Shown: one piece after another, positions 1-44,892 of the stretch
How the letters are laid out: the number at the start of each line of letters is the position of its first letter
Position numbering within the stretch: position 1 is the first letter of the stretch
Assembly: GCA_002069525.1 (NCBI GenBank)
Contig: MWBJ01000002.1
Location: 1-44,892 of the forward strand
DNA length: 44,892 nucleotides
Origin: Parcubacteria group bacterium ADurb.Bin305
Lineage (GTDB): Bacteria > Patescibacteriota > Minisyncoccia > UBA6257
Direction of reading: 5' to 3'
Notes under the pieces: generated by a model
What the model was told of the DNA's origin: nothing
The model's database searches: none
What the model saw: the letters and a program-made list of their open reading frames with translations, nothing else
Position numbers and translations under genes: made by a program

Positions 1-19
1 GCCACTGAACTACATCGGC
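1..19 (-). tRNA. 5' end (acceptor plus D-arm) of a tRNA gene cut by the window edge; isotype not determinable
   Basis: Reverse complement reads GCCGATGTAGTTCAGTGGC, almost identical to the first 19 nt of the complete tRNA-Thr at 432-503. Confidence 0.5.
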
Positions 20-236
20 TTTAGGATCTAAATAAGCATCTTCTCAAAAATCTGGAAAGCATTTACCATAACTCACCCAGCGCCTAAAACTCACCGCTCT
101 AACTACCACTCTAGTAATCTCAGAATAAACAACTAGCCATCATAAGATTCAAAGGATCACAAGTCGTCTCATATCATATCCTCGGATCTAAACTGGATAT
201 TTTGTTGGAGCAAAAATAAATTTTAAATTATTCGAG

Positions 237-321
237 TGGGTAGGGTGGGAGTCGAACCCACAGGGGCAACAAGGCCAGCGGTTTTACAGACCGTCCCCGC
301 TCCCTACGGGACTACCTACCC
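237..321 (-). tRNA. tRNA-Tyr (anticodon GTA), long variable arm, CCA not encoded
   Basis: Minus-strand read GGGTAGG...CCTACCC-A gives a 7-bp acceptor stem, anticodon loop CTGTAAA, variable-arm stem GGC/GCC and T-arm GTGGG-TTCGACT-CCCAC. It forms a G+C island in AT-rich DNA. Confidence 0.85.
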
Positions 322-431
322 TCAAAATACAAATTTGTCAGACCACCTCTCTAGTTAACTCAACCTATTTATTGGTGCCTATTACTTAAATTTTTAAACT
401 TCTAATTCCTTAATTTCTTTAACCTGCCAAG

Positions 432-503
432 AGCCGATGGTCGGATTCGAACCGACGACCTACTGTTTACAAAACAGTTGCTCTACCACTGAGCTACATC
501 GGC
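432..503 (-). tRNA. tRNA-Thr (anticodon TGT), CCA not encoded
   Basis: Minus-strand read GCCGATG TA GCTCAGTGGTAGAGC; anticodon stem ACTGT/ACAGT with loop TTTGTAA; T-arm GTCGG-TTCGAAT-CCGAC; acceptor 3' strand CATCGGC. Confidence 0.85.
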
Positions 504-699
504 GAATCGAATATCTCCCCTGCCTCATTATTTAAGTGCCAACAAAAATTTCAATCACCAAAAGATTCCACAATTGATTTTAATTATTACCTTCTTTAAA
601 ACTAAACAAACAAAAGTTAATCAATTAAATCAAAACTTTCTAGCTTGATAAGTTGCGTCTTATCAAAACAGACATCTTAAACGCTATGATTAAGTATTT

Positions 700-1362
700 T
701 TAATTATTTTGCGATTCCATGAGGTGCTCTAACTCTGTAAATAAATCAGCTATTATTTTATCATATTTTTTATGTTCTTGATGCCAATAAAGATAAATTA
801 AAGCCCAACGCGCAGCCACTATATCTTTTCTCCATAAATACCACCGAACTAAATTTTTAAGAAACTCAGGGTCCTCAGAATCCTTAATAAATTTTCGCAA
901 TAATTTTAACTCCTCTTTTTTATAATCTATAGTAGAAGAATTGTATGAAGGGAGGCTGTGTTCTGCGAAATTTATCGCATCTTGGGCTTCAAGCTCCTGC
1001 ATGGTATGAATAAATTCTTGAAGATTAGAGGCAGCTTCACGCCCTTTCTTTTTAGTATTCAATTCTGTTAAATAATTGGTAATCGTTCTATCTAAACGTA
1101 AAGCAATAATTTTTAATCTAATTAAAAATTTCTGCCAATTATTAGAGGAAAATTCTTCTATTTTATTAAACCAATTTTTATTTTGCGAAAGAAGATAATT
1201 AACTTGCTGTTTTAAATTACGAGCTTGTTCTTCAAAACCTTGTTTAACACTTTCTTCGGATGCCTGCACTTGTTTTTTAAAACGTTGGCGACCACTTTGC
1301 CAAACAACTATTAACCCAAACAAACCAAGAATAATTAATATTGCCGGAAAAAGATTGTCCAT
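700..1362 (-). CDS. hypothetical membrane-anchored helical protein
   Basis: 220-aa ORF with one N-terminal hydrophobic helix (FPAILIILGLFGLIVVW) followed by charged helical sequence. No family recognised. Confidence 0.55.
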   Translation of the reverse strand: MDNLFPAILIILGLFGLIVVWQSGRQRFKKQVQASEESVKQGFEEQARNLKQQVNYLLSQNKNWFNKIEEFSSNNWQKFLIRLKIIALRLDRTITNYLTELNTKKKGREAASNLQEFIHTMQELEAQDAINFAEHSLPSYNSSTIDYKKEELKLLRKFIKDSEDPEFLKNLVRWYLWRKDIVAARWALIYLYWHQEHKKYDKIIADLFTELEHLMESQNN

Positions 1363-1439
1363 ATTCTTACGCTTAATTGAATTTTTATTTAATTCAATCT
1401 TTTTAATTGAATCTTTAATCTACCCTCTCAAAAGAAGCG

Positions 1440-2030
1440 TTAAATTTCAAATCTTACAAATTTACTAATTTCTATTTTTTCACCAAATTTGGCAGCTGCT
1501 TCTTTAATTAAATCACCAATGGTTCTAGTGTCATCTTTGATGAACATTTGATTTTCTAAACAAATTTCTGCGATTTCTTTTTCTAATTTGCCTTCAATAA
1601 TTTTATCCAACATTTCTGGCGGTTTATTAGAACCTTCTAACTCTTTAAGGTAAACTTCCTTTTTGCGTTCTATTTCCTCAGACGGAATACTAGCTCGTGA
1701 CAAATAAAGCGGATTTAAAGCAGCAATATGCATAGCTAAATCATGAGCTAATTCTTGAAAACTTCGATTTTTAGCCACAAAGTCAGTTTGGCATCGTAAT
1801 TCTACCATAGCCCCTATTTGCCCACCAGCATGGATATACGCATCTATTATTCCGTTAGCTATCTCCTCTGTTGAAGCCTGTTTTTTAGCACCCCTTATTT
1901 CTCCTTTTTTCTTAAGAATTAATTTAGCTTTTTCAAAATCGCCTTGGCTTTCTTCTAAGGCTTTTTTGCACTCCATAACTGGAGCTTGGGTTTCTTCACG
2001 CAATTTATAAACATCTTGAGCTGATATCAT
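1440..2030 (-). CDS. tsf: translation elongation factor Ts (short form)
   Basis: N-terminal UBA-like motif VYKLREETQAPVMECKKALEESQGDFEKAKLILKKKG. Sits directly downstream of rpsB, the canonical rpsB-tsf pair. Confidence 0.9.
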   Translation of the reverse strand: MISAQDVYKLREETQAPVMECKKALEESQGDFEKAKLILKKKGEIRGAKKQASTEEIANGIIDAYIHAGGQIGAMVELRCQTDFVAKNRSFQELAHDLAMHIAALNPLYLSRASIPSEEIERKKEVYLKELEGSNKPPEMLDKIIEGKLEKEIAEICLENQMFIKDDTRTIGDLIKEAAAKFGEKIEISKFVRFEI

Positions 2031-2056
2031 ATTTTTAAAAAATGGAAGTTTAAAAA

Positions 2057-2878
2057 TTATTTGCTTGGGGTTTTCATTTTTTCTACCTCATCATTTAATA
2101 GGATTGTGCTTTCTTGAGAAGTATTAGAACTTTCTACCCCTTCCGCCTTGCCTAAGGATACTGATTTTTGACCTTCTTGAATAACTTCATCTACTTTATT
2201 AAGAATGTAGTCAATGGCTGACCGAGTACTATCATTGGCTATAATAGGAAAATCAACTAAATTAGGATCATCATCAGTATCCAACACCGCCACAATTGGC
2301 AGATGCATTTGACGAGCTTCTTTAATAGCTACTTGGTGTAGTTGAGGGTCTATAACAAATAACATATCGGGTAATTTATTTAATTGGCGAATTCCAGCGA
2401 ATTTTTTTTCTAATTGCTCTAACTTCTTTTCAAGCAATTGTCTTTCTTTTTTAGTGAATTGTTCCCAAGCACCACTAGCTTTTTGATTTTCCATTTCTTT
2501 CAGAGAGGTAATTCGGCTACTGAGTGTTTTAAAATTCGTTAGTATCCCACCTAACCATTTATTTGCTATAAAGGGATAATTATATTTTTCGGCTATTTCT
2601 TGTATTTTATTTCTAGCGCTAGCTTGGGTACCTACAAAAAGAATAGTGTGTTGATTTTGAACTTTTTCTTTTATAGCATTTAAGGCGCTGACTAAACTTT
2701 TTCTAGTTTCCTCTAAATTAATAAAAGCGATATCGGAGTTATTTTGCCGAATAGTAAAATATTTAGCCTTCGGATGGACTCTATTTAATTTATGGCCATA
2801 CTGTAAGCCGGCTTTCTCCAGCTCATCTAAATTAAGAGCAAAACCTGAAGAATAGGTTGAAATATTACTTTCCTCCAT
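2057..2878 (-). CDS. rpsB: 30S ribosomal protein S2 with C-terminal extension
   Basis: Motifs LQYGHKLNRVHPKAKYF, ILFVGTQ, WLGGILTNFKT and LPIVAVLDTDDDP are typical S2; located upstream of tsf. Confidence 0.9.
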   Translation of the reverse strand: MEESNISTYSSGFALNLDELEKAGLQYGHKLNRVHPKAKYFTIRQNNSDIAFINLEETRKSLVSALNAIKEKVQNQHTILFVGTQASARNKIQEIAEKYNYPFIANKWLGGILTNFKTLSSRITSLKEMENQKASGAWEQFTKKERQLLEKKLEQLEKKFAGIRQLNKLPDMLFVIDPQLHQVAIKEARQMHLPIVAVLDTDDDPNLVDFPIIANDSTRSAIDYILNKVDEVIQEGQKSVSLGKAEGVESSNTSQESTILLNDEVEKMKTPSK

Positions 2879-3001
2879 AGTTTAAAAAATAAATACTTTA
2901 AAATTATTAAAAATATTATATTGAAATTTCTAACTCTAACACATCTATCCTCTAACTCTTTTAGATTAGCATAAACTTTCTAAAGAAGCAAGGGGTTTAT
3001 G

Positions 3002-3030
3002 TTGATTTTTTGCTGTAACTTTGATATAAT
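3002..3030 (+). promoter_or_regulatory. sigma70-type promoter for rpmE (TTGATT, 17-nt spacer, TGaTATAAT)
   Basis: TTGATT at 3002-3007, a 17-nt spacer, and TATAAT at 3025-3030 preceded by an extended -10 TG. The predicted leader contains three A7-8T tracts (about 3049-3078). Confidence 0.55.
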
Positions 3031-3104
3031 GCTTTAATAACAATGAGTTAAAAAAAATAAAAAAATAAAAAAATAAAGTTATAATATCATTTATATACAT
3101 TAAT

Positions 3105-3425
3105 ATGAAACAAAATATTCATCCTAAATATTACGATAAAGCAGAAGTGCGCTGTATTTGTGGAGCTAAATTTATTGTAGGATCTACTAGTCCTGAAATG
3201 GAAGTAGAAATTTGCAGCCAATGTCATCCTTTCTTTACCGGTCAGGAAAAATTAGTTGACACTGCTGGAAGAGTTCAAAAGTTTCAACAAAAACTTGCCA
3301 AATCAGCCCAATTAAAGACTAAAAAACAAATCCAGAAACCCGGGGTAGATTCCCAAAAAACTAAAGTTCTTAAAAAAACCAAACAGTCATCAAAACCTGC
3401 CCAAAAACATTCTGATAAGAAATAA
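3105..3425 (+). CDS. rpmE: 50S ribosomal protein L31 (Zn-ribbon type) with lysine-rich C-terminal tail
   Basis: [10 protein letters not shown]..., cysteine pairs CIC and CSQC, and HPFFTGQEK. Confidence 0.9.
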
Positions 3426-3488
3426 ATAAAGCAATATCACTACCAAGGTTCGCACAACTGAGCTGGTATTGTTTGAAATTTTATCGCA

Positions 3489-4550
3489 ATGAACATAGAG
3501 GAAATAGAACAAAAAAAACAAGATCTAGAAGAACAAAAAAATAATTTATTAAAGAAACTCAGTGATCCCGAGTTTCTTTCAAAAACAGCTAATTTTGAGC
3601 AAGCTTCACGCCAACTAAAAGAAGTAGATGAATTGCTAGAAATTTATAAACAGTTAAGTAAAACTAACAAAAAAATCTCTGAAGCTAAAACAATTTTAGC
3701 TGAAACCAATGATAACGAACTAACCCTCTTAGCCCAAGAAGAGATAAGAGAGAACGAGCAAATACAGCAACAATTATTAGCTCAATTACAAAAAAAAGAT
3801 CAAAATAGCACAGAACAAATTAAGGGTATAATTTTGGAAATTAGAGCTGGAACCGGTGGAGAAGAAGCAGCGCTTTTTGCTCAAGACCTCCTTAAAATGT
3901 ATGAACGATATGCCAACAATCATAATTGGCCAATTAAAATAATTGATCTGTCAAAGACTACTTTAGGAGGCATCAAAGAAGCCATAATAGAAATAAATAA
4001 CCCTCAAGCCTATGAAAATATAAAATTTGAGGGGGGAGTTCACAGGGTACAACGAGTGCCAATTACGGAAAAATCAGGCAGAGTACACACGTCTACTGCC
4101 ACAGTAGCCGTGTTACCTCAATGGGATAACCCTAAAGTTGAAATCAGGCCCGAGGATATAGAAGAAAGTTTTAGCCGATCTTCTGGGGCAGGAGGACAAA
4201 ATGTTCAAAAAGTAGAAACTGCTGTTCGCCTCTTACACAAACCAACAGGAATTGTGGTTACCTGTCAAAGCGAAAGATATCAAAAACAAAACCGAGAAAA
4301 AGCGTTAGAAATTCTTAAAAACAAACTTTGGGAAGCAGAATTACAAAAACAAACAACCCAAATTACACAAAATAGGCGCCTTCAGATAGGTCACGCCCAA
4401 CGATCAGAAAAAATTCGCACCTATAATTTTCCCCAAGATCGCATAACCGACCATCGTTTCAATTTATCTTGGCATAATATAGAAGATATCCTCAATGGAA
4501 ACTTAGATGTTATTATTGACACCCTTAAAAAGGAATCTCCTCAGGATTAA
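3489..4550 (+). CDS. prfA: peptide chain release factor 1
   Basis: Full four-domain length (353 aa). P-x-T codon-recognition tripeptide ([14 protein letters not shown]) and GGQ motif ([15 protein letters not shown]). Confidence 0.9.
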
Positions 4551-4980
4551 TCTCGCCTTCATCTTCCTCTAAAATTGGTAAATCTTCTTTTACACTATTG
4601 ACGCCAAATTCGCCTTCTTCTTCAGAAGGCATTTTTAATTCAGAGGATGCCCCCCATCTAGGGCCAAATTGAATATTTTGAGCAATAATTTCGGTTTTGA
4701 ATTTTTTTTGATTAGATGAATCCTGCCAAGTCCTAGTTCGTATCCTTCCTTCTACAAGAACTAATCTGCCTTTCGCCAAATATTGACTGCATAATTCAGC
4801 CATCTTACCCCAAACTACAATATTATGAAACTCTACCTCTTGCTGCTTTTGACCGCTAGCATCCACCCAAACTCTATTAGTGGCAACTCCAAAATCTGCC
4901 ACTGATCGCCCAGAGGGAGTAGATCTTAAATTAACATCCCTTGTTAAGTTACCAATGATAAAAACTTTATTTAAATTCAC
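4525..4980 (-). CDS. ssb: single-stranded DNA-binding protein
   Basis: OB-fold N-terminus ([21 protein letters not shown]...ADFGVATN) and acidic C-terminal tip ending EEIPF; downstream of rpsF. Confidence 0.9.
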
Positions 4981-5047
4981 TTTTTTAAGAATTAAGCTTT
5001 ATTGACCGCTGTTTAATTCGACCAATGAGCTATCTAATAAAATTTAG

Positions 5048-5548
5048 TTATTCTTTTAAGAGGGCATCCAATTTTTTGTCAAGTTCTTCCAAATTAAGAT
5101 GATGACCACTCTCAACCTCCTTGATCTTCTTGTTTGAGTAAGTTTTGGGTTTTCGACTGGCAGAATGCAGTTTTTCTTTTCGCCGCTTGGTTAACAAATG
5201 TCGTAGGATACTCTTACTATCAGACCTAAGCTCGTTTAATAATTCATTAATTTTAGAACTGGCTAGTTCAAAACTAATAAAACCCCAGAAACCATTATTA
5301 TTATCTAAAATTTCGTAACTCAAGGGTTTTAATTGAGGGGATTCCATAGAGAGAATTACCCCATTCAAAGCTTCAATGTTTTTAATTAATGAATTAAATT
5401 TTTCATTAATTTCGGCTTCGGTAAAAGAAGGATAAAACCAGAGTGATAATTCATAATAAAATTCCGGCTGATTACTATCAGTTTCTCCTGTGTTTTGGTT
5501 GCTAATTTTAGCCCCCTCAGTGATTAATTTATTTGATTCTTCTGGCAT
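5048..5548 (-). CDS. rpsF: 30S ribosomal protein S6 with N- and C-terminal extensions
   Basis: The core YYELSLWFYP...KPLSYEI...FISFELASSKINEL aligns with S6 (HYEIVFMVHP...RQLAYPI). Shows rpsF-ssb synteny. Confidence 0.7.
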   Translation of the reverse strand: MPEESNKLITEGAKISNQNTGETDSNQPEFYYELSLWFYPSFTEAEINEKFNSLIKNIEALNGVILSMESPQLKPLSYEILDNNNGFWGFISFELASSKINELLNELRSDSKSILRHLLTKRRKEKLHSASRKPKTYSNKKIKEVESGHHLNLEELDKKLDALLKE

Positions 5549-5633
5549 AAATTTTAACTTAAAATTTTTAGAGTTTTTTATAGTTTAATATTAATAACTA
5601 ATTAGAGATAATCAGCTTAGAGCTATTAAAAAA

Positions 5634-6641
5634 TTACTCGGCTTTTTTCACTAATCGAACAATCTCCTCTGCTATTTTGACATTGTCCTTTAAAAACTGC
5701 CGAGCATTTTCATAACCTACACCTAACTTCTGGCCACCAAAACTATAAGTATTACCCTCTTTTGAAATTATCCCCTTCTTGAGGCCTAAATTTAATACAT
5801 CCCCGGCCAAAGAAATTCCCTCACCATAGATGATATCAAATTCTGTCTCTTTAAACGGAGGCGCCACTTTATTTTTAACAACTTTAGCCGCTATCCTAGA
5901 ACCAATAATCTCATCACCCTTTTTAATCTGAGCGACTCTTCTTAATTCAATTCTAACAGAAGCATAAAATTTTAATGCTTTGCCGCCCGGAGTGGTAATG
6001 GGATTACCAAACATCATTCCTATTTGAGTTCGTGTTTGATTAGTAAATAAAATAGTACAATTTGTTTTAGCTGTAATAGCTGTGAGTTTTCGAAGGGCTT
6101 GACTCATTAAGCGAGCCTGCAAACCAATCTGTTGGTTTCCCATTTCCCCTTCTAATTCTGCCCGGGGTGTTAAAGCTGCCACTGAATCTATAACAATTAA
6201 GTCTACAGCCCCGGAACGCACCAAAGCTTCTACTATATCTAAAGCCTGCTCTCCACTATCAGGCTGGGAAATTAATAAATCATCAATTTTGACTCCTATC
6301 TTTTGGGCATAAACAGGATCAAGAGCGTGTTCAGAATCTATAAAAGCTGCGCGTCCACCTTTTTTCTGCACCTCAGCAATAATATGAAGCATTAAAGTAG
6401 TTTTACCAGATGATTCAGCTCCATAAATCTCAATAATCCGACCTCTCGGCACCCCGCCTACCCCTAAAGCCAAATCCAACGAAGGAGAGCCTGTAGGAAT
6501 AACATCAACATCTACCTTTTTTACTTCCCCTAACCGCATGATCGCTCCTTCTCCGAATTTTTGCTGTAAAGATTTTAAAGTGTCTGCAAGCACCTCCTTA
6601 GAATTATTTGATTTTTTATCTTTTGATTCGCTTTTAGGCAT
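5634..6641 (-). CDS. recA: recombinase RecA
   Basis: Walker [20 protein letters not shown] and [10 protein letters not shown], with overall RecA colinearity. Confidence 0.95.
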
Positions 6642-6736
6642 ATATATAAATCCCCTGTTTTATTTAAAGATTTATTCCTTAAGAATCATAATATCACAGT
6701 CAAAGTAATTTTGCAATTCTCTTTAAGCTAAAAATT

Positions 6737-7384
6737 TTAAGGAAAAGCATAGATAACGTTTCTTACTAAAGTTGATTTTTGACCTAATTGATTTATAGCT
6801 ATAAATTCTAACTGGTTTAATCCGGGTTTTAAAATAATTTCTTCCTTAAACGCTTTTGATTCATCAATTAAAATCGGCTGATTGTTTAATAATAAACTTT
6901 TGGCTCGAATTGCTTTTCCTTGAACCAATAACGTGCCTTTATTAGTATTTAAATCCGCACGAGGTGATTCTAAAATAATTTTAGGGGGCAAGATTAACAT
7001 AGCTAACTCATAAATTAAATAACTACTGACTAGTATCAAAACAAGACTCTTAGATAAAATGATTAAAATATTTCTTAATTGACTAAATAAAGAGATTGAC
7101 CGATGATCGCTTATCGGCACCAAAGATTGATCTTGCTGGGCAACAAATTCATTGGAGTTTTTATATAAATTAATTAATTCTTTATAGTTTAAACCTAAAA
7201 CTTGAGCATATTTTTGAATCGCACCTTTTAGGTAAATGCTGGGTAAAGCATCGTAATCATCTTCTTCCAAAGCCTTTAAGCCGGCTATTGGAATTTTTGT
7301 CTCTTTATGAATTCTTTCCAAATCCCAACCTTTTTCCCGTCTAGTGTGGGATAATATTTGACCTATTGTTTCCTTATACTCCAT
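6737..7384 (-). CDS. RodZ-like HTH membrane protein
   Basis: N-terminal Xre-type HTH (IGQILSHTRREKGWDLERIHKETKIPIAGLKALEEDDY), a central TM helix and a C-terminal extracytoplasmic domain. Confidence 0.55.
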   Translation of the reverse strand: MEYKETIGQILSHTRREKGWDLERIHKETKIPIAGLKALEEDDYDALPSIYLKGAIQKYAQVLGLNYKELINLYKNSNEFVAQQDQSLVPISDHRSISLFSQLRNILIILSKSLVLILVSSYLIYELAMLILPPKIILESPRADLNTNKGTLLVQGKAIRAKSLLLNNQPILIDESKAFKEEIILKPGLNQLEFIAINQLGQKSTLVRNVIYAFP

Positions 7385-7411
7385 AATAAAAATATATTTG
7401 AAAACTGATAT

Positions 7412-8245
7412 TTATGTCTTAATTTTAAAAAATCTACAACTATTTTCAAAAGTAATTTTTTGCACTTCTTCTAAACTTAATTGTTTAATTTCTGCAATTT
7501 TACTGGCTACATAGAAAACATTTAAAGGGGTATTTCGTTTGTCAACCACAGGCTTCGGGGTGGCATAAGGTGAATCTGTTTCTATTAGTATTCTGTCTAA
7601 AGGTATAATTTTTATAACTTCGTTTAATTTATTATTATAAGTAATCACTCCTGAAAAAGAAAAAAAATAATTAGGATTCTTTAAAATCGCCAAAGTATCA
7701 GCTAAACTACCTTTAAAAAAATGAAAGAGGGCTGTAGTTTTATAATCCTCTTTTTGTAATATTTCTAGGGCTAACTGATAAACATCTCTCAGGTGTAAAA
7801 TTAAAGGTTTATTGCTTATTTGGGCTAAACGAATCTGTTGTTGGAATATTAGCTTTTGTTGCTGGATAAATTGAGATTGCCCAATGTCTGATAAATCGGA
7901 AATAGCGGTAAAATAGCTAAAATCTAACCCGCATTCCCCTATGGCTACCACCCGAGGATCGTCAACCAATTCGGCTAATTTATTAATTGATTGCGGATAA
8001 TTAATATTTTTGGTCTCTAAAGCATCTTGAATTAAAGAAAATCCCAAACTATGAAGGGGATGAATTCCAATGGCAGCCCACAGATGAGGATAAAGATGAG
8101 CTAAATTTTGAGCTTGAACTGAATTTTCCACACAAGAACCAACCACTACAGCTTGCAGTCCGTTTTTAGCCAGCTCTTTAATTATAATATCTCTATCCTG
8201 CTCGAAAGCTTCAAATTGAAGATGACAATGTGAATCAAAAAACAT
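7412..8245 (-). CDS. tatD: TatD-family metal-dependent hydrolase
   Basis: MFFDSHCHLQ start motif, GECGLDF and ETDSPY. The ORF track starts at a TTG at 8275 that overlaps the HIT gene; the ATG at 8243-8245 gives the typical TatD N-terminus. Confidence 0.8.
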   Translation of the reverse strand: MFFDSHCHLQFEAFEQDRDIIIKELAKNGLQAVVVGSCVENSVQAQNLAHLYPHLWAAIGIHPLHSLGFSLIQDALETKNINYPQSINKLAELVDDPRVVAIGECGLDFSYFTAISDLSDIGQSQFIQQQKLIFQQQIRLAQISNKPLILHLRDVYQLALEILQKEDYKTTALFHFFKGSLADTLAILKNPNYFFSFSGVITYNNKLNEVIKIIPLDRILIETDSPYATPKPVVDKRNTPLNVFYVASKIAEIKQLSLEEVQKITFENSCRFFKIKT

Positions 8246-8261
8246 AACTACTATTGGTAAC

Positions 8262-8621
8262 TCAACGAGGGTCAATTTTTAAACCATCACCAAATCGTCG
8301 AGGAATAATATGAATATGAGGCCGATGAGGTATTCCTGATTGAGCAGCTTCACCTTGATTAATTAATAAATTATAGCCATCGGTTTTTATTTCTGCCATT
8401 TGTTTTTCAGCTAATTGGCGCGCCAAACTTAATAATTTTTGCCATTCTAGTTCAGGCATTTCTTGAATATCATTATAATGATTCTTTGAAAAAAGTACTA
8501 AATGTCCATTACTGATAGGAGCTTTATCAAAAATAGCGAGAAAATTGTCGTCTTCGTAATATTTTTGAGCAGCTATTTCTCCCTTAATAATTTTACAGAA
8601 AATACAATTAGAATTTAACAT
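8262..8621 (-). CDS. HIT-family nucleotide hydrolase/transferase
   Basis: Histidine triad HRPHIHIIPR and N-terminal CIFCKII. Ends in TGA, verified by hand at 8262-8264. Confidence 0.85.
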   Translation of the reverse strand: MLNSNCIFCKIIKGEIAAQKYYEDDNFLAIFDKAPISNGHLVLFSKNHYNDIQEMPELEWQKLLSLARQLAEKQMAEIKTDGYNLLINQGEAAQSGIPHRPHIHIIPRRFGDGLKIDPR

Positions 8622-8656
8622 AAATAGTAATGATTCATTTAATTTTTACCTTTTAA

Positions 8657-9661
8657 TTAAAGCTGTAATAAAGATTTAACTGCCTCTTTTATTCCTTCTT
8701 TATCTAAACCATATTTAGCTATTAATTCCTCAGGGTTCCCGCTTTCCCCAAAAATATCTTGTAAACCAAGTCGTCGCACTAAAATTGGGTATTTCTCGCT
8801 CGTTAATTCCGCTATAGCGCCGCCCAAACCCCCATTAATTTGATGTTCTTCCACGGTCAAAAAAGCTTTTGATTTTTGCGCCCATTCTAAAATTAACCCT
8901 TCATCTAAAGGTTTAAGAGTAGAAATATTAATCACTGTGGTAAAAATCTTTTCTTCGGCTAATTCTTGAGCTGCTTGCAAAGCTTTAAAAACCAAATACC
9001 CACAAGTTAAAATAGACACCCCGCAAAAATGTTCATTTTTATTTTCATCTGGCAGCCAAAAAACACTAGCTTGCCCTATGGCAAAAGGACTATCCAAAGT
9101 AGTTAAGACAGGGGACTTTTCCCGACTTAACCTTAAATAAACAGAAACAGGATAATCTATGGCTGCTAAAATTGCTTTTCTAGCTTCTAAACTATCAGCC
9201 GGCGCTACTACAACTAAATTAGGCAATATTCGTGTTAAAGCCAGATCTTCTGTCATCTGATGCGACGCGCCATCAGGTCCCACATTTAAACCAGTATGAG
9301 AACCAACTAAAATAACCCTCTGCTGATTATAACAAATAGTGGTTCTGATTTGCTCCCAAGTTCTTCCCGGAGAAAATACTCCATAAGTGGCGGCTACTGG
9401 AATTTTTCCTGAAGCAGCCAAACCAGAAGCTACACCTATCATATTCTGTTCAGCAATACCAACTTCAATAAACCTCTCTGGAAATCTATCTCGAAATAAA
9501 TTCATTCTCACAGAATCAGTGACATCTGCACAAAGAGCTACAACATGGGAATTTTTTTCTCCAGCAATCACTAAACCCTCGCCAAAACCATCGCGAGTAG
9601 CTTGTTTTTCCACTTCTTTATCCCAGATATTAGGATTTAATTTAAGATTAGGATTTAACAT
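8657..9661 (-). CDS. transketolase C-terminal subunit (pyrimidine-binding plus C-terminal domains)
   Basis: FIEVGIAEQNMIGVASGLA and GPDGASHQMTEDLA motifs; length matches the C-terminal half of split transketolases. No gene for the N-terminal TPP-binding subunit is adjacent. Confidence 0.8.
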   Translation of the reverse strand: MLNPNLKLNPNIWDKEVEKQATRDGFGEGLVIAGEKNSHVVALCADVTDSVRMNLFRDRFPERFIEVGIAEQNMIGVASGLAASGKIPVAATYGVFSPGRTWEQIRTTICYNQQRVILVGSHTGLNVGPDGASHQMTEDLALTRILPNLVVVAPADSLEARKAILAAIDYPVSVYLRLSREKSPVLTTLDSPFAIGQASVFWLPDENKNEHFCGVSILTCGYLVFKALQAAQELAEEKIFTTVINISTLKPLDEGLILEWAQKSKAFLTVEEHQINGGLGGAIAELTSEKYPILVRRLGLQDIFGESGNPEELIAKYGLDKEGIKEAVKSLLQL

Positions 9662-9790
9662 ACAATTACTCTTCTCAACTATTTTTTCTTTTTTATCTTT
9701 ATTTTTATGGTAATTTTGTAGAGCTGGCTTTTAATAATTATATAATCTGATTAATTTAGTTTAACAAAAAATTGCCTCCAAAGCAAATAC

Positions 9791-9827
9791 TTAAGACCCA
9801 ACAGCACGTTATGCTGTTGGGTCTTAA
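9791..9827 (-). terminator. intrinsic terminator candidate after the Cys-rich protein gene
   Basis: Perfect 16-bp inverted repeat TTAAGACCCAACAGCA / TGCTGTTGGGTCTTAA with a 5-nt loop, 30 nt past the stop at 9857. On the minus strand it is followed by GUAUUUGCUUU. Confidence 0.6.
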
Positions 9828-9856
9828 TAAAAACAATAATAACTAATCTGAGAAGA

Positions 9857-11401
9857 TTAATACTGAGTATTTAGTCCTCCTGACCGGTCCACCCTGACAG
9901 GTTCAGTATCAACTGGATGTGGTGGTTTTTGGGTAGGAGGAGGCATTATTGACCACTTATCTATTCCCCAGTCCCTACTACGAGTAGGGTCAAAAGTGGT
10001 AGAGGGAGAGGGAGATTGGGTAGTGGTAGGGCTGGGATTATCACCGGGTACAGGATCGTCATCAACAGGAGGGGTTGTTAAAGGCGTGACTACGCCTCCT
10101 CGTTTTGGGCTCATCCAAGGCAATCTGGAAGAATTCAGAAAAATATTACTGTTCAAAATTCTTTGAAATAGGTTGCTTACTGCCGCTATTAAATTTGCTG
10201 GAAAACGCGCCGAAGAATTATAGGTTTGTCTGCCTCCACGAATAGTAGAAGTAACTTTTATGAATTTAGTAGTAGTAGTGGTGGGTTTAGTAGTGGTAGT
10301 GGGTTTAGGTTTAGTAGTGGTAGTGGGTTTAGTAGTGGTTGCGGTACAACTCGAACTACTATCACACTTCTTATAACCATGCTGCTCAGGAAAACAACTC
10401 ATAAAGTGTTCAGGATAAGGATAGGTCTGATAAAGATGATGATGAGGGCAACCACTAAATATAAACTTAGCCTCTGTGCCATCAAAATATAAACTAGAAT
10501 AAAGAGGACATTTCCCATGATTCATGTTGTACAAAATGCTTAAATAATCTTTTCCTAATTTGTTAATTATTCCATAAAGATAAGATCGCGTTTGCGCATT
10601 CTTTTGTTTATTAATAACCTCGTTAACACAATCCTTTGTGTAGACCTCGACAGTTTTACACATAGTTTTGAAGGAACTGCTAAATAAATCTTTTAATGGT
10701 TTTAAAACTAATTTATTAAACTGTTCATCTTTAAAATAACCACAATAACTATATTTTTTTTCTTCAGCGAACAGGTTGTTTAAATAATCATAATTCATAT
10801 TTTTATACCTATCAGAAATCACAGCTGAACCGCATTGCTTACTACCTCTAACGTGCGCAATTAGATATTCATCACAATGACCATGATCAACATCCTCTAT
10901 GGTTGAGTCGCATCTACAAAGTTCACTATTCCAATAACAATTAGCTCGAGAAGTATATAAAGCCTGACACAGTGTACCAACGCATCCTCGAGCTGTAAAG
11001 GGACACTCCTCGCACTTACGAGCAGCACAATATATCGTGGTGGTAGTGGTACTGGTGGACACAGGTTTAGTAGTAGTCGTGGGTTTTTTAGTAGTGCTGG
11101 TTGACGCAGGCTTGGTAGTAGGACGACTCAGCGATATCCCTGTCCTCGACCCAAATCTTGGATCCTTGGTAGTAGTGGTAGAAAGAATCCCGGCATTAGG
11201 ACCCATTATTTCTGGCTGACCGCAGGCTTGTAAACATTCTTCTAGGGTGGCAAATTGAGCGCCGGTATTTACTGGAACACACTGAAAGTTTTCATTACAA
11301 TTATAACCTACCATAACTTGCGCCTGCCCTATCTCAATTGGCGGAATCAAGATTCCTGTAATAATTAGGATTATTATTAGAGTAAAAAAATCATTTTTCA
11401 T
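9857..11401 (-). CDS. secreted cysteine-rich protein with Thr/Pro-rich linkers
   Basis: N-terminal hydrophobic signal/anchor (FFTLIIILIITGILIPP), a small 4-Cys module, two TTTKP-type low-complexity linkers, a central Cys-rich domain and a Pro-rich C-terminus. No family recognised. Confidence 0.7.
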   Translation of the reverse strand: MKNDFFTLIIILIITGILIPPIEIGQAQVMVGYNCNENFQCVPVNTGAQFATLEECLQACGQPEIMGPNAGILSTTTTKDPRFGSRTGISLSRPTTKPASTSTTKKPTTTTKPVSTSTTTTTIYCAARKCEECPFTARGCVGTLCQALYTSRANCYWNSELCRCDSTIEDVDHGHCDEYLIAHVRGSKQCGSAVISDRYKNMNYDYLNNLFAEEKKYSYCGYFKDEQFNKLVLKPLKDLFSSSFKTMCKTVEVYTKDCVNEVINKQKNAQTRSYLYGIINKLGKDYLSILYNMNHGKCPLYSSLYFDGTEAKFIFSGCPHHHLYQTYPYPEHFMSCFPEQHGYKKCDSSSSCTATTTKPTTTTKPKPTTTTKPTTTTTKFIKVTSTIRGGRQTYNSSARFPANLIAAVSNLFQRILNSNIFLNSSRLPWMSPKRGGVVTPLTTPPVDDDPVPGDNPSPTTTQSPSPSTTFDPTRSRDWGIDKWSIMPPPTQKPPHPVDTEPVRVDRSGGLNTQY

Positions 11402-11595
11402 ATTGGTTAGTTTAATTTAGATTAATTGTTAAAAATTTTATCTGGTATTTTTAATCTTTAATTTTAAAGGTTTTGAAGATCGACCTTACTAACTTGTATA
11501 CAAAAATTATAATCCATTTGGAACATCTTTGTCAAGGAAAAATCCAAAAACTGCCTGATAATGATTTAGAACGAAGTACAAGTTATGACGCGTCA

Positions 11596-11624
11596 TTGTA
11601 AATAACTTCTAAATGTGGTAAAAT
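11596..11624 (+). promoter_or_regulatory. sigma70-type promoter for the PD-(D/E)XK nuclease gene (TTGTAA, 17-nt spacer, TGgTAAAAT)
   Basis: TTGTAA at 11596-11601, a 17-nt spacer, and TAAAAT at 11619-11624 with an extended -10 TG. A 12-bp palindrome ATGACGCGTCAT (11585-11596) abuts the -35. Confidence 0.5.
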
Positions 11625-11670
11625 AACTACCAAAATAAACACCAAAGGGGCTACAAAAAGTATTTTATCT

Positions 11671-12444
11671 ATGATGTATTATAGCTTGGAACATTTTAAG
11701 GGACTAGCTGGTTACGATATAAATGGCGTTTGGTATCCACGTGTTACTAAAATTGTAGAAATTAAAGCTAAACCTCAGTTGTATAAATTTTATGCAGAAA
11801 TGTCCAATTTTAATGAAGGCGAAGCCGTTAAAAAACAATCTGCTGACGAAGGCACTAAAATACATGAGACAGTAGAGCAAATTTTAATAGGCAAAACTCC
11901 TGAGATAGATTTAAAAATTAAACCAGCGATTGATTCATTCAGACAATTTTTAGAACAAAAACGAATCCAAGTTGACCCGGCTTATGTAGAAAAAAGAATA
12001 GCTAACGACGAAGAAAGATACGCTGGCACTATTGATTCCTTAGCTGTAATTGATGGAAAATTTGGCGTTCTAGATATTAAAACCTCCCAAGCTATCTACA
12101 AAGATTACGACCTTCAGACAGCTGCTTATTTAGCAGCTCTTCAAAAAAATGTTCAGCGCCCTCAAACACGCTGGATTTTACGAATTGATCAAGCTAAAGT
12201 TTGTTTAAAATGCGGAGCTATTTTAAGAGAAAAAGGAGGACGACAAAAAATTAAATTACCCTATCATAATGGCGCTTATGACAAGCAAGCCTTAACCTGC
12301 CAACATGAATGGTCTTCTACTCAAGGCCAAATAGAATTAAAAGAATCACCTTATTGGCAAAAAGATTATCAAGCATTTTTGGGCGCTAAAAAATTATGGG
12401 AATGGGAAAACGAATATTGGTTAAAACAAATAGGATATTTATAA
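11671..12444 (+). CDS. PD-(D/E)XK (RecB/Cas4-like fold) nuclease family protein with Cys-rich insertion
   Basis: Nuclease core pattern GTKIHE...YAGTIDSLAVIDGKFGVLDIKTSQAIYKDYDLQTAAY (D...D-x-K...Q..Y), plus C-terminal CLKCG...CQH. Confidence 0.6.
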   Translation: MMYYSLEHFKGLAGYDINGVWYPRVTKIVEIKAKPQLYKFYAEMSNFNEGEAVKKQSADEGTKIHETVEQILIGKTPEIDLKIKPAIDSFRQFLEQKRIQVDPAYVEKRIANDEERYAGTIDSLAVIDGKFGVLDIKTSQAIYKDYDLQTAAYLAALQKNVQRPQTRWILRIDQAKVCLKCGAILREKGGRQKIKLPYHNGAYDKQALTCQHEWSSTQGQIELKESPYWQKDYQAFLGAKKLWEWENEYWLKQIGYL

Positions 12445-12454
12445 AAAGTTGCAG

Positions 12455-12500
12455 TATTAAAATACCCAATATTAAATTAAGAATATTGGGTATTTTAATA
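12455..12500. terminator. long perfect hairpin (19-bp stem, 8-nt loop), bidirectional terminator candidate
   Basis: TATTAAAATACCCAATATT / AATATTGGGTATTTTAATA, immediately 3' of the plus-strand nuclease gene. Flanks are AT-rich rather than a clean U-run. Confidence 0.55.
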
Positions 12501-12581
12501 ATATAATATAATTATAGATAAATTTATTTCACAATCTAACAGCTTTGGAATAAATTAATCAGTTTTTTTGTCTTAAATTGG

Positions 12582-12652
12582 CTGCGGGGCTTGGATTCGA
12601 ACCAAGATCAAAGGCTCCAAAGGCCTCTGTGCTACCATTACACCACCCCGCA
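12582..12652 (-). tRNA. tRNA-Gln (anticodon TTG), CCA not encoded
   Basis: Minus-strand read TGCGGGG...CCCCGCA-G with a U1-A72 pair typical of bacterial tRNA-Gln, anticodon loop CTTTGGA and T-arm CTTGG-TTCGAAT-CCAAG. Confidence 0.85.
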
Positions 12653-12751
12653 AATTAGATAAATTCAATTACTTTAAGCTAAGCCGCAACTAGCTATTAT
12701 TTCATTTTTAAACTCTGCCAATCAAATAGGTTTTTATATCCTTTATATTGT

Positions 12752-13660
12752 TTATATCTTTAAGTATTTGTTTATAGCGCTAAAACTAGCAGATACACCT
12801 AAGAAAACACCAAATAAGGTCTGATAAAGAAAGATTTGAATAAAGTGAGACCAGAAAAATTCAGTGAGTTGAAAATTACCGAAAAATATTTCTATTTTAG
12901 GCACAAACCAAATAATTATAGGAATCATTAATAGTATCGCAATTATTGAAGCAAAAATTCCTTCTAAGGCGCCTTCTAATAAAAACGGACCCCTAATAAA
13001 CCATGGTGAAGCACCTACTAATTTCATAATCTCTATTTCCTCTTTTAAAGAATAGATAGCCATTCTGATAGTGTTGAGAGCAATAATAAAACTTATTAAA
13101 ACAAGAACCACCATACAAACCAAAGAAACTAATTGAATGCCTGTCAATAATTTATTCATCTGTTCCAAAATTTTCTGGTTTTCAGCTAAATCTATAGTCA
13201 AAAGCTTATCTTTTAAAGCTGATGTATTTATTTTATCGACAATAGTATTATAACTTTGAGGATTTTTAGCTTTAATGTTTAAAGCGGCGCTTAAAGGATT
13301 TTCTCCTAATTCTTCCAGCGCCTTTTTAAGAGCCTCATTGGAAGAAATCTGCTGCTGAAATTCCTTCAAAGCCTCATCTTTAGAAACATAATCAACTGAT
13401 TCAATTTCTTCCCAACCTATTAATAAATTTCGGACTTTTAAAATATCTTCTTCCGGGATTTCGGGTTTAAAATACAAACTGATATCAACTTTTTCTTTTA
13501 GAAAAGAAATCACAGTATTAGCGGTATGATTGAGCAAAATAATTGAAGTAAAAATCATTAAACTAATCACTAAAGTGCTAATACAAGCTAAAAATAGCCA
13601 ATTATTCCGTCGTAACCCTTGCCAAGCTGTTTCCCAAATTCTTTTTAAGATTGTTAACAT
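12752..13660 (-). CDS. ftsX: cell-division ABC transporter permease FtsX
   Basis: FtsX topology (TM1, large periplasmic loop, three C-terminal TMs); directly downstream of ftsE. Confidence 0.8.
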   Translation of the reverse strand: MLTILKRIWETAWQGLRRNNWLFLACISTLVISLMIFTSIILLNHTANTVISFLKEKVDISLYFKPEIPEEDILKVRNLLIGWEEIESVDYVSKDEALKEFQQQISSNEALKKALEELGENPLSAALNIKAKNPQSYNTIVDKINTSALKDKLLTIDLAENQKILEQMNKLLTGIQLVSLVCMVVLVLISFIIALNTIRMAIYSLKEEIEIMKLVGASPWFIRGPFLLEGALEGIFASIIAILLMIPIIIWFVPKIEIFFGNFQLTEFFWSHFIQIFLYQTLFGVFLGVSASFSAINKYLKI

Positions 13661-13725
13661 ATTACTAAAACAAAACTCAAAAAATTACAATTTAAAGTTA
13701 AAAATTAAAAAATTAAAATCTATGA

Positions 13726-14409
13726 TTATATTAAATACTTTCCTTCTTTTTCATCTCTAATAATTCGACCGCTTTCAAGGCTAATTACTCTTTTATTAAT
13801 AGCATTGACCACCTCTTTATCATGAGTGGCTAAAATAATCGCTGTACCTAATTCATTTATCTTTAATAACAGCTTGACAATTTCCCAAACACTAATAGGG
13901 TCTAGGTTGCCTGTTGGTTCGTCGGCAAGAATAATCTCTGGTTGATGAATTAAAGCACGAGCTAAAGCCACTCTTTGTTTTTCTCCAGCAGAAAGCTGAC
14001 GAGGAAAATTATGTGCTTTTTTTTCTAAATTAACTAATTTCAAAATTCCCTGAACTTCTTTTTCAATTCCACGAGACGGATATCCTGCTACCTCTAAAGC
14101 GAAAATAATATTTTCCTCAGCTGTTTTACTTTCTAGCAATTTAAAATCTTGAAAAATCATTCCTACTTTGCGCCTTAAAGCTATAATTTCTCTGGGGGTT
14201 AGTTTAGAAAGATCTTTATCATCAAAATATATTCTACCTTTAGTAGGTTTTTCCTCGCGGGTAATTAATCTCAAAATAGTAGTTTTTCCCACTCCTGATC
14301 GCCCTACTAAACAAACAAATTCTCCTCGCTCTATTTCAAAAGTAATATTTTCCAATACTAATTCATTACCATAAGCTTTAGAAACATTTTTAAAATATAC
14401 CAAAGACAT
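13726..14409 (-). CDS. ftsE: cell-division ABC transporter ATPase FtsE
   Basis: Walker A GRSGVGKTT, signature LSAGEKQRVALARAL and Walker B ILADEPTGNLD; shows the prfB-ftsE-ftsX order. Confidence 0.85.
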   Translation of the reverse strand: MSLVYFKNVSKAYGNELVLENITFEIERGEFVCLVGRSGVGKTTILRLITREEKPTKGRIYFDDKDLSKLTPREIIALRRKVGMIFQDFKLLESKTAEENIIFALEVAGYPSRGIEKEVQGILKLVNLEKKAHNFPRQLSAGEKQRVALARALIHQPEIILADEPTGNLDPISVWEIVKLLLKINELGTAIILATHDKEVVNAINKRVISLESGRIIRDEKEGKYLI

Positions 14410-14469
14410 AATAAAAAATTATTAAATTATCAATTACCAAATATCAATTACCAATTTTCAATTTTTGCT

Positions 14470-15201
14470 TTAAGATAAAATTTTGTCTAAGTTTCCATCC
14501 AGCACATCTTCCACGCAAGAATATTTTTTACCAGTGCGCTCATCGCGTATCATTTTATACGGATGAAGAATATAAGAACGAATTTGATTACCCCATTCAA
14601 TTTTAACTTTCTCACCTTTCAATTCTTTTAAAGTTTTTACCTGCTGTTCTTCAGCCAACTTATGTAATTTTGACCTTAACACCATTAACGCTTTTTCTTT
14701 ATTCTGAGCTTGCGTTCTGTCTTCCTGAGAAGTCACCACTAAACCAGTTGGTTTATGCCGAACTCTAACCCCGGTTTCTACTTTCTGGACATTTTGACCT
14801 CCCGGACCTGAAGCTCTAAAGTAAGTAATTTCTAAATCTTCTTCAGAAAGAGGTAATTCTTTAAAACTAATTACCGGCAAAACTTCTACTAAGGCAAAAG
14901 AGGTATGACGTAATTTGGCAGCTGAAAATGGAGAAATACGCACTAACCGATGCACCCCATTTTCTTGCTTTAACAATCCATAAGCGCCTTGACCAGAAAT
15001 TTGACTAAGAGCTTTATTAAGACCACCCCTCGCATTAACTTGTTTTTCTATAAGTTGAAATTTTAGCCCCTTTTTTTCGCAAAAACGTTGGTACATTCTT
15101 AAAAGCATAGCCGCCCAATCTTCAGCATCTATCCCACCAGCTCCAGCATAAATTGAAAGTGTAGCCTCTCTCTCGTCGTAATTATTAGATTCTTTAATCA
15201 T
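14470..15201 (-). CDS. prfB: peptide chain release factor 2 lacking N-terminal domain 1 (243 aa)
   Basis: SPF tripeptide (RISPFSAAKLRHTSFA) and GGQ ([15 protein letters not shown]) are present. LSIYAGAGGIDAEDWA aligns with E. coli RF2 at about residue 125. The codon just 5' of the ATG is TAA. Confidence 0.8.
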   Translation of the reverse strand: MIKESNNYDEREATLSIYAGAGGIDAEDWAAMLLRMYQRFCEKKGLKFQLIEKQVNARGGLNKALSQISGQGAYGLLKQENGVHRLVRISPFSAAKLRHTSFALVEVLPVISFKELPLSEEDLEITYFRASGPGGQNVQKVETGVRVRHKPTGLVVTSQEDRTQAQNKEKALMVLRSKLHKLAEEQQVKTLKELKGEKVKIEWGNQIRSYILHPYKMIRDERTGKKYSCVEDVLDGNLDKILS

Positions 15202-15461
15202 TTATAAATCGTTAGCGCTTAAATTTAACCTGTATTTATCTTTATTTATCCTAATTAATATTTTAGCAAAAAATACTTTATTTAGCAACCCTCGTCCTCT
15301 AAAATATAAGTGAAATGGTATTTGATAGCATATTTAAATGTAAATGAAATAAAATCAGGTAAAACAGGAAAAATAGAATAATGGTCTCGAAAGACAAAAT
15401 CATAACCATAATTCTTAATTCTTGATTCTTAATTCATCGTTGGCTATTGGTCATTTATTAT

Positions 15462-15590
15462 GGATCACCCTGAACGAAGTGAAGGATCTCCTTGTTTTGG
15501 TTATTCTGAACGAAGCGAAGGATTTCTTTGTCCGGTCATCCTGAGCCGTAGGCGAAGGATTTTTATCCTGAGCCTAGTCGAAGGATCTCT
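15462..15590. repeat. four tandem degenerate copies of a short hairpin repeat (core TCCTGAxC...GAAGGATyT)
   Basis: Units at 15462-15490, 15501-15527, 15535-15564 and 15565-15590, each with ATCCT/AGGAT-type self-complementary ends. The array is followed by palindrome CTCGCGCATGCGAG. Confidence 0.7.
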
Positions 15591-15619
15591 CGCGCATGCG
15601 AGCTTCCTTTTAAAAGGTA

Positions 15620-15730
15620 TCTGAGACCAGATTAGAGATTCTTCAATTAACGACTTACGATGTCGTTAATTTATTTTTCAAGAAGTTTCTGAGACCAGCC
15701 CAGAGATTCTTCGCTCTACCCAGAATGACA
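15620..15730. repeat. two direct copies of TCTGAGACCAGnnnAGAGATTCTTC flanking a perfect 10-bp hairpin
   Basis: Copies at 15620-15644 and 15688-15712 (the second extends into GCTCTACCCAGAATGACA). The hairpin AATTAACGAC-ttacgat-GTCGTTAATT at 15645-15671 is followed by TATTTTT on the plus strand. Confidence 0.65.
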
Positions 15731-15773
15731 GAATTATCGAAAACAAAAGGCTGCTACTAGAAAACCCCTAGAT

Positions 15774-15808
15774 AAAAAAACCACCTTATCCATTACGATT
15801 TAAGGTGG
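15774..15808 (-). terminator. intrinsic terminator after the phosphatase-like gene
   Basis: CCACCTTA / TAAGGTGG stem with a 12-nt loop, 13 nt past the stop at 15821. Followed on the minus strand by a 7-U run (A7 at 15774-15780). Confidence 0.7.
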
Positions 15809-15820
15809 TTATTTTTAATC

Positions 15821-16423
15821 TTAAATATATTTGTCTAAGAATCGATTGTCTAGAACCTGTTCCAAAGACCATCGGTTTTTAATTTCTGGTCTGTTTCGAT
15901 AATTTTGTTCTATTTCTGCTGCCTTCTGGGGTTCATTTTTGAACCTACGCTGTATCTTTTTTATTACTATGCGCTCAAAATATTCTTCAGAAAATTTATG
16001 CGTAGTTCTATCATAACAATCCAAAATTTCTAAATTAATAATTTTATCTGATTTTTCACGCATTTGAGGAAATTTTCTAAACAATATTTCTAAACAATTA
16101 TCGTCCATAACAAAAACTTTATCAGCTTTATCAAGTAACGCCTCATCTATTACCCTATAACTGTTAGCTAAGACACCAGCGCTTTGCACTTCAGCTTGAA
16201 TATGTCTTTTTTCTAACAATTTTCGGAAATACTGCTCAGCGGTTGGGCTACGAGTTTTATTTTGAGCGCAGATAAATAAATATCTTTTTAGCGACGCGGA
16301 TTGATTAGTTTTCTTTAATGAGATATTTTCCAATACCTGTTCTGCGACATTTATTACCCAAAAGGCTAACAATAGCCAAGTTAAAAATAATATTAACCCA
16401 ATAATAATAAGACCTAAGTACAT
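15821..16423 (-). CDS. membrane-anchored low-molecular-weight phosphotyrosine phosphatase/ArsC-like protein
   Basis: N-terminal TM helix (LGLIIIGLILFLTWLLLAFWVI), then a C-x5-R-S P-loop in LFICAQNKTRSPTAEQYF, plus SAGV and VFVMDDN blocks colinear with LMW-PTPs. Confidence 0.65.
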   Translation of the reverse strand: MYLGLIIIGLILFLTWLLLAFWVINVAEQVLENISLKKTNQSASLKRYLFICAQNKTRSPTAEQYFRKLLEKRHIQAEVQSAGVLANSYRVIDEALLDKADKVFVMDDNCLEILFRKFPQMREKSDKIINLEILDCYDRTTHKFSEEYFERIVIKKIQRRFKNEPQKAAEIEQNYRNRPEIKNRWSLEQVLDNRFLDKYI

Positions 16424-16524
16424 CTTTCCCTCCTTTTTAATAAATTTTCAAAGAACGATTTAATTAAATCCTTAAACCTAAACAAATATTTAATATAAAT
16501 ATTTAATCTTGAAGGCCATAAATT

Positions 16525-17895
16525 TTAATAAAGATATTTAAGCATTTCGCTTTCTACGGTTTTAGGAAATAATTTTAATATAATTTCCCGTATTGTGTTT
16601 TGTTCATCTAGAGACGCCTCGGATAAAATATCCAAAAAAATATTATTTAAGGTCTTACGACAACGAGGACACTTTTTAGATCCAATTGAATGCAAATTAA
16701 CATTCTGGTCTTCAATTTTTCTAGCATAATCTTGACTTTCAATAATATTTACGATCGAATCCTGACAAGGAGAACCAGTAGCTAGCCAATAATTATCAGC
16801 TCTATTACCGCGTCTGAAAACACAGGGAGTAACGCTGCCTTGATGTATTATACCATCCGGATTAACTACTGGATGACAAACACAACGACTAAAATAATCT
16901 TCCTTTTCAGAACCAAAATTCAATCTATGATTAAAGGTTTTAATAATTATTTTATTACCAAACAACCTTTGCGCTTTCTTCATCTGCCTAAGACCTTCTT
17001 TAATATTAACCAAAGATTTATTACTAGTAATTACCGGCCTTAACCATAATTCATCAACCCCGCTTGCTGTTGCCCGCTTAGCCATTTCCACTATTTCTTT
17101 TTGATTAACAATGCTTACAGTCATCGCTATTACCACCAAAGGGAATCTCTTGCTTTTCCGACCAACCTTAATAATTCTTTTATTTTTATTTCGTAATCTT
17201 ATAATTTTGGTAATTTGCTCAAAAATGTAATCTACGCTGTTAAGTTCCCCCGGCATAACAGACTCTTGACTATGATGAATTGCATTATAAGTTTGATGGG
17301 TAGGAGCGCCAAGACTAAATTTTAAAATAGAAACATTATCCACAAAAACTTGAAGGGGTAAATTAGTTTGACCTAAAAGACCCCCATTAGTACTTAAATA
17401 GATGTCAAAACCATACTGATGCGTTACAGCTAAAACTTCAGCTAATTTAGGATAACAAATAGGTTCACCTCCGCCAGAATAAATAATAAATTTAATTTCT
17501 GGAATCTTAGAGAATTCTTTGAGATCCTTTTTGAGTTTTTGAAACGGATAATCATATCTTATTTTATTTAACCCTTCTTTGCAGAAAAAACAAGAATTAT
17601 TGCAATAAGTAGTTAAATCTAATTCTATTGTAGAAGGATAATAAAATTCATTATTTAGAGCTTTCGTAATTTCACTCTCCCAAAAATATCGCACCCATAA
17701 ACTAACGCTATTGGGATTACCAATTTCTAAAAGCTGAGATAATAAAGTCGTAAATCTAGTTCTTAGACCATTCAATTGTACACCTTTAACATTGACCAAC
17801 TTCTCATCAGAAAGCTTGTCTAACAAACCAATAATTTTCTTCTGCTCACAAGGCGATAAAAAAGTATTTTTTAATTGTGATGTAATGATTGTCAT
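16525..17895 (-). CDS. radical SAM enzyme with N-terminal extension and Cys-rich C-terminal region
   Basis: CxxxCxxC in DLTTYCNNSCFFCKEG, GGE SAM-binding motif YSGGGEPICYP, and C-terminal cysteines (CVCHP...TPCVF...CPRC) suggesting an auxiliary cluster domain. Confidence 0.8.
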   Translation of the reverse strand: MTIITSQLKNTFLSPCEQKKIIGLLDKLSDEKLVNVKGVQLNGLRTRFTTLLSQLLEIGNPNSVSLWVRYFWESEITKALNNEFYYPSTIELDLTTYCNNSCFFCKEGLNKIRYDYPFQKLKKDLKEFSKIPEIKFIIYSGGGEPICYPKLAEVLAVTHQYGFDIYLSTNGGLLGQTNLPLQVFVDNVSILKFSLGAPTHQTYNAIHHSQESVMPGELNSVDYIFEQITKIIRLRNKNKRIIKVGRKSKRFPLVVIAMTVSIVNQKEIVEMAKRATASGVDELWLRPVITSNKSLVNIKEGLRQMKKAQRLFGNKIIIKTFNHRLNFGSEKEDYFSRCVCHPVVNPDGIIHQGSVTPCVFRRGNRADNYWLATGSPCQDSIVNIIESQDYARKIEDQNVNLHSIGSKKCPRCRKTLNNIFLDILSEASLDEQNTIREIILKLFPKTVESEMLKYLY

Positions 17896-17981
17896 TTTTA
17901 TAGAAATTGAGAATGACTCCGGATATTACCATACCTTCTGTTCAAAAGTAGAGTATAGATCAAGGTTTTTACCTAGATATT

Positions 17982-19826
17982 TTAATAATAATATATTTTC
18001 GTAGCTAACTGAGGATATTTTTTCTGAAGAAATTCTACACTGAGACGATCCAGATTCTTAATATAAATAAAACCTCCTATTGATTCTGGTAAGGTAAGAC
18101 CTTGGGCAGAAGTAAGATTTCTAAGATAAAGAGAACCTCCTATTGATTCTGGTAAGGTAAGACCTTGGGCAGAGGTAAGACTACTAAGGTAAAGATTACC
18201 TCCTATTGATTTGGGTAAGGTAAGATCGTGGACAGAGGTAAGGCTATCAAGACTAAGATAGCCTCCTATTGATTCTGGTAAGGTAAGACCTTGGGCAGAG
18301 GTAAGACTACTAAGATCAAGATAGCCTCCTATTGATTCTGGTAAGGTAAGATCTTGGGCAGAGGTAAGACTACTAAGGTAAAGATTACCTTCTATTGATT
18401 TGGGGAAGGTAATATCTTGGGCCGAGGTAAGGCTATCAAGGCTAAGAGAACCTCCTATTGATTCTGGTAAGGTAAGACCTTGGGCAGAGGTAAGGTCACT
18501 AAGATCCAGATCGCCGTAGTGATAGATAATACCTCCTGCCAAAGCTTCTTCTTTAGTTAGACTAATTTCTTCTTCTTTACAACCTAAAACAAAAGCTAAA
18601 TCTGATTTAATATGGCGTTGCTGTCTGATTTCTTCTATTCTAGGATCTGCCTGCCAACCAAAACCCTCAATAGGAGAATCAATTTCATAAAGGAACCTTA
18701 GGTCTTCTTTAGTAAGCTCTAACCCTTGCTGATGTTTTTTCTCTATCTCAGTAAGGTATTTCATGTCTTGGCTCTTTTTTTGATACTTCTTTCCTTCTTC
18801 ACCAAATTCTTCAAGTTTTTTGGATAAAATATCAGTTTGAGCAATAATATGATCAAGATTCTGTTCATGAGCAATGCCTCTAATTTCTCCTATTCTATTA
18901 CAACCATCCATTCTGATAGCAATTCTAGGAACAGTGGGCTGACCATTTTGGTCGTAAGAATAGTAAACATAAAAATCACCTTGCTGAAGTTGATGTTGAG
19001 CAGTACTTTCTCCAGCAGTACACCAACCAGTAGACCAACCTTGTAAAGACTCAACTAAAGGAGTTGGGTCAGAACCCTGAGGATATTTTCTCCATTCTCC
19101 TTTAGTTTCTAAGAGTTCTTGTCCTTTAGTAGGGCCGACTTTTTCTAAAGCCCAAGCATAGAGTTTACCAAAATTAGCTTCTTTAAGAAGTTTCTTAAAC
19201 TCTGGATTATCCTCTTCTAAGGGAAGGTGTTCTTGGTTGGCTTTCTTAATAACAGCATCTAAGACATAGGCTAAAGCTTCTCTGTTTAAGTCAGGAAAAG
19301 GAGCTACAGTGGACTTATCTCGTTTAGCAAACATGTGCTTTTCTTTATCATAAACAGACAATTTAGTCATACCCTTAAAAGCCCAATATTTAGCCCACAT
19401 GGGGAAACTATCAGACAGAGGGGACAGAAAATAATCTAACCATAAATCTAAGGTTGCTTGTTGGTCTGCCCTGATAATTTCTGCAGCTTGCTGACGCATT
19501 TCTTGAGTAATTTCAATCTCTCCATAACCCTGCTCTCGAGCCAGTCTTCTTTGAGCCTCAAAATAACTATCAGGAATATCTTCTGGTTTGATAATATATT
19601 CCCGATGGTAGTATTCTTTGATTCTAGCTATTACTTCAGGATCATTCCGATGGCTTAAATGTGTTCTTTCTAACAGAGTCAGCCAATCAGTAATTTCCTT
19701 AGCTGGTTTCTGGGAGATTTCTACCCCTGATCTCTTTAATCTTTCTTGTTCATGCTGTACTGGTTCTGATTTATGAAGTTCTGGATTCTGTTTATGTAAA
19801 AATTGCCCTCCTGCATCTTCAAACAT
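17982..19826 (-). CDS. large hypothetical protein with seven C-terminal 21-aa leucine-rich-type repeats
   Basis: 614 aa with an unrecognised helical N-terminal region and a conserved-looking block GWSTGWCTAGESTAQHQLQQGDFYVYY...RIAIRMDGCNRIGEIRGIAHEQN. It ends in 7 repeats of L-x-SLTSAQGLTLPESIGGxLxL. Confidence 0.7.
   Translation of the reverse strand: MFEDAGGQFLHKQNPELHKSEPVQHEQERLKRSGVEISQKPAKEITDWLTLLERTHLSHRNDPEVIARIKEYYHREYIIKPEDIPDSYFEAQRRLAREQGYGEIEITQEMRQQAAEIIRADQQATLDLWLDYFLSPLSDSFPMWAKYWAFKGMTKLSVYDKEKHMFAKRDKSTVAPFPDLNREALAYVLDAVIKKANQEHLPLEEDNPEFKKLLKEANFGKLYAWALEKVGPTKGQELLETKGEWRKYPQGSDPTPLVESLQGWSTGWCTAGESTAQHQLQQGDFYVYYSYDQNGQPTVPRIAIRMDGCNRIGEIRGIAHEQNLDHIIAQTDILSKKLEEFGEEGKKYQKKSQDMKYLTEIEKKHQQGLELTKEDLRFLYEIDSPIEGFGWQADPRIEEIRQQRHIKSDLAFVLGCKEEEISLTKEEALAGGIIYHYGDLDLSDLTSAQGLTLPESIGGSLSLDSLTSAQDITFPKSIEGNLYLSSLTSAQDLTLPESIGGYLDLSSLTSAQGLTLPESIGGYLSLDSLTSVHDLTLPKSIGGNLYLSSLTSAQGLTLPESIGGSLYLRNLTSAQGLTLPESIGGFIYIKNLDRLSVEFLQKKYPQLATKIYYY
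18063..18509 (-). repeat. seven tandem 63-bp coding repeats
   Basis: The string CCTCCTATTGATTCTGGTAAGGTAAGACCTTGGGCAGAGGTAAG recurs with few substitutions at 63-bp spacing inside the 3' end of the 614-aa gene. Confidence 0.85.
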
Positions 19827-19853
19827 CTTTTTAAATATTTATTACTTTAAAAC

Positions 19854-19882
19854 ATTATACCACACAATTCTAATAACGTCTA
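19854..19882 (-). promoter_or_regulatory. promoter for the 614-aa gene (TAGACG, 17-nt spacer, TGgTATAAT)
   Basis: Minus-strand TATAAT at 19854-19859 with an extended -10 TG, and a -35-like TAGACG at 19877-19882; the ATG at 19826 lies about 28 nt downstream. Confidence 0.5.
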
Positions 19883-19924
19883 GCTCCCCTAAATTGAAGA
19901 GGACTCCTATTTAATTTGTGACTT

Positions 19925-20100
19925 TCATCTTACGTGATTTGAAGTAGGAGCGGCAAGGGTTAATTACCAAGAATTTGCTAAATAGTGAATTTTCGCGACC
20001 CCGGCTCGCGGCGCTCGCCTGTCGCCTTTGGCGCCAACTCGCGCATCGCTGCGCCTTTCTCACCCTGACGCAAATCAAGCAGTTGATTTGCTCCACCCCT
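19925..20100 (-). ncRNA. candidate structured ncRNA of unknown class (G+C-rich island)
   Basis: A sharp G+C island in an AT-rich spacer next to tRNA-Trp. Perfect hairpins at 20070-20091, 20041-20054 (GCGA loop in minus sense) and 19994-20010. The only ORF is a 61-aa Arg/Ala/Ser-rich artefact. Confidence 0.35.
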
Positions 20101-20168
20101 TAAAAGCTATCAACAAATAAATTTATCTCTTAAAATTAAAAACTGAAGCTTTGACATCTTACAACCAG

Positions 20169-20241
20169 CAGGGGCGGCAGGGCTCGAACCTGCAACCAAC
20201 GGTTTTGGAGACCGCTACTCTACCAATTGAGCTACGCCCCT
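20169..20241 (-). tRNA. tRNA-Trp (anticodon CCA), 3' CCA not encoded
   Basis: AGGGGCG TA GCTC-AATTGGTA-GAGT; anticodon stem GCGGT/ACCGT with loop CTCCAAA; T-arm GCAGG-TTCGAGC-CCTGC; acceptor CGCCCCT-G. Confidence 0.9.
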
Positions 20242-20266
20242 ATACTCTAAAGCATACCTCTAACAA

Positions 20267-21787
20267 TTAAAATGTCAACATTAATGAAAAATTAATTCTA
20301 TTACCAGATTGCAGAACTGTCTCCGGCGGTATTTTACTAGAAACGAATAATTGAGTTTCATCTAAGCTTTTTTTAAAATTAGTCATTGCCTCTCTTGATG
20401 GTGCCTCGGCTTGAATAGTTATATTGCTAATTAATTCTTCTGTTCCACTCCCTACAAAAATTCTCTTAATATTAACAGTTTCTTGTCTAGCCTTTTGAAA
20501 AATAGTATCTAATACCAATTTCCAATCTTTTTTCCATTGAGTGGTAAATTTAGCATACTCGACTAAAACATTAAACCATTCTGCTTCTTTCTGTAATGCT
20601 TCTTTTTGCGATTTTATACTAGGATCTACACTAACAGCTGCTAATTCTTTATATTTAGCGCTAATATTATTAAAAAATAAATGATTCAATAATATACAAG
20701 TTACTAATAAACAGCTTAAAGCTACTATAACCGAATTAGACCATAAAGCCACAACTCGCGTTATTAAACTTTGATAATAACTCTCTTCGGTTCCCAAAGG
20801 CGCTAAACTGACTATTGAATCTTCTCTTCGAGGAATTAAACCTCTTAAAGCCGCCCCAATTACACCAGCCCAATCTCGCCTCGTGCGCGCTAATGGCTGA
20901 GGTAAATTAAAATTTAAAGCTGTTAAATTATATTGTTTAGCTAACCAGAAAGTCAAGGTATTAACCATTCTCTCATCACTACTTAAAACAATAAAACGCT
21001 CTAAAGAATGACCTCTTTTCAAAGAGTAAAAGTTTAAAATCAAAGGAATTTCCCGCATTAAATGCTGCTGTAAATGGTTTAAAGTAATAGTTTTTGGAAT
21101 ATTTTGTCCAAAAATTTCCTGCCAAGAATCATAATCAAAGTAAATTAACTTATTCTGTTCTGTCACGATAAACTCCAAACCATCTACCCGAAGATCAATT
21201 ACCAGCACTGGTTTTTCTTTCTCCAAGAAGGTGTAAACAAAGCGCGAAACGCTAATCGCCCAAGGTTCAATAGCCACCACTTTAAAACCATAATCTTGCA
21301 AAATATCAGTATAGGGTTTAATTTGCCTTTTTATACCTAAAGCAATAAAAATTTCTTTTTCATCCCTGTTTTTATCAATAACTGTTCCCCAATCTTCCCA
21401 GTCAAAATAGGTCTCTTCTAACGGTAAAGGAGCTACCATTTGAGTGTTAAAAACTACCGCGTCCTGAAATTGCTCATCTGTAAGATCTGGCAAAGTAAAA
21501 ATATTGGTATAAAAATTGCTTGAAGGCAACGAAAGAATAAGCCAAATATGCTTATCCTTAGCCCAAATTTTTTGTTTTAAGGCGCCTATTAAAGCTTGAA
21601 ATTCTTCTGGTTTTTTTAAAATTCCATTTTCGATAACTCCGGGAGGTAATTTATATTGACCAATTTTAGCAACTTGATTAATTGTTTGATTGAAACCAAA
21701 AATTCGCAAGCTAAAATCATCAATAACCAACGCAGTAATTGGAAATTCTGGAACTAATAATTTTTGCAAATCAAACTTTTTTGCCAT
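20267..21787 (-). CDS. type IV pilus assembly PilM-like protein fused to a TM plus PilN-like C-terminal region
   Basis: PilM-like blocks (ITALVIDDFSLRIF, YKLPPGVIENGILKKPEEFQALIGAL, VVAIEPWAISVSRF, VLVIDLRVDGLEFIV), then a TM helix (VVALWSNSVIVALSCLLVTCILL) and a coiled region. Confidence 0.5.
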   Translation of the reverse strand: MAKKFDLQKLLVPEFPITALVIDDFSLRIFGFNQTINQVAKIGQYKLPPGVIENGILKKPEEFQALIGALKQKIWAKDKHIWLILSLPSSNFYTNIFTLPDLTDEQFQDAVVFNTQMVAPLPLEETYFDWEDWGTVIDKNRDEKEIFIALGIKRQIKPYTDILQDYGFKVVAIEPWAISVSRFVYTFLEKEKPVLVIDLRVDGLEFIVTEQNKLIYFDYDSWQEIFGQNIPKTITLNHLQQHLMREIPLILNFYSLKRGHSLERFIVLSSDERMVNTLTFWLAKQYNLTALNFNLPQPLARTRRDWAGVIGAALRGLIPRREDSIVSLAPLGTEESYYQSLITRVVALWSNSVIVALSCLLVTCILLNHLFFNNISAKYKELAAVSVDPSIKSQKEALQKEAEWFNVLVEYAKFTTQWKKDWKLVLDTIFQKARQETVNIKRIFVGSGTEELISNITIQAEAPSREAMTNFKKSLDETQLFVSSKIPPETVLQSGNRINFSLMLTF

Positions 21788-21973
21788 ATTAAAATTTAAT
21801 AAAGCTTATTATATAATCTAATTATATAAAATACTTACGTATTTCTTGCTTTTATAAATTATTATTAATAATAGCATTTATTGCTATTAAATGCAATGCA
21901 AAAATATACAAGATAATATAAATACCTTACCTCGAGATAGCAGTATTAAAACTATATAGTACAACTATTAAAA

Positions 21974-22018
21974 AACCCTCTCGAAATCCCTAATTTTTAT
22001 GGAATTCTAGAGAGGGTT
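21974..22018 (-). terminator. intrinsic terminator candidate overlapping the stop of the HAD-like gene
   Basis: AACCCTCTC / GAGAGGGTT 9-bp stem with a 27-nt loop, followed on the minus strand by TTTTT. Confidence 0.45.
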
Positions 22019-22605
22019 GTATTTTTAATAATTTGAACTATTTCCTGCCAATTAGCGGCACAATAGTTCTCATATCCGTGGCTGTGACTATGTCCAAAAA
22101 CTATAAAAATTATTTTACTAAACCTATCTCGCGCTTGCCTAACCACTTCCACATCATTCTCAATAACAATATCTGGCTTAACGGCCTGAATAACGGCTAG
22201 TTTCCCCTCAAGAAGCTCCGGGTAACAATTTTTCCGATGGTGAGCCGCAAAATATACTCGAGGATTTGGCACCAATTTGGCTAAATATTTTCTGGTATAT
22301 ACCAGAGTTATACTCGGCCTCATGGTATAAAAAATAATTTCTACCTTGTTATTCTGAAGCAATTCTGTCAACGACTTCTTTACCCCAACATACAATGGAA
22401 TGGATAGATTGAATACAGCTACTAAATACCAAATTGAGGTTACGAGGTGCCAAAAAAATCTATCTTGATCTCTATGAGGGTACTGAACTGTATTTTGAAC
22501 ATTTTGAAAAATGGGTATTCGGAAAAATTTACCTATTCTGCCACCAAAACCAATAAAATCTGAGGTTTGGCATAGGGTATCATCAATATCACACAAAATT
22601 CTCAC
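21997..22605 (-). CDS. HAD-superfamily phosphatase-like protein (deoxyribonucleotidase-like motif I) with hydrophobic insertion
   Basis: GTG start with AGGAGG 7 nt upstream. Motif I ILCDIDDTL and a late acidic motif VIENDVE, with an inserted hydrophobic segment HLVTSIWYLVAVFNLSIPLYVGV. Confidence 0.55.
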   Translation of the reverse strand: MRILCDIDDTLCQTSDFIGFGGRIGKFFRIPIFQNVQNTVQYPHRDQDRFFWHLVTSIWYLVAVFNLSIPLYVGVKKSLTELLQNNKVEIIFYTMRPSITLVYTRKYLAKLVPNPRVYFAAHHRKNCYPELLEGKLAVIQAVKPDIVIENDVEVVRQARDRFSKIIFIVFGHSHSHGYENYCAANWQEIVQIIKNTTLSRIP

Positions 22606-22624
22606 TGCTGCCTCCTTTCTTGCA

Positions 22625-23074
22625 TTATAACTCTCCTTGTATCAACTTCCTTAAATACTCTAAGGCCTCACTACTAGTCGGAAAAACAATATCGGCTGCT
22701 TCCATCACGAAGCTATGCCAATGAGGGTTTTCTGGCTGCATAACTACAACTACGTATTTACGCAACTGGTACGCCCAAGCCAATTCGAACATAGAACCAA
22801 TTGAAATTTTTGTCGTCTGGGTAAAGTCAAAAAAAACTATATCTGACTCTGCCACCATCCAGTTATCACGCTCTACTATAGCGTGATTTGTACATTCAGG
22901 GTGTTGGTAGCCTTCTGGCACTAAATTGTTTTGGTCCTTCAAGCACCCTTTAGCAATCATCGGGTGTAAGACCTCAAATCCATATTGGGAAAGAATTTTA
23001 CTGTATTTATTAAAATACTCCGCTACTTCTTGAAACGACTTGAAACTAATCGGGCCTCCGATATAAACTCTCAT
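22625..23074 (-). CDS. nucleoside 2-deoxyribosyltransferase-like (NDT/DUF4406-like fold) protein
   Basis: MRVYIGGPIS start, DIVFFDF, and GSMFELAWAYQLRKYVVVV containing the conserved Glu at the position of the NDT nucleophile. Confidence 0.55.
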   Translation of the reverse strand: MRVYIGGPISFKSFQEVAEYFNKYSKILSQYGFEVLHPMIAKGCLKDQNNLVPEGYQHPECTNHAIVERDNWMVAESDIVFFDFTQTTKISIGSMFELAWAYQLRKYVVVVMQPENPHWHSFVMEAADIVFPTSSEALEYLRKLIQGEL

Positions 23075-23079
23075 TTTTT

Positions 23080-23150
23080 TCCTCCTTGTATTAAATTTTC
23101 AAAATTTCTATTAAATAGAATAGCATTTCTAGAACATTTAGTCAAATAAA
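23080..23150 (-). promoter_or_regulatory. promoter plus 5'UTR plus RBS cassette, copy A (identical to 23826-23896)
   Basis: Minus sense: TTGACT, a 17-nt spacer, TATTCT, then a leader with palindromes TTCTATT-T-AATAGAA and AAATTTT-G-AAAATTT, ending in AAGGAGGA before the ATG at 23074. Confidence 0.65.
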
Positions 23151-23228
23151 GGAAACGTTATTGGATCTACAAAAATTTTTCCTTTTTTAATAATAAAATA
23201 CTATAAAAAATATTTCTAATAGTATAAA

Positions 23229-23260
23229 AATGCTTCCATTAAAAAACAAATGGAAGCATT
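23229..23260 (-). terminator. intrinsic terminator after the 180-aa hypothetical gene
   Basis: AATGCTTCCATT / AATGGAAGCATT 12-bp perfect stem with an 8-nt loop; followed by UUUUAUACU on the minus strand, 20 nt past the stop at 23280. Confidence 0.7.
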
Positions 23261-23279
23261 GATATATTATAATGCTGAG

Positions 23280-23822
23280 TTAAGCCTTAGCGTTATAATT
23301 TGTTATAACAACAGGATTAGCATTAGAAGTATTTGAAGAAGATGATTTCGGATCACCTAAATATTCATAAATTTCGAAATCCGACCCTAAACAAATTGAA
23401 CTCGAAACCTTGAGATTCCTTCTTAATAACAACCAGAATAAATCATTGAGTAATTGTGATTTAACAAGTATTTCTATAAACGCATCAAACCATTTAGCAC
23501 GGTAAGCACGAAACAAACGCGCAAATTTCTCATCATCAATTAACTCATCTTTTGTTATTTTACCATCTAGTGTCTGACTGGTTAACTCCGCAATGGTTTG
23601 AGTATCTACATTGTGTTCAAATTTATGATACAACAACTCACTATATTGCCACAAATACCTTAACAATTGAGGAACATCTCCCACTTTTTTACCCTGATAC
23701 GCTTTATTCTCCGCTGGTTTAATTTTCCTAATTTCGACTTGATTGTTAACAATTTCCTGCATTATTTCAGAATTTACAGTGCCTAACAACTCATTCAGAT
23801 ACTCTAATTCTTGATTACTCAT
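23280..23822 (-). CDS. hypothetical protein (180 aa)
   Basis: Start moved to the ATG at 23820-23822 (MSNQELEYL...), which sits behind AAGGAGGAG in the duplicated cassette; the track start at 23900 would read through the promoter. Helical, with a Ser/Asn-rich tail; no family recognised. Confidence 0.6.
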   Translation of the reverse strand: MSNQELEYLNELLGTVNSEIMQEIVNNQVEIRKIKPAENKAYQGKKVGDVPQLLRYLWQYSELLYHKFEHNVDTQTIAELTSQTLDGKITKDELIDDEKFARLFRAYRAKWFDAFIEILVKSQLLNDLFWLLLRRNLKVSSSICLGSDFEIYEYLGDPKSSSSNTSNANPVVITNYNAKA

Positions 23823-23825
23823 CTC

Positions 23826-23896
23826 TCCTCCTTGTATTAAATTTTCAAAATTTCTATTAAATAGAATAGCATTTCTAGAACATTTAGTCAAATAAA
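23826..23896 (-). promoter_or_regulatory. promoter plus 5'UTR plus RBS cassette, copy B (identical to 23080-23150)
   Basis: 71/71 nt identical to copy A by direct comparison; placed immediately after the terminator at 23951-23975. Confidence 0.65.
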
Positions 23897-23950
23897 TCAA
23901 ACATGATTAAACCTATGATAATAAACGTTATTAAATAATATCTAATAAAA

Positions 23951-23975
23951 AAGAGCTGTTGTAATTACAGCTCTT
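23951..23975. terminator. bidirectional intrinsic terminator
   Basis: AAGAGCTGT / ACAGCTCTT stem with a 7-nt loop, flanked by A6 upstream and T6 downstream; 31 nt past the stop of the 24006-24692 gene. Confidence 0.7.
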
Positions 23976-24005
23976 TTTTCTGCTATCTTGACTTTTTGGT
24001 TCTTA

Positions 24006-24692
24006 TTACTTTTCTTTGTTCTCTATTTGCTCTCTAAATTTCTTGATAATATCCCGCGCAGCGTCCTGACCACCTAAACCAAAAGATAAACCACCGGCAA
24101 TAGCTAACATAGCCATCAAGGCAGTAAAGAAAGTATTAACAATATACGGCGCTACTTTAAGTTGAGATAAAGCAGCTATTAAACCAAAAATGTATAGCAC
24201 CCAGCGCGATAAAGATCCTAAAGTATTCTGAAATTGCAATCCAGCACCTGCTACTGAGGCTCTCACAAAACGATCGGCATACTCACCCAACACAATAGCA
24301 GCCAACATAATAAGTATGGCTACAATAACATTAGGAATGTAAGCTACAATACTGCGGATAAAATCACCCACAGCTACTAACCCCCAAATATTACACGAAG
24401 CCACTAAGAATGATAGCACCAGCAACCATTTAACAACTTGACCTACAAAATAACCTGAATTCAATTTAATATCTGCCCTGTCAGTAAAATCTTTAAAACC
24501 AGTTTTTTCTAAAAAATGATCTATTTTTAAAGCGTCAATAATTTTCTCAATTATTTGAGCTAAGCCATTGCCTAAAATTATACCGATTAGAAAAACTATT
24601 AAACCACCCAAAAAGGTAGGCAAGAAAGTAACAAAACTCTGCCACAAACTGATTAAAGCGTTATAACTCGCTAATGATAAATTATTAATCAT
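24006..24692 (-). CDS. integral membrane protein with repeated conserved-TM-helix segments (MscS N-terminal-like)
   Basis: Several hydrophobic helices with recurring patterns (FLPTFLGGLIVFLIGIILGNGLAQIIEKII, IPNVIVAILIMLAAIVLGEYADRFV). Confidence 0.6.
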   Translation of the reverse strand: MINNLSLASYNALISLWQSFVTFLPTFLGGLIVFLIGIILGNGLAQIIEKIIDALKIDHFLEKTGFKDFTDRADIKLNSGYFVGQVVKWLLVLSFLVASCNIWGLVAVGDFIRSIVAYIPNVIVAILIMLAAIVLGEYADRFVRASVAGAGLQFQNTLGSLSRWVLYIFGLIAALSQLKVAPYIVNTFFTALMAMLAIAGGLSFGLGGQDAARDIIKKFREQIENKEK

Positions 24693-24767
24693 ATTCTATT
24701 TAGTAACAATTGTACTTTTATTAATTTTAAAATATTTAAATCGACCATCTGTTGTTCTTAACATCTA

Positions 24768-24797
24768 ATTATAGTATAGCAAAAATTTATCTGTCAA
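24768..24797 (-). promoter_or_regulatory. consensus sigma70 promoter (TTGACA, 18-nt spacer, TATAAT) for the membrane-protein gene
   Basis: Minus-strand TTGACA at 24792-24797 and TATAAT at 24768-24773. Confidence 0.6.
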
Positions 24798-24946
24798 GCA
24801 ATATATTATACTGGAAGGGTACATATTTTGGCTAAATAATCTCTAAAATATTTCTCGCTCTCTAAGTTATTAAATGATTAATAAAATAACACATTATTAA
24901 TGACAAATGAAATGACAAATTGCATATTACTAATGATAAATAAAAG

Positions 24947-26209
24947 TTATTTCGGTAATACTCTAAACCAATTTCTTTTACCAATTTTAATACGCAGACC
25001 AGTTGATGGCAAATTAATTATTTCATACGGGGTTTTTTTAACTTGACCATCAATTTCTACAGCCCCATAATTAATTAATCTCTTTATTTCACTAACACTT
25101 TTTTGACCTTGGGAAAAACAGTGTTTTAAAATTACCAGCAATGGCGCCTGAGAATCACGCAAAACTACGGTAACCATATCTTGCGGTATTTGTTTTTGAG
25201 TAAAAGTTTTCTCAAACCATTCAGCCTCTTTCAAAGCCTCTTGCCGTCCGTAATATAAAGCTACTATTTCTTTAGCTAATTGAGCTTTTAAGATTTTGGG
25301 GTTAATTTGATGGGAATTTAATTGCTTAATAATTTTAGATACTTCAGCTGAAGGGTAATTGGTGGCTAATTCAAAATATAACGGTATTAATTCGTCTTTC
25401 AATGACATAATCTTACCATACATTTCTCGAGGCGAATCAACGATAGTAATTAAATTACCTTTACTGGTAGACATCTTTTCTCCTTCCAAGTTAGGCAACA
25501 TTTTTAATATCATAATATCTTGGGGAGATTGACCAAAAATTTTTTGCAATTCTCTACCTATTTGCAAATTAAATAATTGATCATACCCTCCAATCTCTAC
25601 ATCACTTTTAATAACCACGGAATCATACCCTTGTAGGATAGGGTAATATAATTCGTGAAGACCAATTGGTTTTCCTAACTCCCATCTTTCTTTAAAATTT
25701 CTTCTTTGAATCATCTGCTGACTCGTAAAATAGCTAGCTAACCGCAACATTTCCTGAAGTTTTATTTTAGTCAACCATTGACTATTATAACGAATGTCTG
25801 TTTTGCTTAAATCTAAAATTTTACCAATCTGAGGCAAATACTCTTTTAGGTTCCGTTTTACCTCTTGAAGTGATAAGGGTTTTCTCATGCTGGTTTTATC
25901 TGAAGCATCTCCGATTTGAGCAGTAAAATCCCCTAGCACTAACACTATCTGATGACCGAGATCCTGAAAAGCTTTTAATTTCCATAATTGTTCTGCTCTA
26001 CCTAAATGTATTTTAGGCCCAGTAGGATCTAAACCTAATTTGATCCTTAATTTTTTACCGGATTTTAATTTATTAAGCAAGCTTGGTTTTTCGATAATAT
26101 CTTCTACCCCTTTAATTAATATTTCCTGAATTTTAAAAGAATCAGTTGAAACTGACTGCCGTTTTTTATTTTTTACCGTTTGTTTTCTACTTGGAGCCTT
26201 AATAGCCAT
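24947..26209 (-). CDS. tyrS: tyrosine--tRNA ligase with basic N-terminal extension
   Basis: Class I signatures (GPKIHLGRAE as HIGH-like, KMSTSKGN as KMSKS) and a C-terminal S4-like domain (IKRLINYGAVEIDGQ). Confidence 0.85.
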   Translation of the reverse strand: MAIKAPSRKQTVKNKKRQSVSTDSFKIQEILIKGVEDIIEKPSLLNKLKSGKKLRIKLGLDPTGPKIHLGRAEQLWKLKAFQDLGHQIVLVLGDFTAQIGDASDKTSMRKPLSLQEVKRNLKEYLPQIGKILDLSKTDIRYNSQWLTKIKLQEMLRLASYFTSQQMIQRRNFKERWELGKPIGLHELYYPILQGYDSVVIKSDVEIGGYDQLFNLQIGRELQKIFGQSPQDIMILKMLPNLEGEKMSTSKGNLITIVDSPREMYGKIMSLKDELIPLYFELATNYPSAEVSKIIKQLNSHQINPKILKAQLAKEIVALYYGRQEALKEAEWFEKTFTQKQIPQDMVTVVLRDSQAPLLVILKHCFSQGQKSVSEIKRLINYGAVEIDGQVKKTPYEIINLPSTGLRIKIGKRNWFRVLPK

Positions 26210-26406
26210 ATTTATAATTTCTAAATTAAAATTTCTTCAATTATTTATTTTACCAAACAAAACGTTAAATCACAAATTTATTTAGTATCAAAACAGACAA
26301 TGCTTCACTACTCGCTAAAATTAGAAATATACTCTTACTCCCACGATTTTGATAACCTTATACTTTTTATTGGTCATCTTAACCTAGTGGAAATAGTTTT
26401 GACTTT

Positions 26407-26441
26407 GAATATATGTTATAATATTATTATAACATATATTC
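26407..26441. promoter_or_regulatory. perfect 16-bp inverted repeat (3-nt spacer) overlapping an extended -10; operator candidate
   Basis: GAATATATGTTATAAT-att-ATTATAACATATATTC. The left arm contains TGtTATAAT (26414-26422), and the ATG of the downstream gene is at 26450. Confidence 0.5.
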
Positions 26442-26449
26442 ACATAGCT

Positions 26450-27355
26450 ATGATAAAAGAACAACCAAATTTTTATAAAACAGCTGAAACACCCAATAAT
26501 AGTTCGTTTGAGAACCCAACCCCTGAACAATTAGAATCCCTGCTTCAATTAATTAAATCACAAGACCAAGTGGTAGAAATCAAGAAAAACCTTCCCGGCG
26601 ATGTTCTTTTAACAGAAAAAATTTATTATAAAGACTTCCCCCCTACTATTGCTGAGTTTTATGCTGATAATACAGGCCGACCTAGAAGAGATTTGATTTT
26701 GTCTCAAAATATTATCCTTAAGAATCAAAACGAACAAGAAAAATCGGTGTACGAACTATTACCCCCAAATAGAAGGGTTTATTTTGCTAATGCTCAATAT
26801 AATAATTTTCAAGACGCAGAAGATTTATTTGTTATTTGGCCTCTAGAGCATTTTGATCCAGAAACTAATGAAATTATTTAAAAAGGCGACATTGTTATTT
26901 ACAGTGATTTAGAACGACCGGGCGCTATCCTTTCTTTACTCCATGAAGTAGGCCACATTTGGGTAAATAGAGAAGTAAAAAAAGAAATTTCAGTTTTAAG
27001 AATCGCGGTTAATGCCTTATGGACACAAGCTAAAAATGAAGGCAGAAAAATTGCCAATGATTCTGAAGTTTTATATTCACCACCGTTAGGGGAAGTAGAT
27101 AAAGAAGAAAAATATCCTGTCTCCAAACAACTTCTAGTTCATTTAGAAAAATTAGAGGCTCGCAACGAACGAGATGCTTGGGCTTTTGCTTTAAAGAAAT
27201 TCAGAGAATTACGTAAATTAGGATTTAATATAGAACCTATGTTTGATTCTAATGACAAAATCAGACAATTTATTTACGGTTCTTCAGCTTTAGGTTCTTA
27301 CGAACAAGAATTGGATAATTTATTAGAAAACGAACTTAATTTATTTGTCAAATAA
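26450..27355 (+). pseudogene. HExxH metallopeptidase-like gene interrupted by an in-frame TAA (26879-26881)
   Basis: The ORF from ATG 26450 stops at the TAA, but the same frame stays open for 157 more codons to the TAA at 27353-27355. That part encodes ...AILSLLHEVGHIW...LEARNERDAWAFAL... and has no ATG/GTG/TTG start near its 5' end. Confidence 0.55.
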
Positions 27356-27358
27356 TTC

Positions 27359-28015
27359 TCATAAATTGATAATCATCTCCGGAGTTATTTGGCGTAAACT
27401 ATTGACGGATAAAATAACCGGCAAATTCTGAGGATAATGCGGATGATCTTGTTTCCTAACCAAAGCAAGACACTTCATTTTAGCCCTCCTAGCAGCTATC
27501 ATTCCATTTAACCCATCTTCAATAACTAAGCAATGATGGGGTTTAATATTCAATTGCTTAGCTGTCTGTAAAAATATTGCTGGGTGAGGTTTGCCGTGTT
27601 TTAAACCATCACCACTCATAATCACCTCAAATTTATCTTTCAACTTTAAAATTTTTAACACCCGGTAAATAAACACTTTTTTAGAAGCAGAGGCTAATGC
27701 CAGAACAAAACCAGCTTGGTCCAAGGAATCAATCAATTTCACAGAACCCGGTACAGCCTCAATGCACCTATTAGGCATTTTAGCCAAGATGCGCCATTTT
27801 TTAGCCATTGCTTCTGATACTCTTTTGTTAATTTTATACCGGCGAAAAAAATCTTGGAACAATTCTTTGGTAGACATACCTGCGTAATTATCCGATAAAA
27901 ATGTTCGGCTGACTTTAATACCATAAGAACGCAAAACCTGCTGATTACTTTTGGCATGAAGTTGCTCGGTATTAGAAATCACTCCATCCATATCAAAAAT
28001 AACAGCTTTAATCAT
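27359..28015 (-). CDS. HAD-family hydrolase, beta-phosphoglucomutase-like
   Basis: Motif I AVIFDMDGVISNTE and motif IV VIEDGLNGMIAARRA. Ends in TGA, verified by hand at 27359-27361. Confidence 0.8.
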   Translation of the reverse strand: MIKAVIFDMDGVISNTEQLHAKSNQQVLRSYGIKVSRTFLSDNYAGMSTKELFQDFFRRYKINKRVSEAMAKKWRILAKMPNRCIEAVPGSVKLIDSLDQAGFVLALASASKKVFIYRVLKILKLKDKFEVIMSGDGLKHGKPHPAIFLQTAKQLNIKPHHCLVIEDGLNGMIAARRAKMKCLALVRKQDHPHYPQNLPVILSVNSLRQITPEMIINL

Positions 28016-28046
28016 AAAAATTAAACACGATGATTAATTTAGGTAT

Positions 28047-29075
28047 TTATAAAGTTAACCTAGCGCTTACAATATTTTGAGGCTGATTAGAAATATAAGC
28101 TTTAATATTATCTAAAGTTGTAGAAATAATGCTTGCCAAGCCTTCAAAAGTATTAAAAGCGTTATGCGGACTAATTAAAACATTATCCAAATCAATTAAT
28201 AAATGATTCAGAATTAAAGTTTTTAACTGTTCTGGCTCTTTAATTGCTCCTTTTACCATTAATTCCTGCTCTTCCTTAATATCACCTTCTTCTTCTAAGA
28301 CATCTAAAGCCGCTCCTTTAATTTGACCTGATTTTAAAGCCTTGTAAAGAGCTGAGGTTTCAATAATCCCCCCCCGACTGGTATTTATGATATAAGCGCC
28401 TTTTTTGACTAATTTAATATTATCTTCATTAAGAAAATGATGCGTATCTTGATTATAGGGTAAGTGAAAAGTAATAATATCAGACTCTTGAAATAATTGA
28501 TCTCGAGAAACATAAGAAAAACCCAGTTCTTGAGCTAATTTCTCATCAGGATATAAATCAAAAGCCAGCATCTTCATTTCAAAACCGCGGCTAATTTTAA
28601 GAACATTCTTACCAATTCTACCAGTGCCTACTACACCAATAGTTTTATTAAATAATTCCTCGCCAGTTAAACCAGTTAATTCAAAACTGCCAGTCTCTCT
28701 AACTTTATCATAAGCTTGATAAATTTTTCTAACCAAACAAAGAAGCAAACCAAAGGTATATTCAGCTACTGTATGAGAACCATAACTTGGCACATTAGAA
28801 ACCATAATCTGCTTTTCTTGACAATATTGTAAATCAATATGATCAAATCCAGTAGAACGAGTAGCTATAAATTTTAAATTTGGTAAATTGTTTAACACCT
28901 CCTGATTGAATTTAGAATTAATAAATGAAGAAATGATTTCGTAATCTTGAAACTCCGAGGCATTTTCTTCATTAATAGCTTGCGGATAAAAATCCGCTAT
29001 TTCTACAAATTGAGGGAAATTGTTTAGAATGTCCCGTTCCCATTCTGTAGTTTCCACAAAAGCAATTTTATTCAT
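28047..29075 (-). CDS. D-isomer-specific 2-hydroxyacid dehydrogenase (D-lactate/glycerate dehydrogenase-like)
   Basis: NAD-binding GVVGTGRIGKNV and a catalytic region with INTSRGG and ALDVLEEE...SPHNAF. Confidence 0.8.
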   Translation of the reverse strand: MNKIAFVETTEWERDILNNFPQFVEIADFYPQAINEENASEFQDYEIISSFINSKFNQEVLNNLPNLKFIATRSTGFDHIDLQYCQEKQIMVSNVPSYGSHTVAEYTFGLLLCLVRKIYQAYDKVRETGSFELTGLTGEELFNKTIGVVGTGRIGKNVLKISRGFEMKMLAFDLYPDEKLAQELGFSYVSRDQLFQESDIITFHLPYNQDTHHFLNEDNIKLVKKGAYIINTSRGGIIETSALYKALKSGQIKGAALDVLEEEGDIKEEQELMVKGAIKEPEQLKTLILNHLLIDLDNVLISPHNAFNTFEGLASIISTTLDNIKAYISNQPQNIVSARLTL

Positions 29076-29223
29076 AGAAAAAGTATTATAATTTTACACT
29101 AAAACGCAAATTTTGTAATTTTTATTTTGTTATATTGCTATTTTTATCTTGGTATTTTTCTAGCTGGTATAGAAAAGTTTATATTAGATTATCGATAGAA
29201 AAATTAAGTATTTTTGCTATTTT

Positions 29224-29832
29224 TTAAACAGCTAACCCTGTCATCAATGTAAATAATTCATCTATCACTGGTTGAATAAAATTCCAACCAAAAAATATAA
29301 CAACTAAAAGCAAAATTGGGCCATACCGGTTTAAAAAAGCTTCCAATTTCCACGAAGGAAAAAGATAAAATAACACCTTCGAACCATCAAGCGGAGGCAA
29401 AGGAATTAAGTTGAAAATAGCGAACATAATACTAATATAAGCCACTAAGGCTAAATACGGAATCATAAAGCTAGGCAAAAAAGGCACAAATCGAATTACC
29501 AGACCAAACAACAAAGCTAATACTAAATTAGCCAAAGGACCAGCTAAAGCAATTAAGCATTGATCTTTTAAGGGATGTTTTAAGTTTAAAGGGTTATAAG
29601 GTACAGGCTTTGCCCAACCAAAAATTAATTTTCCCTCTGTAAATAAATACATCATCAAAGGCAACAAAACAGAACCAAATGGATCTAAGTGGGCTAAAGG
29701 ATTCAAAGTTAAACGCCCCATTTTTTCCGCTGTGTCGTCGCCTAATTCTTTAGCCATCAAGCCATGAGAAACTTCATGGATAATCACTAAAAATACAAAA
29801 ACTATAATTTGGAAAATAACCATAATAAACAA
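29224..29832 (-). CDS. M50-family (site-2 protease-like) membrane metalloprotease
   Basis: HEVSHGLMA HExxH motif within a TM helix, and a distal NLIPLPPLDGSK motif; polytopic. Confidence 0.8.
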   Translation of the reverse strand: MFIMVIFQIIVFVFLVIIHEVSHGLMAKELGDDTAEKMGRLTLNPLAHLDPFGSVLLPLMMYLFTEGKLIFGWAKPVPYNPLNLKHPLKDQCLIALAGPLANLVLALLFGLVIRFVPFLPSFMIPYLALVAYISIMFAIFNLIPLPPLDGSKVLFYLFPSWKLEAFLNRYGPILLLVVIFFGWNFIQPVIDELFTLMTGLAV

Positions 29833-29835
29833 TTA

Positions 29836-31080
29836 TTAATACTTCGTTAAATTGGGTATTTCTTCCGACATAATTTGTTTAATTCTTTCATATTTTACCA
29901 TTCTTTCGGGAAAATTCAAAGCCCCAGCTTTTAAACCAAAACAATTTAAAGCAAAACATAAATCAGCAATAAAGTTATCTTGAGTTTCGGCACTTCTGTG
30001 ACTCATAATAATTTTAATACCTTCCCGCCAAGCTAAAGCAGCTGTTTCGAAAATTTCTGAGATAGTACCTACTTGCGTAGGTTTCAAAATTATTCCACCA
30101 ATAATATTATCTTCTATCGCCTGAGCTAGCATATCAACTTGGCTTACTGTGACATCATCCCCAATAATTAAAGTTTTTTTCCCTATTGTATTATTTATTC
30201 TGAAAAAACTATTAAAATCATTTTCCTCAAATGGGTCTTCTAAAGAAAATATTTGATAGTTATTAATTAAATGTAAATAAGCATCTAATAGCGCCGAGGC
30301 ATCAAGCCCTTTACCTCTTAATAAATAGTATTTTTTATCTTTCTGATTATAAAAAGAAGAAGCAGCCGCATCTAAAGAAAACCTTAATTTATACTGTAAA
30401 TTTAACTTCCGACTAATCTGCTGATAAATCCCCAGTGGTTCCTCGTAGTCATCAGTAGGTATCAATAAACCCCCTTCATCACCATATTTAATCTTATTAT
30501 ATTTCTCCAAAAAATAAATTTTTAATTCTTGAAAAAATTGCTGAGCTATTTCTATAGATTGAATAGCATCATTTATCTGAGGCACTACTAAATATTCTTG
30601 GATATTCGGACCATACGGAGCATGCTTTCCTCCATTAATCAAATTAAAGAAAAATAAAGGTGGTTTGTAAACAGAAATTTTTTCCTCGAGACCGGGGTTA
30701 ACAATTAAAAACTCATCTCGCAAATACCGCCATAAAGGTTGCCGTTTAAATTTAGCCATTAATTTCGCGAATGACTGAGATAAAACCAGCATTAAATTAC
30801 CGCCTAAATTTTGCTTATTTTTGGTATTATCTAATTCTTTTAAGAAATAATCAAAGTGCTTTTGAGAAATAAAATCTTTGGCTAAAATTTCTGATTTAAT
30901 TTTTTCAAATTTCACTAATACTTCGTTAATAGGTAAAATTACCGCCTCTTTCTCACCTCTACTTTTTCCATGAGGAATACTCGAGACAACAGCAAAGTCG
31001 CCGTTTTTCATTTCAGCTTCTAAAGTCTCTTCTTGTCTAGAATCATAAATTTTACGTAAAATAATATTATCTATTCTCAT
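29836..31080 (-). CDS. eno: enolase (divergent N-terminal domain)
   Basis: Catalytic blocks YGDEGG, LDAAASSFY, SLEDPFEEND, IIGDDVTVS, ILKPTQVGT and SHRSAETQD. The N-terminal loop reads SIPHGKSRGEKEA instead of the PSGASTG type. Confidence 0.8.
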   Translation of the reverse strand: MRIDNIILRKIYDSRQEETLEAEMKNGDFAVVSSIPHGKSRGEKEAVILPINEVLVKFEKIKSEILAKDFISQKHFDYFLKELDNTKNKQNLGGNLMLVLSQSFAKLMAKFKRQPLWRYLRDEFLIVNPGLEEKISVYKPPLFFFNLINGGKHAPYGPNIQEYLVVPQINDAIQSIEIAQQFFQELKIYFLEKYNKIKYGDEGGLLIPTDDYEEPLGIYQQISRKLNLQYKLRFSLDAAASSFYNQKDKKYYLLRGKGLDASALLDAYLHLINNYQIFSLEDPFEENDFNSFFRINNTIGKKTLIIGDDVTVSQVDMLAQAIEDNIIGGIILKPTQVGTISEIFETAALAWREGIKIIMSHRSAETQDNFIADLCFALNCFGLKAGALNFPERMVKYERIKQIMSEEIPNLTKY

Positions 31081-31157
31081 TTTTGTATCATCACTTTTAA
31101 TTATATTAGCACTATTTTATTTTATTTACCAAGACTATTGTGACATCGTGGAATTAA

Positions 31158-32453
31158 CTATAAATAATCATTTTCTTTGAGAATTTCATCTACTGCTGCT
31201 CTATCGCTAAAAAAACTAATTTTTCCTTGAATATTTAAATGCTCCTCATCCCCTCTGCCTAAAATAAGAATCAAATCATTAGCCCCGGCTTCTTTGATAG
31301 CTTTTTCAATAGCTTCGCGACGATCCGAAATAACTAAATATTTATCAGGGGCAACTCTACCTTCAACATAATGAATAAAATCATCAAGACCTATTTGAGG
31401 ATCACAAGTATTGCTGTCATCAATCGTAATGACGGTTAAATCAAAATTATCTATGGCTAACTGAGCCAATTGTTGCCTTTGCTCTAAAGGGAATTCTGAA
31501 AAATTACCATACACCCCAATATAATGCTTAAAATTTCTATTTTTAATATCAGCGATCAATTCCTGCCAAGCTGCCACTGTATTAGCTTTATCAATCATAA
31601 TTGTTATTCCATTTTTTGTGGTCACGATCTCCCCCCTACCCGGTAGGGCAGGCGTAGCTTCTAATCCTTGCTTAATGCTGTCAAGATTAATACCCAAACC
31701 TAGACTTAACGCCGTAGCCGCTAAAGCATTCTTATAATTAAAAACACTGTCTCTCTTAAGCTGTAAAATAAATTCCCCTTTAATGCTTTTAACTCTACAA
31801 ATTAACCCCGTCTTTTCTTTTATAATTTCACCAGAAACATCAGCCTCTTCTGAAAAACCAAAAGTAATGATTTTCGCTTTTGTTACTTTTTTAAAATCTT
31901 CAAAGTATTTATCATCACAGGGAAGTACAGCTAGAGCCTCAGTGTCTAAAGAACTAAACAATCTTTGTTTAGCTTGTTTATATTTCTCAAAACTGCCATG
32001 CATAGGAATATGATGACACGAAGAAAAATTAGTTAAGATTGCCCCTTTAAACTTTAAGCCATAGAGACGTTCATACTTATAAGCCAAAGAGGCTACCTCC
32101 ATAACACAATATTCATCTCCTCTTTGTTTCATTTCAGCAAATAGTTTATGTAAAACAAAAGGATCAGGGGTAGTAACTGGTTGAGTCCCTATAGGTGGAG
32201 GATTAATTTTGGTATTTTTATCAAGCCAATAACCACTGGTAGAAATAACTCCTATTTTTTTCCCAGCGGCTTCAAAAATATTTTTTATAAAAAAAACAGT
32301 ACTAGTCTTACCATTGGTGCCAGTCACCCCAATTAAAGTGAGATATTTGGCTGGAAAACCATAATGCCGAGCAGCCCGCCAAGCAGTTAATTGGCGCACC
32401 CACGACCAGTTTCTAATCTTATGATAAATTTTTTTTCGCCAAGACGTCTTCAT
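31158..32453 (-). CDS. murE: Mur ligase family protein, MurE-like, without the usual N-terminal domain
   Basis: GVTGTNGKTST P-loop, MEVASLAYKYERL..., LPGRGE and LGRGDEEH blocks colinear with MurE. The DNPR-type specificity region was not recognised. Confidence 0.65.
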   Translation of the reverse strand: MKTSWRKKIYHKIRNWSWVRQLTAWRAARHYGFPAKYLTLIGVTGTNGKTSTVFFIKNIFEAAGKKIGVISTSGYWLDKNTKINPPPIGTQPVTTPDPFVLHKLFAEMKQRGDEYCVMEVASLAYKYERLYGLKFKGAILTNFSSCHHIPMHGSFEKYKQAKQRLFSSLDTEALAVLPCDDKYFEDFKKVTKAKIITFGFSEEADVSGEIIKEKTGLICRVKSIKGEFILQLKRDSVFNYKNALAATALSLGLGINLDSIKQGLEATPALPGRGEIVTTKNGITIMIDKANTVAAWQELIADIKNRNFKHYIGVYGNFSEFPLEQRQQLAQLAIDNFDLTVITIDDSNTCDPQIGLDDFIHYVEGRVAPDKYLVISDRREAIEKAIKEAGANDLILILGRGDEEHLNIQGKISFFSDRAAVDEILKENDYL

Positions 32454-32465
32454 GTATTTTATACT

Positions 32466-33896
32466 TTATTCCAAAAACTCCTGTAATTTTTTAGTTTTTT
32501 GTAAAGATTTAATTTTATCTAAAGTTTTAGCTTCAATTTGACGAATTCTTTCCCGAGTAACATTAAAAGCTTCACCAACTTCTTCCAAAGTATGAGGGAT
32601 ATTATCTTTTAAACCGAAACGCATTTCTATAATCCTCTGTTCTCTTTCAGTTAATTCAGACATTACCTCGCGTAAATTTTCTTTTAGCAGCTGCCGACTA
32701 GCATAATTATCCGGACTAATATTTTTGGTATCAGCCACAAAATCACTTACCTCACTCCCCCCCTTACTGTCGTCTCCTAAAGGTTGGTTCAGAGAAGTGG
32801 TATCTTGAGAAATTTGCATTAAATAACGAATTTCTGATAAAGGTTTGCCCATTTCCCGTGCAATTTCCTCAGCAGATGGCTCCCTACCTAAATTTTGCAA
32901 AACCATTCTTCTAGCCCTCTGGAATTTACCAATAGTTTCCACCATGTGCACAGGAATTCTAATAGTGCGACCTTGATCAGCTAACGCTCTAGTAATAGCT
33001 TGCCTAATCCACCACGTAGCATAAGTAGAAAATTTAAAGCCTTTTTTATAGTTAAATTTATCTACAGCTCTAGTTAAACCAATATTTCCTTCTTGAATTA
33101 AATCTAGTAAATTCAAATTTTTACTCCGACCAACATAACGTTTAGCAATAGACACCACCAATCTCAGGTTAGCTTCTATCATTTTTTGCCGACTTTGTTC
33201 GTCGCCGGCTTCTATTTTTTTAGCTAATTCTTTTTCTTCTTCCGGGGTAAGTAAAGGAACTTTGCCTATTTCTCTTAAATAGCTTTGAACACTATCCGGC
33301 AACTCTATATTATCAAATTTTAAAGCTTCTTCTAATTCTTTAGGGGTGACTTCACCTTCGGCTAAAAGCAAATCACCGCTTTCTACAACTTCAATATTGG
33401 CCTCGCTTAAATGATCGTAAATTTTTTCTAATAAATCTAGGTCTTTTTCAATTGAGGGAAAATATTTTAGAATTTCGTCTTGAGTGACAAATCCTCGACT
33501 TTTGCCCCGATTAACTAATTCTTTAACTTTAGCTTCGGTTTTATTGGCTTCTGTCTTTTTTCTACTCCGAGCTAATTTATTATTTTTCTTCGCATTCAAT
33601 TTCTGAATCGATCTCTTTTTAGGTGTTTGTTGAATAAGGTTTTTGGGGTTAGTTTTGCTCTTTCCAGCTGCGACAAGCTTTTTTCTGTTCTTCGTTAATT
33701 TATTCCCCTTTGAGGATTGAACACTAAATTTATTTTTCTTATTGGGTTTATTATTTATAACGCTTTTGGTGGACTGCTTATGAAACTTATTTTTAGGTAT
33801 AAGATGTTTTTTAGATAATTTTTTATTTGATTTTTTGTTTGATTTTTTGTTTGATTTATGGGTAGATTTAGTAGTCCTATTAGAAGATTTATTCAT
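32466..33896 (-). CDS. rpoD: primary RNA polymerase sigma factor with a lysine-rich N-terminal extension of about 120 aa
   Basis: Regions 2-4 are present ([51 protein letters not shown]). The N-terminus contains a [13 protein letters not shown] stretch encoded by about 2.8 copies of a 12-bp tandem repeat (33827-33860). Shows dnaG-rpoD synteny. Confidence 0.9.
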
Positions 33897-33964
33897 AATA
33901 ATTATTTATTAATTTTAGAGACCTTATTTATTTTATTAATTTAATTTTTAACGAAAACCTACCT

Positions 33965-35803
33965 TTAGGAAATTAATTCTTGTGATAATTCTTTAAATTT
34001 AACCATTAATTCTTGAATTTTAGATGTATTATGATTTTCTTCAGCAGATTTCATCATTAATTCAATTTCCGCCATTTCTTTTTTAATCACCTCTTTCTTT
34101 AAATTTTTTAACCCTTCTTTAATTTCTTCAACGAGATCAACGCCATAACTCTCTAAATTACCCATTTCATATTCAGCTCTAAGAAATAATTGGTTAATTT
34201 TAGAAATTAAATTATCATCAAAACCGGCAAGTTTTAGCTGATTAGGCTCCAAACTTTCAGCTTTTTCAACTTTCATTAATAACTGACAAATATCCGTATA
34301 TTCTTTAGGAAAATATTTATAGTATGGCAAATATAATTCTTGCAATTCAGGATTTTTCACCCAAAAGGCTACCAACCTTTCGGCTAAAAGATCAATCCTA
34401 GAAGCAGTTGGGATCTGTAAAACTACTGGCTCATTATTGTCTACCACCTGATTAAAACCTTCTGGAGAAACTTTATTTAATTCATCCTCCAAGAATTGTC
34501 GTTCAATTGCTAAATGTTGGCTTAACTTTTCTAACCAAAAAGCTTTATCTAAAGCATTATTGAGTTTTTTAATTTTAGGTAAGAAATAACTTACTATGGC
34601 TTTTTTACCATCTAAAGTATCCTTATCGCCCAGCTGTAAAGCCCTATCAAAATAGAATTCCATAATTGGCTTAGCCTTATTTATTAAGTCCGCCAAGTTA
34701 GATTTATTAACCGGATTTAAAAGATAATCAGCTAAATCTTTGCCTTCTGGTAAAATTAATACTTTAACCTCAAAACCATTAGCTAAAGCTGGTTCAATAA
34801 TTCTTTCCATGGCCTTTTGTCCAGCCTCATCCGTATCTAAACTCAAAATAAGCTCTGAAATATATTTCTTGAGTAAGGTAAAATGATAAGAGGTTAAAGC
34901 AGTACCTAGAGTAGCTACTACATTTCTAATATTAGCCTGCCAACTAGCTAATAAATCCATTTGCCCTTCAACGATTAAAGCCGAATGTTGCTTATGAAAA
35001 TATTCGCGAGCTCGATAAAATCCATATAGAATTTTACTTTTATCAAAAATTAATGTTTGGGGAGAATTGACATATTTGCCTGTCTCTTCAATATTTTTAA
35101 TTGTTTTAAGAGGTAATTTTCCCTGAAAAATCCTGCCTGAAAATCCTACCAGATTGCCGCTGGAATCGTTTATAGGAAACATTATTCTAGAACGAAAACG
35201 GTCATAGCAATTATTAACCAATAATTTTCGATTGGTCATCTGTTGATTTATCTCGGACAAATCTTCACGATGAATCGCCAGACCGCTATCAATAATATCA
35301 TTTAGTTGGAAGCCTTTACTAAGTAAAAAAGTTACTAACATCCGCCATTCGTCTGGAGCAAATCCCAATTGAAACTCTTCTATCGTTTCGCCGCCTACAC
35401 CACGTCTATGGAGATAATCTACAGCTTCTTTGTTCTTCTTTAAGTTATCTTGAAAAAAAGAACTAGCTACCTCGCAAATATTAATTAATTTTTGTTTTCT
35501 AGATCGCAAAACAGGGTCTTCAAACTTAAGAGTTACCCCTGCTTTACGCGCTAAAATTTTTAAAGCTTCCCCAAAATCTACATTTTCTACTTTCATTATA
35601 AAAGCAAAAATATCCCCTCCTGTAGAGCAACCAAAACAATGCCAAATTTGACGAGCAGGTGAAACAATAAAAGAAGGTGTTTTTTCTTTATGGAACGGAC
35701 ATAAAGCCTTATAATTAGCCCCGGCCTTTTGCAATTTCACATATTGACCAATGACCTCAACTATATCTAATTTGTTTTTTATTTCCTCAATCTCGTTAAG
35801 CAT
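33965..35803 (-). CDS. dnaG: DNA primase
   Basis: Zinc ribbon CPFHKEKTPSFIVSPARQIWHCFGC and TOPRIM blocks (LIVEGQMDL, LSLDTDEAGQKA). Confidence 0.9.
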   Translation of the reverse strand: MLNEIEEIKNKLDIVEVIGQYVKLQKAGANYKALCPFHKEKTPSFIVSPARQIWHCFGCSTGGDIFAFIMKVENVDFGEALKILARKAGVTLKFEDPVLRSRKQKLINICEVASSFFQDNLKKNKEAVDYLHRRGVGGETIEEFQLGFAPDEWRMLVTFLLSKGFQLNDIIDSGLAIHREDLSEINQQMTNRKLLVNNCYDRFRSRIMFPINDSSGNLVGFSGRIFQGKLPLKTIKNIEETGKYVNSPQTLIFDKSKILYGFYRAREYFHKQHSALIVEGQMDLLASWQANIRNVVATLGTALTSYHFTLLKKYISELILSLDTDEAGQKAMERIIEPALANGFEVKVLILPEGKDLADYLLNPVNKSNLADLINKAKPIMEFYFDRALQLGDKDTLDGKKAIVSYFLPKIKKLNNALDKAFWLEKLSQHLAIERQFLEDELNKVSPEGFNQVVDNNEPVVLQIPTASRIDLLAERLVAFWVKNPELQELYLPYYKYFPKEYTDICQLLMKVEKAESLEPNQLKLAGFDDNLISKINQLFLRAEYEMGNLESYGVDLVEEIKEGLKNLKKEVIKKEMAEIELMMKSAEENHNTSKIQELMVKFKELSQELIS

Positions 35804-35849
35804 ATAATAAATTATATTACAAATTTATCACAAAAACTATTTGAAACAA

Positions 35850-36206
35850 CTAAATTAATTTAGGTAAAAAAATAATCAAACCAATAATTATAGCCACCAA
35901 ACACGCGATAAGCACTGCGCCAGCTACCATATCTTTAATATGACCTATATTCTCAGAAATATCGTCGGATAAGAAATCTAAAGTTTTTTCCCAGACAGTG
36001 TTTAAAACTTCTAAGCTTAAAACAATTCCTATAGTTAAAATTAAAATTAACCATTCAGTGGCCGAAATTTTAAGAATTCCTCCTAAAATAATCACCCCAA
36101 TACCTAAAAGAATCATTAAACTAAAATTTTGCTGGGAAGCAGCATAACTAATACCAGAAATAGCATAATGCAAACTTTTTAACCATTTTTGAAACGAGAA
36201 TTTCAT
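35850..36206 (-). CDS. dgkA: diacylglycerol/undecaprenol kinase family membrane protein
   Basis: 118 aa with three TM segments and the EVLNT...KDMVAGAV motifs of prokaryotic DAGK. Confidence 0.75.
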   Translation of the reverse strand: MKFSFQKWLKSLHYAISGISYAASQQNFSLMILLGIGVIILGGILKISATEWLILILTIGIVLSLEVLNTVWEKTLDFLSDDISENIGHIKDMVAGAVLIACLVAIIIGLIIFLPKLI

Positions 36207-36298
36207 AATATTAAATATCCAAACTATTAATAATTTTTAAATTTTTGCTAAGTATTTTGGACTCACCTACTTAAACTTGTTTAGTAACGTCTTGTCAT

Positions 36299-37402
36299 TT
36301 AATAGCTTCTTCTTAATCGCTTTTTGGCCTTATAGGTCTCCAGAGCCAAACTAACTAATTTTTCCAAAAGTTTTGGATAGGGTAGTCCTGAAGCCTGCCA
36401 TAATTTTGGATACATACTAATTTCAGTAAAACCGGGAATAGTATTGATTTCACTAGTTATAACCCTTCCGTTTGGTTGAAGGAAAAAATCAACTCTAGCC
36501 ATTCCGGTAACGCCAAGAGCCCGATAAACCTCAAGAGCAATTTTTTGTATCTTTTTGACTGTCTGAAATGGTAAATTAGTCGGTGCCAATAATTTGGCTC
36601 CGGCCGGGTTTAAATATTTGGCAGAATAAGAGTAAAATTCCTCTTGAGGTTGAATCTCTCCCACTAGTGAGCTTTGAGGATTTTCATTCCCTAAAACAGC
36701 ACACTCAACTTCTCGACCCTTGATAAATTTTTCCAAAAGCACTTTGTTGTCATAATCAAAAGCCTTATTAATAGCCCATTTCAATGACGGCTTCTCAAAT
36801 ACTTTAGACACCCCAATCGAAGACCCCAAAGAAGCTGGTTTAACAAATAAGGGAAAACCAAATTTTGTAATTGCTTGCTCAATTTTTTCTCTTCGTTCTT
36901 TTGAGGTGTCAGTATAATTCAAGGTTAATGAAGGAATTACAGGTATCTTTGCTTCCTTCAAAATTTTTTTAAAAAATTCTTTATCCATTCCCAAAGCGGA
37001 AGATAAAACATTGGCACCCACATAAGGCACATTCAAAAGTTCCAAATACCCTTGCAATGACCCATCTTCTCCAAAAGTGCCATGAGTTAATGGAAAAACC
37101 ATTCCTACATTATCTAATATTTTGTTCCTTTCCAAGCTGTAGACTACTGTTTTTCCCCCTCTTTTGATTAAAACTATTTCTTCTTTTTTATTTTTTTTCA
37201 AAAAATATTGTTTTTTTCTTTTCTCCAACAAATCATTAAATTGATAAGCAAAAAACCAATAACCTCTTTTATCAATAATCACTATGGCTTTCCTCCAGAT
37301 TTTACTTTGGAAGTTATTAAAAACAGAATAAAGAGAGCGAATCGAAATTTCATGCTCACTGCTTTCACCGCCACCAATAAAAACCACCAATGGCTTACTC
37401 AT
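36299..37402 (-). CDS. ddl: D-alanine--D-alanine ligase
   Basis: GGESSEHEISIRS N-terminus, an ATP-grasp core (FVKPASLGSSIGVSKV) and C-terminal EINTIPGFT. Its start overlaps the upstream ATPase stop by 8 nt. Confidence 0.9.
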   Translation of the reverse strand: MSKPLVVFIGGGESSEHEISIRSLYSVFNNFQSKIWRKAIVIIDKRGYWFFAYQFNDLLEKRKKQYFLKKNKKEEIVLIKRGGKTVVYSLERNKILDNVGMVFPLTHGTFGEDGSLQGYLELLNVPYVGANVLSSALGMDKEFFKKILKEAKIPVIPSLTLNYTDTSKERREKIEQAITKFGFPLFVKPASLGSSIGVSKVFEKPSLKWAINKAFDYDNKVLLEKFIKGREVECAVLGNENPQSSLVGEIQPQEEFYSYSAKYLNPAGAKLLAPTNLPFQTVKKIQKIALEVYRALGVTGMARVDFFLQPNGRVITSEINTIPGFTEISMYPKLWQASGLPYPKLLEKLVSLALETYKAKKRLRRSY

Positions 37403-39107
37403 TCTTTCCTGTTTGGTTAAAGATATTTTGAATTGTTTCTTTCACTTTGTCATTATGACTAGCTTGGACCTTATGAGTCGCCGACCGGCCAGAAGAATTA
37501 ACAGAAGATTCTCTTCGTAAGTTAGGAGATTTAATAATATCGGCCTGCGATAAATCTTTTAACGACATCGATGGTGCCTCCGGAATGGCTGCTTTTTGCC
37601 TGACATCCAAATTAGCATCTCTCTCGTTAAACCTCAACTCAGCATTTTCTTTTTGTGATTTTAATGACCTAAAGCATTGTTCACAATACACCGGTCTATT
37701 AGGTGCTGGTCTAAAAGGTACCATAATATGCTGACCACATAAACTACATACTGCCTCCCAACCCTCTCTAACTATCCCCTTTTTATTCTTATTAGTTAAA
37801 GCAATATTTTTAGAACCACCGGCCATTTCCGTAAAATCCAACAATTGCCAATAAAAAATTTCTCTTTCTACTTCTTGACTAGGTCGAGCATATTTTTGCC
37901 GGGAAGATTCTATAATTTCCTGCACATAACTTATTTCTGGCAATTTATGAGGAGGAATGTTAACTGCTGAAAAACTTTTAGATAAGATACCATCGATCAT
38001 CAGTTTTATATAAAAAGTAAAATTCGGTAAATTAATTAAATCTGCCTGCATGAACTCTGGGGTAAAATATTCTTCTAATAATTTAGCGTCTTCAGGTCCC
38101 ACTCGAAATGAGATCAAAGTTCCAATATTGCCAAAAATAGCCTCGCGGACTGTATCGGTTAATTGAGCAATATACTGATGAGCCAAAATTAAATTAAGGC
38201 GATACTTTCTAGCCTCAGCAAAAATATTAGCAAAAGAATCTGTAGAAAAATTCTGAAATTCATCCACATAAAGATAAAAATCCTGCCGTTCTTCTTCTGG
38301 TAAATCAACCCGAGTCATAGCTGCTAATTGTAATTTAGTAACCAATAACCCTCCTAGTAAACTTGAGTTGTCTTCCCCAATGATACCCTTAGAAAGATTG
38401 GCTAAAAAAATCTTTTTACTATCCATAATATCGCGAAAATCCAGTCTGGACTCTTTTTGACCAATGATGTTACGAACCAAAGGATTAGAAATAAACTGAC
38501 CAACTTTATTTTGAATAGGCGCCACAGCTTCGGTAGCATAGCGTTCATTATAACGAGTAAACTCCTTTTCCCAAAAAGCTTTTACTACTGGATCAGTAAT
38601 TTTATCAGTCACCACTCGACGATAATCACTATCAGATAACAATCTATTAATCCCTAAAAGAGTAGAACCGGGATACTCCAAGAGGGCTAATAAAGAGTTA
38701 TTTAAAATATATTCCATTCGAGCAGACCAGACGTCAGGCCATAATTTTTTGAAGACACCCATGAGGCCAGAAGCTATTAAATGTCGCCACTCTTTAGGTA
38801 CCTCCTCAATTACATTAAAAGCGATGGGCCAATTAATATCTCCGGGGTTAAAATAAATGACATCGTTTATTCTTTCTTTAGGAATAAAATGCAAGAGACG
38901 ATAAATCAATTCTCCATGAGGATCAATTACCCCTACCCCCTGACCATTTTGAATATCTTGAATAATCATATTTTCCAATAAAGTAGTTTTTCCTACGCCT
39001 GTTTTTCCAATAACATAAGTATGCCGTCGTCTATCGTCTGGCTTAATTCCAAAAGGGTAACTTTGGTCACGAAAATAAGTAATGCCTAAATAAGTAATAT
39101 CTTTCAT
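37395..39107 (-). CDS. soluble VirD4/TraD-like (type IV coupling protein-like) P-loop ATPase with C-terminal zinc ribbon
   Basis: Walker A VIGKTGVGKTT, Walker B-like FYLYVDEFQNF, ARKYRLNLILAHQYIAQL, and C-terminal CSLCGQHIMVPFRPAPNRPVYCEQC. No N-terminal TM helices. Confidence 0.7.
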   Translation of the reverse strand: MKDITYLGITYFRDQSYPFGIKPDDRRRHTYVIGKTGVGKTTLLENMIIQDIQNGQGVGVIDPHGELIYRLLHFIPKERINDVIYFNPGDINWPIAFNVIEEVPKEWRHLIASGLMGVFKKLWPDVWSARMEYILNNSLLALLEYPGSTLLGINRLLSDSDYRRVVTDKITDPVVKAFWEKEFTRYNERYATEAVAPIQNKVGQFISNPLVRNIIGQKESRLDFRDIMDSKKIFLANLSKGIIGEDNSSLLGGLLVTKLQLAAMTRVDLPEEERQDFYLYVDEFQNFSTDSFANIFAEARKYRLNLILAHQYIAQLTDTVREAIFGNIGTLISFRVGPEDAKLLEEYFTPEFMQADLINLPNFTFYIKLMIDGILSKSFSAVNIPPHKLPEISYVQEIIESSRQKYARPSQEVEREIFYWQLLDFTEMAGGSKNIALTNKNKKGIVREGWEAVCSLCGQHIMVPFRPAPNRPVYCEQCFRSLKSQKENAELRFNERDANLDVRQKAAIPEAPSMSLKDLSQADIIKSPNLRRESSVNSSGRSATHKVQASHNDKVKETIQNIFNQTGKNE

Positions 39108-39112
39108 AAAAT

Positions 39113-40381
39113 TTATATAGGTAAATTAGAAGGCGGTTCGCTTTTTCTATAAAGTTGACGACTTAAAGCTGGAGCTTTTACTTTTAGCATGGGGAAATGA
39201 TAGAGAGTAGCCAATTCTTCCATGTTCAAAATGCAAGTTTTAGACGTCAAGCTATGAGTTCTAGCGGCTTGGTAAAAAGTCAGTTTTTTGAATAACAATC
39301 TTCGAGCTTTAAATAATCCTTTATCTATTTCAGTAGTAGCCTCTTTGTTAGCTATAAAACTATTCAAATTTTTAGAAGCAAATTGTTGAAGAAAAGCATA
39401 AAATGAGGAAACTTTAACTTCATTATACTCCTCTTTGGGGGCTAAATACAAGAAGCGAATACCAGTCTCAAAAGCCAATTGACTAATTTTATTATTTATA
39501 GCCTCAATCTTTTCTTTTTCAATAGATGACACGGTCGCCGCAGAACCATCTGGTTTACTAGTCTCCGGCCATTCAGGTAATTTATACCAAGCTACTAATA
39601 AATTGGCAAAAAAAGCGGCTACCCAATCAGCAAAAGTTAGTTTTTTAACAGGGGCTTTTCCTAACAATTTATTTATTTCTTCTTTGGCACTCTCTAAAAA
39701 TTTCTTTTCTTTATCTCCCTCTAAGGGCTTAATTATAATTTGAACTAAAAAAACCTCTCGGGGAGACAAAATTGTAATACTTTCTATAAAGCTAGCCAAG
39801 GGATCTATTCGTTTTTCTTCTTTAACTTCTTCAAAATATGAATAAGTTTTAATAGGAAAATAATCAGATTTTTCTAACACAAATTCACTGCCCCAAAAAT
39901 CTATATTTTTGGTCGGCGCGATTGGTAAAATAGATCCGAAATAATCAGGAACTTCAGTAATTTCTATTTCCGGATAATGAGCATAAAATTGAGACTCTAC
40001 TAAGTATTTATACCCAAATGGTACGCACACAAAAAAATGTACTGTTTGCTCATACCCTAAAATCCCTAAAGTAAGATACCCTTTAGATAAAGCGTGCAGA
40101 CCACTGAATACTTGCGCCATAGCTTTAGGTGTTTGATAAATATCTAAATTAACTTTTATCTCCAAAGTGGTCCATTGTTTTACCTCTTCTTTTTTGGTCT
40201 TAACTATTTTTTGATACCGCAATTTCAACCTAAAATAAAAATAGGCTGAAATAAACAATAATATCAACCACCAAAACTCCCTTATTATTAACTTAAAAAC
40301 TACAAAGCAATAATTAAAAAATAGCCTAAAAAAGGTTATCGCTGACACATTGCCGGAAAAAAGCGACGAAAAAACTTCCAT
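39113..40381 (-). CDS. membrane-anchored protein of unknown function, partner of the ATPase
   Basis: N-terminal hydrophobic segments (FFRLFFNYCFVVFKLII, WWLILLFISAYFYF) followed by a soluble region of about 350 aa. Its stop is 5 nt from the ATPase start. Confidence 0.6.
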   Translation of the reverse strand: MEVFSSLFSGNVSAITFFRLFFNYCFVVFKLIIREFWWLILLFISAYFYFRLKLRYQKIVKTKKEEVKQWTTLEIKVNLDIYQTPKAMAQVFSGLHALSKGYLTLGILGYEQTVHFFVCVPFGYKYLVESQFYAHYPEIEITEVPDYFGSILPIAPTKNIDFWGSEFVLEKSDYFPIKTYSYFEEVKEEKRIDPLASFIESITILSPREVFLVQIIIKPLEGDKEKKFLESAKEEINKLLGKAPVKKLTFADWVAAFFANLLVAWYKLPEWPETSKPDGSAATVSSIEKEKIEAINNKISQLAFETGIRFLYLAPKEEYNEVKVSSFYAFLQQFASKNLNSFIANKEATTEIDKGLFKARRLLFKKLTFYQAARTHSLTSKTCILNMEELATLYHFPMLKVKAPALSRQLYRKSEPPSNLPI

Positions 40382-40393
40382 TATTAAACATTA

Positions 40394-41506
40394 TTAAATC
40401 TCCAAAATTTTAGATTTAGGAGGGTGAACTAATGTGTAATGCTTATCAGGCAGTTTTTTAAAATATTTTTTATTGTGAAGGTTTAAAAATATGGTATTTT
40501 CTTTGGCTAACCTATATTTCTGCACTTCGTTCACAATTTCCTCTTTAGTTAAAGGATGATTAGCGTTAGCCAATACCGCCTTGATGACATCAATAATTTT
40601 ACCCTCTTTGTAACCCCAATCACGCAAAGCATATACCCCCCTTCCTATAAGAACAAAACGAGGATCTTTAATAAGTTCATTATGAACAGTCTGAATTTCT
40701 ACTGATTTAAACCAAGCATCATCACTCGCTAAAGAGGCCCCAGTAATTTTTCTAAGCTCGTTAAGTTGCTTAGCAATCTCAGAAAAATGCATTGGTTTTT
40801 TTTGATGTTTTAGAATTAAATATGCTCTATCTTTCGCTCCGCTAGGATTTATTTCAGACCAACCTAAAAGACCATATTCACCGTAAATATTTCTGCCAAG
40901 GTGCTTATTAATATTTAAATAAGTTTCCACCTCTCTTTTGGAAACTTCCCTTTGTTGCGAAGTCTTAAACCACTCCCAAACGCTTTCTAAATTCTGACTA
41001 GTATTCTGCTGTTTCAAAAAATTTTCTATTAACTTAACATCATTAAGAATATCTTTTTGGGTTCTATTTTTAGTATACCAATAGCTTCTGGTATCTTTAG
41101 TTTCGGGTTGAAAAACAAAGTTAGGATTCAAAAACAGAAGAAAACGTAAAGCCTTAATAGATTGAGAAGATATCTTGAGAATATTTTTAATCTCTTCCAA
41201 CAAATCTGATTCCAGCATTACATAATTATTGTTCTTTAAAATATTAAAGTAAATATCCCAGATTGCAGTTAATTCTCTGGTTGGTTCTCTTTGAGAAAGA
41301 ATTTTTATACTATCGTCGACAATCTGTCGTACTCGCTCCCGAGTAATGTTATATGTTTGGCCAATAGCTTGTAGTGTTTGTAATTGATTATCAACTAAAC
41401 CAAACTTCTTTTTTAAAATATTTTGAGTACGAGAAGGAAAATCTTTTATTAAACTTAAAACTATATCTTTAGGATTCAATTTTGAATTATTGGTAGAAGT
41501 TTCCAT
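40394..41506 (-). CDS. sigma-70 region-4-like HTH protein with two HARE-HTH-like winged-helix modules
   Basis: LKKKFGLVDNQLQTLQAIGQTYNITRERVRQIVDDSIKIL parallels region 4.2 of this window's RpoD. Later MHFSEIAKQL...DPRFVLIGRGVYALRDWGY and PLTKEEIVNEV... resemble the HARE-HTH of the RNAP delta subunit. Confidence 0.6.
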   Translation of the reverse strand: METSTNNSKLNPKDIVLSLIKDFPSRTQNILKKKFGLVDNQLQTLQAIGQTYNITRERVRQIVDDSIKILSQREPTRELTAIWDIYFNILKNNNYVMLESDLLEEIKNILKISSQSIKALRFLLFLNPNFVFQPETKDTRSYWYTKNRTQKDILNDVKLIENFLKQQNTSQNLESVWEWFKTSQQREVSKREVETYLNINKHLGRNIYGEYGLLGWSEINPSGAKDRAYLILKHQKKPMHFSEIAKQLNELRKITGASLASDDAWFKSVEIQTVHNELIKDPRFVLIGRGVYALRDWGYKEGKIIDVIKAVLANANHPLTKEEIVNEVQKYRLAKENTIFLNLHNKKYFKKLPDKHYTLVHPPKSKILEI

Positions 41507-41668
41507 AATATTTGTATGCTGAAAATTAAAAGAGATATTGATAATATTAAAGCAGAACTTCGGTAATAAGTCAAGAGCTTACCATTTGGACGAAATAATA
41601 AAAATTGTTATTTTCACTCAGTTTATGATACAATATACTAGTATATTTCTTTAATTAAATACTACATA

Positions 41669-42688
41669 ATGATGAGAATAAAACGTATTCTTTTAATCAT
41701 AGGGATTTTAATATTAAGCCTAGGGGCTAGTTTTTTACTTTGGGGGGCTCGTCATCCTAAAGAATTTTTATTAGCCTTTTCTTCCAACGGACCTATTAAC
41801 TCTCTAGTCAATAAATTAACAGCCTCACCTATTAATATACTGGTTCTGGGAATAGCCGGACAAGGATCTAGAGGTGGTCTTTTAACCGATACTATTATGG
41901 TAGTCCAATTAAATCCTGCTCAGCAAAAAATAGCTCTTATTTCTATTCCCCGTGACCTATATGTTAAAAACCCATTCAACAACCAACCAATTAAAATTAA
42001 CTCCATTTATGCCTCGGAAAATACTATCAAAAGTTTTCCTCAAGCTACCTCTTTTCAAAACATAACATCTAAAGTAGAAGATATAACTGGCTTACCGATT
42101 AATTATACGATTATTTTTGATTTAGAAGGATTTGGCCAGTTAGTAGATTTAGTTGGAGGGGTAACTATCTGGTTAGATGAAAATGTCTATGACCCTACCT
42201 TAGTTAACCCCTATAACCCAACTCAACCATTCTACTTAGCTAAAGGTTGGCATAATTTAGATGGCGCTTTAGCTATAAAATTAGTCAGAAGCCGATATGC
42301 TTCTTCAGGTGATTTCTTTAGAATAAAGCACCAACAACAAATAATGCTTTCCTTGAAGGACAAACTATTAAATCTACCTCAAACCATGAATTTATCTACC
42401 ATCGCCTCGCTTTGGCGAACCCTACAAAATCATTTTGTTACCGATTTAAATATTAACGAAGCTATCAATCTTGTTCGTTTCATTAAAAATAATAATATTG
42501 CCAATTACCGCCTAGTGACTATGGTGCTTGACAATAAACCGCCTAATCAATTGTTAATTTCCACCTCGATTCCTTTAAGCTCCGACAATCAACAAACAAT
42601 GTACGCCTTACTTCCCAAATTAGGTTTTGAAAAATATGATGAAATACATAAATTTATACAAAATCAGATACTTCTAAATAATGAATAA
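41669..42688 (+). CDS. LytR-CpsA-Psr (LCP) family cell-envelope phosphotransferase
   Basis: N-terminal TM helix, then ILVLGIAGQGSRGGLLTDTIMVVQLNP...ALISIPRDLYV and VRSRYASSGDFFRIKHQQ. Confidence 0.8.
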   Translation: MMRIKRILLIIGILILSLGASFLLWGARHPKEFLLAFSSNGPINSLVNKLTASPINILVLGIAGQGSRGGLLTDTIMVVQLNPAQQKIALISIPRDLYVKNPFNNQPIKINSIYASENTIKSFPQATSFQNITSKVEDITGLPINYTIIFDLEGFGQLVDLVGGVTIWLDENVYDPTLVNPYNPTQPFYLAKGWHNLDGALAIKLVRSRYASSGDFFRIKHQQQIMLSLKDKLLNLPQTMNLSTIASLWRTLQNHFVTDLNINEAINLVRFIKNNNIANYRLVTMVLDNKPPNQLLISTSIPLSSDNQQTMYALLPKLGFEKYDEIHKFIQNQILLNNE

Positions 42689-42711
42689 ATTTAATAAACA
42701 ACTTTCTCTGT

Positions 42712-43275
42712 ATGGTAAAACCAAACGTAAATAATAGTTGGTTAATAGTGGGCTTAGGAAACCCCGACGATTTATATCAAAAGACACGACATAATATTGG
42801 ACAAAGATTCGTTAAATGGTTTCATACTCAATATAATTTTGGTGCTTGGAAAAACAGCAAATATTGCTTAGCTATGACCACTAGTCAAAAAATACAAAAC
42901 TTATCAATTATTTTAGCTTGCCCTTTAGTCTTTATGAATGAATCTGGTGAAAGCGTTCGCCGGCTTCAAAAATTCTACAAAATTTCTTTAGATCACCTGA
43001 TAGTAATCCATGATGACAGTGATCTGCTCTTTGGAACTTTCAAAATTCAGTGGAACCGAGGAGCTGCGGGTCATAAAGGAATTATCTCAATAATCAATGC
43101 CTTGCAAACTAAACAATTTTATAGAGTTAGAATCGGAATCCGTTCTGATAAAAACAAACACAAAAAAGCCAGTGATTTTGTTTTAGAGAACTTCACCCCA
43201 GAAGAAGATCAAATAATACCAAACCTATTTATCCAGATAGCTAATTCCTTGGAAAAACTCTGGAATAAGTTCTAA
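42712..43275 (+). CDS. pth: peptidyl-tRNA hydrolase
   Basis: LIVGLGNPDDLYQKTRHNIGQRFV and FMNESGESV motifs. Confidence 0.9.
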   Translation: MVKPNVNNSWLIVGLGNPDDLYQKTRHNIGQRFVKWFHTQYNFGAWKNSKYCLAMTTSQKIQNLSIILACPLVFMNESGESVRRLQKFYKISLDHLIVIHDDSDLLFGTFKIQWNRGAAGHKGIISIINALQTKQFYRVRIGIRSDKNKHKKASDFVLENFTPEEDQIIPNLFIQIANSLEKLWNKF

Positions 43276-43289
43276 GGCGCCATCTTGGC

Positions 43290-44012
43290 CTATTTAATCC
43301 CCTGCTTAACTAAAAATTCTCCGTAAGAAATCAAAGCCCAGTAATTGATAAAAGTTAATAAACTACTGAGAAATAACGGTAAAGACAAAAAACTAATTAG
43401 CCAAAAAAGCTCTAAACTAACTAGCGTAATAACTAAAAAAGTAAGTATAAGCCACGAAGAATCACTTATCGAATCCAACAAATACAAAAAAGTGATTAAC
43501 CCTACACCTACACCATATAATAAATAACTCCACCAAAATGATTGATTTCGCAAAAAATACAAGCTAGAGATATCTATAATCCAAAAAAAATGAAGAAAAT
43601 AAAAAGACAAATACCGCCCCAGTTTTTCTTGGGGCGAAAAAAGTTTATAAAACAAAATTACCAAAAAGATTAAAGCAATAAGATAAACAAATATTGGCTG
43701 AAAAAATAAAGTTATTAAACTTATTTCTAACAATCCCAATACTATTAAACAAACATTAAACCAAGATAAACCGGAAAAAATTTTCCAAAATAACGTTAAC
43801 GTCAACGCAAGCAATAAAACCAGAAACCAATTAAGACGATTAATAGCGACTATTCCTGTTAAGATAATTACTAACAAAAAGAAAAAATAATTTTTAGGCA
43901 TTCTAGCGCGAATCGTTCTGATTTTGTCTAATAATAATCGCACCAAATGTTTAAAACTGTTCAAAATCCGCTGATATAATTTAAGACTTTTTTCTTGAAT
44001 TTGATTTGACAT
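43290..44012 (-). CDS. polytopic membrane protein, unknown function
   Basis: 240 aa, mostly hydrophobic Leu/Phe-rich helices. Its start overlaps the 3' end of the Clp ATPase gene by 32 nt. Confidence 0.55.
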   Translation of the reverse strand: MSNQIQEKSLKLYQRILNSFKHLVRLLLDKIRTIRARMPKNYFFFLLVIILTGIVAINRLNWFLVLLLALTLTLFWKIFSGLSWFNVCLIVLGLLEISLITLFFQPIFVYLIALIFLVILFYKLFSPQEKLGRYLSFYFLHFFWIIDISSLYFLRNQSFWWSYLLYGVGVGLITFLYLLDSISDSSWLILTFLVITLVSLELFWLISFLSLPLFLSSLLTFINYWALISYGEFLVKQGIK

Positions 44013-44892
44013 TTTGAGTGGTATTAATTTGTTCTAATATTAAATGATCCTTTTGCAGGCTTACTTTAATATTAGCTCCACTTTTAATTTCATTAGTAAT
44101 TATTTTATCTGCAATAACATCTAAAACATTTTTTTCTAAATAACGTTTCAAGGGGCGAGCTCCATAATTAGGATCGTAACCATGAAAAGCAATATACTTC
44201 TTAGCTTCTGGCGTCAATATTAAATGGATATTCTTAGCCTCTAATCTCTTCTGTATTTTAGCCACCTGAATTTCCACTATTTTTTCAATATCAGCTAGGG
44301 TTAAGGAATTAAATACGATAATTTCATCAATGCGATTAAGAAATTCGGGTCTAAAATTTTCTTGCAGGGATTCTAATATTTTATTTTTTAAATCCAAACG
44401 TTTATTTTCAGCACCTGTTCCTTGTGAAGAAGTATCAAACCCTAAGCGAGCCATTTCCCTTACATACTCTCCTCCTAAGTTAGAAGTCATAATAATAATA
44501 GTATTCCTAAAATTAATAGTGCGTCCTTTACCATCAGTTAAACGTCCATTATCTAAGATTTGCAACAAAATATTAAACACTTCCGGATGAGCTTTTTCAA
44601 TCTCGTCAAATAAAATTAAACTATAAGGTCTGTGTTTAACCGCTTCTGTTAATTGTCCGCCCTCTTCATAGCCCACATATCCGGGAGGAGAACCAATCAA
44701 CCTAGCCACACTGTGCTTTTCCATATATTCCGACATATCAAAACGCAGCATAGCTTTTTCATCAGAAAACAAAAATTCAGCCAAAGCTCTAGCTAATTCT
44801 GTTTTCCCCACACCAGTAGGTCCCAAAAAAATAAAAGAACCGCTAGGACGATCTTCCTCACTGATGCCGGCCCTAGCGCGACGAATAACTCG
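43981..44892 (-). CDS. ClpB/ClpC-type Hsp100 AAA+ chaperone, C-terminal (D2) part; 5' end lies outside the window
   Basis: GPTGVGKTELARALAEFLF, DMSEYMEKHSVARLIGSPPGYVGYEEGG, LFDEIEKAHPEVFNILLQILDNGRLTD and GARPLKR. The frame stays open to the window edge upstream of the listed Met. Confidence 0.85.
   Translation of the reverse strand, partial: RVIRRARAGISEEDRPSGSFIFLGPTGVGKTELARALAEFLFSDEKAMLRFDMSEYMEKHSVARLIGSPPGYVGYEEGGQLTEAVKHRPYSLILFDEIEKAHPEVFNILLQILDNGRLTDGKGRTINFRNTIIIMTSNLGGEYVREMARLGFDTSSQGTGAENKRLDLKNKILESLQENFRPEFLNRIDEIIVFNSLTLADIEKIVEIQVAKIQKRLEAKNIHLILTPEAKKYIAFHGYDPNYGARPLKRYLEKNVLDVIADKIITNEIKSGANIKVSLQKDHLILEQINTTQNVKSNSRKKS

Follow-up and report, generated by a model that had tools for sequence, protein, structure and literature searches.

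A rare radical SAM gene and a phosphatase-like gene, a possible accessory pair, beside a repeat-protein gene of a very large CPR family

The DNA analysed here (the window: 44,892 nt, contig MWBJ01000002.1 of Parcubacteria group bacterium ADurb.Bin305) carries three consecutive minus-strand genes that encode a 614-aa repeat protein (17982-19826), a 456-aa radical SAM (rSAM) enzyme (16525-17895) and a 200-aa phosphatase-like protein (15821-16423). An earlier note on this sequence had described these three ORFs with gaps of 86 and 101 nt, and the ORF coordinates bear this out; the flanks it named were also located, tRNA-Trp at 20168-20241 and, downstream of the trio, prfB, ftsE and ftsX. Read by eye, the 86 nt that separate the repeat gene from the rSAM gene (17896..17981, minus strand) contain a TGgTAATAT extended -10-like element but neither a terminator nor a Shine-Dalgarno sequence; this spacer is 100% conserved across same-species loci. 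The 101-nt spacer between the rSAM gene and the phosphatase-like gene (16424..16524, minus strand) carries an AAGGAGG ribosome-binding site ahead of the latter and no terminator hairpin. Co-orientation and short gaps are uninformative for this trio, because 35 of the 40 ORFs in the window lie on the minus strand and 20 of the 30 same-strand gaps (median 77 nt) are 101 nt or shorter. All three genes agree with the host genome in GC and GC3, and no conserved riboswitch was found.

The trio had been described as bounded by an extended -10 promoter and a clean intrinsic terminator. A promoter-like site, TAGACG-17-TGgTATAAT (19854..19882, minus strand; 10/12 matches plus the TG), does lie 27 nt upstream of the repeat-gene ATG. 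However, the scan returned 26 such sites and the shuffles 18.1 +/- 4.9, i.e. no enrichment, and both the interior of the rSAM gene (17312-17284) and the 3' end of the phosphatase-like gene hold equally good matches, so that a promoter at this position is plausible but unproven. The terminator is firmer: a 10-bp GC-containing stem, loop and U7 (about 15774..15810, minus strand, by folding) has a predicted energy of -18.2 kcal/mol (z = -4.15), which none of 200 shuffles equalled. Between the three genes no convincing internal terminator was found, in agreement with the first reading. Contigs labelled ‘RNA?’, from one library and of uncertain RNA status, span both gaps (17793-18116 across the 86-nt gap and 16345-16563 across the 101-nt gap, one contig each) and also cross the promoter-like site from the tRNA-Trp side; true metatranscriptomes yielded, for the trio, short within-gene pieces only. 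Co-transcription is possible, and therefore so is some functional coupling with the repeat protein.

The 614-aa gene represents, in this species, a very large uncharacterised protein family of the ultra-small CPR (Patescibacteria) bacteria, in which at least 3,974 members were counted. Its conserved N-terminal domain (the head; about 440 aa, with invariant W268-C269, D284, R301, R305 and Q322-N323) leads into seven 21-aa units that are LRR-like or FNIP-like, and the protein ends in a 24-aa tail. The seven repeats, already recognized in the earlier note, are encoded by a tandem array at 18052..18505 (minus strand; period 63 nt, 7.2 copies, 83% matches) and are spaced exactly 21 residues apart. 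Unit number is 7 here vs 12 and 16 in near-identical strains, and variation falls mostly at unit positions 16, 18 and 20 (entropy 2.4, 1.25 and 2.3 bits); both copy number and the repeat positions predicted to be exposed diversify between strains. As in LRR and FNIP proteins, the leucine-rich units are predicted to form a solenoid with two strands per turn, the variation lying at alternating strand positions, but LRR Pfam matches are weak (LRR_14 in 6 of 30 family members). FNIP-repeat and ‘PcfJ-like’ viral proteins were weak fold matches, and no PDB fold matched the model (pLDDT 86; best E = 0.5). Over the head, no Pfam family was found in 30 members; its core matches a segment of 2,796-3,010-aa proteins on IMG/VR viral contigs (38% identity over 115 aa), and GenBank phage records gave no matches. 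The head is probably an enzymatic or binding domain, to which the 21-aa LRR-like repeats add a variable solenoid.

The rSAM enzyme matches Pfam Radical_SAM at 37.5 bits (cut-off 29.5) over residues 94-273. As the earlier note had seen, it has an N-terminal extension, here a family-specific domain of about 90 aa, and extra cysteines: a CX3CX2C core (C98-x3-C102-x2-C105) with a GGGEP motif is followed by a twitch-like C-terminus, C338-X14-G353-X4-C358 ... C409-X2-C412, and all of these cysteines are invariant. The first half of the SPASM motif is CX9-15GX4C and the twitch domain of BtrN uses four ligands (PMC6231123). On these definitions the C-terminal CX14GX4C...CX2C, first-half SPASM plus CX2C, fits a twitch domain with four ligands, as in BtrN, for one auxiliary cluster. 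With BtrN, MoaA and related small-molecule enzymes the rSAM also shares a CX3CX2C SAM cluster and partial TIM barrel. Judged from its sequence the enzyme is of the twitch type, with a single SAM cluster plus an auxiliary Fe-S cluster whose predicted ligands are the four invariant C-terminal cysteines. Foldseek on its model (pLDDT 78.6) returned SkfB, DesII, BlsE, GDGT-MAS, MoaA and viperin, and also CteB and SuiB; DesII, BlsE and MoaA are among the best fold matches, and BtrN was absent from the top 50. In contrast to the small-molecule enzymes BtrN, MoaA, DesII and BlsE, the rSAM here has a unique, strongly conserved N-terminal domain and a helical C-terminal extension past CX2C, and it lacks sequence membership, all curated models scoring far under cut-off. 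It has no curated equivalog (best TIGR04317, 69.7 bits vs a cut-off of 380) and forms an isolated clade, in keeping with the earlier view that it has no obvious housekeeping role. It is also rare: only 2 representatives among 1.84 billion clusters reach E<=1e-30, the clusters total about 10, one locus was found among 185,579 species genomes, and none was found in viral contigs.

The best Foldseek match, SkfB (E = 8e-11, TM 0.48-0.57), is a RiPP maturase, an observation that speaks against a small-molecule substrate, and many members of the SPASM/twitch class modify peptides. The rSAM could accordingly mature a peptide or protein, in the manner of a RiPP or metalloenzyme maturase, with its substrate encoded elsewhere in the genome and the phosphatase-like gene either unrelated or regulating by protein dephosphorylation. 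TIGR04317, the nearest curated family, is a putative tungsten-enzyme maturase, and SkfB, CteB and SuiB align over their full length and have the same three parts as the rSAM: a dedicated N-terminal domain, an rSAM core and a Cys-rich C-terminus. However, the TIGR04317 score is less than a fifth of its cut-off, and the N-terminal domain, raised earlier as a possible RRE-like winged helix, has a predicted helix-helix-hairpin-helix-helix topology, whereas the RRE fold comprises three strands and then three helices (PMC6231123). No PqqD/RRE family matched any of seven rSAM N-terminal domains at E<=10, and this domain is most conserved at Arg, Asn, Trp and Tyr residues, whereas leader-binding RREs are only weakly conserved. 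In addition, no small ORF or precursor peptide common to the rSAM lineages was found, no peptidase or transporter occurs among the rSAM neighbours, no precursor, protease or exporter adjoins the gene, and the neighbours that do occur are sugar or phosphate enzymes. The rSAM locus lacks the hallmarks of a RiPP system, and we consider it unlikely that the enzyme is a maturase of either kind.

The 200-aa protein had been read as a C-x5-R phosphatase-like protein with an N-terminal membrane helix, and both features hold. Pfam LMWPc matches at 38.5 bits (cut-off 23.2), but over residues 49-85 only; an alignment of the model to only 37 residues speaks against the two-step reading that is preferred below. 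Like LMW-PTP and ArsC proteins, it has a C-X5-R-S-P P-loop with Asn at +3 (C52-A-Q-N-K-T-R58-S), and it shares with LMW-PTPs an ‘MDD...L’ motif and, by phmmer against PDB, an ‘ILDCYD’ segment aligned with the DPYY general-acid loop of T. thermophilus 2cwd, which makes D134 the putative general acid. The fold is minimal: about 25 residues of LMW-PTP/ArsC are missing between the P-loop helix and the MD motif, and the protein adds a transmembrane helix at residues 1-25 (strong hydrophobicity, with a 19-residue Kyte-Doolittle mean of 2.6) and, at its C-terminus, a tail of about 55 aa that is specific to the family. The usual substrates of enzymes with this fold are phosphotyrosine, phosphoarginine or arsenate rather than sugar phosphates, which also speaks against that reading. 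The protein matches the rSAM in rarity (a word-indexed search gave 2 clusters in 5.8 billion) and, in the data available, occurs only adjoining it.

Gene neighbourhoods (tblastn with the three proteins, 25 loci) bear on the proposal, made in the earlier note, that the trio is a protein-modification or surface-protein maturation module. In such a module, encoded by one operon, the rSAM would modify the 21-aa repeats or mature the 614-aa protein for the surface, assisted or regulated by the phosphatase. Some rSAM maturases typically act on repeated motifs, SkfB is the top fold match, and the single promoter-like site, the single strong terminator, the lack of an internal one and the ‘RNA?’ contigs of uncertain status all count in its favour, as does the constant adjacency of the trio, with spacers 100% identical, in every strain of the species. 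However, the complete trio was found only in these near-identical strains (rSAM >=98% identical). Three repeat-protein relatives with N-terminal domains 61-74% identical lie in other contexts with neither an rSAM nor a phosphatase gene, no repeat protein lies near the rSAM relatives at 45-63% identity, and about 10 rSAM clusters compare with 3,974 or more members of the repeat family. The repeat protein also lacks a signal peptide or any hydrophobic or transmembrane segment (maximum KD19 0.81), RRE families are absent, and co-orientation and gap sizes match the window background. The data do not support a three-gene maturation module, which we regard as very improbable.

What recurs outside the species is the pair alone: in one further lineage (L010) an rSAM gene (78% identity) is followed by a phosphatase-like gene (59%) and then prfB, whereas in five more distant rSAM lineages neither partner occurs within the sequence available. 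The repeat gene's place upstream of prfB-ftsEX would be explained by inherited gene order; in the relative with the 74% identical N-terminal domain (P0020) the order is repeat protein, polysaccharide deacetylase, Asp/Glu racemase, prfB, ftsE, ftsX, without the rSAM or phosphatase-like gene. An rSAM homologue, P0004, lies on the opposite side of the same prfB-ftsEX backbone, in reverse orientation, adjoining a GalE/TviC-like (UDP-sugar) epimerase. Elsewhere the rSAM gene is followed by GlmS (L005), adjoins an SDR (L028) or, in L026, is preceded by a divergent TrmB-like sugar-sensing regulator and followed after 131 nt by a co-oriented IMPase/HisN/FBPase-family phosphatase unrelated to the LMW-PTP-like protein. 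These neighbours suggest a small-molecule, phosphate-related theme and count as a likeness to small-molecule rSAM enzymes. The substrate class is nevertheless insecure, because it is drawn from gene neighbourhood, and adjacent genes in compact genomes often have nothing to do with each other; a downstream phosphatase is present in only 2 of about 8 independent rSAM lineages.

The three genes could also be functionally independent in a compact genome, the phosphatase-like protein being an ordinary membrane-associated protein phosphatase or an arsenate-reductase-like enzyme. The pair occurs in two closely related lineages only, both with prfB downstream, so shared ancestry alone could explain the pairing; the genome is coded almost uni-directionally, and the LMW-PTP catalytic residues are intact. 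Against independence stand the phosphatase of an unrelated family that lies independently downstream of the rSAM in L026 and a partner that equals the rSAM in rarity and is found only beside it. We judge full independence somewhat unlikely.

The explanation that we tentatively prefer is that the rSAM and phosphatase-like genes may function together as a small accessory unit, inserted between the repeat gene and prfB. From the observed gene structures, motifs, rarity, gene contexts and absence of RiPP hallmarks, we infer a substrate class, an order of two steps and a topology. By way of a 5'-deoxyadenosyl radical the rSAM would convert a phosphorylated small molecule (for instance a nucleotide, a nucleotide-sugar, or the phosphate of a sugar or cyclitol), held by the enzyme's many invariant Arg/Lys residues, among them R45, R47 and R69 in the N-terminal domain, and the membrane-tethered LMW-PTP-fold enzyme, its catalytic domain cytoplasmic, would strip phosphate from the product or a precursor. 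PolJ-type phosphatases are of the low-molecular-weight PTP type. In octosyl acid biosynthesis experiments show that the rSAM enzyme PolH acts on a nucleoside 5'-monophosphate and that a dedicated phosphatase, PolJ, then dephosphorylates (PMC5365060), and this logic of the polyoxin/nikkomycin pathways (PolH/PolJ, NikJ/NikL) resembles the one proposed here, by description and not by sequence. However, the enolpyruvyl transferase and dioxygenases of that pathway are absent at the locus, its host is an actinomycete rather than a CPR bacterium, and the phosphatase here is membrane-anchored. The repeat protein would be an unrelated neighbour held in place by prfB-ftsEX synteny. Our working hypothesis is therefore that the locus may be a juxtaposition, and not a three-gene machine: a member of a very large CPR repeat-protein family beside an accessory rSAM/phosphatase unit that would act on a phosphorylated small molecule.

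The earlier note had read three minus-strand genes of the window as a single co-oriented module for protein modification or surface-protein maturation, an interpretation that our analysis partly supports, for the pair formed by the radical SAM protein (rSAM) and the membrane-anchored LMW-phosphatase-like protein (LMWP) only. The three ORFs are present as described, encoding a repeat protein of 614 aa (17982-19826), rSAM of 456 aa (16525-17895) and LMWP of 200 aa (15821-16423); 86 and 101 nt separate them. Across the whole window, the minus strand carries 35 of the 40 ORFs that reach 120 aa, same-strand neighbours are separated by a median of 77 nt and the cumulative GC skew drops steadily along the region, which fits a single replichore with genes co-oriented nearly throughout; the shared orientation and short gaps of the three genes are therefore no evidence of an operon, and carry little meaning in a genome coded almost wholly on one strand. 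Near-identical loci of the same species are found in MAGs labelled Candidatus Pacebacteria/Paceibacterota (CPR, Patescibacteria) and also in many anaerobic-digester, wastewater, landfill and groundwater metagenomes, and strains keep an invariant order of repeat protein, rSAM, LMWP, prfB, ftsE and ftsX. When gene contexts were tabulated and confirmed by tblastn with the three proteins against all loci, the triple proved to be confined to this one species. The rSAM and LMWP pair recurs in one further lineage, on contig L010, where rSAM (78% identical) is followed by LMWP (59%) and prfB and the contig stops within the rSAM gene, short of any upstream neighbour. A repeat-protein relative whose head is 74% identical (P0020) is encoded upstream of polysaccharide deacetylase, racemase and prfB-ftsEX genes without rSAM or LMWP, and other relatives adjoin mazG or lie between dnaB and a beta-CASP nuclease gene. 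What is conserved is the prfB-ftsEX backbone, with the repeat-protein gene long established upstream of it; rSAM, with or without LMWP, is an accessory insertion of variable position.

Transcript boundaries were considered separately. The intrinsic terminator claimed downstream of LMWP is convincing (-18.2 kcal/mol, z = -4.15). The extended -10 promoter claimed upstream of the repeat-protein gene does exist at 19882-19854 and was among the four best sites of our scan, but sites of this kind are not enriched in the window (26 vs 18.1 +/- 4.9 in shuffles). Promoter-like sites of equal quality also occur inside genes, one of them a 10/12 match within the rSAM gene (17284-17312, minus strand). We also observed a TGgTAATAT extended -10-like element (17905-17925, minus strand) 20-30 nt 5' of the rSAM start codon, which lacks a Shine-Dalgarno sequence. 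Either this element or the intragenic match could give the rSAM-LMWP pair a transcript of its own. Contigs from run X25, a library labelled 'METAGENOMIC RNA-Seq' with source 'metagenomic' that may hold DNA, span both intergenic gaps and also cross the promoter-like site, coming from the tRNA-Trp side. Four true metatranscriptomes yielded short intragenic pieces only, at low depth, with pieces of the repeat-protein gene in all four, and pieces of the rSAM gene were present in two others; the repeat-protein gene is transcribed in situ.

Several features of the flanking DNA deserve mention in their own right. A GC island (19950-20095, minus strand; 55.5% GC vs 33% for the genome) lies in the interval from tRNA-Trp (20168-20241) to the repeat-protein gene. 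It is 98.9% conserved among same-species loci and covered by contigs from two RNA-labelled libraries; Rfam yielded nothing for it at E<=1, and it folds no better than its shuffles (z = -0.46). The island could represent a small RNA missing from the annotation or a remnant linked to the tRNA. On the other side, a 619-nt spacer (15202-15820; 619 vs 645 nt among strains) separates the LMWP terminator from prfB and contains direct repeats of 37 nt (two copies, at 15608 and 15676) and 26 nt (two copies, at 15470 and 15506), all potentially able to form hairpins. Part of this spacer (15557-15782) is represented by metatranscriptome contigs at greater depth than the adjoining genes, and the spacer had no match in Rfam. 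The adjacent RF2-like gene (14470-15201, minus strand) encodes only 243 aa, with SPF and GGQ motifs present; its product matches Pfam PCRF only from model position 94 on, a stop codon immediately precedes the ATG, and no upstream ORF supplies domain 1. Relatives at loci L001, L022 and L010 share the short form (243-247 aa), and the gene may encode a release factor 2 that is N-terminally truncated lineage-wide.

The assignment of rSAM to the radical SAM superfamily was confirmed by Pfam PF04055 (Radical_SAM; 37.5 bits vs a gathering cut-off of 29.5), and both the CX3CX2C cysteines (C98, C102 and C105) and the glycine-rich SAM-binding motif G141-G142-G143-(E)-P145 (GGGEP) are invariant across ten family members. 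The extra C-terminal cysteines remarked on in the earlier note (C338, C358, C409 and C412) are likewise invariant in the ten homologues, in the pattern C338-X14-G353-X4-C358 ... C409-X2-C412. A SPASM domain binds two auxiliary clusters through seven cysteines in the motif CX9-15GX4C-gap-CX2CX5CX3C-gap-C; the twitch domain is a shortened SPASM with three to four cysteines around a beta-hairpin and one auxiliary cluster, which in BtrN is fully ligated by four ligands (PMC6231123). In rSAM the first half of the SPASM motif and the CX2C are conserved and no more, and a full SPASM domain was rejected (CX5CX3C absent; Pfam SPASM 16.2 bits vs a cut-off of 21.5). The cysteine pattern fits a predicted twitch domain with four potential ligands, as many as BtrN uses. 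In the AlphaFold model (pLDDT 78.6, pTM 0.83), strands 342-345 and 354-357 fall within a low-confidence stretch (341-375, pLDDT below 50), and the best PDB matches are SkfB, DesII, BlsE, GDGT-MAS, CteB, MoaA, SuiB and viperin, which are those of the SPASM/twitch neighbourhood generally. A PDB sequence search gave matches limited to the core.

None of the curated families to which rSAM was compared was matched. The best curated score, to the tungsten-cofactor oxidoreductase radical SAM maturase family TIGR04317, was 69.7 bits vs 380 needed, over residues 90-309 only; the nearest sequence-space neighbours of rSAM likewise reach only about 100 bits with this model, and the closest proteins outside the family are also without family assignment. 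Prokaryotic viperin was rejected (NCBIfam 37.6 bits vs a cut-off of 180; PADLOC pVip 45 bits, core only), as was viperin-like or MoaA-like membership in general, with scores far under the cut-offs; we take these matches as a pointer that the rSAM core resembles nucleotide-binding radical SAM enzymes. A phage or defence origin was also set aside: PHROGs and PADLOC matched the generic radical SAM core only, and IMG/VR held no relative. The family is small. Ten clusters lie at 44-100% identity, beyond which matches are generic (25%); LMWP forms two clusters, and at least 3,974 proteins are significantly related to the repeat protein. An exhaustive HMMER search of 1.84 billion representatives with the rSAM family profile returned two proteins at E<=1e-30 and one N-terminal fragment, the next match scoring 102 bits, and in pattern scans a single locus turned up among 185,579 species genomes and three in JGI metagenomes, with none in IMG/VR. 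By these comparisons rSAM is a new, very rare subfamily within a known superfamily.

The N-terminal domain of rSAM is strikingly conserved (G43, R45, R47, N62, S63, W67, R69, Y70 and W72), and numerous other Arg and Lys residues are invariant. The earlier note had asked whether this extension has a winged helix of the RRE type, which consists of three strands and three helices (PMC6231123). None was indicated, as searches with seven N-terminal domains found no PqqD/RRE family at E<=10 and the predicted topology is helix-helix-hairpin-helix-helix. Some homologues carry 25-40 additional N-terminal residues, and a degenerate or truncated winged helix is therefore possible. When the 221 small ORFs lying within 900 nt of the rSAM gene at 10 loci were compared all against all, no shared precursor peptide emerged. 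Rfam searches (E<=0.01) of nine loci gave tRNAs and one tmRNA end but no riboswitch or leader upstream of the rSAM genes, and in the window Rfam matched tRNAs only.

LMWP passes the Pfam LMWPc threshold (38.5 bits vs a cut-off of 23.2), though the match covers residues 49-85 only (model positions 2-40 of 144). The C-x5-R motif noted before is a P-loop, C52-AQNKT-R58-S59-P, conserved in the homologue P0140, and D134 ('ILDCYD') aligns, in a weak second HMMER segment, with the DPYY general acid of the T. thermophilus LMW-PTP 2cwd. From the P-loop and this alignment, the catalytic trio seems intact within a shortened fold, which is followed by a family-specific tail of about 55 residues. The proposed membrane tether is upheld by a strongly hydrophobic stretch of 25 residues at the N-terminus. 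With four Lys/Arg vs two acidic residues after the transmembrane helix, the positive-inside rule would place the catalytic domain on the cytoplasmic side. In P0140 the anchor is longer and apparently two-helix, whereas the soluble domain is the same.

The neighbours of more distant rSAM genes differ from locus to locus. The 63% identical homologue has a DUF5684 gene on one side and a tRNA gene and an HTH/transposase-like gene on the other; the 48% homologue (P0004) lies beyond ftsX in reverse orientation, flanked by genes for a GalE/TviC-like epimerase and a rubredoxin; the 47% homologue, from Peribacteria, adjoins SLH and sortase genes and a RelB/YafQ pair; and the 45% homologue is followed by glmS. 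Among other distant homologues, an AbiEii gene precedes P0005, P0006 has a divergent TrmB-like regulator on one flank and an IMPase/HisN/FBPase-family phosphatase downstream, and P0008 lies between an SDR gene and mscL. Homologues at L006 (302-1031), L027 (46-1112) and L004 (5242-5777) were observed to adjoin tRNA genes, an HTH/transposase-like gene, AbiEii and a RelB/YafQ pair. These neighbourhoods suggest variable island-like regions and patchy spread via horizontal transfer. Transfer judged from composition was rejected for the three genes, whose GC and GC3 resemble the host genome.

Genes for the handling of sugars or sugar phosphates (GlmS, epimerase, SDR, TrmB-like regulator) thus recur beside rSAM, and two unrelated phosphatase families occur independently just downstream of it. 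Taken with the invariant basic residues of rSAM, these neighbours are more easily reconciled with a small anionic substrate than with a peptide. Our current working hypothesis is that rSAM would transform such a substrate and that the partner phosphatase would act alongside it to remove phosphate. A comparable order of steps is known for PolH/PolJ, in which a radical SAM enzyme converts a nucleoside monophosphate and a phosphatase then takes the phosphate off (PMC5365060); the literature on CPR, radical SAM and LRR proteins offered nothing specific beyond this precedent. A small-molecule role for rSAM beside a partner phosphatase is plausible. We give the PolH/PolJ-like scheme somewhat less than an even chance, because neighbourhood evidence is weak in compact CPR genomes and the SPASM/twitch class is rich in peptide maturases. 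It could be argued instead that in this lineage rSAM has taken on the 21-aa repeats of the adjacent head-plus-solenoid protein as its substrate, modifying one site per repeat under the control of the membrane-anchored phosphatase. Such a system would be a radical SAM maturation pathway acting on a large protein of variable repeats instead of a short peptide. We consider this reading very improbable, but it is compatible with the invariance of the trio within the species, with the L010 contig stopping short of whatever gene lies upstream of rSAM, and with the possibility that repeat-protein genes sit elsewhere in other rSAM-bearing genomes, such as GCA_029564315.1 and the Peribacteria MAG of L017.

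The repeats themselves are as reported: Tandem Repeats Finder gave a 63-nt unit in 7.2 copies (18052-18505), corresponding to seven protein units at exact 21-residue spacing. The model (pLDDT 86.2) comprises a helical/beta head (1-430) and a solenoid (pLDDT 85-94), with no PDB fold match (best E = 0.5; the sole LRR entry among the matches, E = 7.9) and nothing significant in a PDB sequence search. In BFVD the fold matched a single uncharacterised phage protein (1e-5) and, weakly, 'PcfJ-like' and FNIP-repeat proteins. No Pfam family matched the head in 30 members, the scattered matches all falling on the repeats; LRR_14 matched six of the 30 (best E = 1e-4), the window protein not among them. 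PcfJ-like or LPD identity of the head was rejected, with no Pfam match in the 30 members or the viral-contig proteins; GenBank phages gave no match to the head, and a term search of the polyvalent-protein paper gave none either. The head core (residues 212-324; invariant W268-C269, G283-D284, R301 and R305) shares 38% identity with a stretch within IMG/VR proteins of 2,796-3,010 aa. On viral-classed contigs (L030, 1687-10077; L031, 1369-10401; L032, 21-5099), giant ORFs, 1,692 to 3,010 aa long, carry this CPR head core mid-protein (WCT...GDFY[IV]YYS...A[IV]RMNG...GEIRG), with no Pfam domain in their scanned parts. A 679-aa homologue at L029 (6004-8043; head 45% identical) has a different, non-repeat C-terminal domain and adjoins a reverse-transcriptase-like ORF (8804-9835) with a (DRQT)n run. 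The surface location entertained earlier receives no indication from the sequence, which contains neither a signal peptide nor a hydrophobic segment. Repeat number differs among strains with 99.8% identical heads (7, 12 and 16 units, counted in short-read assemblies, which can collapse or distort arrays), and variation among units is concentrated at positions 16, 18 and 20, alternating along one strand, the pattern expected for a diversifying binding surface. The protein belongs to a large and as yet uncharacterised family of CPR proteins.

Biosynthetic enzymes are very few in the tiny genomes of CPR bacteria. If such bacteria carry an accessory radical SAM enzyme that is limited to about ten lineages and is paired, in different lineages, with two unrelated phosphatases, a specialised metabolite would be indicated; candidates would be a modified sugar, cyclitol or nucleoside that serves the cell envelope or acts against the host or competitors. 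Since no relative has been characterised and the family possesses a conserved N-terminal domain of its own, working out its reaction would add a chemistry or a substrate new to radical SAM enzymes. The repeat protein is worth attention in its own right, standing for thousands of CPR proteins without a Pfam domain or solved fold relative; with its strain-variable solenoid, and a head core that also occurs inside giant viral-contig proteins, it qualifies as a good candidate factor in the interaction of episymbiotic bacteria with a host or with phages.

What the first reader, a model, noticed from the sequence alone, without database searches (positions are those of the whole stretch)
19925..20100. 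G+C-rich, hairpin-dense element beside tRNA-Trp: candidate novel structured RNA
In this AT-rich genome the only other intergenic G+C islands I see are tRNAs and the hairpin repeats at 15462-15590. Here a core of about 100 nt (19994-20091) contains several perfect hairpins in minus sense:
- GCAAAUCAA-CUGC-UUGAUUUGC
- GCGCA-GCGA-UGCGC, whose loop is GNRA only in minus sense, the same orientation as tRNA-Trp
- CGCGA-GCCGGGG-UCGCG
- GGCGC...GCGCC

A GGAGC...GCUCC pairing could close the whole domain. The promoter of the downstream gene (19854-19882) lies 3' of the element, so it is probably not simply that gene's leader. It could be co-transcribed with tRNA-Trp or be an independent RNA. I could not match it to tmRNA, RNase P, SRP RNA or the riboswitch consensus sequences I remember.
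Basis: partly seen in the sequence, partly recalled or inferred. Interest (0 to 1): 0.6.

Follow-up and report, generated by a model that had tools for sequence, protein, structure and literature searches.

The report
tRNA-mimicking RNA element beside tRNA genes
The G+C-rich island next to tRNA-Trp is a slightly worn copy of a widespread, undescribed structured RNA element that sits just after many different tRNA genes in ultra-small bacteria and copies the ends of whichever tRNA it follows.

Summary
Window 19945-20167 (minus strand) is a real, conserved, structured element, and no Rfam 15 family matches it.

It is not a one-off. Covariance models found it in 31 of 151 genomes of the same order and in 10 of 150 other genomes of the phylum. 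They also found it in 49 named, mostly Patescibacteria, MAG contigs. It occurs in several copies per genome, often in tandem.

- **Position:** copies lie directly 3' of a same-strand tRNA gene in 25 of 29, 16 of 22, 8 of 10 and 38 of 54 cases. More than 20 tRNA species are involved.
- **Terminal repeat:** each unit ends with a copy of that tRNA's T-loop-to-3'-end. Of 41 tRNAs examined, 32 have it and 18 are exact 17-mers.
- **Closing helix:** 5' segments pair with the terminal repeat, so an acceptor/T-like helix closes a conserved three-helix core.
- **Covariation:** 83-89% of cells pair, against 63-66% in shuffles. Two near-invariant G-U pairs fix the RNA sense to the tRNA strand.

The window copy is partly eroded. 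No dedicated enzyme is linked to the element. Expression and function are untested.

My best reading is a tRNA-gene-associated, tRNA-like processed RNA element that spreads by recombination at tRNA 3' ends.

The parts
20251..20278 (-). Promoter-like site (TTGACA-16-TATGCT, 10 of 12) just upstream of tRNA-Trp. It is a candidate promoter for a tRNA-plus-element transcript.
   Evidence: This is a consensus match only.
20168..20241 (-). tRNA-Trp (CCA), the gene that the element follows and whose ends it copies.
   Evidence: (69.2 bits).
20101..20167 (-). AT-rich spacer between the tRNA and the element body. In well-preserved copies this position holds a short 'trailer' hairpin with the loop motif GARCRAAGYGA. 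The window copy lacks that motif.
   Evidence: The nhmmer match of the family profile reaches 20162.
20094..20100 (-). P0 5' strand (AGGGGUG), a near copy of the tRNA-Trp 5' acceptor strand (AGGGGCG). It pairs with 19946-19952 in 7 pairs, 2 of them G-U.
   Evidence: 1 mismatch in 7; duplex -13.7 kcal/mol.
20070..20091 (-). Hairpin 1: a 9-bp stem with a CUGC loop. It is the best-conserved hairpin of the family.
   Evidence: compensatory changes against G048. (98.7% of cells paired, 8 of 9 pairs with double changes). (98.6%).
20062..20067 (-). P1 5' strand (CAGGGU). It pairs with the T-stem/T-loop-derived part of the terminal repeat at 19954-19960.
   Evidence: (duplex -8.8 kcal/mol).
20003..20055 (-). 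Core arm. It comprises P2 (20053-20055 with 20003-20005), P3 (GCG/CGC plus GCGC/GCGC) and a variable apical hairpin (CGCC-AAA-GGCG, 20023-20033). The invariant GCGAG segment lies here.
   Evidence: (P2 91.9% and P3 96.5% of cells paired).
19963..20000 (-). P5 arm. In intact copies this is a 16-bp hairpin with two near-invariant G-U pairs and a CGUCAG loop. In the window its loop and 3' strand are eroded, and cmsearch flags several non-standard pairs.
   Evidence: NC marks; P5 93.8% paired in 54 other copies, with G-U in 49 of 54 at two pairs.
19945..19961 (-). Terminal repeat: a diverged copy (13 of 17) of the last 17 nt of tRNA-Trp, running from the T-loop to the discriminator. It supplies the 3' strands of P1 and P0.
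19854..19882 (-). Promoter-like site of the downstream 614-aa gene. It lies outside the element and is listed for context only.
   Evidence: The ORF is 17982-19826.

Best explanation
The island is one partly eroded copy of an unannotated, multicopy, structured RNA element family of Patescibacteria-type ultra-small bacteria. The family is physically tied to tRNA genes.

**Shown**
- A unit starts right after a tRNA gene on the same strand.
- It carries a conserved hairpin 1, then a conserved core of helices P2-P3 and P5.
- It ends with a direct repeat of that tRNA from T-loop position 56 to the 3' end.
- Two 5' segments flank hairpin 1. They resemble the tRNA's 5' acceptor strand and its T-stem 5' strand.
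- These segments pair with the terminal repeat, so the whole RNA is closed by an acceptor/T-like helix specific to the neighbouring tRNA.
- The structure is under RNA-level (or single-strand-level) selection in the tRNA sense.

**Inferred**
- The element is transcribed by read-through from the tRNA promoter.
- Its tRNA-like closing helix and tRNA-identical 3' end let RNase P and the tRNA 3'-end machinery cut it out as a discrete, stable RNA of about 150-170 nt.
- The family persists and spreads as a non-autonomous, largely selfish element.
- It is bracketed by tRNA sequence: a whole gene on one side and a copy of 17 to about 80 nt on the other. It can therefore be gained, lost, tandemly amplified and moved between similar tRNA genes and between genomes by host homologous or microhomology recombination, possibly after DNA uptake. 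No enzyme of its own would be needed.
- How the closing segments become matched to unrelated tRNAs is not explained.
For: **Family and spread**
- The second model (R2) found it in 10 of 150 other genomes sampled across the phylum, with up to 7 copies each.
- R2 gave 54 hits in 49 of 80 listed contigs from a 20-mer scan of 185,579 species genomes. By title, 36 of the 49 are Patescibacteria lineages, 9 are labelled only 'bacterium', and 4 are short contigs binned elsewhere.

**Link to tRNA genes**
- A same-strand tRNA lies directly upstream in 25 of 29, 16 of 22, 8 of 10 and 38 of 54 copies.
- Most of the remainder are at contig ends or are second units of tandems.
- 22 different anticodons appear alone.

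**Terminal repeat**
- 32 of 41 tRNAs examined have a copy of their own last 17 nt (4 or fewer changes; 18 exact) 120-310 nt downstream.
- Identity always begins in the T-loop.
- In the window's genome only 2 of 45 tRNAs show such a repeat. Those two are the ones with the element.

**Closing helices are cognate**
- 5' segments pair better with their own terminal repeat than with those of other units. Mann-Whitney p is 6e-5 for the acceptor part and 2e-7 for the T part.
- Mean duplex energy for the T part is -10.1 against -6.7 kcal/mol.

**Covariation**
- A3 (25 sequences, MAFFT alignment): 83.1% of cells paired against 62.9% shuffled (0 of 500 shuffles reach it). 45 of 58 pairs have double changes. 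Slid controls give 35-47%.
- A4 (54 other sequences, model-fitted alignment): 88.7% against 65.9%. 43 of 49 pairs have double changes. Slid controls give 36-45%.
- G-U occurs in 49 of 54 sequences at two P5 pairs.

**Selfish or recombinational behaviour**
- Tandem units and fractional last units occur.
- Nine of 20 fetched regions are cut by contig ends.
- Distribution is patchy: 2 of 7 sampled genomes of the window's family are positive.
- Cores are 97-100% identical at different tRNA loci of one genome while the tRNA-specific ends differ. In G000, C28 against C9 gives core 0.99 and P0 0.17. G138 and G131 show the same pattern.
- The copy at tRNA-Leu(CAA) in G138 carries the terminal repeat of tRNA-Leu(UAA).
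- Between two genera, homology ends exactly at the terminal repeat.
- The window copy itself is eroded.

**Co-transcription is plausible**
- A promoter-like site lies upstream of tRNA-Trp, and no terminator-like site lies between the tRNA and the element.
Against: **No expression evidence**
- Three metatranscriptome runs covered only tRNA-Trp-like pieces from other organisms.
- The one run that covers the element is probably DNA.

**No mobilising enzyme found**
- No recurrent neighbouring gene appears in 30 loci (+-1.5 kb) or 49 loci (up to 8 kb).
- A tyrosine recombinase is present in 143 of 151 genomes, mostly as a single gene, regardless of the element.
- RT is present in 17 of 31 element-positive and 58 of 120 element-negative genomes (my count).
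- Five element-rich genomes have no Y1/IS200, TnpB-type or IS110 transposase domain.
- Two exact-motif scans of viral contigs found nothing.

**Points that favour other readings**
- Phylum-wide conservation of a multi-helix fold with invariant junction residues and G-U pairs is more than a passive repeat needs. It argues that the RNA does something, either for the host or for its own propagation.
- Near-identical cores within a genome could reflect gene conversion between old copies rather than recent movement.

**Gaps**
- Recombination with a tRNA 3' end explains the terminal repeat. It does not explain how the internal 5' segments come to match an unrelated tRNA.
- No empty-site or filled-site pair was found.
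Confidence: 0.5

Rival explanations
1. It is a host-useful, trans-acting tRNA-mimic RNA. The unit is a D-armless tRNA derivative with a large insertion in its T-loop. Its acceptor/T-like end, identical to the neighbouring tRNA, makes it a ligand or decoy for a tRNA-handling factor. Candidates are RNase P, the CCA-adding enzyme, an aminoacyl-tRNA synthetase, EF-Tu, or a tRNA-directed nuclease of a phage or competitor. The conserved core binds or senses something else. Multicopy and tandem states would then be dosage effects, not selfish spread.
For: - The fold is conserved phylum-wide, with invariant junction residues (GCGAG, AG) and two near-invariant G-U pairs.
- It is retained in very small, streamlined genomes of 0.4-1.3 Mb.
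- The tRNA-Ser(GGA)-plus-element block is 85% identical between two genera whose PilM-like proteins are about 48% identical.
- No transposase or integrase is linked to it.
- The closing helix reproduces the acceptor-stem and discriminator positions of the cognate tRNA.
Against: - It is absent from most genomes searched: 120 of 151 in the order with R1 and 140 of 150 in the phylum sample with R2. It is therefore dispensable.
- The tRNA species carrying it differ between related genomes.
- Decayed copies exist, such as the window's.
- The exact 17-mer repeats extend into the non-functional 3' trailer. This points to a duplication mechanism rather than selection for mimicry.
- No partner protein has been identified.
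Confidence: 0.3
2. It is an RNA-dependent mobile element of a new kind. The RNA itself directs or catalyses insertion at tRNA genes, with its closing segments acting as guides. Copying would go through a host or DGR-type reverse transcriptase, or through a circular intermediate.
For: - RNA-level selection operates on a repeat that has no protein of its own.
- Guide-like segments complementary to the target tRNA 3' part flank hairpin 1.
- Cores are 97-100% identical while the tRNA-specific ends are completely exchanged.
- Arrays end with fractional units, as multimeric intermediates would leave.
- All 3 element-positive genomes of the window's family have an RT, against 1 of 5 element-negative ones (my count).
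Against: - Order-wide, RT shows no association with the element: 17 of 31 positives against 58 of 120 negatives.
- 14 element-positive genomes lack a detectable RT.
- No ribozyme family matches.
- No circular or empty-site evidence was obtained.
- The guide segments are paired in cis with the terminal repeat.
Confidence: 0.12
3. It is a DNA-level attachment-site scar. The units would be remnants (attL/attR plus arms) of integrative elements that use tRNA T-loop-to-3'-end sites, or miniature cis-mobilisable elements moved by an integrase in trans. On this reading the hairpins are protein-binding palindromes, not RNA structure.
For: - The direct repeat runs from the T-loop to the tRNA 3' end. 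From memory, this is the classical layout for tyrosine-integrase sites in tRNA genes. It is observed here.
- Tandem accretion occurs downstream of tRNA genes.
Against: - Conserved G-U pairs and G-U-compatible substitutions are strand-specific. This does not fit double-stranded palindromes.
- No T-stem 5' strand abuts the right-hand repeat, as an attR core would require.
- Element-rich genomes carry a single tyrosine recombinase, like the others (G131 and G138 have one each).
- No integrase lies next to any of 79 loci.
- A unit is only 140-200 bp.
Confidence: 0.05
4. It is a cis-regulatory leader or riboswitch of the downstream 614-aa gene, or a fragment of a foreign G+C-rich gene or chance structure.
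For: - The element lies upstream of the 614-aa ORF on the same strand.
- Single-sequence folding energy is no better than in shuffles.
Against: - Downstream genes are unrelated across loci, and in G048 the next gene is convergent.
- A promoter-like site for the 614-aa gene lies downstream of the element.
- The reading frames of the conserved blocks differ between homologues.
- Homologues with covariation exist across the phylum.
Confidence: 0.03

Closest known systems
tmRNA (SsrA), tRNA-like domain
   Same: The 5' and 3' ends pair into an acceptor-like stem ending in a tRNA-type 3' end. A large non-tRNA insertion is carried inside a D-armless tRNA frame.
   Different: - tmRNA keeps an intact T-arm and carries its insertion in the anticodon-stem position. 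Here the insertion sits in the T-loop position and the 'anticodon' position is a closed 9-bp hairpin.
- There is no tag ORF.
- ARAGORN and RF00023 find the genome's single tmRNA elsewhere (C15) and not here.
- This element is multicopy and its ends follow the neighbouring tRNA.
tRNA-like modules cut out by tRNA-processing enzymes (mascRNA/MALAT1, engineered tRNA scaffolds). Recalled; the related papers were seen only as listings.
   Same: The proposed logic is shared: a tRNA-like helix lets RNase P/Z release and stabilise an RNA from a longer transcript.
   Different: - Those examples are eukaryotic or artificial.
- Processing has not been tested here.
- The mimic here is renewed for each neighbouring tRNA.
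Integrative elements and their miniature derivatives at tRNA genes (genomic islands, CIMEs, tycheposons). Recalled; one preprint on tRNA genes as integration sites was seen as a listing.
   Same: A direct repeat of the tRNA 3' part bounds the inserted DNA. Tandem accretion occurs downstream of the tRNA.
   Different: - Units are only 140-200 bp.
- They have no integrase or cargo.
- An RNA-type covarying fold is present.
- They contain internal segments complementary to the repeat.
- They are found at more than 20 tRNA species.
REP/BIME and MITE-type small repeats
   Same: These are also short, multicopy, hairpin-rich, intergenic, non-coding repeats, and assemblies break at them.
   Different: - This element has strict tRNA-3' placement and a single orientation.
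- It has a complex multi-helix conserved core.
- No RAYT/IS200-type Y1 transposase occurs in five carrier genomes.
- A separate REP-like small hairpin repeat does exist in this genome (window 15462-15590), and it shares its loop motif with the element's trailer hairpin.
Bacterial Y RNA-like YrlA (PMC4201824; search listing and start of the abstract seen)
   Same: It is a bacterial non-coding RNA with a tRNA-mimicking module, sometimes present in several adjacent copies.
   Different: - From memory, in YrlA the tRNA-like part is internal and the ends form the Ro-binding stem.
- No Ro60/TROVE gene occurs in five carrier genomes.
- There is no Rfam match.
Guide RNAs of mobile elements (IS110 bridge RNA, TnpB/IscB omega RNA). 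Recalled.
   Same: A structured RNA encoded by a repeat carries segments complementary to the insertion target.
   Different: - No IS110 DEDD or TnpB-type domain occurs in five carrier genomes.
- The guide-like segments are paired in cis.
- There is no adjacent protein gene.

Membership tests
Any Rfam 15 family (4227 models, including SRP, RNase P, tmRNA, 6S, riboswitches and ribozymes) | Score at or above the family's gathering threshold, or at least a credible sub-threshold match over the element | tested here: not met
   - (window) found only tRNAs. The two E>2 matches lie at 19788-19865, outside the core.
- One search scanned nine well-preserved loci at E<=1. It found only tRNAs plus scattered sub-threshold hits far below their cut-offs.
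tRNA (RF00005 / ARAGORN) | Cloverleaf with D, anticodon and T arms | tested here: not met
   Neither ARAGORN nor RF00005 calls the element in any locus. It keeps only acceptor-like and T-stem-like strands.
tmRNA | tRNA-like domain with an intact T-arm, plus a tag reading frame and pseudoknots | tested here: not met
   One search finds no tmRNA in the window. One search finds the genome's tmRNA on C15 (153 bits), and nothing at the element.
Bacterial SRP RNA | Domain IV hairpin that binds the Ffh M domain, with Ffh present in the genome | tested here: not met
   - RF00169 and RF01854 give no match in G000.
- PF02978 and PF00448 are not found.
- The element is multicopy.
Integrase att sites in tRNA genes | Direct repeat of the tRNA 3' part bounding the insert | tested here: met
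   32 of 41 tRNAs examined have it, and identity begins in the T-loop.
Integrase att sites in tRNA genes | An integrase encoded in or beside the element, or extra integrases in carrier genomes | tested here: not met
   - Searches find no recurrent neighbour.
- One search finds a tyrosine recombinase in 143 of 151 genomes, usually a single gene, whether or not the element is present.
REP/RAYT or IS200/IS605-derived miniature elements | A Y1 HUH transposase in the genome | tested here: not met
   0 of 5 carrier genomes have one (controls ring in 6 of 14).
TnpB/IscB omega-RNA or IS110 bridge RNA | A cognate nuclease or recombinase gene next to the RNA or in the genome | tested here: not met
   - 0 of 5 carrier genomes have one.
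- no recurrent neighbour.
- The weak HNH_5 hit (17 bits; cut-off 27.5) in the window's downstream ORF is below threshold.
Retron / RT-linked ncRNA | A reverse transcriptase adjacent to, or co-occurring with, the RNA | tested here: not met
   - RT is present in 17 of 31 positives and 58 of 120 negatives.
- It is not adjacent.
Y RNA-like (YrlA) | A Ro60 (TROVE) gene in the genome, usually adjacent | tested here: not met
   0 of 5 carrier genomes have one.
Riboswitch / leader | A conserved class of downstream gene on the same strand | tested here: not met
Self-cleaving ribozymes | Catalytic core motifs or cleavage activity | not testable with these tools
   There are no Rfam ribozyme hits. Activity cannot be assayed here.

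The most novel reading that the evidence does not exclude
This would be a new class of genetic element: a protein-less, RNA-structured unit that colonises tRNA genes. It re-tailors its own closing helices to each target tRNA, yielding a tRNA-scaffolded RNA processed by the tRNA machinery.

If the RNA itself guides or catalyses insertion, or is copied through a circular or multimeric intermediate, it would be an RNA-programmed mobile element without a dedicated enzyme.

If instead it serves the host, it would be a family of tRNA-specific decoy RNAs in the smallest known bacterial genomes.
Probability: 0.3. Interest if true: 0.9.

Novelty: categorically new. Interest (0 to 1): 0.8.

Why it matters
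Patescibacteria make up a large share of bacterial diversity, and their genomes have very little non-coding DNA. A complex, strongly covarying RNA present in many copies is therefore unexpected. The same applies to its tie to tRNA genes and to its absence from Rfam 15 and from the literature I could search.

It offers three things:
- A new structured RNA family to annotate. It also explains many contig breaks next to tRNA genes in these MAGs.
- A natural example of a tRNA scaffold closing a foreign RNA domain.
- A tractable puzzle: how does a repeat with no enzyme of its own acquire ends that match each tRNA it follows? This bears on recombination, natural transformation and possibly RNA-guided mobility in ultra-small bacteria.

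Cultivable Saccharibacteria appear to carry copies, so the questions are testable at the bench.

Tried and rejected
**SRP RNA.** I considered a divergent SRP RNA because RF00169 finds none in this genome or in 41 relatives. I rejected it because Ffh and FtsY domains are also not found and the element is multicopy.

**Small protein gene.** Rejected. Minus-strand ORFs cover the element in the window (61 aa) and in G048 (52 aa), but the conserved nucleotide blocks fall in different frames. There is no Pfam hit.

**BLAST.** BLAST alone found only one homologue in 60 relatives and none elsewhere in the own genome. Covariance models were needed.

**Empty-site comparison.**
- The PilM-like gene beside tRNA-Trp is conserved in 20 of 26 family genomes, but none has a tRNA after it.
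- tRNA-Ser(GGA) loci share only upstream synteny.
- G001 and G007 share only the tRNA-plus-element block.
- No empty or filled pair was obtained.

**Expression.**
- Runs X17-X19 (metatranscriptomes) covered only 35-60-nt tRNA-like pieces at 90-95% likeness, within contigs of other organisms.
- X15 covers 19647-20181 but is probably DNA.
- This is no evidence for or against transcription.

**Terminators.** My crude regex found 0 of 52. Yet hairpin-plus-U-run terminators are visible by eye after the terminal repeat in several printed loci (L025, L027, L044, L050; L097). I treat the regex as faulty and make no count.

**Loop-loop pairing.** Pairing between the hairpin-1 loop CUGC and the GCAG junction shows no covariation in the variants (my reading).

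**Viral carriage.** Two exact-motif scans found nothing. Exact motifs would miss diverged copies.

**Literature.** Eight searches found no description of such an element. I saw only listings and the starts of abstracts and read no paper in full. Supplements are closed and subscription journals are not covered, so a prior description may exist.

Full report
**1. The observation**

The window's minus strand carries tRNA-Trp(CCA) at 20168-20241. A stretch of 58-65% G+C at about 19950-20099 follows it, in flanks of 30-38%.

Single-sequence folding is no better than in shuffles. The minus strand gives z -0.41 and the plus strand gives z -0.80.

Rfam 15 gives nothing over the island at gathering thresholds or at E<=10.

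The host genome (G000) has 573,528 bp in 63 contigs and is 90% complete. It is bacterial: RNase P RNA lies on C10 and tmRNA on C15.

**2. Homologues**

BLAST found one real match in 60 relatives (G048; 77% identity; E 1.5e-12). That copy also lies just 3' of a same-strand tRNA, tRNA-Pro(GGG). It is followed by a convergent gene.

The 9-bp hairpin shows four compensatory pairs between the two copies.

- **Model R1 (two sequences):** it hit 31 of 151 genomes of the order. Several had multiple copies: G000 has 5, G131 has 9 and G138 has 6. Copies are often in tandem.
- **Model R2 (25 sequences, 144 positions, 49 pairs):** it hit 10 of 150 other genomes sampled across the phylum.
- **20-mer scan:** a scan of one genome per 185,579 species returned at least 118 stretches, of which 80 were listed.
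- **R2 on the listed contigs:** R2 confirmed 54 copies in 49 of the 80. By title, 36 are Patescibacteria lineages. These include Paceibacterota/Parcubacteria, Wolfe-, Colwell-, Jorgensen-, Nomura-, Gribaldo- and Harrisonbacteria, and 11 Saccharibacteria.
- **The remaining 13 positive contigs:** nine are labelled only 'bacterium'. Four are short contigs binned as Elusimicrobia, Thermoanaerobaculaceae or Gammaproteobacteria.
- **The 31 contigs without a copy:** these are mostly G+C-rich genomes and look like chance matches.

**3. Anatomy**

In RNA sense, which is the tRNA strand, a unit reads as follows:

1. The tRNA gene.
2. A short trailer hairpin whose loop is GARCRAAGYGA.
3. About 7 nt resembling the tRNA's 5' acceptor strand, then RAGC.
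4. Hairpin 1 (9 bp, loop CUGC).
5. GU(C), then a T-stem-5'-like segment ending in AUUCGAAG.
6. The core: P2 (3 bp), P3 (GCG/CGC plus 4 bp) with a variable apical hairpin, and the invariant GCGAG.
7. P5, a 16-bp hairpin with loop CGUCAG.
8. A direct repeat of the tRNA from T-loop C56 to the discriminator.

The repeat often runs on into the tRNA's 3' trailer.

**4. Link to tRNA genes**

| Set of copies | With a same-strand tRNA directly upstream |
|---|---|
| Best hit per genome, order | 25 of 29 |
| Further copies | 16 of 22 |
| Phylum sample | 8 of 10 |
| Named-MAG copies | 38 of 54 (5 more at contig ends) |

More than 20 tRNA species are involved.

Of 41 tRNAs examined, 32 have a copy of their own last 17 nt 120-310 nt downstream, with 4 or fewer changes. 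Eighteen of these are exact. By my calculation, chance would give about 0.003 such repeats per tRNA.

Within G000 only 2 of 45 tRNAs show such a repeat, and those are the two with the element. The 5' segments pair better with their own terminal repeat than with those of other units (Mann-Whitney p 6e-5 and 2e-7).

**5. Structure**

| Alignment | Cells paired | Shuffled | Pairs with double changes | Slid controls |
|---|---|---|---|---|
| A3 (25 sequences, MAFFT) | 83.1% | 62.9% (0 of 500 reach it) | 45 of 58 | 35-47% |
| A4 (54 named-MAG copies, model-fitted, so leaning) | 88.7% | 65.9% | 43 of 49 | 36-45% |

Two P5 pairs are G-U in 49 of 54 sequences, and several other pairs alternate G-C and G-U. 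This fixes the sense to the tRNA strand. It also argues for single-strand (RNA) selection rather than duplex palindromes.

Their strands belong to P3, P2 and P5.

**6. The window copy**

R2 scores it at 100.4 bits over 19946-20100. This is partly circular, because the copy is in the seed alignment. nhmmer with the unit profile covers 19948-20162.

It keeps these parts:
- P0 (20094-20100 with 19946-19952)
- hairpin 1
- P1, P2 and P3

Three things have changed. It has an AT-rich spacer in place of the trailer hairpin. The loop and 3' strand of P5 are eroded. The terminal repeat matches tRNA-Trp at only 13 of 17 positions.

The window's genome also has two tandem units after tRNA-Leu(CAA) on C9. 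A further 1.5 units with Pro-type ends lie at the end of C28.

**7. Behaviour**

- Cores are 97-100% identical at different tRNA loci in one genome while the tRNA-specific ends differ:
  - G000, C28 against C9: core 0.99, P0 0.17.
  - G138, Ala locus against another locus: core 0.97.
  - G138, Leu-CAA, Leu-UAA and Leu-UAG loci: core 0.99-1.00.
  - G131, Pro-CGG against Pro-UGG: core 0.98.
- Diverged subfamilies coexist in one genome.
- The G138 copy at tRNA-Leu(CAA) carries the terminal repeat of tRNA-Leu(UAA). This points to transfer between similar tRNA genes by homology.
- Arrays end with fractional units.
- Nine of 20 fetched regions are cut by contig ends.
- G001 and G007 share an 85%-identical tRNA-Ser-plus-element block, and their homology stops at the terminal repeat.

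**8. What is not there**

- No recurrent neighbouring gene.
- Tyrosine recombinase in 143 of 151 genomes, usually as a single gene.
- RT in 17 of 31 element-positive and 58 of 120 element-negative genomes.
- No Y1/IS200, TnpB-type, IS110 or Ro60 domains in five carrier genomes.
- No viral-contig matches to two motifs.
- No usable expression data.
- No description in eight literature searches, where I saw listings only.

**9. Interpretation**

Shown: this is a new, widespread, tRNA-gene-linked structured element whose closing helix copies the neighbouring tRNA.

Inferred:
- It is co-transcribed with the tRNA. A promoter-like site lies upstream of tRNA-Trp and no terminator-like site lies between the two.
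- It is released by the tRNA-processing machinery.
- It is gained, lost and amplified by host recombination through the tRNA sequence that brackets it.

I put about 0.5 on this largely selfish, non-autonomous reading. I put 0.3 on a host-useful tRNA-mimic RNA, 0.12 on an RNA-programmed mobile element, and the rest on att scars, a leader or chance.

The step no reading explains is how the internal 5' segments become matched to unrelated tRNAs.

Noticed in passing
Whole genome G000 and 40 relatives of the same order: The signal recognition particle seems to be missing.
- No SRP RNA: RF00169 reaches its cut-off in 0 of 41 genomes, and RF01854 finds none in G000.
- No Ffh M domain: PF02978 reaches its cut-off in 0 of 41.
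- No SRP54-type GTPase domain over the cut-off in G000.
- Controls ring in 13-14 of 14 genomes.
- The single 21-bit RF00169 hit lies in an AT-rich coding stretch.

Loss of SRP from a whole bacterial order would be unusual.
   Followed up: partly
window 15462-15590 (+), and G000 C1:40951-41180, C7:13, C10:13590/13984, C35:63: This is a second, small REP-like repeat: hairpins of the form YCCUGA-[RC-GAA-GY]-GAAGGAU. Four occur in tandem in the window, and about ten more occur elsewhere in the genome.

The same loop motif forms the 'trailer hairpin' that begins units of the tRNA-linked element. A loose regex gave 29 matches against 12.9 in shuffles.
   Followed up: partly
window 17982-19826 (-): The 614-aa ORF downstream of the element has only a sub-threshold HNH_5 match (17 bits; cut-off 27.5). 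It is not linked to the element at other loci.
   Followed up: no
G000:C4:31049-31648: This is a reverse transcriptase (PF00078, 82.5 bits; ORF of about 347 aa). RTs of similar size occur in 75 of 151 genomes of the order. From memory, this size is typical of diversity-generating retroelement RTs. No link to the element was found.
   Followed up: no
L027 (G108:C28), tRNA-Asn locus: Here hairpin 1 follows the tRNA 3' end directly. The palindromic acceptor stem (CCGCGG) of tRNA-Asn appears to double as the element's 5' acceptor-like strand, giving a shortened unit with a repeat distance of 140 nt.
   Followed up: no
L125, L161, L158, L138 (named MAG contigs): True copies of the element lie on contigs binned as Elusimicrobia, Elusimicrobiales, Thermoanaerobaculaceae and Gammaproteobacteria. 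The contigs are 28.8, 5.4, 2.5 and 6.2 kb long. They are either misbinned Patescibacteria contigs or evidence of spread outside the phylum.
   Followed up: no

Follow-up and report, generated by a model that had tools for sequence, protein, structure and literature searches.

Coupling proteins (T4CPs) that lack a transmembrane (TM) segment and rely on a separate anchor have precedents in pIP501 and pGO1. In pIP501, TraI has been proposed as the anchor of the T4CP TraJ (PMC12857230), and in pGO1 the small TM protein TrsJ is encoded upstream of the TM-less TrsK, an arrangement that parallels the TM-less ATPase and separate anchor described here. The type IV secretion system (T4SS) of Patescibacteria nests within the MPF-FATA class (PMC12102498). 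It has also been published that 'orphan' T4CP homologues far from virB4 occur in nearly all Patescibacteria; T4CP homologues are present in 2,918 of 3,035 genomes (~96%) compared to 2,417 (80%) for VirB4, and 148 of the 5,713 T4CP homologues lie near virB4 (PMC12102498). In Southlakia epibionticum, one t4cp homologue was reported to be non-essential and the T4SS genes to be essential (PMC12102498), and no recognisable coupling protein was noted at its T4SS locus by Wang et al. (PMC10633639). In the literature, no description was found of the three-gene cassette analysed here or of the two partners of its ATPase.

Gene layout and conservation of the cassette

The cassette lies on the minus strand of a 44,892-nt window, the whole stretch of DNA analysed, from Parcubacteria group bacterium ADurb.Bin305 (contig MWBJ01000002.1). 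Its features and immediate neighbours are as follows.

41507-41668, no strand: divergent intergenic region between the cassette and a LytR-CpsA-Psr gene, holding a putative operon promoter
40394-41506, minus: gene 1, 370 aa, sigma-70 region 4 and four tandem winged helices (Pfam, AF2, Foldseek)
41291-41473, minus: sigma region 4 module, residues 12-72 (TIGR02393, Foldseek)
40868-41278, minus: winged helices 1 and 2, residues 77-145 and 150-213 (AF2 secondary structure, without family assignment)
40625-40837, minus: winged helix 3, HARE-HTH, residues 224-294 (Pfam, TIGR04567)
40430-40597, minus: winged helix 4, second HARE-HTH/TBPIP-like, residues 304-359 (Pfam, AF2)
39113-40381, minus: gene 2, 422 aa, DUF8128 (PF26449) predicted membrane anchor (precomputed PF26449, AF2)
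40187-40342, minus: N-terminal hydrophobic helical hairpin, residues 14-65 (hydropathy, model helices)
39191-40174, minus: alpha/beta domain, probably cytoplasmic, residues 70-397 (Foldseek, hhalign, PHROG 5156)
39116-39190, minus: conserved C-terminal tail, ...AP.L.R...KKGEPPxxLP (alignment conservation)
37395-39107, minus: gene 3, 570 aa, soluble T4CP-type (VirD4/TrwB/TraD-like) ATPase (Pfam, PDB, hhalign)
37848-39044, minus: motor domain, residues 22-420 (Walker motifs, PHROG 5156, tblastn)
37665-37769, minus: CxxC-x17-CxxC treble-clef zinc ribbon, residues 447-481 (Pfam, TIGR04272)
37398-37664, minus: C-terminal tail, residues 482-570, variable and of low complexity, overlapping the ddl start codon with its final 8 nt
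36299-37402, minus: ddl, D-Ala-D-Ala ligase (Pfam), downstream neighbour outside the conserved module

The coordinates of these four open reading frames agree with the tight packing described in an earlier note on this DNA, with gaps of 12 nt between genes 1 and 2 and 5 nt between gene 2 and the ATPase gene, the end of which overlaps the ddl start by 8 nt (ATGAGTAA). A minus-strand -35/-10-like pair could be read upstream of the cassette (TTGACT at 41574-41569 and TTTAAT at 41551-41546, with a 17-nt spacer) and may tentatively be taken as the operon promoter; the pair was unlisted by a consensus promoter scan, and promoter-like sites showed no enrichment in the region.

Synteny was assessed in 80 DUF8128-seeded genome loci, of which 75 or 70 were assessable depending on the gene pair or trio considered. 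The order HTH-DUF8128-ATPase on the same strand is present in 62 of the 70 assessable loci from other genomes. DUF8128 is preceded by the HTH gene in 72 of 75 and followed by the ATPase gene in 67 of 75, with median gaps of ~50 nt and ~40 nt, respectively. This order was also found in records named Doudnabacteria and Magasanikbacteria and in several Parcubacteria-group lineages, and the cultured Minisyncoccus archaeiphilus carries the genes in identical order; yceG/mltG takes the place of the ATPase gene behind DUF8128 in seven of the 80 loci. Since the same order and strand recur in 62 of 70 loci, the arrangement is more than chance, and the three genes form the conserved unit that had been supposed. 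The supposed coupling to ddl, however, is lineage-specific: ddl follows the ATPase in one of the 80 related loci. Among these loci, pgk is a commoner neighbour downstream, and secD-secF is the common one upstream. Across the window and the loci examined, all neighbours of recognised families are housekeeping genes. It is scarcely credible, and already disfavoured, that genome compaction alone brought together three genes without a functional relationship. Patescibacterial genomes are dense and the ATPase gene also overlaps the unrelated ddl, but the three-gene order is kept while the flanks change, and the DUF8128 and ATPase proteins occur as fusions in phages.

A classical conjugation locus had been considered unlikely, and indeed no relaxase, VirB4/6/8, integrase or other T4SS gene was found among the scanned window ORFs (8262-8621 and 29224-29832 lay outside the scan); those with Pfam matches are housekeeping genes, and seven have no Pfam match. 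Descent from an integrated mobile element, of which the cassette would be a remnant, is also very improbable, as is a role in anti-phage defence built on a HerA/T4CP-like ATPase. In favour of these readings, Bacillus phages have homologues, and PADLOC gave weak matches to mad8 (E 6e-15) and HerA models for the ATPase and to MzaA for the HTH protein. However, DUF8128 has no PADLOC match, the cassette is single-copy and set in a fixed housekeeping neighbourhood at every locus examined, and ATPase conservation is very high over thousands of clusters. Moreover, neither an integrase nor a tRNA-flanked island nor a shift in composition was found, and a search of IMG/VR viral contigs yielded just one partial match.

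The ATPase and its DUF8128 partner

The coupling-protein-like Walker blocks, the lack of a TM segment and the CxxC...CxxC ribbon previously described for the ATPase are all borne out by its sequence. Walker A (GKTGVGKT, residues 34-41, 38985-39008) and Walker B (FYLYVDE, residues 277-283, 38259-38279) are present together with an AHQYIAQL motif, and hydropathy analysis revealed no hydrophobic segment (maximum KD19 1.17). Pfam matches are TrwB_AAD_bind (46.1 bits; cut-off 20.5) and TraG-D_C, and the best PDB sequence matches are TrwB and DotL. In hhalign comparisons, the protein aligns over the entire ATPase domain of pGO1 TrsK, whereas the alignment with the VirB4 protein TrsE is confined to the P-loop, and the NCBIfam model spanning its ATPase domain is the CD1115 family, the family of TrsK. 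The absent TM anchor, which the earlier note had treated as an oddity, is not unusual for this branch, as TrsK likewise has none. Homologues form more than 8,000 clusters with 53-72% identity, and about 120 motor columns, including Walker A and B, are invariant in aligned relatives that are 53-71% identical to the window protein. The motor is accordingly predicted from its sequence to be catalytically intact and of T4CP type. The ribbon matches Pfam zf_Tbcl_2 (E 1.3e-13) and TIGR04272 (51.5 bits); its CxxC motifs start at residues 454 and 475, and C454, C457, C475 and C478 are invariant. Zinc binding by a zf_Tbcl_2-type domain has been demonstrated in Methanosarcina small proteins (PMC12704099).

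For the 422-aa protein, N-terminal TM helices and an unrecognised soluble domain had been described. The helices stand as a predicted hairpin, with hydropathy >1.6 across residues 14-46 and helices at 14-35 and 37-65 in an AF2 model (pLDDT 89.2, pTM 0.80), whereas the soluble domain can be recognised as DUF8128 with a VirB4-like fold. Local Pfam and NCBIfam copies gave no match to the protein; PF26449 is precomputed on nearly all gene 2 homologues listed, including the 99%-identical P0121, and DUF8128 homologues comprise 3,962 representative clusters at E<=1e-3. Because a basic stretch (RLKLRYQKIVKTKKE) follows the hairpin, the soluble domain is probably cytoplasmic according to the positive-inside rule. 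TrwK/VirB4 accounts for all of its top 13 Foldseek matches in the PDB (E 3.9e-6, prob 1.0, TMq 0.40), the sole significant ones, and this likeness is structural only, with no VirB4 sequence or profile signal against TrsD, TrsE, Pfam, NCBIfam or PDB sequences. The absence of other P-loop matches suggests that the similarity concerns the N-terminal rather than the motor domain of VirB4. In the C-terminal tail, P397, R408, P417, L420 and P421 are conserved, and this segment, modelled with lower confidence (pLDDT 62-74), is a candidate docking peptide.

In Bacillus phages, the two proteins are joined in one chain: phage G gp156 contains DUF8128 (residues 15-319, E 5e-25) and the ATPase (380-786, E 3.5e-55), as does SPO1 gp27.4 (20-306 and 419-833, respectively). 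PHROG 5156 is matched on complementary halves by the 422-aa protein (positions 76-354, E 8.5e-7) and the ATPase (406-805, E 9e-61). The DUF8128 domain also matched gp156 in Foldseek BFVD (E 6e-17) and in hhalign (residues 16-319, prob 98.8, E 1.3e-16), and the ATPase did so in tblastn (28% identity, E 2e-36). Since DUF8128 and the ATPase form a single phage polypeptide, the idea of a 'split coupling protein', in which the 422-aa protein is partner and anchor of the TM-less ATPase, is supported at the level of sequence comparison.

A possible, if rather unlikely, explanation is that the cassette supplies the T4SS of Patescibacteria, whose own genes lie elsewhere near the replication origin, with its 'missing' coupling protein; DUF8128 would dock the motor on the VirB3/VirB6/VirB8 complex of the inner membrane at VirB4-type positions, and the motor would feed effector proteins or DNA through the channel towards the host cell. 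A VirB4-based channel is the usual partner of T4CPs, the DUF8128 fold matches VirB4, a subunit docking on VirB3/VirB8, and the MPF-FATA class has TM-less T4CPs with separate anchors (PMC12102498; PMC12857230). The Southlakia T4SS locus without a recognisable coupling protein (PMC10633639) and the frequent distance of t4cp genes from virB4 (PMC12102498) point the same way, and phage G gp156 is adjoined by the VirB4-like gp155 and the polytopic gp153. However, T4CP homologues exceed VirB4 in occurrence (96% vs 80% of genomes) and seldom lie near virB4 (148/5,713), and the Southlakia t4cp is dispensable although the T4SS genes are essential (PMC12102498). In addition, no T4SS gene is present among the scanned window ORFs or the flanks examined, and effector secretion would not predict a tightly linked sigma-4/winged-helix protein.

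The sigma region 4 and winged-helix protein

The RNA polymerase (RNAP)- and DNA-binding modules expected in the gene 1 protein were recovered by Pfam, TIGRFAM, AF2 and Foldseek. Its homologues, in more than 6,600 clusters, are labelled 'sigma factor-like HTH DNA-binding protein' by NCBI. Pfam assigns Sigma70_r4 to residues 24-67 and HARE-HTH to two stretches, in keeping with the two HARE-HTH-like modules noted before, but the AF2 model (pLDDT 92.4, pTM 0.82) contains four winged helices. Region 4 matches RpoD_Cterm TIGR02393 (E 1.8e-10) and, in Foldseek, SigA region 4 (7kuf_B and 6vvv_F; rmsd 0.9-1.1 A, 36-37% identity). It is homologous to residues 405-471 of the window's own RpoD, on which it had been called 'almost superimposable', but the sequences are only 33% identical over 67 aa (E 3e-10). 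The RFGL...TLxxIG...ITRERVRQI motif is kept, including the -35-reading residues of primary sigma factors, and T55, R56, E57, R58, R60, Q61 and I62 are invariant alignment columns. Foldseek matches of the whole chain are sigma region 4 chains, the SelB 4xWH and the UFL1/DDRGK1 tandem WH. The most conserved part is winged helix 3 (QTVHNELIKDxRFVLIGRGxYAL; invariant columns T273-L294), which matches Pfam HARE-HTH (E 1.4e-11) and TIGR04567 RNAP_delt_lowGC (56 bits; cut-off 42) and resembles the N-terminal domain of RNA polymerase delta. Winged helix 4 matches Pfam TBPIP (22.8 bits) and contains the second HARE-HTH stretch.

No HTH partner lies near the phage fusions gp156 and gp27.4, so it is synteny that links the HTH protein to the other two. 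The machine might then consist of DUF8128 and the ATPase only, with the sigma-4/winged-helix protein as an independent transcription factor, delta-like RNAP subunit or nucleoid protein, merely co-transcribed or regulating the operon. The passed TIGR04567 cut-off and the primary-sigma-type region 4 fit a general RNAP role, and the first operon position is common for regulators. We consider this improbable, as the HTH-DUF8128 adjacency (72/75) is at least as tight as that of DUF8128 and the ATPase (67/75), it is kept in five of the seven loci with a non-adjacent ATPase, and the order persists in distant lineages while the outer flanks vary.

Proposed machine and comparison with known systems

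The joint retention of the three genes in many Patescibacteria, in housekeeping surroundings, suggests a single core machine assembled from components of type IV secretion. We give a roughly even chance to the reading that the cassette encodes a machine of three parts, fixed in the chromosome, whose origin lies in the ATPase apparatus of a Gram-positive-type (MPF-FATA) T4SS. In this machine, the DUF8128 protein would insert its two-helix hairpin into the membrane, and its VirB4-like cytoplasmic domain would hold the soluble T4CP-type ATPase, possibly a hexamer, at the inner face. The two genes may represent a split form of the N-terminal-domain and motor protein that is a single chain in Bacillus phages, and together they would reproduce the VirB3-VirB4 arrangement, although with a motor of the coupling-protein type. 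The cassette would serve a housekeeping function of Patescibacteria, neither plasmid nor ICE conjugation; candidate purposes are export via the patescibacterial T4SS, import, segregation and action on transcription complexes. A simple replacement of FtsK is unlikely since TM7x already carries an annotated ftsK (bioRxiv 10.1101/2022.03.25.485537). The reported dispensability of a t4cp homologue in Southlakia (PMC12102498) would also count against the proposed machine if that gene is part of such a cassette. Taken as a whole, the earlier interpretation is partly supported. The sigma-region-4 and four-winged-helix protein could bind -35-like DNA and/or RNA polymerase and, as a targeting subunit, deliver DNA or a nucleoprotein to the motor as its substrate. 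Such a targeting role parallels that of the FtsK gamma domain, the winged-helix DNA-recognition domain of Streptomyces TraB, and the relaxosome accessory proteins that act on T4CPs.

The three-gene cassette and its genomic setting

Four ORFs follow one another on the minus strand of the window, all delineated from the sequence and the last also by Pfam:

41506..40394, minus strand, 370-aa ORF, helix-turn-helix (HTH) protein
40381..39113, minus strand, 422-aa ORF, DUF8128 protein
39107..37395, minus strand, 570-aa ORF, ATPase
37402..36299, minus strand, ddl

The first three, hereafter the cassette, are separated by 12 and 5 nt, and the stop of the ATPase gene overlaps the start of ddl by 8 nt (ATGAGTAA); the tight run and the overlap described in the earlier note were thus all found in the sequence. 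The window has a GC content of ~33% with uniform composition, and all of its Pfam-matched ORFs are housekeeping genes, namely tsf, rpsB, prfA, ssb, rpsF, recA, tatD, a transketolase gene, ftsEX, a PilM-like gene, tyrS, eno, a Mur ligase gene, rpoD, dnaG, dgkA, ddl, an LCP gene, and pth. Of the scanned ORFs, seven are without a Pfam match. As had been stated for the vicinity of the three genes, relaxase, integrase, and type IV secretion system (T4SS) genes are absent among the scanned ORFs of the 45-kb window (Pfam; the ORFs at 8262-8621 and 29224-29832 lie outside the scan). No oriT, relaxase, or T4SS gene is found near the cassette, whose setting is chromosomal and housekeeping. Scans of the region for promoters and terminators showed no enrichment, and the Rfam scan returned tRNAs only. 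An origin of the locus from a phage or as the remnant of a mobile element is unlikely, since no composition shift and no integrase were detected and IMG/VR gave one partial match only.

Elsewhere in the window, the region 14470-15820 holds an RF2-like ORF (243 aa) that matches PCRF only from profile position 94, its N-terminal part being missing, and that is preceded by ~620 nt without a long ORF; neither a canonical CTTTGAC frameshift site nor an Rfam match was found upstream of it. The intervals 9857-11401, 17982-19826, and 20267-21787 hold two long ORFs on the minus strand, of 514 and 614 aa, without a Pfam match and a 506-aa protein with a weak PilM_2 match only.

The cassette recurs in related genomes. 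Three contigs from distinct lineages, retrieved with the ATPase, carry a Sigma70_r4/HARE-HTH gene followed by DUF8128 and ATPase genes, and look-ups seeded with the HTH protein found the same order in a Doudnabacteria MAG and in another distant contig. A DUF8128-seeded scan of a genome collection, with genes assigned by hmmsearch, gave 80 loci, all from Patescibacteria-type MAGs and the cultured Minisyncoccus archaeiphilus. The HTH gene lies directly upstream of the DUF8128 gene in 72 of 75 assessable loci, the ATPase gene downstream of it in 67 of 75, and all three in order in 62 of 70, with median gaps of ~50 and ~40 nt. The three-gene order is therefore conserved in relatives, and chance packing of the genes is unlikely. 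The flanks examined in the related loci contained no relaxase or T4SS genes, in agreement with the earlier expectation. The flanks themselves vary: secD-secF lie upstream in ~37 of the 80 loci and also in Doudnabacteria, pgk-DHH-RNaseH-murJ lie downstream in ~13, and ddl lies downstream in one. Since the three-gene order is kept while its neighbours change, the cassette is a unit. The coupling to ddl, which the earlier note had made part of the arrangement, is rejected as a conserved feature, and the overlap is a local accident of compaction.

Several variants were observed among these loci (L-numbers denote related loci from other genomes and phages). The secD-secF pair is on the same strand and directly upstream of the HTH gene in L001-L006, L090, L091, and ~37 of L007-L086, a linkage that could reflect an ancestral gene order or a functional tie to protein export. 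In seven of the 80 loci (L064, L066, L067, L068, L070, L084, and L085), DUF8128 is followed by yceG/mltG and not by the ATPase gene, and five of these retain the upstream HTH gene. In the only cultured representative, Minisyncoccus archaeiphilus PMX.108 (L034; NZ_AP038758.1), a 1,164-aa ORF on the same strand (7378-10869), having a prepilin N-terminal methylation motif and a Gly_rich_2 domain, lies between the DUF8128 and ATPase genes. Records titled, for example, Pacearchaeota archaeon, Bdellovibrionales, or Gammaproteobacteria (L057, L058, L061, L080, and L081) show a typically patescibacterial cassette and flanks, as do many titled 'uncultured Candidatus Saccharibacteria'; the taxon labels of such MAG records look unreliable.

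The ATPase, its membrane partner, and fused phage homologues

The ATPase has the motifs GKTGVGKT (residues 34-41), FYLYVDE (277-283), and AHQYIAQL, no hydrophobic segment (maximum KD19 1.17), and CxxC motifs at 454 and 475 within Pfam zf_Tbcl_2/TIGR04272. Motifs, hydropathy, and Pfam thus agree with its first description as an ATPase with Walker blocks and a CxxC...CxxC ribbon but without a TM anchor. [quoted passage not shown] The profile matches point to a type IV coupling protein (T4CP)-type member of the FtsK/HerA superfamily. Residues 23-338 match Pfam TrwB_AAD_bind with 46.1 bits against a cut-off of 20.5, and TraG-D_C scores 26.5 against 22, whereas T4SS-DNA_transf falls below threshold (19.3 against 20.1); FtsK_SpoIIIE and Ftsk_gamma give no match at E<=0.1. 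The best NCBIfam models, SXT_TraD (53.4 against a cut-off of 366) and the CD1115 VirD4-like family (44.4 against 250), are both far below their equivalog cut-offs, and the TraD models of TOL and F score 34.4 against 648 and 17.7 against 521, respectively. Among PDB sequences, only TrwB and DotL/IcmO are relatives. In hhalign, a profile of 36 homologues aligned with TrsK, the coupling protein of pGO1, across its entire ATPase domain, but with the pGO1 VirB4 homologue TrsE at the P-loop alone, and matches to VirB4 models are likewise confined to the P-loop.

Homologues of the ATPase form >8,000 clusters at 90% identity; among the matches listed, they are 53-72% identical to the window protein, and the named ones all belong to Patescibacteria, Minisyncoccia, or Parcubacteria. 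About 120 alignment columns are invariant, and judging from the inclusion of both Walker motifs and the four cysteines among them, the enzyme is almost certainly active. In PADLOC, residues 26-368 are matched by mad8, a model of the MADS system (E 6e-15), and there are weak matches to several HerA defence models, probably owing to shared superfamily membership. A role of the cassette in defence, to which these weak matches would lend themselves, is unlikely in its genomic context.

The 422-aa protein was assigned to DUF8128 (PF26449) from the precomputed Pfam annotation of its homologues rather than from a scan of the window protein. The annotation is carried by P0121, a homologue 99% identical to the window protein, by almost every other homologue listed, and by the syntenic genes of L001, L005, and L091, and an exhaustive HMM search gave 3,962 representative clusters at 50% identity. 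The N-terminus is hydrophobic (residues 14-65), and the AlphaFold2 model (pLDDT 89, pTM 0.80) begins with two helices, at 14-35 and 37-65, and continues as an alpha/beta domain; a basic stretch after the second helix suggests that this domain faces the cytoplasm. In a Foldseek search of the PDB with the model, TrwK/VirB4 chains from the R388 T4SS take the first 13 places (lowest E 3.9e-6, prob 1.0, but TMq only 0.40). TrwK is the sole significant match, the next being BBE-like oxidases with E of at least 0.01. Since DUF8128 has no P-loop or Walker motif and no other P-loop ATPase is found among its PDB matches, we infer that the modelled likeness is to the N-terminal domain specific to VirB4. 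At the sequence level, the DUF8128 profile showed no T4SS-family link among PDB sequences, hhalign against TrsD and TrsE of pGO1 was negative, and 55 DUF8128 members had no match in Pfam and NCBIfam at E<=10, including CagE_TrbE_VirB and TIGR00929.

Foldseek matches of DUF8128 to viral models are far stronger than those to the PDB. They comprise Bacillus phage G gp156 (825 aa; E 6e-17, TMq 0.52), the 'Msb' protein of phage JL (913 aa; E 2e-16), a protein of phage Slash (551 aa; E 4e-13), and phage G gp155 (E 5e-7). Proteins found in this way were independently retrieved by tblastn with the window ATPase, which matched gp156 with 28% identity over residues 24-448 (E 2e-36) and 47 records from SPO1-like phages, including SPO1 gp27.4, CP-51, JL, Shanette, SP-10, CampHawk, and others. 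By hmmsearch, gp156 contains DUF8128 at residues 15-319 (E 5e-25) and the ATPase at 380-786 (E 3.5e-55), and gp27.4 contains them at 20-306 (E 7e-8) and 419-833 (E 2.4e-28); hhalign of the DUF8128 profile with gp156 gave a probability of 98.8% (E 1.3e-16). The functionally unannotated phage family PHROG 5156 (824 profile positions) spans both, with positions 406-805 matched by ATPase residues 22-418 (E 9e-61) and positions 76-354 by residues 100-397 of the window DUF8128 protein (E 8.5e-7). The domain order, with the N-terminal domain before the motor, is that of VirB4.

Because both domains occur on single phage chains, the window pair appears to be the split form of one two-domain protein, and the proposal of a split coupling protein gains from gp156 and gp27.4, in which the two are one chain. 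This fusion is the strongest available support for DUF8128 and the ATPase acting together. The fused proteins of phage G and SPO1 have no TM hairpin; a 73-aa TM protein, gp27.5, is encoded directly upstream of gp27.4 in SPO1, and polytopic gp153 and VirB4-like gp155 are encoded upstream of gp156 in phage G. In the jumbo phage G, genes gp153-gp156 (L089:1798-7362) form a small T4SS-like cluster, and the SPO1 pair gp27.5-gp27.4, a pairing of fused homologue and 73-aa TM protein that SPO1-like phages share, occupies L088:4513-7467. Phage G gp155, with a P-loop at residue 347 and a DUF8128/VirB4-like fold, bears the PHROG label 'terminase large subunit'. No function is annotated for either cluster in the records or PHROGs. 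A seeming DUF8128-ATPase fusion in L081 (a 1,016-aa ORF) was rejected as an artefact, as 100 N in the scaffold (about 6650-6750, between the two domains) had been read as X.

The HTH protein and the proposed machine

In other bacteria, sigma region 4 and delta-type modules contact RNA polymerase (RNAP) or promoter DNA. The HTH protein matches Pfam Sigma70_r4 and HARE-HTH, as the first reading of the sequence had proposed, and its predicted structure (pLDDT 92.4) has sigma region 4 at residues 12-72 and, after it, four winged helices (77-145, 150-213, 224-294, and 304-359). By Foldseek, region 4 fits SigA region 4 chains with an rmsd of ~1 A (36-38% identity), and the chain as a whole resembles tandem winged-helix arrays, among them the SelB C-terminus and UFL1/DDRGK1. 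The sequence of region 4 is 33% identical to that of the window's own RpoD. The invariant columns of the family, RFGL...TLxxIG...TRERVRQI, include the residues with which sigma-70 contacts the -35 element. Winged helix 3, the best-conserved portion of the protein, is a HARE-HTH that scores 56 bits with TIGR04567 against a cut-off of 42 (residues 226-297). With region 4 and a delta-like HARE-HTH, two RNAP/promoter-contacting module types are therefore combined in one protein. It is neither a sigma factor, because regions 2 and 3 are missing (Pfam and the model give Sigma70_r4 alone, the remainder being winged helices), nor delta, because this 370-aa, five-domain protein lacks an acidic tail, unlike the small delta subunit.

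The best-supported reading, with moderate confidence, is a DUF8128-tethered T4CP motor with HTH targeting. DUF8128 would tether a hexameric T4CP-type motor to the membrane in an arrangement that recalls VirB3-VirB4 except that the motor is of the coupling-protein kind, the HTH protein would steer the motor to DNA or an RNAP-DNA complex, and the cassette as a whole would be a housekeeping derivative of T4SS parts. The interpretation first drawn from the sequence is supported in part: the split anchor-motor pair, the conserved unit, and the lack of T4SS genes nearby find support, and the coupling to ddl does not. That the HTH protein is instead an independent transcription or RNAP factor, merely co-transcribed with the other two, seems quite improbable. 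A more specific version of the tethered motor is a T4SS-independent core machine of Patescibacteria, unrelated to conjugation and sharing ancestry with the large-Bacillus-phage family, in which the motor is aimed via the sigma-4/delta-like protein at -35-like promoter DNA or RNAP; in this full form we regard it as doubtful. If true, it would represent a new way to join the membrane with the chromosome or with transcription complexes, for instance in DNA segregation or import, or in the clearing and recycling of RNAP.

Comparison with known systems

A large part of bacterial diversity belongs to Patescibacteria, a group in which the functions of most conserved genes are not known. The accessible text of a recent survey (Quinonero-Coronel et al. 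2025, PMC12102498) reports 5,713 VirD4-type T4CP homologues in 2,918 of 3,035 Patescibacteria genomes (~96%), only 148 of them near virB4, and VirB4 in 2,417 genomes. In that text, VirD4-like genes are almost never beside a T4SS, no partner genes are described for them, and possible exaptation, raised from a non-essential t4cp in Southlakia, is the sole suggestion. According to Wang et al. 2023 (PMC10633639), neither a coupling protein nor a relaxase can be recognised in the Southlakia T4SS locus. The main rival to the tethered housekeeping motor, that the cassette is the missing coupling unit of a patescibacterial T4SS encoded elsewhere, appears rather unlikely. Literature searches on DUF8128 and on HARE-HTH with CPR found nothing, and a Minisyncoccota review and the 2019 CPR protein-family paper contained nothing on T4SS or coupling proteins. 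In the searchable literature, we found no description of a large, apparently VirB4-like DUF8128 anchor, a sigma-4/winged-helix partner, the conserved housekeeping three-gene order, or the fused phage homologues. The ATPase alone was already known; a defined cassette, the fusion in phages, and a probable fold for a large DUF are added here and make the long-standing 'orphan T4CP' question directly testable. The orphan ATPase gains a setting, with DUF8128 as an obligate membrane partner of apparently VirB4-like fold, a conserved sigma-4/winged-helix partner, a fixed housekeeping location, and Bacillus phage fusions, and a likely role is now proposed for DUF8128, with its thousands of members, and for PHROG 5156. 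The question becomes whether the motor serves the T4SS essential for epibiosis or a separate DNA/RNAP-handling machine.

The TM-less T4CPs of MPF-FATA systems (pIP501 TraJ+TraI, pGO1 TrsK+TrsJ, and CD1115) share with the cassette a soluble VirD4-type ATPase, a P-loop ~35-40 residues from the N-terminus, and a membrane protein gene directly before the ATPase gene (PMC12857230); the CD1115 NCBIfam alignment extends over residues 24-342 of the window ATPase. On pGO1, TrsK lacks a TM segment, its P-loop is close to residue 40, and the gene for the TM protein TrsJ lies just upstream. The class of T4SS within which the patescibacterial T4SS nests thus offers a direct precedent for the split coupling protein. 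However, the anchor of the cassette has 422 aa with a large domain of apparently VirB4-like fold, compared to a small ~150-aa TM protein in MPF-FATA systems, and the cassette has in addition a zinc-ribbon tail and an obligatory sigma-4/winged-helix partner.

VirB3-VirB4 (TrwM-TrwK of R388) resembles the cassette in placing a TM hairpin and an alpha/beta domain, in the cassette presumably of VirB4 N-terminal type, before an FtsK/HerA-superfamily motor. In pGO1, the order is TrsC (VirB3-like, with a TM region), TrsD, and TrsE (VirB4), and TrsD, remotely homologous to the VirB4 N-terminal portion according to the accessible text of PMC12102498, is a free-standing VirB4-N-terminal-like protein to which DUF8128 may be compared. 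The differences are that VirB4, TrsD, and CagE_TrbE_VirB show no sequence-level likeness to DUF8128, that the motor of the cassette is of T4CP and not VirB4 type, and that its N-terminal domain and motor are separate polypeptides, unlike in VirB4. The PHROG 5156 proteins (phage G gp156, SPO1 gp27.4, JL, CP-51, Shanette, and SP-10) are true homologues with the DUF8128-ATPase order, but they lack the zinc ribbon (CxxC absent) and a sigma-4/winged-helix neighbour, and their identity to the window proteins is only 24-28%.

FtsK/SpoIIIE and Streptomyces TraB combine a membrane anchor, a hexameric FtsK/HerA-superfamily motor, and a winged-helix DNA-recognition module. The logic of the cassette is parallel, with the three functions on three polypeptides and with sigma region 4 and four winged helices for DNA recognition in place of the gamma domain of FtsK. 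Replacement of FtsK by the cassette is unlikely, as TM7x carries an annotated ftsK (bioRxiv 10.1101/2022.03.25.485537). Towards RpoE and RpoD/SigA, the likeness of the HTH protein lies in winged helix 3, which passes the delta N-terminal-domain model TIGR04567, and in region 4 (33-38% identity, rmsd ~1 A). Sigma regions 1.2-3 and the acidic C-terminal tail of delta are both missing from it, and unlike RpoE or sigma it joins two RNAP-type modules to three further winged helices.
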